Of a stretch of DNA of 32,000 nucleotides, positions 1 through 32,000 are shown piece by piece. Below the pieces are notes generated by a model that worked only from the letters and a program-made list of their open reading frames with translations, searched no databases and was not told the origin of the DNA. The DNA is taken from assembly GCA_943789275.1 (NCBI GenBank), contig CALSTM010000001.1, positions 598,585 to 630,584 on the forward strand, read 5' to 3'. Each line of letters begins with the position of its first letter. Position 1 is the stretch's first letter. This DNA is from Candidatus Poseidoniaceae archaeon (GTDB lineage Archaea; Thermoplasmatota; Poseidoniia; Poseidoniales; Poseidoniaceae). The position numbers and the translations under genes were made by a program.

Positions 1-1
1 C

Positions 2-1423
2 GGTAACATTTCATTGGTGTATTCAGGGAGTGTTCTCTCGTTGCATGCGATTGGTCCACAATTGATGTTCGCAGGACAAGATTCGAGCCTTAACGTCAAA
101 CCGTATGTCTTTGAGCCATCGAACGGTACAGCATGGCAAATTGGGGAGATTTTCCCCGGAGGCTCGAGTTATCCTGGCGATTTCACGCTTATCAACACGA
201 CTGTATTCTTTAGTGCTCGAGACAGTGCTGGTTCAACGGGCACTGGATTGTTTGACCTTTGGGCCTATGAGACGCTTAATTTCAGCATGTGGAAAGTCGA
301 AGCAGACATCCAACCTTCGTCGCTGATTGCCGTCAATTCGGACCTCTATTTCGCAGCTCAACCAGCGATTGGAGTGACTGGAATCGAATTGTGGAAGCAC
401 GACACAAACACAAATACCACCTTCATGGTGAACGATATCAATCCCGGACCTCTCTCTTCGAGCCCGGAACATCTTGTTGCGATGGGAACAACGATCTACA
501 TGTCTGCCAACGCTGGCTCGACCCACGGAACTGAGTTGTATGCTTATGAGACGACCAATAATTCGGCCTGGCTTGCAGCTGATATTCGCACAGGGTCTGC
601 CGGTAGTTCGCCCAATGAACTCGTGATTTTCGGCACCCGAGTCTACTTGCAAGCCACCTCGGGCACTCACTTTGAATTGTGGGCATATGAATCAACCAAC
701 GGTTCCTCATGGCCGGTTACGAACTTCCAATCGAGTTCCAGTTTTGGGGCTCCAAGTGGTTTCACGGAGTTCGATGGTAAACTGTACTTCAAAGCGGACG
801 ATGGAAATGGTGCTGAGCTGTGGGCAACAAGCCCAACGAACAACACGGTCTGGTTGGCTCAAGACATAAATCCTGCAGGCGCAAGTACCCCCTCAGATCT
901 CCATGTGTTCGCAGGAGCGATGTTCTTTTCTGCTGATGACGGAACCAATGGCCGTGAACTTTGGTCAGTAAGTGCTTTTCTCCCAAAACATCTCATTTGT
1001 TTAACGAAAAGTGCATCTTTCGACGAATGCCTCATGCACAAATCAACCGTGAAATCAAATACTGTTTTGAAACAGTTTGAATCGGGGATGAACACTATGG
1101 CTGAATGTGACCCAGTTTTTTCACAAGTAGACAAACTACTCAACTTACTCAATAAATCCAAACTCTTGCACATATTGATGGTTCTTGACCACAAGAACAT
1201 GCCCCTGCACTTCACAGACATCAAAAAAAGAGTCAACTCATCTTCGACGACGGTGACTCGGCGTTTGAAAGAACTCGAGGAAAACGGCCTCGTTGACCGT
1301 ACGGTCCATTCGACTGTGCCAATCACGGTAAAGTACTCGCTCACTCCGAATGCAAAGTTACTCGCACCCAGCATCCAATCCATGTACGACTGGATTGACG
1401 AACAAGAGATTCAATTTGCTTAA
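2..1423 (+). CDS. 5'-truncated ORF: degenerate ELWxxDGT-type beta-propeller repeat protein that continues without a stop codon into the HxlR reading frame
   Basis: The frame is open from the window edge. Repeats of about 45-50 aa end in IELWKHDTNT, TELYAYETTN, FELWAYESTN, AELWATSPTN and RELWSV (last ELW at 955-963). This is the same repeat family as 11114-13663. There is no stop between 969 and 1423. Confidence 0.6.
   Translation, partial: GNISLVYSGSVLSLHAIGPQLMFAGQDSSLNVKPYVFEPSNGTAWQIGEIFPGGSSYPGDFTLINTTVFFSARDSAGSTGTGLFDLWAYETLNFSMWKVEADIQPSSLIAVNSDLYFAAQPAIGVTGIELWKHDTNTNTTFMVNDINPGPLSSSPEHLVAMGTTIYMSANAGSTHGTELYAYETTNNSAWLAADIRTGSAGSSPNELVIFGTRVYLQATSGTHFELWAYESTNGSSWPVTNFQSSSSFGAPSGFTEFDGKLYFKADDGNGAELWATSPTNNTVWLAQDINPAGASTPSDLHVFAGAMFFSADDGTNGRELWSVSAFLPKHLICLTKSASFDECLMHKSTVKSNTVLKQFESGMNTMAECDPVFSQVDKLLNLLNKSKLLHILMVLDHKNMPLHFTDIKKRVNSSSTTVTRRLKELEENGLVDRTVHSTVPITVKYSLTPNAKLLAPSIQSMYDWIDEQEIQFA
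1062..1075. promoter_or_regulatory. Perfect palindrome CTGTTT-TG-AAACAG 13 nt upstream of the HxlR ATG, a candidate operator
   Basis: The inverted repeat was read directly. It sits in a locally AT-richer stretch (970-1087) that looks more like a promoter than coding sequence. Confidence 0.3.
1088..1423 (+). CDS. HxlR-family winged-helix transcriptional regulator (probable independent gene, ATG at 1088 or 1097)
   Basis: The sequence ECDPVF..LLNKSKLLHILMVL..PLHFTDIKKRV..SSTTVTRRLKELEENGLVDRTVHSTVPITVKYSLTPNAKLLAPSIQSMYDW matches the HxlR pattern (CPV, RF.eL, L+eLe.dGlv.R, veYsLT) and the typical size of about 110 aa. Confidence 0.75.
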   Translation: MNTMAECDPVFSQVDKLLNLLNKSKLLHILMVLDHKNMPLHFTDIKKRVNSSSTTVTRRLKELEENGLVDRTVHSTVPITVKYSLTPNAKLLAPSIQSMYDWIDEQEIQFA

Positions 1424-1460
1424 AGTGAAACCACTGTATACAGGGCCATAAGTTCATTTC

Positions 1461-2663
1461 ATGTATCACAGACGGGGAACTGTGCCCATCGATTCAGCAG
1501 AAGCCTTGAGGAGAGCGACTTTGGTACGCAGCGACCCATCGCTCAGCGGTGTGTCGCGTGAAAACATTTCTTTGAAAGAGGGAATATTTGAATGGCAATA
1601 TCGAACACCTGACGGAATGCAAGTCGAGGATGAAGACCTCATTCTGCGATGGAATGCTCTTGGCCTACCACCTGCATGGAGCGAAGTATGGATTTGTCCA
1701 AATGCGAGGGGGCATATCCAAGCGACTGGCTTCGACTCAAAAGGGCGTTTGCAATACCGATACCACCCTGAATGGACCGATATCACAACAGAAATGAAGT
1801 ACGACGATGTGGTTTATTTCGCCTCACAATTGCCTCGGCTGCGCAAGCAAGTGGAACGTGACCTTGAGGAAAGTTCGATGCAACTCCACACTGTTTCTGC
1901 CCTTGTCGTTCGTCTTATCGACTTGTATAACATTCGTGTGGGGAGTGATGAGTATGCAAAAGCAAACAACTCCTATGGATTGACGACACTCAAATCAATG
2001 CATGTCAAACACATCAGGGGTGACGATGCTGAAGGACGACATGATGCAGTGTTTACGTTCACTGGAAAATCCGACAAAAACTGGGAGATTACCATTGAAG
2101 ATGACCATCTTGTGGACCTTATCTTGCGCACCAACCGTTTAGGCGTAAAGAATGCAGACTTGTTCATGTACATCTCCGAGGCGGGGAATGAAGTTGATTT
2201 GAAAGCTGAACACATCAATCAGTACATCCGTGCGAGCAGTGGTGAAGGTTTCACGGCCAAGAATTTCCGAACATGGGGAGCAACCTACCGTTGTGCTGAG
2301 CGATTGGCATTTCTCGCCCAACCCCAGAAAGCCAAAGACATGAAACATTGGCTTCGGAAATTTCCCGATGTCGAATCGATCAACAAAATTTGGACAGATG
2401 GTGATTGGGCCGTACCAACAACTCAATTTGAACGAAACAAAACGATGTTGGCTGTTATTGATACGGTTGCAGCAGACCTTGGCAACACCCGTCCAGTGTG
2501 CCGTTCGTCGTACATTCACCCGTGGTTCCTCAATTCATGGATGGAGGGACGCCTTCTTGAAGCCTGGAACCAGGTCGCAAGTATGCGAAGAATATCAGGA
2601 CTCTCAGCCGGTGAAAGCGCAACTCTGCGAGTTCTCAAAAACCTAAGAAAAAACATTCAGTAA
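1461..2663 (+). CDS. DNA topoisomerase IB, bacterial/poxvirus-like short form
   Basis: Contains FTAKNFRTWGAT (catalytic Arg region) and a C-terminal NTRPVCRSSYIHPWF motif (active-site Tyr in the S-Y-x-H-P context typical of bacterial TopIB). Length is 400 aa. Confidence 0.9.
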   Translation: MYHRRGTVPIDSAEALRRATLVRSDPSLSGVSRENISLKEGIFEWQYRTPDGMQVEDEDLILRWNALGLPPAWSEVWICPNARGHIQATGFDSKGRLQYRYHPEWTDITTEMKYDDVVYFASQLPRLRKQVERDLEESSMQLHTVSALVVRLIDLYNIRVGSDEYAKANNSYGLTTLKSMHVKHIRGDDAEGRHDAVFTFTGKSDKNWEITIEDDHLVDLILRTNRLGVKNADLFMYISEAGNEVDLKAEHINQYIRASSGEGFTAKNFRTWGATYRCAERLAFLAQPQKAKDMKHWLRKFPDVESINKIWTDGDWAVPTTQFERNKTMLAVIDTVAADLGNTRPVCRSSYIHPWFLNSWMEGRLLEAWNQVASMRRISGLSAGESATLRVLKNLRKNIQ

Positions 2664-2711
2664 TCGAGAAGCCCTTGTTTTCCATAGGTCGTTCAATCAA
2701 ACAATCGAGCG

Positions 2712-5700
2712 TTATTGCGCCCAATTTGTCCAGTCGTCAACGGAATGCTTCCGGTAAAACCACCTTCCACTACCGGCCGGATATTCAAGGTATTCCATTC
2801 CGTCTGTTTCATTGATTTGACCTTGCATTTCGACCAAAGGCTGAGTGCCGAGAACTTGAGCGAGAGCATCGTTGGTCTTATCTGACTCATCACTCGCCTC
2901 GAAACGCATCAACGCATCTTGAGACAAATATTCTGTTCGTTCTTTGGTATTGAGTGATCCACTAAGGCCAAAGTAAGCGTCGTTGTGTGCGATGTGGCTT
3001 AATTCAGGTGCTTGCATGCTCAGCAAGTCCAAAATGAGGGTGTTTATTTTCTCAAGGGTAATTTTCTTGACTTCACTGTTCGTGTATCGGGCAGTGAGTT
3101 CTGACTTCAGTTGATACAACTCATCATGCAAAACTCCTACATCTTGATAATAAGTTTGAACCAATGATTTGAGGTACTCCAACTCCCGAATTTCCTCCTT
3201 GTTGAGTTTTGAATCCTTTCGAAACACACGAAGCCATCGAACGGATTCAGGGAGAAAAGCTGCAACAAGGTTGGTCTGTAAGAAACCGAACAACGCCAAT
3301 ATGATTGCTCCAAAACCGACCGTTTGCATCACTGCGCCTTGGTTTCCGGAACTCAGCGATTCAAAGAAACTCGAGCCCTCGTCGTTTTCCACAGCGCAGC
3401 CGTTGATGTTAACAGAAACTCCCGATGATGTCTCGGGGCAGGTATCCTTGAGGTCGTCAACACCATCGCCGTCCTGGTCAAAGAGACATCCGTCAATGTC
3501 GACGTATCCATCTTCGACCGTGCCAGGACAAAGGTCAGAAAGGTCATCGACACCATCGCCGTCAGAATCGCTTGGTGGCGTTTCATTGGAGGATTCGTTG
3601 GAGGATTCATTGGTCCCATCACCCACTTCGTCATCGTAAAGGTCGGCAACACCGTCTCCATCGACGTCGATACATCCAAAATAGCCATCGGCTGTTGAAT
3701 TACCGAACTCGGTGGGACAATGGTCTGCCATGAGGGCTCCGTCAACAAACTGACCTGGCCAGACGAAAAAGCGCGATGAGTTCCAAGTCGAATTACCCCA
3801 ATTATCTCCATAGCCGTCTCCATCGGTATCCGACCATTGCGTGGAGATGTCCACGAAAGCATCTGGGTTGTTTCCAGTAGCGTTGTCACCAAAACCATCG
3901 CCATCGGTATCGGACCATTGCGTAGCGTCATTCGGGAAGGCATCATCGATATTGGCAATTGAATCGCCATCGCTGTCGTCACCGTAGTGTTGTGTGGGGT
4001 TCGGGTCGCTGTTGTCACCTATTCCATCTCCATCGGTATCCAATGTTTCGTTGGCATCGTTGGGGAAAGCATCGGCATTGTCGCCGACTCCGTCACCGTC
4101 TGAATCCACCGATTCATCAGCATTGCTCGGGAATGCATCTGTGTTATCCCCTACACCATCGCCGTCAGAATCGAGCGTTTCACCGGCGTTGTTCGGGAAC
4201 GCATCTCCGTTGTCACCAACGCCGTCTCCATCCGTGTCGAATGTTTCATTGGCATCGTTTGGGAATGCATCAGCGTTGTCACCAGTTCCATCACCATCAG
4301 CATCGCCCCATTCAGAGGCATCCGCAGGGAAGGCATCGGCTGAATCGCTGGTTCCATCACCATCAGCATCAGGACAGCCGGTTCGGTCCAGAGTGGAGGT
4401 ACCGGCAACATTGGGACAGTCATCGTTCGCATTGAGTACCCCATCGCTGTCAAGGTCATCTTGAGAGATGAAGGTGAATGAAGCACCTGTGGGGTGGCTA
4501 ACATCGTTCTTGTCCCAAAGGGTGATGTCGACTGTATCCGCAGTTTGACCAGCCGTTGGTGTTGTCACAACAATCGTCGTGTCGTTGACAACCGTTCCAG
4601 TCACGGAGCCATAATGGCCAAATTGAACGGTTATTTCTTTGGTTTGATTCAAGCCAGTTGATTTCGTGGCGTACTTCAAGACCCCGTCCGTTTCATCGCT
4701 GAAGGCAACGTGCATGACTCCATTTTGGTCGATAAATAGGGAGTTTCCTTTGCCTACATCCCCCGTTGTTGATATGGAACTCTTATCCCAAGAAGTGGTT
4801 GTAGAATTGTATACCGCGTATTTCAAATCCCAGCCAGACCAAGAATTATACACGATATGAGGGGTTCCGGAGGAGTCCAAAGCGATTGAAGGGTCTCGTC
4901 CAGTATGCCCTGTAGAATCAACGATGGTGGTTGTCCATTGTTGATTGGGAGCTCCCGTTGAATACCGTAAATCGTCCTCTTTATCATCGAAGTGAGCCAT
5001 ATGAAATTGCCCTTGTTGATCCATGACCATCGATGTCATGTAACCTGGATACAAATTGCTCGGAGAAGTTCCGAAATCTACATTGTATGTATCCCATGAA
5101 CCGCTTTTGTCCGTTGCGATTTTCAATTTCGAGTTGTCACGGTTTTGGTAGGCGACGTAGATATTGTCATTTTCATCGATAACGAGAGCTGAATCACATC
5201 CACGGTTGTCCCCCTGGTCAACGTTGTTGTAAGACCAATTGGACCCATCATACGAGGCAACACGAAGTCCGTCGCCGCAAAATTCTCCCTCGGCAGCATA
5301 GGAAAGGTGTGGATGGTTGTTCGAGTCAACAGCGATACCAATCGGTCCGAAATTTGCGTTTGAAGAGACCGTTTCGTCGGTCCAATCCGTTCCGTTGTAA
5401 TGCATGTAAACAAGCGTTTCAGACCAGGTTGAGTCCGTCGTGTACGCAACGTGGAGTTCATCGTTGTCGTCAATGACCATGTGAACGTCCCAACAGTATG
5501 TACCCTCACAGTCGTTAATGCTCATTGCATTCCATCCAGCACCCTCATTGACGCTGTGCCTAATCTGGTAATTTTCACCGCTGATATGGACGGCATGAAG
5601 ATGGCCGTTGGAATCCATGACAATCGAGTTGTATCGACCTGCTTCGTCGGTATAGTCCATGGTCGACTTCACCCATTGATGGTTGAGACCGTCATCAGTA

Positions 5701-5936
5701 ATGTTGGTAAAGGCGAGGTCTGAAAAGCCACTTCCAGTCAGCATGATTTCTTCGCCTCCACTGGTCCAACCGTTTGACGGACTGACGGTGTAGGTTGATG
5801 AGCGTGCATCGGATTGACGAATATCGTTGAAGAGGTTCGATTGAATGTCCTGCTGACTGTCATCAGCGAGCATGTGTGCAGTTGGTAAAGTCACCCCGAA
5901 TAACAATACTGTAACCCACAAAGTCATCAAACGCAT
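2712..5936 (-). CDS. Large type-I membrane surface protein: signal peptide, IPT/TIG-like domains, beta-propeller-like repeats, about 12 thrombospondin type-3 Ca-binding repeats, one TM helix and a cytoplasmic coiled-coil tail of about 200 aa
   Basis: The ATG at 5936 is preceded by CAGGAGGACATA (an SD-like GGAGG). The track ORF starts at a GTG at 5975. The N-terminus MRLMTLWVTVLLFGVTLPTAHMLA is signal-like. Repeats HLHAVH, ELHVAY, HPHLSYA, NIYVAYQ, QFHMAHF, TPHIVYN and VMHVAFS are present. The unit DSDGDGVGDNxDAFPNDAxE recurs many times. The TM segment is AVMQTVGFGAIILALFGFLQTNLVAAFL. Confidence 0.9.
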   Translation of the reverse strand: MRLMTLWVTVLLFGVTLPTAHMLADDSQQDIQSNLFNDIRQSDARSSTYTVSPSNGWTSGGEEIMLTGSGFSDLAFTNITDDGLNHQWVKSTMDYTDEAGRYNSIVMDSNGHLHAVHISGENYQIRHSVNEGAGWNAMSINDCEGTYCWDVHMVIDDNDELHVAYTTDSTWSETLVYMHYNGTDWTDETVSSNANFGPIGIAVDSNNHPHLSYAAEGEFCGDGLRVASYDGSNWSYNNVDQGDNRGCDSALVIDENDNIYVAYQNRDNSKLKIATDKSGSWDTYNVDFGTSPSNLYPGYMTSMVMDQQGQFHMAHFDDKEDDLRYSTGAPNQQWTTTIVDSTGHTGRDPSIALDSSGTPHIVYNSWSGWDLKYAVYNSTTTSWDKSSISTTGDVGKGNSLFIDQNGVMHVAFSDETDGVLKYATKSTGLNQTKEITVQFGHYGSVTGTVVNDTTIVVTTPTAGQTADTVDITLWDKNDVSHPTGASFTFISQDDLDSDGVLNANDDCPNVAGTSTLDRTGCPDADGDGTSDSADAFPADASEWGDADGDGTGDNADAFPNDANETFDTDGDGVGDNGDAFPNNAGETLDSDGDGVGDNTDAFPSNADESVDSDGDGVGDNADAFPNDANETLDTDGDGIGDNSDPNPTQHYGDDSDGDSIANIDDAFPNDATQWSDTDGDGFGDNATGNNPDAFVDISTQWSDTDGDGYGDNWGNSTWNSSRFFVWPGQFVDGALMADHCPTEFGNSTADGYFGCIDVDGDGVADLYDDEVGDGTNESSNESSNETPPSDSDGDGVDDLSDLCPGTVEDGYVDIDGCLFDQDGDGVDDLKDTCPETSSGVSVNINGCAVENDEGSSFFESLSSGNQGAVMQTVGFGAIILALFGFLQTNLVAAFLPESVRWLRVFRKDSKLNKEEIRELEYLKSLVQTYYQDVGVLHDELYQLKSELTARYTNSEVKKITLEKINTLILDLLSMQAPELSHIAHNDAYFGLSGSLNTKERTEYLSQDALMRFEASDESDKTNDALAQVLGTQPLVEMQGQINETDGMEYLEYPAGSGRWFYRKHSVDDWTNWAQ
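3420..4465 (-). repeat. Coding tandem repeats (about 69 nt / 23 aa) encoding thrombospondin type-3-like DxDxDGxxDxxD calcium-binding loops
   Basis: Recurring units DTDGDGVGDNGDAFPNNAGETL and DSDGDGVGDNTDAFPSNADESV. They generate several long spurious ORFs in other frames and on the opposite strand. Confidence 0.8.
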
Positions 5937-6093
5937 TATGTCCTCCTGTTCTTCATCGGTAAAAATACTTGTCACAACTTAAAACAAGAAGCCCCTTTCG
6001 TTCAGAGGATTTCCCACCTGCTGCGCTTTGGTATTGAACAAGCGAACAGAAAACTGGAGGTTTACCTTTTTCCAATTCAATGCCCGCCTTTTT

Positions 6094-6111
6094 CCTAATT
6101 ATTTTATTAGG
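6094..6111 (+). promoter_or_regulatory. AT-rich palindrome CCTAAT-TATTTT-ATTAGG, a candidate archaeal TATA/BRE region for the gene starting at 6133
   Basis: It is centred about 30 nt upstream of the ATG at 6133. That spacing fits a leaderless or short-leader archaeal transcript. Confidence 0.35.
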
Positions 6112-6132
6112 TGTGGAATTCTTGGTTCTCTC

Positions 6133-6927
6133 ATGATTTACAAAACGCCTTTCGGACCTGTAAAAACTTCAACTCCGGTTGAAAATGTGACATTCAATGC
6201 CGTACAACGTGCTTTACAATGGTGTGAAACCATCCTCACATCAACGGATTGGATACCCGTTTCTCAAGCAGGCAACATTTCACTTCGTCGAACGATTCAT
6301 GGCCAGACGATAGAAATTTTTCCGCTTGAAGCTGCACGTATGGATTTTGGAATGAAGTCAAGATTCAATGCGGAACATCTTCCGATCAACCTCAACAACC
6401 AGAATGCGTGTGTTCGTTCAATACACCCACGTTCTCGTCCTTTGCATACGGACATGATGGCGAGCATGATACTGCTTTTGGGCCGTACTGATTTTAATCC
6501 CGCTTCTGTTCCAAGGACACTGCATTCGATTCTCACGAAAGAGCAGTTAGCGTCTCTACCACCGCCTCCTCCACCGCGTGGGGCCTACATAGCAGGTCTG
6601 CCTTCAACATCAGGCCGAGCGTTCATCCCCGAGTCCAGAATACTGGAATTGACTCGTCACCACTCGAGTGCGAATTTCACCGTTCAATTTGAGAAGCGAG
6701 ATGGAACACTTCGAAACATGGCCGCAAGAATTGGGTCTTGGATCGGGCCATCTGGGAAAGAAAGGGACACGTATCGAGTGAGTGATGCCATGTCGTATGA
6801 CCCTTCACACTACAACCTCAAAACCGTCTTTGATTTAGAACAAAATGAGTACAGGCACATTGCGACAGACCGTGTAACTCGGATATCTATTGGTGGAGAA
6901 ACCCTGCGTTCTGCATCTGCAGAATGA
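6133..6927 (+). CDS. Hypothetical protein with an internal PPPPPP tract and a possible C-terminal SH3-like beta-barrel (WYL_2/DUF2693-like) module
   Basis: The ORF is open from 6028 (TTG) and the first ATG is at 6133. The C-terminal pattern VQFEKRDGTLRNMAARIG...NLKTVFDLEQNEYRHIATDRVTRISIGG resembles, from memory, the F.K.DG..R.m...vfDle...wR.....v..i pattern of that family. This is not verified. Confidence 0.6.
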   Translation: MIYKTPFGPVKTSTPVENVTFNAVQRALQWCETILTSTDWIPVSQAGNISLRRTIHGQTIEIFPLEAARMDFGMKSRFNAEHLPINLNNQNACVRSIHPRSRPLHTDMMASMILLLGRTDFNPASVPRTLHSILTKEQLASLPPPPPPRGAYIAGLPSTSGRAFIPESRILELTRHHSSANFTVQFEKRDGTLRNMAARIGSWIGPSGKERDTYRVSDAMSYDPSHYNLKTVFDLEQNEYRHIATDRVTRISIGGETLRSASAE

Positions 6928-6945
6928 CGCTTGGCCGATAGAAAT

Positions 6946-7212
6946 ATGCAATGGGCTTTTATTCGATTTAATCTCGAATTTGGAACTCCGCATGTTCTAT
7001 GCAGCGAGTCACTTTTGCCGACAATGAGCCCTGATGGAAAATGGATTTGGAACGGTTCTGAATGGATCCCTGCACCTCCATCACACGATGTCGCTCCAGC
7101 GCAGGCCATCGGAAAAGAGATGATTCAAGTACAACCTACCCAGTTAGTTCAGCCTCAAACGATGATGCAACAACCATCAATTCAGCAACCAGTTATCCAT
7201 CCTCAACAATGA
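6946..7212 (+). CDS. Small Q/P-rich hypothetical protein with a W-rich DGKWIWNGSEWIP motif (alternative start ATG 7024)
   Basis: The ORF is short and only weakly supported. The W-x-W-N-G-x-x-W-x-P motif resembles DUF2510/WW-like modules. Confidence 0.3.
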   Translation: MQWAFIRFNLEFGTPHVLCSESLLPTMSPDGKWIWNGSEWIPAPPSHDVAPAQAIGKEMIQVQPTQLVQPQTMMQQPSIQQPVIHPQQ

Positions 7213-7249
7213 GTTTTGATTCATGGACCTTCGAGTCATACGTTTTGGC

Positions 7250-9850
7250 TTAATCGGATGAACATTTCTTGCTAAAAGGTTCCATCGAAGGTCGAAAAGA
7301 CTGTTTTTGATACGAAAAGAACTTTGCAGCAAACACCAGAGAAGCGGTGGATAACCACATGCCGGGCCACGGCAAAGCACCACCAGTGTCCTCCTTGCCC
7401 GTTGAGTTGGGTGAACAGTTCTGTTCACACGGTTCCGGATCGACCGTTTCGTTCAACTCAGAATCAGAGGTGTTGCCAGATTCGTTGCCAGCAGCCGAAA
7501 GGTTACTCGCATCTGATGAGTTGGTGCCGTTAGCAGATGAATGGCCATCGTGAGATCCAGTCCCTTGTGAACCATTCTCCGTGCCGTTGACAGACGTTTC
7601 GTTTTCCATTTGAACTTCACAACCCTGTTCATCAACACTGGCTCCGGAGGGAGTACCGGGACAATCGTCCTCAAGGTCATTCACATTGTCGTTGTCTCCA
7701 TCCCGTTGACGAGATGAACAGCCGTTGATGTCCACAGCTTCGTTTGACCTCGTGAGTGAACACCAATCATCGCCGTCAAGCACACCATCGCCATCGGTGT
7801 CGGCATCGGAAATCAAACAGCCCGTGTCGTCAACGGCGACGTTGGGCAGTGTCCCCGGGCATTCATCCACCGTGTCTGGCGTACCGTCTTCGTCCGAATC
7901 GCTCCCCATGCGCTGCAACACACCTGGAAAGGCCGTACCAAACACGACGCTGCCTGATGCGTCAAAGGTGGAGGTTGAAAACACCGAACCTCCTATGCAG
8001 CGTTCCACGGTGGTTCCTGTTTGTGCGTTCACAAGTGTACCGCCGCAATCGGCATGCAGCAGGTATACGCCGTCAGCAGAAGCCCCGAGCACGCGTTGAA
8101 CGCCAGGGTGGGTCAAATTCAGCGCCCAATCCAAGGTGTCGTAACCTTTGGTAACGTAACTCTGGTCCCACCAATCGCCCTCTGCACTTGAAATCCACAA
8201 CATGGATCCATCGGGTGAGAATTGAACATACGCTTCAGCATCAAAACCAGTCACGGTGGTTTCTTTGGACCACGTGCTTGTCGACCATACATGCACTTGA
8301 CCTTCGCCACCTTGGACGCTGGTCGAACCTTCGCCAACGGCCAGCAGGCCGCCGTCGGGAGAGAATTCAATGGATTGGGGCCATGAAACACCGGAGAGGG
8401 AGGTGATTTCGGTCCAATCCGAGGTTCGCCAAATCGTAATGGCAGATGAGCGAAGGTTCGCCGCTGCTAACATTTGACCGTCGGGGGACAGATCGAGAAG
8501 GTCGGGGGCAAGGTCTGTTGAACCAGTGGACAGATTGATCGAGTTGGTCCCGTAGGTGGTGTTCCATCCATGAATCGAGCCATTCGTCGTGAGGGCGTAA
8601 ACGGTGCTTCCCTCGGGGCTGAACAGCACCGAGCCGACCTCGCTATCGGCTTGAAGTACGTGCTGGATTTCAACCGATGCACCGTTCCAAAGCACCACGC
8701 GCCCCCCTTCATCTCCTGTGGCCACAAGGTTTCCATCGTTGGATGTTGCAATTGCCCGTACTGTCCGGTCGTGAATCTGGGGTTCAACCAACAGACCACC
8801 CGTGGAGGCATCGATGTACCGAAGGAGGGCTGAACCTGTTTCTCCACCGACCATCATGGAGTTTCTGTCTGGGCTCAAGTCCACAACGCGAAGTTGTGTT
8901 TGACCGTTGCTGAAGAGCGTCTGAGTTTCTTGTAGCGTGTCCGTCGTTCGAATTCCGAGTTGGCCACCATAGGCCACCGCCAGCTGGTTGTCGTCGATGA
9001 ATGTCACATCGTGAATGGAGTTGTACCGAACATCATCACTCGCACTCAAACTCCAATTTTCTGTGTTCCAAAGCCGCAGGTCGCTGTTAAAATCTCCACT
9101 TGCGGCCATGGTGCCGTCCGGTGAGAACCCGAGAGCAGTCACCTGACTGGTGTGGTGTTCAAGCAAGTGGGTTCGGGTCCAATCGCTGGTGCTCCAAACG
9201 CCGATTGACCCGTTCGTATGGCCGACCATCAAATCATCACCGTTTGGTGAAAGAGCCAAGCTGTAAGGAGAGCCGTTGGGCAGAGGATGTTCCGCTAAGG
9301 TGGTCCATTCAGAGGTTGAAAGCACCGTGATTGTTGGCGAAGCCTGAGCGTTCGTGCCCGTGACGATAAGTTCACTTGAATCGGGTGAAAAAGCGATGGA
9401 ACGTGCGCTCAAACCGGCTCCCGGTTCGCGTACGCCCCAATCGTTCGTGTCCCAAACCCACAAGCCGCCCTTTTCGGAGGTGACAGCCAACATCGTGCTG
9501 TCTGGAGAGAACGTGATGTCCCAGATGCTCCAACACACCCCACAGTCAAAACTTGTCACCACTTCCCATGTTTGGAGATCCCATACGAGCAAACGCTCAT
9601 CCTCCCCTCCAGACGCCAGCCACCGGCCGTCTGCCGAATGGGACAAGGCCGTGACATCGTCAAAATGCCCCCCGGCTTCGTCCTCGAGGGCCCACGACTG
9701 AGGAGTAACGTCTCGTGCTTGAGTGGCGTTCGCTGTAACGAGGACAGATGTCAGAGGCAGCAGCAACAAGGCGCCAAAAAGCCACACGCTGACCATCTGT
9801 CTGTATGGGAGCTTTGGATCCGTGGCGTCCAAGGCATGTTGAAAGAGCAT
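7250..9850 (-). CDS. Secreted WD40/beta-propeller repeat protein with C-terminal TSP3-like repeats, an N/S/T-rich sequon-dense linker and a C-terminal TM anchor
   Basis: Signal-like MVSVWLFGALLLLPLTSVLVTANA (alternative start 9796). Classic WD40 units such as VTALSHSADGRWLASGGEDERLLVWD recur. DADTDGDGVLDGDDWC and DGDNDNVNDLEDDCPGT loops are present. The linker carries NETS, NGTE, NGSQ, NGTN, NSSD, NLSA, NESG, NTSD and NETV. The tail is LPWPGMWLSTASLVFAAKFF. Confidence 0.9.
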   Translation of the reverse strand: MLFQHALDATDPKLPYRQMVSVWLFGALLLLPLTSVLVTANATQARDVTPQSWALEDEAGGHFDDVTALSHSADGRWLASGGEDERLLVWDLQTWEVVTSFDCGVCWSIWDITFSPDSTMLAVTSEKGGLWVWDTNDWGVREPGAGLSARSIAFSPDSSELIVTGTNAQASPTITVLSTSEWTTLAEHPLPNGSPYSLALSPNGDDLMVGHTNGSIGVWSTSDWTRTHLLEHHTSQVTALGFSPDGTMAASGDFNSDLRLWNTENWSLSASDDVRYNSIHDVTFIDDNQLAVAYGGQLGIRTTDTLQETQTLFSNGQTQLRVVDLSPDRNSMMVGGETGSALLRYIDASTGGLLVEPQIHDRTVRAIATSNDGNLVATGDEGGRVVLWNGASVEIQHVLQADSEVGSVLFSPEGSTVYALTTNGSIHGWNTTYGTNSINLSTGSTDLAPDLLDLSPDGQMLAAANLRSSAITIWRTSDWTEITSLSGVSWPQSIEFSPDGGLLAVGEGSTSVQGGEGQVHVWSTSTWSKETTVTGFDAEAYVQFSPDGSMLWISSAEGDWWDQSYVTKGYDTLDWALNLTHPGVQRVLGASADGVYLLHADCGGTLVNAQTGTTVERCIGGSVFSTSTFDASGSVVFGTAFPGVLQRMGSDSDEDGTPDTVDECPGTLPNVAVDDTGCLISDADTDGDGVLDGDDWCSLTRSNEAVDINGCSSRQRDGDNDNVNDLEDDCPGTPSGASVDEQGCEVQMENETSVNGTENGSQGTGSHDGHSSANGTNSSDASNLSAAGNESGNTSDSELNETVDPEPCEQNCSPNSTGKEDTGGALPWPGMWLSTASLVFAAKFFSYQKQSFRPSMEPFSKKCSSD

Positions 9851-9936
9851 GTTTCATCGTTAAAGAAACCGCACTTGATGTTTTCGGGAATCATGCAACT
9901 CCGTTCGTGACAAATCCAGTGGCTTCCGTCCTCCAC

Positions 9937-10033
9937 CTCGTACCGGGAAACTCAATGGTTCCGTCCGTACAATCGTACGTAAGATCGGAGTGCTCGTACC
10001 GGGAATCTCGTAAGTTCCGTCCGGACAATCGTA
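9937..10033. repeat. Two tandem units (period 56 nt) that begin with a copy of the tRNA-Glu 3' end
   Basis: Unit 9937: CTCGTACCGGGAAACTCAATGGTTCCGTCCGTACAATCGTA. Unit 9988: GAGTGCTCGTACCGGGAATCTCGTAAGTTCCGTCCGGACAATCGTA. The 17 nt at 9988-10004 are identical to 15659-15675 (trailer plus tRNA-Glu 3' end). Confidence 0.8.
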
Positions 10034-10195
10034 GAAATTTCGAGCCTTTCAACGAAGCTTGTGTTGGACGAAAACCATCAAGAAATATTTGGTTTTGAAT
10101 AAGAATATCCTGCTGACAAAAAATCTCTCTACGATACCACCCCCGCTGGAGAAAAGCCTCAAAGACCGTAATTCGTATTGAAACGAAAGAATCGC

Positions 10196-10663
10196 TCAGG
10201 AATGATATCGCTTTCCGAGCCAATGGCATACTCGCTCTAGAAGTTGAACATCCTCTGTTGAGAAGGCTGCAAGTTCATCCGAATCGACATCGAGAACAGC
10301 CACGACGTCTCCAGATAAATTCTTGATTGGAACAACAATTTCACTGTTGGTGGTTGAACTGCAAGCGATATGTTCTGGTCGTTCGTGAACATTGGGTACG
10401 TCCTGAGTTTCTCCAATTCGTGCAGCTGCACCACAAATCCCCTTTTCGAAAGGAATGAAAAGACAACCATGCCCGCCTTGATATGGCCCAATCTTGAGCA
10501 TATTTGGTGAAGTTGTTCGATAAAAACCCGTCCAGTGGAAGTGATCAAACGCATTGTGAAGTTCACAAGCAACGGTTGCCATAGCCGAAATCCAATCATC
10601 TTCATCATCAAGAATAGATGTCGTTCTTGCGAAGACTTCGTCATGGTCCATAAGAACAATCAA
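10196..10663 (-). CDS. msrC: GAF-domain free methionine-(R)-sulfoxide reductase (fRMsr, YebR/MsrC-like)
   Basis: WTGFY...GPYQGGHGCLFIPFEKGICGAAA...HIACSSTTNSEIVVPI...VLDVDS matches the fRMsr signature, including the three conserved Cys positions. Confidence 0.9.
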   Translation of the reverse strand: MIVLMDHDEVFARTTSILDDEDDWISAMATVACELHNAFDHFHWTGFYRTTSPNMLKIGPYQGGHGCLFIPFEKGICGAAARIGETQDVPNVHERPEHIACSSTTNSEIVVPIKNLSGDVVAVLDVDSDELAAFSTEDVQLLERVCHWLGKRYHS

Positions 10664-10889
10664 GATATTGCTGTATTCAAATGTTCCGAGGACATGTAAT
10701 ATTCAGAACTGTGGTCAAGCACCTTCCGACTATCCTGATGAATTCCCTAATTTTTAATAGATTGTAAAATAACTTTCATCTCATAACCCTAGATACAGCA
10801 ATGGCGGTGCGAATAAGCATTGAAAATTCGAAAAATGGCTCAAATGTTTTCTGCATCAAACGTATCACAACATAATGACGTCAAATGAA

Positions 10890-10932
10890 TGCTCGTACCG
10901 GGAATCACGCAAGTTCCGCACGGACAATTCTA
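10890..10932. repeat. Third copy of the 43-nt repeat unit that begins with the tRNA-Glu 3' end
   Basis: TGCTCGTACCGGGAATCACGCAAGTTCCGCACGGACAATTCTA. About 38 of 44 positions match the unit at 9991 by eye. The first 14 nt are identical to the tRNA-Glu 3' end (15662-15675). Confidence 0.75.
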
Positions 10933-11113
10933 AGTCCTTACGTACAACTCATCGTACCGGAAAAACCACATCAGATGGACGTCAAAACTAAGGGTTCGAA
11001 CGCTTGTGAGTTGAAATCCATTTGGTCCGGAAGTTAATCTCCCAACAATGGCAAGCCAGTGTATTCAGCAGAATTGTGGCCTGGGTGAGAAATGGACCTT
11101 TAGGAAAATGATT

Positions 11114-12412
11114 TCAAAAGAGGCCATACATCCACAATTCGTCTCCGTTGGTTCCGTCGTCGGCTCGGAAAAAGAGTGTGTTGCCGATGGCTGTGAAATA
11201 TAAGGGAGAACTGCTGCCGCTTCCGCTGTTGATATCCTTAACCATCACCGTGCCTGAGGCTGTTCCGTCGCTCTTCCACAATTCTCTTCCGTTGGTTCCG
11301 TCGTCGGCTTTGAAAAAGAGGGTGGAGCCAATGACTGTGAGTAGGGAGGGATAACTTAGTCCGCTGCCATTTCCGCTGTTAATATCCTTGACCATCACCG
11401 TGCCTGAGGCTGTTCCGTCGCTCTTCCACAATTCTCTTCCGTTGGTTCCGTCGTCGGCTGAGAAAAAGAGGGTGGTGCCAACGGCTGAGATTTCGGTGGG
11501 ATCACTGCCGTTACTTCCGCTGTAGATGTCCTTGACCATCACCGTGCCAGAGGCTGTTCCATCGCTCTTCCACAATTCGAATCCGTTGGTTGCGTCGAAG
11601 GCTTGGAAATAGAGAGTGTTGCCAACGGCTGTGAAGTAGATGGGAGAACTGCTACCACTTCCGCTGTTGATGTCCTTGACCATTACAGTGCCATTGGCTG
11701 TTCCATCGCTCTTCCACAATTCGCTTCCGTTGGTTCCGTCGTCGGCTCGGAAATAGAGGGTGTTACCAACAGTTGTGAAGCCGCCGGGAGAACTGCCGCC
11801 ACTCCCGCTGTTGATGTCCTTGACCATCACCGTGCCTGAGGCTGTTCCATCGCTCTTCCACAATTCGGTTCCGTTGGTTCCGTCGGTGGCTTGGAAATAG
11901 AGGGTGTTACCAACGGCTGTGAGGTAGGAGGGAGAACTGCCGCCACTTCCGCTGTTGATGTCTTTGACTATGACCGTGCCTGTGGCTGTTCCATCGCTCT
12001 TCCACAATTCGAATCCGTTGGTTGTGTCGAAGGCTTGGAAATAGAGGGTGTTGCCAGCAGCTGTGAAGCCGTTGGGAAAACTGCCGCCACTTCCGCTGTA
12101 GATGTCCTTGACCATCACCGTGCCTAAGGCTGTTCCATCGCTCTTCCACAATTCTCTTCCGTTGGTTCCGTCGGTGGCTTGGAAATAGAGGGTGTTGCCA
12201 AAGGCTCCGAGATAGGAGGTAGAACTGCCCCAAAATCCGCTGCGAATGTCCTTAACCATCACCGTGCCTGAGGCTGTTCCATCGCTCTTCCACAATTCGT
12301 ATCCGTTGGTTCCGTCGTTGGCTACGAAAAAGAGGGTGTTGCCAACGGCTGTGAACCAGACAGGAGAACTGCTGCTACTTCCGCTGATGATGTCCTTGAC
12401 CATTATGGCTCT
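11114..12412 (-). repeat. Nine tandem 144-nt coding repeats (ELWxxDGT units)
   Basis: Highly similar nucleotide units. They produce mirror ORFs on the plus strand at 11148-11354, 11603-11839 and 11891-12127. Confidence 0.9.
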
Positions 12413-13663
12413 CGCACAAGTAATGTATGAATAATCAATTTCATCGGCGTTCAGCTGTCCGTCTGCAGCAGTTCCACTTCCATCGCCATTATCCAAACCA
12501 CTGTTCATTTGATTTGCAGCACCAAGGCAATATGCCGAGTAACTAATCGTGACTAGTTCAAACAAGGTGGCCGCACTGTATGTTGAGATAAGCGATGCAA
12601 TTGTTGAATTTGCACCACTCCAACCAGTTTGTAAAGTTGCAATAGTAGAATTTGCTGAATTCCAGCCCGAGATGAGAGTTGAAATCGTGCCATTTGCATC
12701 ACTCCATCCGTTCGTGAGCGATGATATCGTTTGGTTCGCACCGTTCCACCCTGTGGTGAGAGATGCAATCGTTTGATTTGCCGCAGCAAGATCACTTTGC
12801 AGTGAACTGATGGTTTGGTTGGCATTACCCCAACCAGTGCTCATCGAGGAAATGGTCTGGTTTGCATTCCCCCATCCTGTTGAAAGTCCTGAAATGGTCT
12901 GATTTGCTGTATTCCAACCTTGTTGAAGGCTGTAAATGGTGGCGTTTGCTCCCGTCAATTGGCTTGTAAGCGAAGTGACTGTTTGGTTGGTCGACGACCA
13001 TCCAGATTGGAGCAAAGCAATGGTTGAGTTGGCTGCAGACAAATCAGATTGTAAGGAGGCGATGGTCGAGTTTGCACTGTTCCATCCAGTACCGAGGTCA
13101 GTGATGGTTGAATTTGCTCCGCTCCATCCTGTCAGAAGAGTTTCAATTGTGGCGTTTGCATTGGCCCAATTTGATTCGAGAAGAGCAATTTGAGCATTGG
13201 CTTCGGACAAATCAGAGAAGGCTGCGGATAATTGAGTTTGTAAAGAAGTGACAGTGGACATGTTTTCGTTGATCGAGGCATTGAGTGCGGAGAGTTCGCT
13301 TTGAAGTTCTGCAACATCTTGTTCAGTGGAATTTTGTTCTCCTTGTGTACTTGCAAGTTGAGTTTCCAAACTTGCCTTTTCGGATTCCAAACTGGCAATG
13401 TCCTGGTTGAGGGTAGCAAGACTTACGCTGAGATTCTCGATGGCCCGCTGGAGAAGCCCAACATTGGATTGAGAATCAGCATAATCCGATTCAAGTTGGG
13501 AAATGTTGCTGAGCAGATCATTGATGGTGACGTTGTTAGCATCAATTTGTTCGGTGTACGGCGTGATGTCGACGGATTCTGAAGTCTCGTCTCCACCAAT
13601 ACAACCAGCAAGGGTTGCGGTGAACATCAAGAAGGCAAGGAACAGAGGAGTGCTGTTGCGCAT
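11114..13663 (-). CDS. Lipobox-anchored surface protein: coiled-coil region, fourteen 14-aa GWxxANxTIxxL repeats, a Ca-binding-like loop and nine ELWKSDGT beta-propeller repeats
   Basis: The N-terminus MRNSTPLFLAFLMFTATLAGC carries a lipobox LAGC. Nine units of 48 aa follow the pattern VMVKDINSGSGGSSP..T.VGNTLYFQA.DGTNG.ELWKSDGTASGT. The protein ends DELWMYGLF. Confidence 0.95.
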   Translation of the reverse strand: MRNSTPLFLAFLMFTATLAGCIGGDETSESVDITPYTEQIDANNVTINDLLSNISQLESDYADSQSNVGLLQRAIENLSVSLATLNQDIASLESEKASLETQLASTQGEQNSTEQDVAELQSELSALNASINENMSTVTSLQTQLSAAFSDLSEANAQIALLESNWANANATIETLLTGWSGANSTITDLGTGWNSANSTIASLQSDLSAANSTIALLQSGWSSTNQTVTSLTSQLTGANATIYSLQQGWNTANQTISGLSTGWGNANQTISSMSTGWGNANQTISSLQSDLAAANQTIASLTTGWNGANQTISSLTNGWSDANGTISTLISGWNSANSTIATLQTGWSGANSTIASLISTYSAATLFELVTISYSAYCLGAANQMNSGLDNGDGSGTAADGQLNADEIDYSYITCARAIMVKDIISGSSSSSPVWFTAVGNTLFFVANDGTNGYELWKSDGTASGTVMVKDIRSGFWGSSTSYLGAFGNTLYFQATDGTNGRELWKSDGTALGTVMVKDIYSGSGGSFPNGFTAAGNTLYFQAFDTTNGFELWKSDGTATGTVIVKDINSGSGGSSPSYLTAVGNTLYFQATDGTNGTELWKSDGTASGTVMVKDINSGSGGSSPGGFTTVGNTLYFRADDGTNGSELWKSDGTANGTVMVKDINSGSGSSSPIYFTAVGNTLYFQAFDATNGFELWKSDGTASGTVMVKDIYSGSNGSDPTEISAVGTTLFFSADDGTNGRELWKSDGTASGTVMVKDINSGNGSGLSYPSLLTVIGSTLFFKADDGTNGRELWKSDGTASGTVMVKDINSGSGSSSPLYFTAIGNTLFFRADDGTNGDELWMYGLF
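12584..13177 (-). repeat. About fourteen tandem 42-nt coding repeats (14-aa unit GW-x-x-AN-x-T-I-x-x-L-x-x), each containing an N-x-T sequon
   Basis: Protein residues about 163-360: SNWANANATIETLL TGWSGANSTITDLG TGWNSANSTIASLQ SDLSAANSTIALLQ SGWSSTNQTVTSLT and so on. Confidence 0.85.
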
Positions 13664-13735
13664 GAGCAGCGCTCAAGCATCTTTCACTTCTAGTTTGGCT
13701 GGATTCTTGTGCGGCGAAACCCCATGAATCACTGT

Positions 13736-13753
13736 GAGTGCTCGTACCGGGAT
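13736..13753. repeat. att-like direct repeat: 18 nt identical to the tRNA-Glu 3' end plus 3 nt of trailer
   Basis: GAGTGCTCGTACCGGGAT at 13736-13753 equals 15659-15676 in the same orientation. The flanks diverge immediately on both sides. Confidence 0.8.
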
Positions 13754-13894
13754 ACTATCTGCAAATACCATGGTGTTTTTCCCGAAATTATTAGCAATCA
13801 GCAGTTTGATGTAATACGACCATCTAACATGTATTGCAGTACGGTGCAGTGAGACTTAAATCTTACAAGAGCATCACCCATATTGGAGATAGAC

Positions 13895-14413
13895 ATGAAA
13901 GACGAATCTGAAGATAACACTTTATCCATACTTGAAAGGTTGGAGGAATTAGCTCTATGGCAGCCCAAAGATTTGGGTTTATCATATGTGAAATCAGGTG
14001 AAAAAACGGTCAAACTAATCACCCAAGAAAACAATCAAACTTCTAAGCATTACAGAGAATCAATGAAAGAGAGAATTGAAAATGTGGGATGGACAGTGGA
14101 CGAAAGTGAAGTAAAGATAAAGGAAATTCCAAAATATTCACCCAGTGAACAGTATATAATTGACCAACATGTTTCAATCCAAAACTTGAATTGTAACTGT
14201 GAAAGACCTATCTCTTCTTTCCCATTGAGCAAAGGAGTCTGGAGGCATACTGATGAAAAATTTCAAACAGTTTACGACGATGACGGTGAAAATACAACGA
14301 TATTATGGTCAGTGAATGTAACATGCCCTAGTTGCGGTATGGAAATCCCCCTTTCTCCGCTGCAATTTGGACTTATGTTAACAGTCAAATATTCAGAAGT
14401 GGGAAAAATTTGA
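13895..14413 (+). CDS. Hypothetical protein with a four-Cys (CxC ... CPxCG) putative zinc-binding C-terminal half
   Basis: The ATG at 13895 is preceded by GGAG 7 nt upstream. Cys pairs are NCNCERP and TCPSCG. I recognise no family. Confidence 0.6.
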   Translation: MKDESEDNTLSILERLEELALWQPKDLGLSYVKSGEKTVKLITQENNQTSKHYRESMKERIENVGWTVDESEVKIKEIPKYSPSEQYIIDQHVSIQNLNCNCERPISSFPLSKGVWRHTDEKFQTVYDDDGENTTILWSVNVTCPSCGMEIPLSPLQFGLMLTVKYSEVGKI

Positions 14414-14492
14414 ATTAAAGATCTATCTAGAAAATTCCGTGAATCAATTAAATATTATAGAGAATTTAAAAACAAATCTGTGGTGATTAACT

Positions 14493-15119
14493 TTGACTAA
14501 TCAGAAATTAGAAACAATGAATTTATTCGAGAAGTGGTATGAATTTACCGAACAAGGCACATTTATAGCTTGGTGCTTGGAAAGATGTGAACTTACTAAG
14601 CAGCAAGTATATTGTGAATTACTTGAATTAGCTTATGACATTCATTATCATTATCAAGAAGAGGTGTGGGAAGAATTAGAAAATTCAGAGAATATTTACC
14701 ATTTTTTCAACAAGCATGAATACTTAGATTGTATTTTTAGACCTTTTAATGATGAGATGCATACTCGATATTTTTTACGAGTTGTAGATGAATGTGAACC
14801 TGAGCATTTTCTCAAAGAAGAATTCGATTTTTTTAACCCCGACTTCTGTTCGGATATTATTTCATATTTTATTGACGTCGAGATGAATGGAATGATTTAC
14901 AAAGTAAAAAGGACATTTTTTTCAGATGATATAGACGGTACAATAAATTGGGAGTTGGAGGGTTTTGAGTCTACGCTCTCTTTTAGTTACTGGGAACAAA
15001 TCAAAGAAGAAAACGGCTATGTGAACATTGGCTATTTCCCGAATCCATATCCGTTTGAAATTCCGAGTAATCCCTTTAATGATTTAAAAATTCACAGAAA
15101 AAATAAAATTATTCCTTAG
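14493..15119 (+). CDS. Hypothetical, strongly acidic and aromatic-rich protein (orphan)
   Basis: The TTG at 14493 is preceded by GGTGA. An alternative ATG lies at 14517. It is rich in E/D/F/Y/W (EEVWEELENSEN, DECEPEHFLKEEFDFFNPDF). I recognise no domain. Confidence 0.6.
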   Translation: MTNQKLETMNLFEKWYEFTEQGTFIAWCLERCELTKQQVYCELLELAYDIHYHYQEEVWEELENSENIYHFFNKHEYLDCIFRPFNDEMHTRYFLRVVDECEPEHFLKEEFDFFNPDFCSDIISYFIDVEMNGMIYKVKRTFFSDDIDGTINWELEGFESTLSFSYWEQIKEENGYVNIGYFPNPYPFEIPSNPFNDLKIHRKNKIIP

Positions 15120-15498
15120 TGCGCTGCTTCTTGTATTCCTTGACATCTTTGCTCAACTGTTCAAGACCCCATATAAGATGCGAGAAGCCAGGATTACCTG
15201 CCCACTTCGGGAAGGCACCAGCCATACCTTGCCATTCGCTTCCATCAGTGACGGTGTCAGCGTCCAAATTACTGTACACAGCACGCATAATGCACCTCGT
15301 TATCGCTTTTGAAAATGCTTCTTGGTTTGCCAGCAGTGCTTCCCAAGATGGACTTGAAGGTGGTCCGCTGTGTACACGTACAATGAGGTCTATTGAATTG
15401 AGAAAATCATAAGCTGTACCAAAAGATCCAGTCAATACAAATTCATTCATCCAATTTATCGGGCTTTCATTACTGTTTTCTTTATTTTCATCGGTCAT
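15109..15498 (-). CDS. Hypothetical protein (orphan), convergent with the previous gene and overlapping it by 11 nt
   Basis: The ATG at 15498 is preceded by GAGGA 7 nt upstream. Length is 129 aa. I recognise no motif. Confidence 0.55.
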   Translation of the reverse strand: MTDENKENSNESPINWMNEFVLTGSFGTAYDFLNSIDLIVRVHSGPPSSPSWEALLANQEAFSKAITRCIMRAVYSNLDADTVTDGSEWQGMAGAFPKWAGNPGFSHLIWGLEQLSKDVKEYKKQRTKE

Positions 15499-15661
15499 TT
15501 CGATTCCTCTTTTTCTTTTTCAGAAGTGTTTACTTCTTTATTAAATTAAGAAATCAAGAGTATATGAATCAATTCTAAAAACTGGTAATAATGAAAAAAG
15601 TAGTTCCTTTTTGAATATTCAAAGAGTGAACGGTTAAAACTATAGAAGCGTTAACTGAGAG

Positions 15662-15734
15662 TGCTCGTACCGGGATTTGAACCCGGGTCGAAGGAATGAG
15701 AGTCCTTCATGATGGGCCACTACACTATACGAGC
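15662..15734 (-). tRNA. tRNA-Glu (anticodon CUC)
   Basis: Reverse complement: GCTCGTA TA GTGT AGTGGCCCA TCAT G AAGGA CTCTCAT TCCTT C-GACC CGGG TTCAAAT CCCGG TACGAGC A. The acceptor stem has 7 bp and the T-loop is GTTCAAATC. The anticodon loop is C-U-CUC-A-U. CCA is not encoded. Confidence 0.9.
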
Positions 15735-15819
15735 GTGGATAGTTTGGCCACCGTCACCCCGTATTTAGCCATCACGCTTTAGCAAGTTGTCAGGGGAAAG
15801 GGGGAAGGACAGTTTTCCA

Positions 15820-15885
15820 TTCACTTTCAGTTTTTGTTGAAAGTGAAAAAGGGAGTGCTGCGAGACTTTCACTGATTGACTTTCA
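15820..15885. promoter_or_regulatory. Cluster of four ACTTTCA motifs (one 10-bp-arm inverted repeat plus two direct GACTTTCA copies 14 nt apart) between tRNA-Glu and the small operon at 15936
   Basis: TTCACTTTCA (15820-15829) is followed by an 8-nt spacer and TGAAAGTGAA (15838-15847). GACTTTCA occurs at 15864-15871 and 15878-15885. Confidence 0.4.
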
Positions 15886-15935
15886 AAACACGGGTGTTTC
15901 CTCGCTTGATATACTGGTGCCGTACAGTTTGCTTC

Positions 15936-16193
15936 ATGGACAACAACCTTGACCCACTTGGAAACCTAAGACTCGGTGATATGAAATCATCAACTGAACA
16001 CTCGACGACGGCCTTATGGGCAGAGAAATCGACAACACTCTATGCTCACCCCAGCGGCAAGCTCCCATCTCGGTTTGCCGCTGTTGGGTGGCAACCTTGG
16101 CACCGACCAGGCGGATCAGGTGCATCTCTGGTGAGCACGACCGTTGCAGGACTAACCCGACGCAGCCAAATCGCCATTCGAGGTGAGGCTTAA
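15936..16193 (+). CDS. Possible small hypothetical protein (85 aa) whose stop overlaps the next start (TAATG)
   Basis: The evidence is only the ORF and the overlapping stop/start. A comparable ORF exists on the opposite strand, so coding status is uncertain. Confidence 0.3.
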   Translation: MDNNLDPLGNLRLGDMKSSTEHSTTALWAEKSTTLYAHPSGKLPSRFAAVGWQPWHRPGGSGASLVSTTVAGLTRRSQIAIRGEA

Positions 16194-16432
16194 TGAGTCG
16201 AACACAACGATTGCGCCAAGAAATTTCGACCTATCTTGCGAGTGTTGGCGAAGCGAACACAACGGATATTCTCGACCACGTCAATCAACGGTTCCGCTGG
16301 GGAGCGACCATGAATCAACTCGGGAATGTTTTGGCCAGAGATCGAAGATTTGTCAAAGTCGGTTTCGATGAAGGAACCGATATTGGCGGATTCCGCATGC
16401 GTGTCTGTGTCTGGTCGATTGCCAGCGCTTAG
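16193..16432 (+). CDS. Small (79 aa) winged-helix-like protein
   Basis: The ATG at 16193 is preceded by GGTGAGG. RQEISTYLASVGEANTTDILDHVNQRF..GATMNQLGNVLARDRRFVKVG looks like a helix-turn-helix plus wing. This is an inference. Confidence 0.6.
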   Translation: MSRTQRLRQEISTYLASVGEANTTDILDHVNQRFRWGATMNQLGNVLARDRRFVKVGFDEGTDIGGFRMRVCVWSIASA

Positions 16433-16470
16433 GACAAAGGAATCAAGACCTTTGCTCCTTAGGGAGTAGC

Positions 16471-17346
16471 ATGTCGGCAGATGTTCGGGCGTTCATTGAG
16501 TTGATGCGTCCAAAAAACATGGTGCTTGCTGCAATCACTGTACCACTTGGTGCTCTTTTTGGACTCAATGCATCGCTTACCGAACAACAGATGACTGCTG
16601 TCGTGATTCAAATCCTTTCAGTCCTTGCCTTCATGGGCGCTGGAAACGCCATGAACGATATCAAAGATGCTGCAATTGATGCACAAGCTCACCCGAACCG
16701 ACCACTCCCATCGCAGCGAATCAGTCTTGCGGCTGCAAAGAAGTTCGTTATCGTCTTGTGGCTAATCAGTTTCAGTTTCATGGTGGCTGGCGTCTATCTC
16801 CTCATGGAGAATGATGCGACTTGGTGGCCACTTGTCGCTATTTACGTCACCGCAGTAGCACTCATGCTCACCTATGATTTGGGACCAGAAACCAAAACCA
16901 AGGGACTCATCGGGAATGTTTCCATTTCGCTTATGGTTGCAGCAGTAATCTTGTACGGAGCAGCCACAGTTGATTCAATCACCCGACTTTCCTTCCTCGT
17001 TGCTGGCGTGGTGTTCTTCACGAACTTAGCACGAGAAATTGTCAAAGATTGCCAAGACATGCTCGCAGATGAAGGAGAACGGTATACCCTACCAATGAAG
17101 ATCGGTTTAGAGCGTGCTCGTATGTTGGCTTACGTGTTCATCATGGCGGGACTCGTGTGCTTGTACATCCCATACTGGAAGGGACCTTTCGAGTTCGGCC
17201 GGCTGGTCATGCAGACTCCTGCCATTCTGGTTCTCATTACTTTGAACGGCCCACTGTTTCAAGGTGATGATGTCATGGTATCAAGTCGTATCCGAGTGGC
17301 AATGCTGCTCGGACTCATGGGGTTCATACTTACGATGTTCGTATAA
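16471..17346 (+). CDS. UbiA-family prenyltransferase, probably digeranylgeranylglyceryl phosphate (DGGGP) synthase
   Basis: Polytopic membrane protein. The first Asp-rich motif is NAMNDIKDAAIDAQAHPNRPLPS and the second is KDCQDMLADEGERYTLP. Size (291 aa) is typical. Confidence 0.8.
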   Translation: MSADVRAFIELMRPKNMVLAAITVPLGALFGLNASLTEQQMTAVVIQILSVLAFMGAGNAMNDIKDAAIDAQAHPNRPLPSQRISLAAAKKFVIVLWLISFSFMVAGVYLLMENDATWWPLVAIYVTAVALMLTYDLGPETKTKGLIGNVSISLMVAAVILYGAATVDSITRLSFLVAGVVFFTNLAREIVKDCQDMLADEGERYTLPMKIGLERARMLAYVFIMAGLVCLYIPYWKGPFEFGRLVMQTPAILVLITLNGPLFQGDDVMVSSRIRVAMLLGLMGFILTMFV

Positions 17347-18315
17347 TCATTCGATGCTCATGAACTCGCCCATGGCATCCCATGCGCCATCGTTGATGAA
17401 GTAAGCAAGTAATGACATTTGAGCCCACATGCGGTTTTCGGCTTGGTCAAAAGCAATCGAGTGCTTGTGGTCCATAACCCAGTCGGTAACTTCGTCGCCC
17501 CGGTGTGCAGGCAAGCAATGCATGAACTTCCATGAATCATCCATGTGCGAAACCAGTTCTTCATTCACTTGAAAACCTTCAAACGACTTGATTTTATCTT
17601 TCATGTGTTCTTCGCCCATGGAAATAAACACGTCCGTGTAAACGACATGTGCATCCGAAACTGCTTCAACAGGATCGTTGGTCTCTACCACTTGACTGCC
17701 GTTCTTTTCAGCGAGTGCTTGTGTTCGCATGACCACTTCTTCATCCGGTTCATATCCTTTTGGAATTGCGTAATGGATGTCGATACCGAGCATAGCGCAA
17801 GCCAACATCAAGTCATGTAGGACATTGTTTCCGTCACCAACCCAAGCGACTTTGAGGTGTTCCAAGTCATCGAAATTTTCCAGTACAGTCATCAGGTCTG
17901 CTGCTGCCTGGCAAGGATGATGTTTGTCAGAAAGAGCGTTGATGACTGGAACATCAGCAAATTTAGCAAGTTCAACGACATCTGCGTGGGCAAAGCATCG
18001 ATAGGTCATTCCACCTAAGAAACGCGAAAGAACTTGAGAGGTATCGCCAACCGTTTCCGACTTACCAAGTTGAATGTCGTTCTTCAAGAGCGTCAAAGGA
18101 TAGCCCCCGAGACGGTTGATACCAACTTCAAAGGAAACTCGTGTGCGTGTTGATGGCTTCTCGTAAATCGAACCAATGGCCAAAGTGTCGAGCGGCATGA
18201 AGTTCTGAGCGACTTCGTCGCCTTGCTTCCAAAGTCGTTTGAATTCAATCGCCCATTTCAAAATCTTCTTGAAGTCTTCTTCGACATCGTCTATTGCAAG
18301 CAGGTGTTGTGCCAT
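17347..18315 (-). CDS. argF: Ornithine carbamoyltransferase
   Basis: Contains STRTR (carbamoyl-phosphate site), HPCQ, FISMG and HCLPAHRGDEV, the OTCase-type HCLP motif. Confidence 0.9.
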   Translation of the reverse strand: MAQHLLAIDDVEEDFKKILKWAIEFKRLWKQGDEVAQNFMPLDTLAIGSIYEKPSTRTRVSFEVGINRLGGYPLTLLKNDIQLGKSETVGDTSQVLSRFLGGMTYRCFAHADVVELAKFADVPVINALSDKHHPCQAAADLMTVLENFDDLEHLKVAWVGDGNNVLHDLMLACAMLGIDIHYAIPKGYEPDEEVVMRTQALAEKNGSQVVETNDPVEAVSDAHVVYTDVFISMGEEHMKDKIKSFEGFQVNEELVSHMDDSWKFMHCLPAHRGDEVTDWVMDHKHSIAFDQAENRMWAQMSLLAYFINDGAWDAMGEFMSIE

Positions 18316-18367
18316 GAGCCTTCCATTGAAAGGAGGCTTCTAAGTGTTATGAGTTGAAAAATTGCAA

Positions 18368-19186
18368 TCAATTCTTTTCGTGTTCAATGTCACTGGCGAA
18401 TCCGTCGCGTGCATCACTCATTCCACCGAACAATGCTTGAGCAAACGTCAAGATGTCTGCAAGGCCTTCTTCAAGTTCGGAAGAAAGAGGCGTGAGGCCG
18501 GGTGCCTGAGCGAATTCTTGCATCATTCGAAGTTGATTAATCGCGAACTCTGTTCGCTGTCCACCTGCTTCATCGTACAGTGCCATTTCCAAAATCTCAA
18601 GTCGTTCAGACCATTCAAGAATCTTCTCAAGTTCTTCCGGTTCGAGTAAGTCTGACTTTGAGAGGAAGTTCTTGGTCGGCAATCCAAGTCGGAATTCGAC
18701 AATGCTGGAGAGCAACATTTGCGAAACAAAACCTGACGGTGAGCGAGAAAGCATCGGGTCAAAGAGGTAAATAATGGCGGATTGTTCACGGCCAAGGACT
18801 TCGATGAGGTGATTGCTGGCTTCACGGAATGCAAACAATTCGACTTGTCCCGGAGTATCGACAATCATGACCTCACCGGTCAATGCATGGAGTTGAGCTG
18901 CGACATCGCCAGCCTGAGCGGCCAGTAAGTCTGCGGCTAAAATCTGAGCACCGTTCGGACCCAAATCATACTCTGCCATGACTTCTGTTAACGATATTAA
19001 ATCTCGAACGTCAAACTCAGCATCATAATGCACGCGTTCTGCTCCTGGATCGAGGTTGACAGCGATAGCATCGGTCTCTAAAAAGCGTGACCAGCGTTGG
19101 AATGAAGTTACCAACGAAGACTTTCCTGCACCTGCAGTTCCAACAACAAAAAGCACTGGGGGTGTGCCACTATCCATTCCGACCAT
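18368..19186 (-). CDS. GPN-loop GTPase
   Basis: Contains the P-loop GTAGAGKSS, the GPN motif YDLGPNGA and DTPGQVELF. The ATG at 19186 is preceded by GAGGA. The track ORF extends to 19234. Confidence 0.85.
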   Translation of the reverse strand: MVGMDSGTPPVLFVVGTAGAGKSSLVTSFQRWSRFLETDAIAVNLDPGAERVHYDAEFDVRDLISLTEVMAEYDLGPNGAQILAADLLAAQAGDVAAQLHALTGEVMIVDTPGQVELFAFREASNHLIEVLGREQSAIIYLFDPMLSRSPSGFVSQMLLSSIVEFRLGLPTKNFLSKSDLLEPEELEKILEWSERLEILEMALYDEAGGQRTEFAINQLRMMQEFAQAPGLTPLSSELEEGLADILTFAQALFGGMSDARDGFASDIEHEKN

Positions 19187-19310
19187 GTGTAATCCTCGAA
19201 ACCACCCTACATCAACATGATGGCACTGGCACACCTTTACCGACCAAACTGCGTTTTTTTTCTAAACTAAGGGGGCGAACGGTTATGTGCTCAATGAGTA
19301 TGGGGGTGTT

Positions 19311-19324
19311 GTTGCTTGAGCAAC
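19311..19324. promoter_or_regulatory. Perfect palindrome GTTGCT-TG-AGCAAC 20 nt upstream of the start of the large polyproline protein gene
   Basis: Read directly. It lies in the 157-nt divergent region shared with the GPN GTPase gene. Function is unknown. Confidence 0.25.
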
Positions 19325-19343
19325 CTATGCGGAGGAATTGAAT

Positions 19344-22300
19344 ATGAGCGAAGAAAAACCACCTATGCCACCCGGATTACCACCTATGCCTCCAATGCCT
19401 CCTGCTCCACCGGGTATGGACGCACCTCCTGCCCCTCCAATGGACGCTCCACCTGCTCCACCGGGTATGCCACCTATGCCTCCAATGCCAGAGATGGGCG
19501 CTCCGCCTGCTCCGCCTATGGACGCACCTCCTGCTCCGCCAGGTATGCCACCTATGCCTCCAATGCCAGAGATGGGTGCTCCGCCTGCTCCGCCAATGGA
19601 CGCACCTCCGGCTCCACCCGGCATGCCAGCAATGCCACCTATGCCAGAAATGAGCGCACCACCAATGCCGCCTATGCCTGAGATGGGTGCACCACCTGCA
19701 CCTCCAATGCCTGAAATGGATGCACCACCAATGGAAGCACCACCTGCACCTCCAATGCCTGAAATGGACGCTCCGCCAATGGACGCACCACCTGCTCCAC
19801 CAGGTATGCCACCTATGCCGCCAATGCCAGAGATGGATTCTGCACCTGCAGTTGATGCCTCCGCACTTCTTGGTGGCGCCCCTCCAGCACCTCCAATGCC
19901 TGAAATGGACGCTCCGCCAATGGACGCACCTCCAGCTCCACCAGGTATGCCACCTATGCCGCCTATGCCAGAGATGGATTCTGCACCTGCCGTTGATGCC
20001 TCAGCACTCCTTGGTGGCGCCCCTCCGGCACCTCCAATGCCAGAAATGGACGCTCCACCAATGGATGCACCACCTGCTCCTCCTGGTATGCCGCCAATGC
20101 CCCCTATGCCTGAAGCACCACCTGCAATGGATGGTGCTGCACTGCTCGGTGGCGCACCACCTGCACCCCCTGTGCCCGAAATGGAAACAGAACCTGCGCC
20201 TGATGCTGCCTCATTGCTTGGCGGTAGTGCAGCATTGCTTGGTTCACCTGTTGAAGAATCGACTGAAGAAGCAAAGGAGATTCCTGCTTTGCCGACCACA
20301 CTTGCTGCTGACCCAGTTCTTGGCACTCCGGACAATCTTGTCGGAGAACAAGCTGGTGCTGTCATTCGAAGCAGTGCCGAAGTTGATGAAGTCCTCGGCG
20401 ATAAACTCGAAGGTACCTTGCACGAGGTTGAAAAGTCGACATTGAACGCTGACGGTGAAATCGTCAAGCAGACGGTCAAAGGTTTGCTTACAGTGAACAA
20501 TCCATCTGCTGAAGACCGAATCTACGACATCGATGTTTTGCTTGATCACGCTGATTCAACCGATATCGGCGGAGACCACGTTTCCGTTGATGAATTGGAA
20601 GCAGGAACGAACTACAGTATGAAATACAAGGTCTCAGGAAAGCGAATGCTGGTTCTGCGAGAGCGTCTCGATACCAATCCAGCACGTTCCCAAGAACACT
20701 CGATGTCTGTCTCTTCCGGTGATGAAGGTGGCCCTGTTGCCATGGAACTTGAAGTTGAAAACACGGCGCCTGTGGCGATCCAAGGCGTTACTGTCACACG
20801 ACCTCTTCCAGACGAACTCACGTTCGAAAACACTGGAGTCGCGACCGTTGAAGGAAACGAACTCACATGGAATGTTGGGGACATGGCTGCAGGAGAAAAG
20901 CAAGTTCTCAGTGTTGAAGGAACCATCGTCGTAACCGGTACCAAAGCCATCGACGCAGGTGCAGCATCTGCGACCTACACATCCGATTCGACGCTCTCAA
21001 ACTTGAATTTCCGTGAACTCGATGCATTCTGCCGAGGCTTCTCTTACATGCGTGTACGTGAAGACGAACGGCCAGACAATTGGCTTTGCCGAACCACATT
21101 TGAAAACCGTTCTTCGTTCGCAGTCGATTTGGTGAAACTCCAAGTCCGAATGAAGGGAAGCGAAGATTTGCTGTTCGACATTGGCGATGTTCGTCAAGAC
21201 GTCAAACCTCATGGTAAGTGGGAAAGCGACGAGCGCTCCGTCATGGCACTCTCAAAGCCTGATTTCACCACAAACCTCGCTTATACCATATTGCCTCGTG
21301 CCTCACGAAGTACCGAAGGTTCCATCTCGTTGCAATCAAAGAAGTTCGAAGTCGTCGAAGCAGACTTGTCAAAGTCGTATTCGACCACTGGACTTCGTTC
21401 GTTCCGAAAGCAAACCGTTCACGCTACATTAACCCTAACCAACAACGGTTCGGCTGACATTAACTTGATGCGCATCACCGACGATATTCCAGGACTGTTT
21501 GAAGCTCCTGATGCCTCGAAGATTTCGATTAAGGTGAATGGAAAGGATATCGATGCTGATCAAATTAAAGCAGAAATCAACAGCGGTATTACCCTCGAAA
21601 AGAACAACCGTTCACCTGATGGTGATGGTTTCACCTACACCATTACGGTCGGAGCACGCGGTCCAGTAGGCCTCAAACCTGGAAAGAACATGACCATCGA
21701 CTACGAATTGGTTGCACCCGGTCCAACTGAACACGAAGGCCTCACGGTAAGCGCACCTGCTCGAACTGAATTCAGCGCAGAACGGTACGGACCAGTTTGT
21801 ACCCGAGACGCAACTGAAGCACCTTCCGTCAACATCATCCACAACCGAAGAAAGTTCGGTGCTGGTAAGATGACACAGAAAATCGGCGGAAAGGGACGGC
21901 ATGAAGTCTTGATTATGTTCAACAACGAAGGCGACACTGGACTGAAAGACGTCACACTCAAGGACGTCATTCCAGAAAATTTCGAGATTAAAGACTGGCT
22001 TATCCGTGGTAACGGAGACAAGCGAGATGACTGTGAAATGACCAGTGAAGAAGGCGAAGATGGAACACATCTCGCTTGGAACATCCCGTTGGTGAACAAG
22101 GGCGAAGAAATTATGATTTCCTTCGAAATCACTGGCCCAGGAGCCATTGACGGAGAACTCGGAAACATCTTCCACGGCGTTCACTTCGGCGACGAAGACG
22201 AATCCATCGACGTCCCTGCACCTGAGAAGGAAGAAGCTGAGGAAACGACCGAAGAATCAACTGAGGAAGCAATGGAAGAACCAGCCGCTGAAGAAGCGTC

Positions 22301-22772
22301 TGCTGAAGAGACTGCTGCTGAAGACTCCGAAGAGGATGCTGAACCAAAGGTCTCCTGGAGAGAAGATGTCTTACTCCGAGTCATGGCCGCTGCTGGTATT
22401 GATGAAAGCAACCGTGATGCATTTGTTGCTCACGCTGCAAACTTCGATTTGGACGACAACGGTTACCTCAAGAAGGCAGAACTTGAAGCTGCAGCTGAGG
22501 CATGGAACTCTGAAGATACTGAAGAAACACCTGCTGAAGAAGCAACTGAAGAGCCGGCCGCTGAAGAAGCACCTGCTGAAGAAGCACCTGCTGAAGAAGC
22601 AACCGAAGAGCCGGCCGCTGAAGAAGCAACTGCTGAAGAAGCAACCGAAGAGCCGGCCGCTGAAGAAGCACCTGCCGAAGAAGCCTCTGCTGAACAAAAG
22701 GCATGCCCGATTTGCGCAGCAATGAACGATGCTGATGCAACCTCGTGTTCGGTTTGTTCGTTTACCTTCTGA
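19344..22772 (+). CDS. Large multidomain protein without signal peptide or TM segment: polyproline N-terminus of about 290 aa, beta-sandwich (DUF11/CARDB-like) repeats, acidic E/A/P repeats, one canonical EF-hand loop and a C-terminal CPxC...CxxC zinc ribbon
   Basis: The ATG at 19344 is preceded by GGAGGA (19331-19336). PPMPPMPEMDAPPAPPGM-type repeats are present. Beta-sandwich segments include VENTAPVAIQGVTVTRPLPDELTF...LTWNVGDMAAGEKQVLSVEG, TLTNNGSADINLMRITDDIPGLF and MFNNEGDTGLKDVTLKDVIPENF. The EF-hand loop is DLDDNGYLKKAE (22446-22481). The acidic repeat is EEATEEPAAEEAPAEE. The zinc ribbon is CPICAAMNDADATSCSVC (from 22704). Confidence 0.9.
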   Translation: MSEEKPPMPPGLPPMPPMPPAPPGMDAPPAPPMDAPPAPPGMPPMPPMPEMGAPPAPPMDAPPAPPGMPPMPPMPEMGAPPAPPMDAPPAPPGMPAMPPMPEMSAPPMPPMPEMGAPPAPPMPEMDAPPMEAPPAPPMPEMDAPPMDAPPAPPGMPPMPPMPEMDSAPAVDASALLGGAPPAPPMPEMDAPPMDAPPAPPGMPPMPPMPEMDSAPAVDASALLGGAPPAPPMPEMDAPPMDAPPAPPGMPPMPPMPEAPPAMDGAALLGGAPPAPPVPEMETEPAPDAASLLGGSAALLGSPVEESTEEAKEIPALPTTLAADPVLGTPDNLVGEQAGAVIRSSAEVDEVLGDKLEGTLHEVEKSTLNADGEIVKQTVKGLLTVNNPSAEDRIYDIDVLLDHADSTDIGGDHVSVDELEAGTNYSMKYKVSGKRMLVLRERLDTNPARSQEHSMSVSSGDEGGPVAMELEVENTAPVAIQGVTVTRPLPDELTFENTGVATVEGNELTWNVGDMAAGEKQVLSVEGTIVVTGTKAIDAGAASATYTSDSTLSNLNFRELDAFCRGFSYMRVREDERPDNWLCRTTFENRSSFAVDLVKLQVRMKGSEDLLFDIGDVRQDVKPHGKWESDERSVMALSKPDFTTNLAYTILPRASRSTEGSISLQSKKFEVVEADLSKSYSTTGLRSFRKQTVHATLTLTNNGSADINLMRITDDIPGLFEAPDASKISIKVNGKDIDADQIKAEINSGITLEKNNRSPDGDGFTYTITVGARGPVGLKPGKNMTIDYELVAPGPTEHEGLTVSAPARTEFSAERYGPVCTRDATEAPSVNIIHNRRKFGAGKMTQKIGGKGRHEVLIMFNNEGDTGLKDVTLKDVIPENFEIKDWLIRGNGDKRDDCEMTSEEGEDGTHLAWNIPLVNKGEEIMISFEITGPGAIDGELGNIFHGVHFGDEDESIDVPAPEKEEAEETTEESTEEAMEEPAAEEASAEETAAEDSEEDAEPKVSWREDVLLRVMAAAGIDESNRDAFVAHAANFDLDDNGYLKKAELEAAAEAWNSEDTEETPAEEATEEPAAEEAPAEEAPAEEATEEPAAEEATAEEATEEPAAEEAPAEEASAEQKACPICAAMNDADATSCSVCSFTF
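19750..20172 (+). repeat. Three tandem 141-nt (47-aa) coding repeats inside the polyproline region
   Basis: Units start at 19750, 19891 and 20032. Units 1 and 2 differ at 7 nt, all synonymous. Unit 3 is more diverged. Confidence 0.9.
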
Positions 22773-22913
22773 ACGTGAGACGCTTTACAACCGCCGAATG
22801 TTGGTGGTTTGACATGAGTTCTGTAAACGTAGTTGCAGTGTAAGCATGCACACTTAGTGAGAGCATCAATTCTGAAACATCCTTTGATAAACATCACCGA
22901 CCGGCATCGGCTC

Positions 22914-25280
22914 ATGGAATCGTCTACCGACTCCTCTCTGTTTGAAGGCCGACTGTTTTTCCGACTTGGTGAGTTTACGCACGACCATCGTAAGAAGGTC
23001 CTCGCGTTCGGAATACTCGCTTGCCTCGGTATGGCTTCATTGATTTCAATCGGTCCTGACTGGGCCGAAGGATGGGGCGAAGGTGACCTTGAATCGGTTG
23101 ATGCTTTGGCCATCATGGACAATGCCTTTGTTGAATCGGGTACCAACGTCGAAAGTACGCAAGGTTTCGTTTACCTCGTACGACACGATACGCTCAATGA
23201 TTCCTCGGCACTGTGGCAACAGGAAGTGATTGATGCATTGGCAGAATTTGCGGCACTTCCAGATGTAACCATCGACTATTCGTGGGACACTGCAGACGAT
23301 GAGCGTGCCGAACTTACTTTTGAAGGCGAAGACGGTTTTTGGGCTCAAAACCGCGTCATCATGAACATGTCTCGTAAGGATGCAAAAGCCCTCTATGCAG
23401 ACCACTATGAATCAATTGACATTGACAATCAATTCGATGCGTGGAGAACCGATGGAATGGCCATTGAATATACTTTTGACCACAGAATCGAAGAAGATCT
23501 CGTGAAGGCTGAACTTGTTTCTGGACCGCTCTCACTCATCATTCTCGCCATTGTTTTCGGTACTTTCCTCGCTGCTCTCTTGCCGGTTGGGGTGGGTATC
23601 CTCACCGTATTGTCAGCGATGGGTGTAACCATTTGGCTTTCGAACGTCACCGACGTTACGCAGTATGCAGTCAACATTATTTCTTTGATAGGTATTGGCG
23701 TTTCTATAGATTATTCGTTGTTCCTGGTGAATCGTTTTAGGGAGGAAATGGGCCGGCATGAAAACGATATTCGCACCGCCACTGCGATGAGTGTGGCAAC
23801 AGCTGGAAAGGCTGTTTTCTTCAGTGGCATCACTGTTGCAATCGGGCTTATGGGCATGTTGTTCTTTGCCAACACAAGTTTACCGAGTCTGGGAATTGGT
23901 GGTACTTTAGCCGTCACCATTGCGATGATTTACTCGTTGATTGTTCTACCAGCAGTTCTGGCTATTCTCGGTCCGAGAATCAACACAGGTCGCAAACTTC
24001 CGTTCTCCTTCAAGATTGAGACCAACAACGATGGAGAAGGCGTTTGGGCAAAAATTGCAAACACCGTGATGGACCGTCCTTGGGCAGTACTCATCCCAAC
24101 ACTGATCATCTTGCTTGGAGCCGGCCTACCGTTTTTCCAGGCTGAGTTCTCGCTTGCCAACAGGGACGCACTTCCTCCCGATGATGAATCACGGCTTGGC
24201 CTTGACCACATCGATACCATCTGGCCAAAGAGTTCCTCAAATGCGGCACTGGTCGTTATTGATTTCGACGGAGAAGACCCATTGAACGAGACAAACTTGC
24301 GATTGATGCATCAGTGGATGGTCAAACACGTGAGTGATGAGCGCATCGATGAAGCGTTCGGATATGCTCTACCAATGGTCGGCATGAATGAATCAAGTGT
24401 GGTTCAGTTTTGGTCGACACCTGCCGAATACCTCACCCCGGAACAAAATGCATCCAGAGAGTATCTGCGTGACCAGTTTATTTCAGGCGATGTCACTTAC
24501 GTCATCTATGCCATGAACGGACCGAGTACAAGCAAAGCGAGCCACGAATTTGTCGCCGACTTACGAGAAGAAAGAAATGATTTCACTTCCTCACTTCTGA
24601 CCGGTGAATCCTCTTCGCTCAATGTCGCCGGATTTGCCGCCTACAGTCTTGATACGCTCTGGGCCATCCAAGATAATCTCCCGATTGCCCTTGCTTTCAT
24701 CCTCATTGCAACCATCGTGTTGATTTTCATTCAGGTGCGAAGTATCATTATTCCAATCAAAGCCATTGTCATGAACATCCTCTCCATCTCAGCCTCGTTT
24801 GGTATGTTGGTCTTTGTGTTCCAATGGGGATACGGTGCTGACTTGCTCAACTTTACACCACAGCCGATAGAGGCGACGAATCCCGTCATCATGTTCTGTA
24901 TCGTCTTCGGCCTGTCGATGGATTATGAGGTGTTGATGCTCTCCCGCATTCATGAAGAGTGGGAGCGAACCGGTGACAACACCCTTGCTGTCGCCAATGG
25001 ATTGCAGAAGACTGGACGTCTCATCACCGGCGCTGCAGCCATCATGGTCGTTGTTTTCAGCGCCTTTGGACTTTCATCAATCATCATCTTGAAGCAAATT
25101 GGTTTCGGTTTGGCTTTGGCCATTCTACTTGACGCAACCATCGTTCGTGCACTTGTCGTTCCTGCCACCATGCGTCTCATGGGAGAGGCGAACTGGTGGT
25201 CACCTAAGTGGATGGACAAGTTCTTCCCAACCAAATCTCACCCGAGCGGTGGCGATGAGAAGCCAGAAGAAGCCGAATAG
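22914..25280 (+). CDS. MMPL/RND-superfamily membrane transporter
   Basis: Two blocks of about 6 TM helices are each preceded by a large soluble loop. Typical segments are ISLIGIGVSIDYSLFLVNRFREE and FGLSMDYEVLMLSRIHEE. The probable ATG is at 22914 and the track ORF starts at 22833. Confidence 0.9.
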   Translation: MESSTDSSLFEGRLFFRLGEFTHDHRKKVLAFGILACLGMASLISIGPDWAEGWGEGDLESVDALAIMDNAFVESGTNVESTQGFVYLVRHDTLNDSSALWQQEVIDALAEFAALPDVTIDYSWDTADDERAELTFEGEDGFWAQNRVIMNMSRKDAKALYADHYESIDIDNQFDAWRTDGMAIEYTFDHRIEEDLVKAELVSGPLSLIILAIVFGTFLAALLPVGVGILTVLSAMGVTIWLSNVTDVTQYAVNIISLIGIGVSIDYSLFLVNRFREEMGRHENDIRTATAMSVATAGKAVFFSGITVAIGLMGMLFFANTSLPSLGIGGTLAVTIAMIYSLIVLPAVLAILGPRINTGRKLPFSFKIETNNDGEGVWAKIANTVMDRPWAVLIPTLIILLGAGLPFFQAEFSLANRDALPPDDESRLGLDHIDTIWPKSSSNAALVVIDFDGEDPLNETNLRLMHQWMVKHVSDERIDEAFGYALPMVGMNESSVVQFWSTPAEYLTPEQNASREYLRDQFISGDVTYVIYAMNGPSTSKASHEFVADLREERNDFTSSLLTGESSSLNVAGFAAYSLDTLWAIQDNLPIALAFILIATIVLIFIQVRSIIIPIKAIVMNILSISASFGMLVFVFQWGYGADLLNFTPQPIEATNPVIMFCIVFGLSMDYEVLMLSRIHEEWERTGDNTLAVANGLQKTGRLITGAAAIMVVVFSAFGLSSIIILKQIGFGLALAILLDATIVRALVVPATMRLMGEANWWSPKWMDKFFPTKSHPSGGDEKPEEAE

Positions 25281-25333
25281 GTCAATGCTAGCAAAGAGCG
25301 AAGCATCAAGAAGGTCCTCTTCTTGAAGCAGCC

Positions 25334-26428
25334 ATGGGAGCACACCAACCGTTCACGTTGCCTCGAACCGGTCATGTTCTTGAGAACCGCAGCGTTCTTG
25401 CTGCCATGACCAATAAGCAAAGCCACGTGGATGGAACACTCTCTCAAGAGGAGATAAAATGGCTTGTTCGACGGGCAAAAGATGGTTTTGCAATCACGAC
25501 AACCGCTGCAGCAAACGTCACTGAACACGGACGTGGATGGGATGGGGAAATGGGCGTATGGGGTGACCATCAGCTGCCTGGCCTCACTGCAATGGCAACC
25601 CAACTCAAGGAAACTGGAACACTCAGTCTTGCTCAAATCTTTCACGGCGGTATGCGAGCACCGAAATCCATCAACGGCGTTCAGCCCGTGTCTGCCAGCA
25701 GAAATACCGAACCAGGTATGGACGGACTCTACACGAGAGAACTGACGCATGAAGAAGTACTGGAGATGATCCAATCGTTTACCGATGCGGCTGTCCGTTG
25801 CCAAAAGGCAGGTTTTGATGGCGTTGAATTGCACGGTGCCCACTCCTACCTCATCTGCCAATTCTTAGGCAGTGTCACCAACCGTCGCGAGGATGAATGG
25901 GGGGGCGACATCATCGGGCGAAGCAAGTTCTTGCGCGACATGATTACTTCAGTTCGAAATGCAACTGGGCCCGATTTCATCATAGCAGTCCGCATTTCAC
26001 CCATCATCGAAAAGGCAGGTATCTTCCTTGATGAAAGTCTCCAACTCACAAAAATTCTCTGTAAGATGGATATTGATCTGCTGCATGTATCATGCTGGGA
26101 TGTGTTCCAAGGTGTTGCAGGTGATGAAAACGGGGCAAGTCTGACCAAGAGATTCGCAGAAGTTGTTCCAGAGCATATTCCTCTCATTTCTACGGGTGCA
26201 GTTTGGACTTCCAAAGACGCTCAATGGCTGATGGAAGAAGGCGCTGACTTGGTCGGTGTGGCCCGAGTTGCCATTGCGCATCCGGATTGGCCCATGCACC
26301 TCGCTGATGTGGACTACTCACCGCAACGGCCACCGTTCACCGAACAACACTTGCTTGATGTCGACCTCAGCCCGGTGTTCGTTGAATACATGAAGCGTTG
26401 GAAAAACTTCGTGATTGATGGAAATTGA
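25334..26428 (+). CDS. NADH:flavin oxidoreductase, Old Yellow Enzyme family
   Basis: Contains GFDGVELHGAHSYLICQFLGSVTNRREDEWGG (OYE signature) and GADLVGVARVAIAHPDWP. Confidence 0.9.
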   Translation: MGAHQPFTLPRTGHVLENRSVLAAMTNKQSHVDGTLSQEEIKWLVRRAKDGFAITTTAAANVTEHGRGWDGEMGVWGDHQLPGLTAMATQLKETGTLSLAQIFHGGMRAPKSINGVQPVSASRNTEPGMDGLYTRELTHEEVLEMIQSFTDAAVRCQKAGFDGVELHGAHSYLICQFLGSVTNRREDEWGGDIIGRSKFLRDMITSVRNATGPDFIIAVRISPIIEKAGIFLDESLQLTKILCKMDIDLLHVSCWDVFQGVAGDENGASLTKRFAEVVPEHIPLISTGAVWTSKDAQWLMEEGADLVGVARVAIAHPDWPMHLADVDYSPQRPPFTEQHLLDVDLSPVFVEYMKRWKNFVIDGN

Positions 26429-26499
26429 GGCGAGGCATTCCTAAATCCGCGGTGTAACCGTAATGATGTTCACTCCAGATTCACTCGAGCCGGTGATTT

Positions 26500-26643
26500 T
26501 CAGTTCAGGGGCTTTTTGAAGAAAGCGAGGTAAGAGCCGTCTTTGGCTTGCAGAACTGTCACCATTTCCCAACCACTTTTACCAAACTTATTCCATTCAG
26601 CATCCTTGTTCGATTGCATGTACTTCCATTTCTGCATGTTCAT
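26500..26643 (-). CDS. Small (47 aa) DUF4177-like protein (the track ORF extends to 26730 across the repeat region)
   Basis: MNMQKWKYMQSN...FGKSGWEMVTVLQAKDGSYLAFFKKPL resembles the W.Y....G..GWELV......y..fKr pattern. The call is weak because the ORF is short. Confidence 0.4.
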   Translation of the reverse strand: MNMQKWKYMQSNKDAEWNKFGKSGWEMVTVLQAKDGSYLAFFKKPLN

Positions 26644-26711
26644 TCGTAATACTGTACTCCTTAAACGGTTTTGGAGATTTAAATTCAACGAAGGTGATTG
26701 GGTTTGGATTC

Positions 26712-26854
26712 GTTGATGCGCACGGTCCACTCACGTTGTATTATGTTTCAGAGTGGACGTGCCGAGCAATCAACAAAGGTGTTCGGAATCAGTTTGTTGA
26801 TGCGCACGGTCCACTCACGTTGTATTATGTTTCAACAAGAGTGGACGTGCCGAG
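26712..26854. repeat. Direct duplication (55 and 59 nt, 84 nt apart) of the tRNA-Ala 3' end plus about 42 nt of its trailer
   Basis: The 39-nt core GTTGATGCGCACGGTCCACTCACGTTGTATTATGTTTCA is followed by GAGTGGACGTGCCGAG at 26712-26766. The same sequence recurs at 26796-26854 with a 4-nt ACAA insertion between the two parts. The last 13 nt are the tRNA-Ala acceptor 3' strand. Confidence 0.85.
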
Positions 26855-26914
26855 ATTTGAACTCGGGGCCTCTACCATGCCAAGGTAGCGATCTTCCAAC
26901 TGATCTACACGCCC
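26842..26914 (-). tRNA. tRNA-Ala (anticodon GGC)
   Basis: Reverse complement: GGGCGTG TA GATC AGTTGGAA GATC G CTACC TTGGCAT GGTAG AGGCC CCGAG TTCAAAT CTCGG CACGTCC A. The cloverleaf is perfect. The G3:U70 pair is the Ala identity element. Confidence 0.92.
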
Positions 26915-27050
26915 ATGTGGGTGCTTTCGCAAACCGTCCACTTGCACGCCCATCATAAGCATTGCCAACTCGTCCTTCGTTTGATGAATTCATCTTTGAT
27001 AAAAAATCAACATCGAAACATCGGCGAAGTTGTCCTTTAAGTAATGTTGA

Positions 27051-27914
27051 ATGCTCTCTATTATGGTAAGAAAAATGAGGCGAGAGAACATAGAAAATGA
27101 CCTGCAAAAAGCACTGGACAACGGACACAATGTGTGGGCCATAGGAGATGTCCACGGATTTTCAAGAACGCTTGAACACCTCTTGGATGAATGTGAATTG
27201 AGCATGGATGACCGGGTTGTATTGCTCGGTGATTTAATTGACCGTGGACCCGACAGTTTCGATGTTGTACGCATTGCACGCAGCGACCCGAGAATCCACT
27301 GCGTTAAAGGAAATCACGAAGACATGATGGTTGAAGGTTTTGACATGGAGCGAATCAGCAATCCTGGTAGCGACATGCGAATGTGGCTTTACAACGGCGG
27401 CCAGGCTACCGTTGCCTCCTATATCCGTGATTACACCGATGAGTTTGGCCAAGAGGACACCGAACAACTTCTCCTTCAAATCGTTGATGATAAGGAATGG
27501 ATGGAGCGCTTGCCATCGCATATTGTTCTTGACAAATGGCGATTGGTTCATGCTGGTTACGACCCAAGAAAGGAGCTCGACTCCCAGGAAGAAGACACAC
27601 TGCTGTGGATTCGAAAACCGTTCCACAATGCCTTAGAGCCTGTTGATGAGGAGAGAACCGTTTTATTCGGACACACACCGACCATGAACCTGAACAAGCA
27701 TCTCGGTGCTGAAAAGTGGGGGAAACCGTGGCACTCCAAGGTGAAATTGAAGGATGGGCGTTCGGCAAGCATCGGGTTGGATACCTGTTTGTTTCATGAA
27801 GAACGACAACCGGCAACTCTGACTGCTTTCAATTTACAGACGCATGAAGTTCTTCAAGTGAGCCGTGTTGAACGTTGGGACGAAAGAATCCGTGAACAGG
27901 TCAAGGAAGTTTAG
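27051..27914 (+). CDS. Metallophosphoesterase, PPP-family Ser/Thr phosphatase / ApaH-like
   Basis: Motifs present: GDVHG, GDLIDRGPDS, GNHE, HAGY and FGHTP. Confidence 0.9.
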   Translation: MLSIMVRKMRRENIENDLQKALDNGHNVWAIGDVHGFSRTLEHLLDECELSMDDRVVLLGDLIDRGPDSFDVVRIARSDPRIHCVKGNHEDMMVEGFDMERISNPGSDMRMWLYNGGQATVASYIRDYTDEFGQEDTEQLLLQIVDDKEWMERLPSHIVLDKWRLVHAGYDPRKELDSQEEDTLLWIRKPFHNALEPVDEERTVLFGHTPTMNLNKHLGAEKWGKPWHSKVKLKDGRSASIGLDTCLFHEERQPATLTAFNLQTHEVLQVSRVERWDERIREQVKEV

Positions 27915-27980
27915 TTTTCACATGTTTGTCAGTAAAATTTCATTGACAGATTTCTTGAGGGAGTGGACACACGGTGTACC

Positions 27981-28543
27981 ATGGGGGATGCAGAGGGCAC
28001 ACGATCGGTGCCGCTGGCGGACACTCCAATCCCACCCTATGAACCGCGAATTCCACTCGAACTCGTTGACAATGCATTGCAAATGCTTTCAGGGGTTACT
28101 GATGCGACTTTCCGACCTTGGATTAAAGACCGATTCTCCGTCATATGGCTTGAGAATGAATCGAAGAGACTCGGAATGACTCGGTTTGAAGAAGGGCCAA
28201 ATGAGTTGGCTCGAAGACGAAGGCTTCGTATTGACCCGGCGAAGTAACCATTGGCTTACATCCGGCACTGCTCGAAGATGATGCCCTTTATAATCACACA
28301 TTCGTGCACGAGTTCTTGCATGCTGCTGGACTCACTGCGCACTCTGTACAGCACGACCAACTCACCCAAACCATCGCTCCAGCGCCGTCCATGAAAGAGT
28401 CACCATTGCTTCAAAGAATACGCGATGGAGTGCTTGGTGAATCTCAAGTTCAAGAGTGGAAATGCAAGTCATGTGGTTATGAATGGAAACGAACAACGGT
28501 TCGCCGCCCAACACGTTGTCACAAATGCGCAAGACCACTTTGA
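27981..28543 (+). pseudogene. SprT-like zinc metalloprotease with a C-terminal zinc ribbon, split by one frameshift near 28235
   Basis: The N-terminal part (27981-28247) ends RRRRLRIDPAK-stop. The frame open from 28235 reads PGEVTIGLHPALLEDDALYNHTFVHEFLHAAGL (an HExxH motif) and ends with CKSCGYEW...CHKCARPL. The shift coincides with a CCC run at 28235-28237. Confidence 0.7.
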
Positions 28544-28596
28544 GCATGATTCTGATGGTTAACCTTCATCAAGTGTGAGCCCCGCGCTTGAACTAA

Positions 28597-28672
28597 GGAC
28601 GTATAGTGTAGTTGGATATCACTTTGGCCTTCTAAGCCGAAAACCCGGGTTCGAATCCTGGTACGTCCGCCA
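28597..28672 (+). tRNA. tRNA-Arg (anticodon UCU), CCA encoded
   Basis: GGACGTA TA GTGT AGTTGGATA TCAC T TTGGC CTTCTAA GCCGA AAAC CCGGG TTCGAAT CCTGG TACGTCC G CCA. Confidence 0.92.
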
Positions 28673-28699
28673 CCAATCTTGAGTCCGTACCCCGTGAAT

Positions 28700-29824
28700 G
28701 GGGTACGAGGGGCTTGTGGAGATTTGGAGTCCGAACCTTTCTGAATCTGTCGAGCCATTCCGGCTGTGCCGTTCCCTCTGTCGTGTTCATCGTTGAGCGC
28801 ACATGAGCGCCGTTCCCATGCTTTCCGAAAAGCGGTGTCATGACCAGCTCTGAGTAATGTGTCTTCGATGGTTGCTACTGTGTCTCCGAGGATGCGTGCA
28901 ACATCTCTCGTATGAGACTCCACTTGTCGAGAAATCGCATAGCGAGTGTGTGCCGGTATGTGTGCGAAGCATATGGCCGAATGGTCTGTCCGTAATACGG
29001 TGCAGCTCCTTTCCGACCTTTGCTAACCATGAGTTGATCGACTTGTCTGAAACATGGGGTCGTTTCACTTTCGTTGTTCCCGAGTTCCCTGCATTTGAGA
29101 TGGGAAGAGATATGTCATGTCATGACCTTGTTCTTCGAGCCATGCTTTGTACTTCTTGAAACACTGTGAAAGCGTCGGTTCAATGAATCGACACACATCG
29201 CTTTTCGTTCTTGCTGGCATTGAATTGAGTGATCCACTTAGAAGGTCAATGTATTCCCATTTGAATTTTGCAGAGTCTTGCCGGCGTGGTGCGATGTGGT
29301 AATGCAAAAAGTGAACTACGGCGAACTTCAGTTCTTTGGTTCTGAGCGACATCGAGAGCATGTGGATTCATGGCTTCCATTTCTTCAAGATTCCAATATG
29401 TGATCTCCTTTGCTTCCTTTTTTTCCTTCCACATCTCTACGAAGTGAAGGATATCACTGAGTTTCATAGCCTTGAGCATTTGAACCAAGGCCTTCTTTGC
29501 GCTTTCTGATGCTGCCTTCGGTGAGTGGATTTCCGCTTCTCGTTTGTCCTGCTCGGTATCGTTCAACAAGTTCAGCCAGTCTGTGTCGTTATTGCTTCAG
29601 CACTTTTGACGCCCATGTCCATGAAATCACAGGCCACCCAAAGGAGACTCTGTGATCGTTTTTCTTGGTTGATCTCGGTGGTTTCGCAGTTCTCCGTAGT
29701 GGATGCTCGCCTGTCTTGCTCTTGCCCAATCTGGGGTTAATTCTTCTTCGTGGTACTGTTTTATTGCCCATGTCCGAAATACCTCGTGAGCCGTTTGAAC
29801 CCTTCGATGAAAGCACGAGGTCAT
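28700..29824 (-). pseudogene. Tyrosine recombinase/integrase, fragmented over at least four reading frames
   Basis: Fragments in order: RTKELKFAVVHFLHYHIAPRRQDSAKFKWEYIDLLSGSLNSMPARTKSD..LFPS (catalytic Arg box), SINSWLAKVGKEL...GHMLRTHTGTHSL (HxxR box), then RDVARILGDTVATIEDT. The expected catalytic Tyr appears only after a further shift (..HYSELV). Confidence 0.7.
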
Positions 29825-29852
29825 TATTAACCCTCGATGGGACAGTCAACAC

Positions 29853-31070
29853 ATGAAAGGAGAGGGGTTGGGCCGGGATGTTACCTGGTTGAAATCTAGC
29901 TCCAAGCCACAAATTACTCTTAACGAGAAAAGAGTATTGAGAACCGTTGAATTCTTTGGCGGTGGTGGAGGTATTGCAGAAGGTATTTCCGAAGGTTGTA
30001 GAAGATCTGGTATCGTTCATGAAACTTATTTTGCCAATGAGTATGATGATAATCTATTGGCAATTTATAAAGCGAACCATAGGCCGAAATTCTCTTCATC
30101 ACATGATATATTAGAATACTTGGACCCAGTTATTCCCCGAGATTTTGATGAAGAAAAAATGAAACAAAAACCCAACAAATACCCGGCCATCCGAAATGGA
30201 GAAATGACCAAAAGAGAAATAGAATTTAGTCAAAAATATCCAGGGATAGAAAATGTAGATTTACTCGTAGGTGGTCCACCCTGCCAAGGAAACTCTGATC
30301 TAAATAACAAATCACGTAGAGTTGATAAGAAAAATTTACTTTATTTTACAATGCTAAGATTCAGTAGATTGTTTAAACCAAAAATTGTGATTATTGAAAA
30401 TGTTAAACAGGTAATTCACTCAAGCCAAGAAGTTGTTCAAAGGTCCCAAAATGGATTTGAAAAATTGGGTTACTCTGTACAAACGATAACTGTCAAAGGA
30501 TCGGACGTAGGTGTTGCGCAAAAGAGAGAAAGACATTTTTTCTTTGCAAGTAGAGTAGGTGAACTTGACTTGTCTCTGCTTGAGAACGGAATCCCTGAAT
30601 TCATCATTAACCCCCGGACCGTACGTTGGGCTCTTGAGGGAATAGATGAGAGTCTATTAAACGAAGATATGTTCAATACTACTGCTAATCTACTCTGTGA
30701 ATAAGGAAAGAATGAAATGGTTAATTGACAATGATGAATTTGAATTGCCGAACCATTTGCGGCCGGATTGCCACAAAGAGGGACACTCATATCCAGCAGT
30801 GTATGGAAGGATGTATCCTGACAGGCCTGCAGATACAATCTCAACAGGTTTTGCTTCAAACGGGCAAGGTCGATTCACACATCCATGGGCAAAACCCGGC
30901 CGAACAATTACGCCTCATGAAGCCGCGGCAATCCAAAGTTTTCCTGATATTATCAATGGCCCGCATCCGGAATCGGAATTCTCCGAACTGCAATTGGCAA
31001 TGCAGTTCCTCCATTGCTTGCTATGCACGTTTCTATGGCGGCAATCAACTTATTAGTTAGTGAAATTTAG
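29853..31070 (+). pseudogene. dcm: DNA (cytosine-5) methyltransferase with two frameshifts (about 30697 and about 30948)
   Basis: Motif I is VEFFGGGGG, IV is GGPPCQGNS, VI is VIIENV and VIII is QKRERHFF. Motif IX, RTITPHEAAAIQSFPD, is in a second frame. Motif X, AIGNAVPPLLA, is in a third frame ending at 31070. Confidence 0.85.
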
Positions 31071-31087
31071 GCGTATAAGGTGATGAG

Positions 31088-32000
31088 ATGGTTAAAGAGG
31101 TACCAAATATAATCTTTAGATTGCTTGACCTCGGTTTAGAACGAATCATTTCTGAAGTGATCGACAACACTTGACAAAAATGCAGATGATTAGAGTCAAT
31201 TTGTAATTCCAAATTCCGAAGCAAAAAATGCAATGACTGTTATCAGGGACAACGGCGATGGGTTTGGTAGTCTAGAAAACTTATTTTCATGTATGGAGAT
31301 AGAAGCAGATGATGAGGACATGAAAGAGGTATCGAGGACGTTGGTAAATACCATATCGGTTTGAAAATAGCACCATTAACGAAGTATTCTCGAGTAGATA
31401 TAGTTACCAAAATCAATGGAGAAATTGTTTCACTCAATTTCTTTGAACCCATTTCTTCAAATTTGGAATTTAATATGAACGATCCTTTGCACAGAAATCC
31501 GACATACCCTAAACAACTAGAGGCTCAATCCTCAATACCACGTGAAATTTTGGATTTCATCGAAAGGGCTGATTCAGATGGACTACGATGGTTTTTCTTT
31601 CAAATCCTTATCGAAAACTACTCGAGGAATCGTTTCCCGAGAATAAAAATTTGAGAGATACAGATGCATTCCAGGAAAATTTACGCCGATTCTTGGGCAT
31701 CACCTACGAACGTTACTTCACTCAAAGACCAGATTTAGATATCAGGGTGATGGAAAGTCGGTAACTGCCTATGACCCATTTTGGAAGACCTTTACTCCTT
31801 CAAATATACTCTCGCGAATTGGTGAGGATACTTCTCCTAGGGCTACAAAGTTGCGTAGAATGTCTAGATTCGGCACCCTTGAAGGCTATAGATTTGTTAG
31901 CACAGTAGTACCTTCCTTAACCGTACAACCATTGTCATACCCGATGAGGTAGCAAGAAAACATCTCAAAGAAATACTGGCAGAGGGGTTACAGGTGATAC
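31088..32000 (+). pseudogene. GHKL-type (HATPase_c_3 / MutL-like) ATPase broken by stops and frameshifts, 3' end outside the window
   Basis: The ATG at 31088 follows AGGTGA. It reads ERIISEVIDNT-stop, then in other frames ADD/IRVNL, VIRDNGDGFGS (the DNG.G motif), VGKYHIGLKIAPL (the G.G.K motif), LRRFLGITYERYFTQRPDLDIRV and NGKSVTAYDPFW. Confidence 0.6.

What the first reader, a model, noticed from the sequence alone, without database searches (positions are those of the whole stretch)
9937..15734. Array of five same-orientation copies of the tRNA-Glu 3' end, with a single gene in each of the two lower intervals
The core CTCGTACCGGGA (acceptor 3' strand plus T-stem) occurs at 9937, 9993, 10892, 13741 and in the tRNA itself (15664), always in the same orientation. 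Identity to the tRNA plus trailer is 12, 17, 14 and 18 nt for the four extra copies. The three lower copies also share an extended unit of about 43 nt (..GGGAATCNCGNAAGTTCCGNNCGGACAATNNTA) that is not tRNA sequence. The intervals contain exactly one gene (fRMsr), one gene (the ELW lipoprotein) and the three-gene islet. Read along the minus strand, each gene is followed about 160-170 nt downstream by a repeat copy. This is compatible with serial integrations at one tRNA that left stacked att remnants, or with a cassette-like recombination site or a 3' structural element derived from the tRNA. No recombinase is present in this part of the window.
Basis: partly seen in the sequence, partly recalled or inferred. 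Interest (0 to 1): 0.65.

Follow-up and report, generated by a model that had tools for sequence, protein, structure and literature searches.

The report
Stacked integration scars at archaeal tRNA-Glu
The repeated copies of the tRNA-Glu 3' end are attachment-site copies left by mobile DNA that repeatedly inserted at this tRNA in a marine Group II archaeon, making a strain-variable gene island; this process is well known, but it has not been described in these abundant uncultured archaea.

Summary
CTCGTACCGGGA occurs five times on one strand (0.07 expected), and three copies share a roughly 43-nt tail.

The window comes from a Poseidoniaceae (Marine Group II) archaeon. Each extra copy is an att-type junction: the tRNA-Glu(CTC) 3' end (core, 12-18 nt) followed by a conserved element-side arm. 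Copies at 9937, 9993 and 10892 carry arm T1. The copy at 13741 carries arm T2.

Ten contigs of the same species are more than 99% identical on the 5' side of the tRNA. On the 3' side they carry different combinations of the same blocks (fRMsr only, ELW only, both, or other cargo), and identity breaks exactly at the cores. Two strains carry a tyrosine integrase next to the tRNA (intact in L039, a pseudogene in L044). The intact element ends in a T2 unit.

In 136 related loci the units are co-oriented, and the only tRNA gene found near them in the metagenome loci is tRNA-Glu(CTC). They have no conserved RNA fold and no preferred orientation relative to genes.

About 95% of the 131 blocks between cores lack an integrase, and about a quarter are empty 55-102-nt modules.

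Verdict: this is a serial-integration hot spot, an additive genomic island. It is a new member of a known kind and of moderate interest.

The parts
15661..15734 (-). tRNA-Glu(CTC), intact. Its 3' end (15661-15676 on the + strand, GTGCTCGTACCGGGAT) is the integration target (attB core / current attL).
   Evidence: ARAGORN. Rfam tRNA, 63.4 bits. In conspecific strains identity to the window begins exactly at 15659-15665.
9937..9948 (+). Core copy A. It is the outermost copy, has one mismatch at its left edge (CCTCG...), and abuts the chromosomal flank next to the WD40 gene. It is probably the oldest displaced tRNA 3' end.
   Evidence: The same flank plus core (gcttccgtcctccaCCTCGTACCGGGA) is joined to different blocks in L036-L038, L040 and L008.
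9949..10004 (+). 'Empty' 56-nt T1a module: T1 tail A, then CGTACGTAAGATCGGAGT, then core copy B (9993-10004; 17-nt identity from 9988).
   Evidence: The same module is 100% (68 nt) and 98.6% (72 nt) identical at two places in L017, a Poseidonia sp. whose neighbouring genes are only about 72% identical at nucleotide level.
10005..10903 (+). fRMsr block (899 nt). It consists of T1 tail B (10005-10029, palindrome GTCCGGAC), the GAF/fRMsr-like gene 10196-10663 (-), the right-end motif R2 CATAATGACGTCAAATGAAT (10871-10890, palindrome TGACGTCA) and core copy C (10892-10903).
   Evidence: Pfam GAF. The block lies directly next to the tRNA in L024 and L037 and is absent in L038. R2 is the tRNA-proximal arm of Int-B integrase elements.
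10904..13752 (+). ELW block (2849 nt). It consists of T1 tail C (10904-10928), a degenerate second core TCGTACCGGAA (10952-10962), the ELWxxDGT-repeat lipoprotein gene 11114-13663 (-), the right end ...GAATCACTGTGAGT and core copy D (13741-13752).
   Evidence: NCBIfam ELWxxDGT_rpt, 9 repeats. Window 10890-13753 is 100% identical in L042 and L045 with different neighbours, and the block is absent in L037.
13753..15675 (+). Low-GC islet block (1923 nt, GC 0.35). It consists of the T2 tail TACTATCTGCAAATACCATGGTG (13753-13775), ORFs 13883-14413 (+), 14493-15119 (+) and 15109-15498 (-), the right-end motif R1 AAACTATAGAAGCGTTAACTGAGAGT (15637-15662) and the tRNA's own core.
   Evidence: A 22/23 direct repeat flanks it. 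GC is 0.29-0.37 against about 0.50. The block is absent in L036-L038, L040 and L042. In L028 another T2 block sits between it and the tRNA. The ORFs have no family matches.

Best explanation
The region from 9937 to 15734 is an integration hot spot, an additive genomic island, at the 3' end of tRNA-Glu(CTC) in a Poseidoniaceae (Marine Group II) archaeon.

Proposed mechanism:
1. Integrative elements encode a tyrosine integrase distantly related to archaeal XerA, together with a roughly 170-aa partner ORF.
2. Their attP recombines with a 13-17-nt core at the end of the tRNA gene: trailer bases and discriminator, the acceptor 3' strand and the T-stem 3' strand.
3. The element supplies a new copy of the core, so the tRNA stays intact. 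The previous copy is pushed outward.
4. Every extra copy in the window is therefore a former junction. It consists of the core followed by the element-side arm of the block that lies between it and the tRNA. That arm is T1 with palindrome GTCCGGAC, or T2 with palindrome TACCATGGTA.
5. The 10-25 nt before the next core are the element's other arm (motifs R1, R2 and others).
6. The window holds four such blocks stacked in one orientation: an empty 56-nt module, fRMsr, ELW and the three-ORF islet. None has kept an integrase.
7. Blocks are removed, and probably also added at internal cores, by recombination between cores. This produces the strain-to-strain combinations.

Shown: the junction anatomy; the presence/absence polymorphism with breakpoints at the cores; the integrase-bearing elements at the same site with a T2 distal end; and decay intermediates.

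Inferred: that the integrases catalyse these events; that T1 is the arm of the Int-B type; and that integrase-less blocks arose by loss of the integrase module.
For: Organism. L008, from a Poseidoniaceae MAG, is 99.5% identical to window 7502-9973. About 20 of the 27 T1 hits in 185,579 species genomes are in Poseidoniales MAGs, some of them mislabelled; the remaining hits, in unrelated taxa, are at the ~17 expected by chance.

Strain polymorphism.
- Ten contigs encode the identical UbiA protein and are 99.3-99.8% identical from the tRNA onward.
- On the 3' side they read: L037 flank-A-fRMsr-tRNA; L038 flank-ELW-tRNA; L036 and L040 A-fRMsr-ELW-tRNA; L042 GAF-McrBC-ELW-tRNA; L039, L041, L043, L044 and L045 carry other cargo.
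- Identity blocks end exactly at the cores.
- L024 has fRMsr (98% aa identity) directly next to the tRNA. Its homology to the window stops at 10903, the last base of core C.
- L028 has another T2 block inserted between the islet and the tRNA.

Integrases.
- L039 carries a 6.8-kb element: tRNA, a 172-aa ORF, a 318-aa PF00589 integrase, cargo, then a T2 unit.
- L046 and L047, from another species, have the same layout. TACCATGGTA lies on both arms.
- R158, H263, R266 and Y298 are conserved in at least 95% of 46 family members. The best PDB and NCBIfam relatives are XerD and XerA.
- Int-B is a pseudogene in L044 and intact in L174 and L187-L195. It always sits next to tRNA-Glu with the arm ...TTGACGTCAAAGGAAT. 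This is the motif that ends the window's fRMsr block.

Arm pairing is non-random. R2 pairs with T1 in 6 of 7 blocks, R3 with T2 in 4 of 5, and R4 with T3 in 8 of 12.

Decay intermediates. In L145 an integrase is truncated at aa 139 and fused to a truncated T1 core. In L076 a 39-aa integrase remnant lies inside a T1...R3 block. L044 carries a pseudogene.

Population of units. In 120 metagenome loci (616 kb) the units are co-oriented in 119, and the only tRNA gene is tRNA-Glu(CTC), found 7 times.

Composition. GC is 0.35 for the islet and 0.41-0.42 for the fRMsr block, against about 0.50 in the flanks.
Against: - No integrase, intact or fragmentary, lies anywhere in the 32-kb window.
- Only about 5 of roughly 131 distinct inter-core blocks contain one. 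Simple decay of autonomous elements therefore has to be very efficient, yet it must leave both arms and exact cores intact.
- About a quarter of blocks are empty modules of 55-59 nt (T1) or 102 nt (T3+R4). These are too short to have integrated as circles, and the simple model does not explain them.
- The distal end of an intact Int-B element was never captured, so the T1/Int-B link is indirect.
- The ELW block has genome-like GC (0.50). It has a 57% aa homologue next to a T1 unit in another species (L001), so it is old rather than recently acquired.
- No circular or excised form was observed. IMG/VR has no copy of T1, T2 or T3.
Confidence: 0.8

Rival explanations
1. The array is an integron-like capture platform. 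The integrase-less blocks are non-autonomous cassettes, each carrying a complete recombination site (right arm R, core, left arm T). A few integrase-bearing helper elements in the population excise, insert and shuffle them in trans. Insertion can occur at internal cores as well as at the tRNA.
For: - 70 of 131 blocks hold exactly one ORF of at least 120 aa, and about 95% lack an integrase.
- Blocks with unrelated cargo share the same end motifs. R1 ends 21 different blocks, and T1, T2 and T3 begin nearly all blocks.
- The low-GC McrBC block in L042 sits between the fRMsr and ELW blocks, whereas the ELW block is old. This suggests insertion at an internal core.
- The 56-nt T1a module is 100% identical between genera whose genes are about 72% identical.
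Against: - All observed combinations can also be derived by insertions at the tRNA plus core-by-core deletions.
- No circular cassette was seen.
- ORFs are not co-oriented (81 against 79).
- The units do not fold like attC sites.
- No integrase sits at a fixed position beside the array. The integrases match integron integrase only at 22 bits against a cut-off of 265.
- Decay intermediates exist.
Confidence: 0.3
2. The conserved 40-100-nt units act only as homology anchors. Blocks are exchanged by ordinary homologous recombination after DNA uptake, and the site-specific integrases play no part in the turnover of integrase-less blocks.
For: Units are long enough (56-100 nt, often more than 90% identical) and co-oriented, so homologous recombination between them would delete or replace blocks with breakpoints inside the repeats. 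Replacement by homologous recombination is documented for flexible islands of marine bacteria (PMC4033161).
Against: - Blocks with different tails (T1 against T2) share only the 13-17-nt core. That is short for homologous recombination, yet the junctions are exact.
- This reading does not explain why the shared segment is exactly the tRNA 3' end.
- It does not explain why integrase elements occupy the same site, or why the two arm types pair non-randomly.
Confidence: 0.12
3. The unit is a functional RNA or transcript 3'-end element derived from the tRNA, such as a terminator, a processing signal or a tRNA mimic placed after genes.
For: In the window the fRMsr and ELW genes are each followed on the - strand by a copy about 160-180 nt downstream.
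Against: - Fold z-scores for single copies are -0.18 to +1.30 on both strands.
- RNAalifold on 170 distinct units gives -1.3 and 0.0 kcal/mol, with at most a 4-bp stem.
- There is no Rfam match apart from the tRNAs themselves.
- Gene orientation relative to the units is 81 against 79, and 31 blocks have no ORF at all.
Confidence: 0.03

Closest known systems
Tycheposon-seeded genomic islands of Prochlorococcus (Hackl et al., bioRxiv 10.1101/2020.12.28.424599)
   Same: Both involve an abundant marine plankter. Tyrosine-integrase elements target the 3' part of specific tRNA genes. Successive integrations push older elements into the island. Partial tRNA copies and degraded integrases are scattered through the island. 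Intact elements are rare compared with remnants. Cargo is adaptive or defensive.
   Different: The host is an archaeon and the target is tRNA-Glu(CTC). The integrases resemble XerA/XerD, and they were not placed in the tycheposon clade here. No replication or helicase module was seen. The blocks are mostly single genes with conserved arms on both ends. Empty 55-102-nt modules are frequent.
Additive flexible genomic islands next to tRNA genes in Alteromonas and other marine bacteria (PMC4898812, PMC5217437, PMC10872708; found by literature search only, not read)
   Same: Both are strain-variable islands anchored at a tRNA gene that differ by gain and loss of gene cassettes. The flanking core genome is nearly identical between strains.
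   Different: Those are bacterial and usually consist of larger cassettes with integrases or conjugative elements. A family of conserved short arm motifs bounding nearly every block is not part of the description I recall (own knowledge, not checked in these papers).
tRNA-integrated elements of cultivated archaea (Sulfolobus, Thermococcales, Methanococcales), of pNOB8 and SSV type
   Same: Both use a tyrosine integrase with an att core equal to the 3' part of a tRNA gene. Remnants persist as direct repeats in archaeal chromosomes (own knowledge; compare PMC4383910 and PMC6972569, both seen only as search hits, not read).
   Different: SSV-type integrases are split by integration because attP lies inside the int gene. 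Here the integrase is intact in the integrated state (L039, L046). The lineage (Poseidoniales) and the dense stacking of integrase-less single-gene blocks also differ.
Integrons, and cis-mobilizable elements (CIMEs) that form tandem arrays with ICEs
   Same: Both are ordered, co-oriented arrays of recombination sites separating mostly single-gene, integrase-less units. The sites within one array are conserved in sequence, as in chromosomal superintegrons.
   Different: There is no IntI-type integrase beside the array. There is no attC-like hairpin. ORFs are not co-oriented. The recombination core is a tRNA 3' end.
Charybdis proelements integrated in Poseidoniales genomes (bioRxiv 10.1101/2025.08.03.668216)
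   Same: They have the same host order, carry an integrase and are reported to lie next to host tRNA genes.
   Different: The Charybdis hallmark genes (Gp3 and the structural module) were not compared here. T1, T2 and T3 patterns have no hit in IMG/VR, the source of most Charybdis genomes. Whether the L039/L046 elements are related is untested.

Membership tests
tRNA-targeted integrative elements / genomic islands with att direct repeats (tandem array) | Inserted DNA is flanked by a direct repeat of the 3' part of the tRNA gene, in the same orientation as the tRNA's own copy. | tested here: met
   There are five co-oriented copies. A 22/23 repeat flanks the islet. Units are co-oriented in 119 of 120 related loci.
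tRNA-targeted integrative elements / genomic islands with att direct repeats (tandem array) | The target tRNA gene remains intact after insertion. | tested here: met
   ARAGORN and Rfam (63.4 bits) call a complete tRNA-Glu(CTC). The trailer after the discriminator changes with the adjacent block.
tRNA-targeted integrative elements / genomic islands with att direct repeats (tandem array) | Presence/absence polymorphism among close relatives, with breakpoints at the repeat. | tested here: met
   L036-L045 against the window: flanks are 99.3-99.8% identical, blocks are present or absent independently, and identity ends at the cores. L024 and L028 show the same.
tRNA-targeted integrative elements / genomic islands with att direct repeats (tandem array) | A site-specific (tyrosine) integrase is encoded by the element. 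| tested here: inconclusive
   Not met in the window: Pfam finds none and the family HMM has no hit. Met at the same site in conspecific L039 and in L046, L047, L174 and L187-L195, with the R..HxxR..Y residues conserved. L044 carries a pseudogene.
tRNA-targeted integrative elements / genomic islands with att direct repeats (tandem array) | Excision and integration are demonstrated (circular form, empty site produced by the integrase). | not testable with these tools
   Only natural variants that look like empty or filled sites were seen. There are no circle junctions and no biochemistry.
Integron | An IntI-type integrase gene and attI sit at a fixed end of the array. | tested here: not met
   There is no integrase in the window or beside the arrays in 16 genome loci. 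Int-B matches TIGR02249 at 22 bits against a cut-off of 265.
Integron | attC sites are imperfect inverted repeats that fold as hairpins. | tested here: not met
   No fold exceeds that of shuffles. There is no conserved structure in 170 units.
Integron | Cassettes are mostly single, promoterless ORFs in one orientation. | tested here: not met
   Single ORFs are common (70 of 131 blocks), but orientation is 81 against 79.
SSV-type archaeal integrative elements | attP lies inside the integrase gene, so integration splits the gene into two parts. | tested here: not met
   The integrase ORF is complete in the integrated state in L039 and L046, 0.5 kb from the tRNA. T1 is not part of any integrase gene examined.
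Dispersed intergenic repeat (REP/MITE-like) or structured RNA | Many copies scattered over the genome, independent of one locus; or a conserved secondary structure. | tested here: not met
   There are 1-3 contigs with hits per MAG, all array-like. The only tRNA gene in the 120 metagenome loci is tRNA-Glu(CTC). One stray degenerate T1 lies near a tRNA-Ala in L006. There is no conserved structure. Whole complete genomes could not be scanned.
Tycheposons | The integrase belongs to the tycheposon tyrosine-recombinase clade and is associated with their replication modules. | not tested
Only the island-building behaviour was compared.

The most novel reading that the evidence does not exclude
Poseidoniales carry a tRNA-anchored, integron-like gene-capture system. 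Single-gene, integrase-less cassettes are bounded by a complete R-core-T recombination site. Rare integrase-bearing helper elements excise, insert (also at internal cores) and exchange these cassettes between genera in trans. The empty 55-102-nt modules serve as spare docking sites. This would be a cassette system built on a tRNA 3' end rather than on attC hairpins, in one of the most abundant archaeal groups of the surface ocean.
Probability: 0.25. Interest if true: 0.7.

Novelty: new member of a known kind. Interest (0 to 1): 0.45.

Why it matters
Marine Group II archaea are among the most abundant uncultured microbes of the surface ocean. How their flexible genome is built is poorly known.

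This locus shows a concrete mechanism: one tRNA-Glu gene serves as a landing pad where surface proteins, defence systems (McrBC, GmrSD, methylases) and small metabolic genes are stacked and removed. The content differs between otherwise near-identical strains.

The short conserved signatures (core plus T1, T2 or T3, and the R motifs) give a simple way to find the island, its cargo and the associated integrases in metagenomes. They also explain why assemblies of these genomes break at this place.

The process itself is well known from bacteria and cultivated archaea, so the finding extends known biology rather than changing it.

Tried and rejected
1. Coding remnant or split integrase. Differences between copies B and C looked synonymous in two frames, which suggested an SSV-type int gene split by attP. 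I rejected this. The apparent 3-periodicity came partly from the fixed positions of my search pattern. Unbiased copies carry 1-nt indels (L027 2214, L024 6904). No long ORF spans the units. The integrases are intact when integrated.

2. Structured RNA or terminator. There is no fold signal in single copies or in 170 aligned units, and no Rfam match.

3. Virus origin. Scans of IMG/VR for T1, T2 and T3 gave 0 hits each.

4. T1 as a decayed tRNA body. Comparison by eye with the tRNA-Glu T arm gave no convincing homology beyond the core.

5. Function of the islet ORFs and of the 172-aa integrase partner. Pfam, NCBIfam and PADLOC gave nothing.

6. Exact-protein look-up of the window's fRMsr. It is not on record.

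7. Capturing the distal end of an intact Int-B element, to prove that T1 is its arm. All 10 contigs shown are 4.2 kb or shorter and end before it.

8. L053. The contig starts inside the element, so its tRNA-side junction could not be read.

9. tRNA-Arg(TCT). There is no second copy of its 3' end within the window.

Full report
**1.

The 12-mer CTCGTACCGGGA occurs at 9937, 9993, 10892, 13741 and 15664, always on the + strand. Dinucleotide-preserving shuffles give 0.07 matches, and none of 100 shuffles reached five.

The last copy is the 3' end of an intact tRNA-Glu(CTC) on the - strand, at 15661-15734. The 12-mer is its T-stem 3' strand plus six of the seven bases of the acceptor 3' strand.

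Reading the sequence confirms contiguous identities of 12, 17, 14 and 18 nt to tRNA plus trailer. The copy at 13741 matches 22 of 23 positions over 13731-13753 against 15654-15676.

The three lower copies share a further roughly 30-nt non-tRNA tail, here called T1:
- They form repeat family D14 (42 nt, 74-88% identity).
- The pattern CCGGGAAN8GTTCCGNNCGNACAAT finds exactly these three sites, with none expected.

The intervals contain the following genes:
- a GAF/fRMsr-like gene at 10196-10663 (-);
- a protein with nine ELWxxDGT repeats at 11114-13663 (-);
- three ORFs with no family match.

The three-ORF interval has GC 0.29-0.37, against about 0.50 around it.

**2. What organism, and how widespread is the unit**

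I scanned one genome from each of 185,579 species for the T1 tail without the acceptor-strand part of the core. This gave 27 hits. About 20 are true hits, and all of these lie in Poseidoniales (Marine Group II) MAGs, a few of them mislabelled.

One of these loci, L008, is 99.5% identical to window 7502-9973. The window is therefore from a Poseidoniaceae archaeon.

Every true hit has the tRNA-Glu core, or a degenerate version of it, directly upstream. The tail is therefore tied to the tRNA-Glu 3' end.

The copy at 13741 also has a conserved tail of its own, T2 (TACTATCTGCAAATACCATGG). This tail recurs in many of these genomes. A third type, T3 (CGGAACGTTAGAATTGGAAT), exists elsewhere.

In these loci the region 3' of tRNA-Glu is an array. 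Blocks of 0-3 genes are separated by co-oriented units of the form core plus tail.

**3. Strain comparison**

Looking up the window's UbiA protein (16471-17346) returned ten contigs that encode the identical protein. From the tRNA onward, on its 5' side, they are 99.3-99.8% identical to the window. Identity begins exactly at 15659-15665.

On the 3' side they differ completely in content:

| Locus | Content 3' of tRNA-Glu |
|---|---|
| L037 | chromosomal flank, empty 56-nt module, fRMsr block, tRNA |
| L038 | flank, ELW block, tRNA |
| L036, L040 | empty module, fRMsr block, ELW block, tRNA |
| L042 | GAF block, a 5-kb McrBC block, ELW block, tRNA |
| L039, L041, L043, L044, L045 | other cargo |

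Other points from these comparisons:
- The ELW block (window 10890-13753) is 100% identical in L042 and L045 although its neighbours differ.
- In L024, from another MAG, the fRMsr gene (98% aa identity) lies directly beside the tRNA. Homology to the window ends at 10903, the last base of core C.
- In L028 a further T2 block lies between the islet and the tRNA.

Each block therefore runs from just after one core to the end of the next. It is made of a tail, cargo, a short right-end motif and a core. Blocks are present or absent independently.

**4. The recombinases**

The window has no recombinase. Pfam finds none among its ORFs. An HMM built from the integrase family described below has no hit in the window or in the 16 genome loci.

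Conspecific L039 carries a 6.8-kb element next to the tRNA. It consists of:
- a 172-aa ORF;
- a 318-aa PF00589 tyrosine integrase;
- cargo;
- at the far end, a core plus T2 unit.

L046 and L047, from a different species, have the same layout. The palindrome TACCATGGTA is present on both arms: ACATACCATGGTATTTAGT on the tRNA side, and the T2 tail on the distal side.

The family conserves R158, H263, R266 and Y298 in at least 95% of 46 members. Its closest solved or curated relatives are XerD and archaeal XerA, but all matches are far below family cut-offs.

A second type, Int-B, is about 39% identical to the first.
- It is a pseudogene in L044 and intact in L174 and L187-L195.
- It always lies next to tRNA-Glu with the arm ...TTGACGTCAAAGGAAT.
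- The window's fRMsr block ends with the same motif family: CATAATGACGTCAAATGAAT at 10871-10890.

More distant members of the integrase family sit at tRNA-Glu(TTC), at a variant tRNA-Glu(CTC) and at tRNA-Gln in other lineages.

**5. Population of units**

Within these loci:
- units are co-oriented in 119 of 120;
- 61% of T1 tails have the exact sequence TGCTCGTA upstream, and most of the rest have degenerate versions;
- the only tRNA gene present is tRNA-Glu(CTC), found in seven loci;
- only three loci have any integrase signal.

Pooling all data gives 131 distinct inter-core blocks of 41 nt to 10 kb, with a median of 1.2-1.9 kb.
- 70 blocks hold one ORF of at least 120 aa, and 31 hold none.
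- ORFs lie 81 on one strand and 79 on the other relative to the units.

The right ends of blocks fall into recurrent motif families (R1-R5). These pair non-randomly with tail types:

| Right-end motif | Paired tail | Count |
|---|---|---|
| R2 | T1 | 6 of 7 |
| R3 (ACCATGGTATTT) | T2 | 4 of 5 |
| R4 | T3 | 8 of 12 |

This is what is expected if R and T are the two arms of attP for different integrase subtypes.

Decay intermediates exist:
- L145 has an integrase truncated at residue 139 and fused to a truncated T1 core.
- L076 has a 39-residue integrase remnant inside a block bounded by T1 and R3.
- L044 has a fragmented integrase.

**6. Rejected readings**

RNA element. Single copies fold no better than shuffles on either strand, with z-scores from -0.18 to +1.30. 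RNAalifold on 170 distinct T1 units gives -1.3 and 0.0 kcal/mol. Rfam finds only the tRNAs. Together with the absence of orientation bias, this removes the 3' structural element reading.

Coding remnant of a split integrase. This early idea was dropped. Copies carry 1-nt indels, and the integrases are intact when integrated.

Virus origin. IMG/VR contains none of the three tails.

**7. Mechanism**

The most likely sequence of events is as follows.
1. Integrase-bearing elements recombine their attP (R arm, core, T arm) with the 13-17-nt core at the end of tRNA-Glu.
2. The tRNA is restored by the element's copy of the core.
3. The displaced copy ends up distal, preceded by the element's T arm.
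4. Repetition stacks the blocks.
5. Integrase modules are lost.
6. Recombination between cores removes blocks, and perhaps inserts them at internal cores.

What is shown and what is inferred:
- Shown: the junction anatomy, the polymorphism, the integrase elements with matching arms, and the decay intermediates.
- Inferred: catalysis by these integrases, the T1/Int-B assignment, and the origin of the integrase-less blocks.

Two things are not explained well.
- About 95% of blocks lack an integrase, yet they keep both arms and exact cores.
- About a quarter of blocks are empty 55-59-nt or 102-nt modules. Window 9949-10004 is one. It is 100% identical over 68 nt to copies in a Poseidonia sp. whose genes are only about 72% identical.

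These two points leave room for a trans-mobilised, integron-like cassette system. I rate that at roughly 0.25-0.3.

**8. Comparison with known systems**

The behaviour matches several known systems:
- tycheposon-seeded islands of Prochlorococcus, which show successive integrations, partial tRNAs and degraded integrases;
- additive flexible islands at tRNAs in marine bacteria;
- tRNA-integrated elements of cultivated archaea.

It is not an integron. There is no IntI beside the array, no attC-like fold and no co-orientation of ORFs.

It is not SSV-type, because the integrase is not split by integration.

A 2025 preprint reports that integrase-bearing Charybdis elements lie next to tRNAs in Poseidoniales. 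I found no description of this tRNA-Glu array or of its arm motifs.

I therefore class it as a new member of a known kind, with moderate interest.

Noticed in passing
window 26709-26914: The same architecture occurs at tRNA-Ala(GGC) (26841-26914, -). A 17-nt copy of its 3' end, AGAGTGGACGTGCCGAG, lies at 26750-26766 as well as in the tRNA (26838-26854). A 42-nt repeat lies at 26709-26750 and 26793-26834 (98% identical). Together they form an 'empty' 88-nt module. Strains L038 and L041 stop matching the window at about 26820 and carry a VWA gene instead of the phosphoesterase gene. This is probably a second integration hot spot.
   Followed up: partly
window 1461-2663 (+): A 400-aa type IB topoisomerase (Pfam Topoisom_I plus Top1B_N_bact) lies about 7 kb from the array. 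It is also present in strain L037. It shares chemistry with tyrosine recombinases, but nothing links it to the array.
   Followed up: no
window 28597-31700: tRNA-Arg(TCT) at 28597-28672 is followed by the hairpin GTACCCCGTGAATGGGGTAC. Beyond it is a stretch with GC dips to 0.34-0.36 that encodes a C5 cytosine DNA methylase (29853-30704). This may be another island. No second copy of the tRNA-Arg 3' end lies inside the window.
   Followed up: partly
L045 6736-6770 (conspecific contig): Between the core and the tRNA body there is an 11-nt duplication, TCGTACCGGGA (GCTCGTACCGGGATCGTACCGGGATTTGAACC). I cannot tell whether it is a real recombination footprint or a long-read assembly error.
   Followed up: no
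L006 (MAG B_MB87, oriented coordinates 5640-5871): A T1 tail with a degenerate core (AAAACCGGGAATCTCGC...) lies about 100-140 nt 3' of a tRNA-Ala(TGC). It is the only T1 unit seen away from a tRNA-Glu array.
   Followed up: partly
L039 8624-9142, L046 4204-4722, L044 8562-9074, L174 4749-5267, L187 971-1483: Every integrase of this family is preceded, on the tRNA side, by a 170-176-aa ORF whose end overlaps the integrase start. It has no family match and looks coiled-coil. It may be a directionality or regulatory partner.
   Followed up: partly
window 11069-12526 and 12600-13159: The ELW gene contains nine 144-nt tandem repeats (the ELWxxDGT repeats) and a second set of 42/84-nt periodic repeats. 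Surface-protein genes at 2712-5975 and 19338-22772 are also internally repetitive.
   Followed up: no
L041, L042, L053 (arrays in related genomes): Cargo of the blocks includes defence-type genes: McrBC, GmrSD, a HerA/DUF87 ATPase with AAA_15, and C5 methylases. The tRNA-Glu array therefore also acts as a defence island.
   Followed up: no

Follow-up and report, generated by a model that had tools for sequence, protein, structure and literature searches.

CIMEs, known from Streptococcus ICEs and IMEs, are flanked by the att sites of a related integrase element and have no recombination genes of their own; they lie in tandem with such an element at a conserved site, and have been proposed to move with it as a composite. 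Integron gene cassettes are small, mostly one-gene units, each with its own recombination site and none with a recombinase, and the newest cassette lies beside the attachment site. In SSV-type (partitioning) elements the attP lies inside the integrase gene, and integration splits this gene into int(N) and int(C) at the two ends.

Tycheposons, which form islands in Prochlorococcus, are cargo elements at tRNA 3' ends that are stacked by reuse of the site (Hackl et al., bioRxiv 10.1101/2020.12.28.424599; Cell 2023). They leave partial tRNAs through the island, account for strain-level variation of gene content in a streamlined marine plankter, bring adaptive or defensive cargo, and are defined by integrase and replication modules (10.1101/2020.12.28.424599). 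The cryptic integrated elements of Thaumarchaeota use non-partitioning (pNOB8-type) tyrosine integrases, and each carries an integrase by definition (PMC6563490). Within Ca. Poseidoniales, clade P of the Charybdis elements is reported to integrate beside tRNA genes by means of an integrase and to carry methyltransferases; its members, abundant in IMG/VR, are uniform ~4.6-kb circles that include a structural module (bioRxiv 10.1101/2025.08.03.668216).

The islet that we compare with these systems is a recently inserted, real mobile gene cassette without an integrase of its own.

A three-gene islet inserted at tRNA-Glu(CUC)

The window, i.e. the whole 32-kb stretch of DNA that was analysed, comes from a Ca. 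Poseidoniaceae (Marine Group II) archaeon and contains the following features in and around the islet:

9937..9992, no strand: outermost 56-nt 'mini' unit, core plus T1-type spacer, geneless; another species has an identical unit (L088)
9993..10891, no strand: GAF-domain cassette; core at 9993-10004, GAF gene at 10196-10663 (- strand; Pfam GAF, E = 1e-9)
10892..13740, no strand: cassette with an 849-aa repeat-rich surface protein; core at 10892-10903, gene at 11114-13663 (- strand)
13736..13753, no strand: distal (attL-side) copy of the tRNA-Glu 3' end, an exact repeat; 12-nt core CTCGTACCGGGA at 13741-13752
13753..13775, + strand: conserved left-arm motif 'T2', TACTATCTGCAAATACCATGGTG; near-palindrome TACCATGGTG at 13766-13775, 13 nt from the core
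13895..14413, + strand: ORF A, 172 aa, predicted cytoplasmic, acidic, four Cys; an alternative TTG start at 13883 gives 176 aa
14493..15119, + strand: ORF B, 208 aa, TTG start, very acidic, no transmembrane segment
15109..15498, - strand: ORF C, 129 aa, predicted helical; a module recurring in other cassettes
15637..15663, + strand: conserved right-end motif AAACTATAGAAGCGTTAACTGAGAGTG, of the 'CTATAGAA-long' class; consensus common to cassettes with unrelated cargo
15659..15676, no strand: proximal (attR-side) repeat copy, the functional 3' end of tRNA-Glu; core at 15664-15675
15662-15734 (Rfam RF00005, 63.4 bits) or 15661-15734 (ARAGORN), - strand: tRNA-Glu(CUC), intact, the integration target (attB)
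16193..16432, + strand: DUF3860 gene (Pfam PF12976, E = 2e-16), conserved chromosomal anchor adjoining the tRNA, outside the element

The earlier note had described an 18-nt direct repeat, made up of trailer and tRNA-Glu end, and this repeat, GAGTGCTCGTACCGGGAT, is indeed found as exact copies at 13736-13753 and 15659-15676 in identical orientation. Its identity stretches to 22 of 23 nt (13731-13753 against 15654-15676), and the 18-nt match has a chance expectation of 0.00 over 100 dinucleotide-preserving shuffles. Set against the minus-strand coordinates of tRNA-Glu(CUC), which ARAGORN and Rfam both call, the repeat positions correspond to 3 nt of trailer plus the final 15 nt of the tRNA. Between the cores, the 1,911 bp at 13753-15663 are AT-rich, as had been claimed: their GC content is 0.352, and that of the window without the array is 0.489. 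The islet thus has a composition unlike that of its host, which is one mark of an Islander-type tRNA-integrated island, and it shows two further marks, namely a direct repeat of a tRNA 3' fragment with a regenerated intact tRNA at one end, and an uninterrupted site in close relatives. The remaining mark, an integrase gene within the element, is found in siblings at the same site and not in the islet: ORF list, Pfam and integrase probe searches all returned no recombinase ORF or domain there, in line with the earlier description, and there is no integrase in the 32-kb window.

The uninterrupted site is seen in the near-identical loci L001 and L007, which lack exactly the islet's 1,923 bp. Both align at 99.8-99.9% identity to window positions 6001-13753 and 15654-20000; the overlap of these two blocks is precisely the 23-nt repeat, and the junction lies inside it. 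For the window, the empty junction would read ...ATCACTGTGAGTG-CTCGTACCGGGA-TTTGAACC. Such an empty site had been proposed as a check on the insertion, as had a comparison of relatives for fixation of the three genes; these are not carried by all relatives, and were seen in one species background only (the window, L020 and L147).

The earlier picture of an insertion at tRNA-Glu holds, and that of a lone islet does not, since the islet is the innermost member of a multi-cassette array with extra core copies. From the outermost to the tRNA-proximal position, the array comprises the 56-nt unit, the GAF cassette, the 849-aa surface-protein cassette and the islet, and the core bounds every member, always in the same orientation. 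Near-copies of the 18-mer occur in that orientation at 9988-10005 (1 mismatch) and 10887-10904 (2 mismatches), with a core copy at 9937, and the GAF cassette ends in a right arm, ATGACGTCAA, at 10875-10884, 7 nt before the next core. The GAF, 849-aa and islet units vary independently of one another in their presence among near-identical strains. The GAF cassette is missing from L005, L006 and L010, and the 849-aa cassette from L004, L006 and L008, while the latter is present behind differing neighbours in L002, L005, L009 and L010. In the window and in L147 the islet itself adjoins the 849-aa cassette, and in L020 its neighbour is another cassette; in relatives the same slots are taken by other cassettes, encoding McrBC or HincII/Eco57I restriction-modification systems. 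All strain-to-strain junctions fall inside the core. The neighbours of the array, by comparison, are conserved (tRNA-Glu, DUF3860, UbiA and OTCase); the DUF3860 gene, which served as the bait for retrieving related loci, keeps its position in 80 GTDB loci.

Attachment-site arms, sibling integrases and cassette transfer

Autonomous siblings of the islet encode an intact PF00589 tyrosine integrase together with conserved proteins of ~172 and ~270 aa. These integrases were located by phmmer, with an E. coli XerD sequence serving as probe only, and were then confirmed by Pfam (PF00589 at E = 7e-19 and 1e-20); they adjoin tRNA-Glu in further contigs. In the attP of the autonomous elements the core is flanked on both sides by a 10-bp palindrome, TACCATGGTA-N7-core-N13-TACCATGGTA, and the layout palindrome-N7-core-N13-palindrome is common to two integrase families that differ in their palindromes. 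In the P family each element has four perfect TACCATGGTA copies, the palindrome also occurring within the internal promoter region, and the right arm of integrase elements reads ATACCATGGTATTTAGTG. We know of no description of this two-palindrome layout for pNOB8-type elements.

The islet retains the complete left arm of the autonomous attP. Its left end carries a 22-nt motif, TACTATCTGCAAATACCATGGT, in common with the autonomous siblings, and the left arm, including a TACCATGGTG variant, is also present in the integrase-bearing element L138. The attL/attR geometry that had been suggested from the repeat gains support here, in that siblings with an integrase use the same core and left arm. Because the metagenome sample L101-L220 was picked by the left-arm motif, and T2 cassettes are over-represented in it, motif statistics were drawn from the unselected set only; among the 19 independent cassettes of that set, T2 reaches 1.4-2.0 bits at most positions, with two degenerate positions at 0.6 and 1.3 bits, and information drops to <=0.5 bits from position 24. 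At its right end the islet is without the TACCATGGTA palindrome that autonomous elements have there, and our census has 38 T2 cassettes with a right end of the CTATAGAA type, all of them without an integrase, so independent excision of the islet by a P-family integrase is unproven.

That census, taken at tRNA-Glu across Ca. Poseidoniaceae, comprises 103 distinct complete cassettes, with a median length of 2.1 kb, a median of one ORF and a GC content of 0.41. Integrases are present in 4 of the 103, leaving 96% without one, and the cargo includes restriction-modification and McrBC systems, surface proteins and hydrolases. Two rounds of Pfam searches, covering 20 candidate ORFs beside the left arm, found no integrase in the integrase-less cassettes; these ORFs had TPR, GTPase, hydrolase, methylase and similar domains. 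Multi-core arrays are present in many GTDB species, and opposite-strand cores were never found in GTDB arrays.

Cassettes also cross species boundaries. Between species with flanks of 70-75% identity, integrase-less cassettes reach 91-96%, and therefore such cassettes do travel. The GAF cassette, for example, is 92.6% identical in a species with a 71.7%-identical flank, and for the ORF C region the identity is 88.6%, with 76-78% in the flanks.

Known systems and routes of movement

By its sequence, the islet resembles a CIME. It has no recombination or transfer genes, and its core and left arm have the same form as those of the autonomous element L138; its right arm, however, is unlike the right arm of the autonomous elements. 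The likeness is one of anatomy, extending to integrase-less cassettes that lie directly beside integrase elements (L150, L183 and L221) and to a fused composite of cassette and integrase element whose internal core has decayed (L222), while no excision products of the islet or of composites were observed in the contigs examined. CIMEs are moreover bacterial and linked to conjugation, whereas no transfer apparatus is seen in the islet system, which consists of single-gene cassettes of ~100 types at one tRNA.

With tycheposons, this locus has in common the integration at a tRNA 3' end, the stacking of units and the partial tRNAs left in the island. It differs in its archaeal host, in the single tRNA (Glu-CUC) studied, and in that 96% of its units have no integrase and yet have a sharply conserved arm motif; the islet has no tycheposon-family recombinase, and Pfam recognised no replication module (primase, helicase or polymerase domain) in the islet or in the conserved module of its autonomous siblings. 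The pNOB8-type elements are alike in their tRNA 3'-end targets, short direct repeats, site-reuse arrays, restriction-modification cargo and an integrase that stays intact after integration (PMC6563490), but the islet and most of its siblings lack an integrase. An SSV-type element was rejected: no ORF runs across either islet junction, and sibling integrase genes are intact when integrated. Integron cassettes are similar as small, mostly one-gene units stacked at one platform, but the platform here is a tRNA gene, with no IntI gene, attI or Pc, and the ORFs lie in both orientations with their own upstream regions. The cassette ends consist of the tRNA core and linear motifs with no attC-type folded site, Rfam found tRNA only over 9000-17000 at E up to 0.1, and membership among integron cassettes was rejected on the missing attC and intI/attI/Pc platform. 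Six IMG/VR scans, with both att motifs, ORF C, the integrase, and the 270-aa and 172-aa proteins, gave no confirmed match that would indicate a viral origin; this absence, together with the published description, also sets the system apart from Charybdis elements, and membership among these was rejected.

We consider it very probable that the islet is a mobile cassette that was inserted site-specifically. The fuller statement, which takes it for a non-autonomous cassette that integrases of sibling elements move in trans or by accretion, seems likely to us as a whole, and the chance that these integrases could still mobilise it today seems to us a little short of even. Entry would have taken place by site-specific recombination in the 12-nt core at the 3' end of tRNA-Glu(CUC), with the islet's own core copy regenerating the tRNA and pushing the original 3' end to 13736-13753, which would make the islet the newest, tRNA-proximal unit of the array. 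The recombinase would be supplied by autonomous sibling elements aimed at the same site. Movement could then proceed in trans, but accretion, a cis route, is more likely: the cassette and a neighbouring integrase element would excise jointly via the left att of the cassette and the right att of the element. Without such a neighbour, the cassette would be stranded and could be lost only by core-to-core recombination. The presence or absence of the islet among strains could arise by deletion alone, through such core-core recombination, along with homologous exchange between strains, and the islet's attP junction (...GTTAACTGAGAGTG-CTCGTACCGGGA-TACTATCTGCAAATACCATGGTGTTTTT) was found at none of the loci examined.

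The earlier note had left two possibilities side by side, a remnant or a cargo module mobilised in trans, and that pair is supported by the empty site, the foreign GC content and the cognate sibling integrases. Taken alone, the remnant would be a once-autonomous element whose integrase module was deleted, now immobile and stranded, its polymorphism reflecting direct-repeat loss or homologous replacement. Integrase elements do decay elsewhere: L221 has a truncated 182-aa integrase, L003 has no integrase yet retains a 272-aa module protein, and in L119 and L121 all that is left of the 172-aa gene is its start, next to the right arm. Nor was a circular form of the islet found among the contigs examined, those with cores at both ends all being arrays with differing neighbours. 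However, the islet holds no trace of the integrase, 172-aa or 270-aa genes, its right end falls into a conserved class found in dozens of cassettes whose cargo is unrelated, a pattern that chance deletions would not create, and the cross-species identities of integrase-less cassettes likewise speak against immobility. We hold a stranded remnant to be rather unlikely.

The shortage of integrases could also mean that the array is serviced by a chromosomal recombinase, whether integron-like, XerA-like or a nearby type IB topoisomerase. The 96% of cassettes without an integrase and the conserved motifs at both cassette ends would fit a host-run platform, and in three species the variable region is bordered on its far side by a type IB topoisomerase gene (window 1461-2663). 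But no recombinase gene is conserved beside the array, where DUF3860, UbiA and OTCase are the conserved genes; elements that encode their own integrase have exactly the same left-arm motif, and the palindrome recurs in the internal promoter region of integrase elements. With ORFs in both orientations and no attC-like structure or Rfam match besides, we regard such a platform as very improbable. It is harder still to believe in a chimeric metagenome assembly at the repeated tRNA fragment: all data do come from metagenome assemblies, and contigs often break at the core, but the window, L020 and L147 are independent assemblies that agree on the islet and its junctions, and occupied and empty arrangements are internal to contigs of 0.6-1.0 Mb from ten samples.

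Islet genes and what the hot spot means for Ca. Poseidoniales

Inspection of the islet's coding content agrees with the earlier description of its three ORFs, including the convergent arrangement of B and C with an 11-nt overlap, the four Cys of A, and the very acidic, aromatic-rich character of B (pI 4.49; 41 D+E versus 17 K+R; 19% aromatic residues). A and B are a co-oriented pair. ORF A has 24 relatives among 1.84 billion representatives, with C100, C102, C144, C147 and W138 invariant in the family alignment, and protein A belongs to a small four-Cys family; no Pfam, NCBIfam or PDB family was matched, the latter by single sequences and profiles. For ORF B, the database search matched only the protein itself, and there was no Pfam, PHROG, PADLOC, PDB or NCBIfam match; it is a true orphan. 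ORF C has homologues of 84-95% identity in differing cassette contexts and one 139-aa relative elsewhere that is 44% identical; an exact look-up of its sequence returned no record. Its dN/dS of 0.06-0.18 indicates purifying selection across cassettes, and its distribution marks it as a separate, promiscuous gene module. The label 'orphan', once given to all three genes, can thus be kept for B and should be dropped for A, with its relatives, and for C, a recurrent cassette gene.

Across the trio, nothing rose above threshold in Pfam, PHROGs, PADLOC or NCBIfam, single-sequence and profile searches of the PDB found no match, and family, database and PDB sequence searches returned no housekeeping homologues, which had been named as a possible objection to the mobile-element reading. 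AF2 models of B (single sequence; pLDDT 47.5) and C (4-sequence alignment; pLDDT 50.6) were too low in confidence for a meaningful fold search. The idea that the islet encodes defence, a DNA mimic or an immunity protein drew no support from any search and stays speculation; that its three predicted cytoplasmic proteins serve a conflict-type accessory function is a low-confidence guess of ours, and a doubtful one.

A broader picture can be drawn, which we offer tentatively and would not yet call likely. Marine Group II may run an integron-like cassette economy on a tRNA gene, in which at least ~100 small, mostly one-gene, integrase-less cassettes with a ~35-nt site (the core and, beside it, a 22-nt arm with a 10-bp palindrome at its end) are shuttled between Poseidoniaceae species by a few autonomous elements, with tyrosine integrases and a palindrome-binding partner. 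The islet would then be live, and A and B would form a conflict module not seen before.

In the surface ocean, Ca. Poseidoniales rank among the most abundant archaea, and no cultured member is known. The hot spot is easily recognised by its tRNA-Glu(CUC) next to DUF3860, UbiA and OTCase, and it concentrates strain-level variation in surface proteins, restriction-modification and McrBC systems. Many MAG contigs end exactly at the core, and its cargo is therefore systematically absent from bins. The locus also yields recombination sites and candidate enzymes, with two integrase families that share a two-palindrome attP layout, and for archaea without a genetic system the integrase and its ~50-bp att site are a candidate means of inserting DNA at a defined site. 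Cassette exchange at this tRNA gene provides a testable mechanism for pangenome turnover in these archaea, one that parallels the tycheposon islands of Prochlorococcus.

The tRNA-Glu insertion and its array

The islet is bounded by two same-strand copies of the 18-mer GAGTGCTCGTACCGGGAT (13736-13753 and 15659-15676), and the match stretches to 22 identical nucleotides out of 23; 100 dinucleotide-preserving shuffles of the window yielded no match to the 18-mer repeat. Taken with the tRNA coordinates from ARAGORN and Rfam, this makes the repeat 3 nt of trailer plus the final 15 nt of tRNA-Glu. GC content is 0.352 between the two cores against 0.489 in the window outside the array. The earlier note had read the exact repeat, its trailer-plus-tRNA makeup, the AT-rich interior and three ORFs, with an 11-nt convergent overlap of B and C, from the sequence alone; all of these are borne out, the ORFs by ORF calls, and its main interpretation of an integrase-less, tRNA-targeting integrative element is upheld.

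Features of the array
9937-9992: gene-less 56-nt unit
9993-10891: GAF cassette
10892-13740: 849-aa cassette
13741-15663: islet
13895-14413, plus strand: ORF A
14493-15119, plus strand: ORF B
15109-15498, minus strand: ORF C
15661-15734, minus strand: tRNA-Glu(CUC), ARAGORN
15662-15734, minus strand: tRNA-Glu(CUC), Rfam, 63.4 bits

The empty site that the note proposed seeking in relatives exists. An exact-sequence look-up of the adjoining DUF3860 protein (16193-16432) yielded ten contigs (L001-L010), which come from near-identical populations. In L001 and L007, blocks 6001-13753 and 15654-20000 align with the window at 99.8-99.9% identity, and because these blocks overlap by exactly the 23-nt repeat, both strains lack precisely the islet's 1,923 bp. 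Rather than a lone insertion, the islet is the innermost of four core-bounded units, with further repeat copies in the same orientation at 9988-10005 (1 mismatch) and 10887-10904 (2 mismatches), and an additional core copy at 9937.

From the WD40 gene (7250-9850) to the tRNA, the interval is modular across these strains. L004 and L008 carry only the GAF unit, L005 only the 849-aa unit and L006 neither; L002, L009 and L010 hold other cassettes between them (a 102/463/224-aa set, or McrBC) and L003 an alpha/beta-hydrolase cassette with a HincII/Eco57I restriction-modification unit (6.8 kb). In all cases DNA left of CTCGTACCGGGA moves with the left-hand unit and DNA right of the core with the right-hand unit, and thus the exchange point lies inside the 12-nt core. 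A core of this length is typical of site-specific recombinases and short for homologous recombination to act on.

Several further observations concern this region. L006, the sole strain variant without any cassettes, has a 4-nt deletion (GCTC) in the tRNA-Glu 3' acceptor strand (L006 9455-9480), and its tRNA-Glu is undetected by ARAGORN; either excision was imprecise and left a scar, or the deletion is an indel error of the long reads. The 849-aa cassette protein (11114-13663) contains tandem repeats of 144 nt and 42 nt (ELWKSDGT-type units). A type IB topoisomerase gene (window 1461-2663; also L011 and L100) bounds the variable region at its far end in three species, and since just two genes separate it from tRNA-Glu in L011, the window's 1,087-aa protein, WYL-like and WD40 genes may be variable too; the WD40 gene is missing from L003. 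A 237-bp segment between the WYL-like and WD40 genes (6988-7223), overlapping a small glutamine/proline-rich ORF, is missing from L005 and kept in the other strains. The repeat-rich, proline-rich CLIPPER-domain protein at 19338-22772 (1,144 aa) ranges from 1,064 to 1,144 aa among near-identical strains.

Elsewhere in the window, the last 14 nt of tRNA-Ala(GGC) (26841-26914, minus strand) plus ~40 nt of trailer are duplicated 88 nt downstream, the copies (26711-26766 and 26797-26857) lying ~30 nt apart. The duplication resembles the gene-less footprints at tRNA-Glu and raises the possibility that a second tRNA acts as an attachment site. Another AT-rich stretch (29750-32000, GC 0.34-0.45) begins ~1.1 kb beyond tRNA-Arg(UCU) (28597-28672) and runs past the window end; the window shows no further copy of the 3' end of tRNA-Arg.

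Cassette ends, cargo and integrases across Poseidoniales

Scanning the DUF3860 protein against one genome per GTDB species gave 80 loci, all titled Ca. Poseidoniales, Poseidoniaceae or Poseidonia (Marine Group II), in which the order tRNA-Glu/DUF3860/UbiA/OTCase is conserved. Loci with sufficient upstream sequence frequently have 2-5 cores, always on the same strand. In many Poseidoniaceae species assemblies break exactly at the tRNA-Glu core, with MAG contigs starting within ~15 nt of it (L021, L024, L028, L040, L041, L045, L069, L084, L085, L091, L094 and L096), so many bins probably lack the cassette cargo.

Two main classes of cassette left end are seen next to the core.
T1: AATCTCGTAAGTTCCGTCCGGACAAT
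T2: WACTATCTGCAWWTACCATGGTA

Within the sample unselected for motif (the window, L001-L010 and the GTDB loci L021-L100), 35 distinct non-tRNA cores divide into 19 T2, 13 T1 and 3 other. Across those 19 cassettes the T2 arm, which the islet carries at 13753-13775, holds 1.4-2.0 bits at most of the 22 post-core positions, with two degenerate positions (0.6 and 1.3 bits), falling to 1.0 bit at position 23 and at most 0.5 bits from position 24 on. A metagenome scan with core plus T2 returned at least 120 contigs. Counting units with a core at both ends over all loci pooled, a census whose metagenome share is biased to T2 by construction, we obtain at least 103 distinct complete cassettes (median 2.1 kb, one ORF, GC 0.41), only 4 of which have an integrase among the matches listed. 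Recognisable cargo consists of restriction-modification enzymes and McrBC, large surface proteins with thrombospondin-type-3 and pentapeptide repeats, TPR proteins, hydrolases, a short-chain dehydrogenase and a permease.

Some units are gene-less. 'Empty' 41-nt units occur in L034, L125 and L161, and L174 (~200-290) and L177 (~480-520) have tandem runs of 39-41-nt units in which a core is followed by a T2 arm with TACCATGGTG at its end, as if empty att sites had been integrated repeatedly and had collapsed. One cassette type (L220 ~4630-4668, L149 ~2560-2600, L034, L167) has an inverted core copy (GGTCGGTGCGAGCAC / CGGTACGAGCAC) ~30 nt within its right end.

Searching the examined loci by phmmer with a XerD probe, then with an HMM made from the matches, revealed six integrase genes, with Pfam confirmation as PF00589 at E = 7e-19 and 1e-20. 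These genes are intact when integrated, which rules out SSV-type partitioning integrases for the sibling elements. The autonomous elements span ~4.7-6.2 kb with the integrase at the tRNA-proximal end, accompanied by a conserved ~270-aa protein common to the two main integrase families and a ~172-aa protein found also in the third, L225-type lineage, both in the 23-27% identity range. That third integrase lineage (L225-L227) is 45% identical. One integrase used as a database query matched 69 clusters, nearly all on short contigs, and it adjoins tRNA-Glu wherever context exists (e.g. L221-L224).

In P-family elements the left arm is T2 and the right end reads ...ATACCATGGTATTTAGTG, then the core; from this we reconstruct the attP TACCATGGTA-N7-core-N13-TACCATGGTA. 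The G family attP, TTGACGTCAA-N7-core-N13-TTGACGTCAA, shares this geometry with a different palindrome, and the window's GAF cassette terminates in a G-type arm, ATGACGTCAA-N7-core. Upstream of the 86/270-aa operon, each P element has two more perfect copies of TACCATGGTA, spaced 80-107 bp; by our own estimate a given 10-mer is expected ~0.01 times in 6 kb. We read this palindrome as the putative operator for a DNA-binding protein encoded by the element, which marks the att arms as well. The left arm of the autonomous element L138 contains the variant TACCATGGTG, exactly as in the islet.

Movement of integrase-less cassettes

Identity of shared cassettes and of flanks (DUF3860-UbiA-OTCase) across species
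L003 and L221: 4,570 bp; cassette 94.3%, flank 71.7%
L003 and L032 (591-aa cassette, integrase-less): 1,898 bp; cassette 96.0%, flank 75.2%
L002 and L112: 968 bp; cassette 91.3%, flank 70.8%
Window GAF cassette and L221: 500 bp; cassette 92.6%, flank 71.7%

With cassette identity so far above flank identity, integrase-less units evidently cross species boundaries and reach the same tRNA. Integrase-less T2 cassettes lie directly distal of integrase elements in L150, L183 and L221, and L222 is one unit with intact outer cores that comprises a TPR cassette, a decayed internal core with T2 arm (TGTGTACCGGGA + AACTATCTGCAAATACCATGGTG) and an integrase element. At the sequence level, these tandem neighbours and the anatomy of L222 point to accretion, or cis-mobilisation: an excision event pairing the outer left att site with the right att site of the element would take the cassette with it. 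Such accretion would demand only a left arm from the cassette, and the left arm is exactly the conserved part. Decay is also seen, as a truncated integrase in L221, a module protein without integrase in L003, a 172-aa gene stub in L119 and L121 and the gene-less 41-nt units of L034, L125 and L161; the islet shows no integrase truncation, module-protein or 172-aa gene remnant. The islet's right end, AAACTATAGAAGCGTTAACTGAGAGTG, is one of a conserved class organised around the palindrome TTCTATAGAA; many cassettes with unrelated cargo share this class, and none of the 38 census cassettes in it has an integrase among the matches listed. This right end may be the arm of another integrase family, e.g. 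the L225 type, whose distal end falls outside the contigs.

Islet proteins and the wider cassette system

The A/B/C trio recurs at 99.3-99.4% identity in two further contigs, following the 849-aa cassette in L147, as in the window, and the right end of a different, L220-type cassette in L020; it was not found outside this species background. The suggestion of three orphan genes holds for B, whose only match among 5.8 billion clusters is itself, and fails for A and C. The 1.84 billion representatives searched include 24 relatives of ORF A, with all four Cys and one Trp invariant; most are 230-250 aa, with a C-terminal extension missing from A, and neither Pfam nor PDB matches any member of the family. 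ORF C forms a module of its own. Its homologues (84-95% identity) occur in different contexts: at tRNA-Glu beside a dienelactone hydrolase in another species (L011, 88.6% identical over the ORF C region vs 76-78% in the flanks), within the TPR/259/181-aa cassette of L158 and L166 and next to a WYL-like gene in L014; a 139-aa form, 44% identical, sits in other small cassettes (L193, L194). The DNA common to the islet and L166 is ORF C with ~75 nt upstream and no further, and dN/dS of 0.06-0.18 against three homologues shows C to be a real gene.

As the note had it, B is very acidic and aromatic-rich (pI 4.49, 41 acidic vs 17 basic residues, 19% aromatic), and no protein of the trio falls in a known family: none is recognised by any defence, phage or structural library searched. 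AlphaFold gave low-confidence models for B and C. Each of the three proteins is soluble and acidic and lacks a hydrophobic segment of membrane-spanning length, and because sister strains hold restriction-modification and McrBC genes in the same slots, our best guess, from genomic context, is a conflict-related role.

The anatomy of the cassette system works like the tRNA-anchored islands that tycheposons build by stacking in Prochlorococcus, and like the CIME/accretion scheme of streptococcal integrative elements; the autonomous siblings are similar to the integrase-defined cryptic integrated elements of Thaumarchaeota. Identity with integrons or SSV-type elements is rejected, as is, on present evidence, identity with Charybdis elements. 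In the literature searched, a single collection, Poseidoniales are not described as having a tRNA-Glu cassette array, which does not prove novelty. Alone, the islet is an ordinary sort of thing, a small integrase-less tRNA insertion; it is part of a cassette system that is unusually rich and sharply delimited, in an archaeal family that is abundant and uncultured, and the candidate enzymes and sites of this system can now be named.
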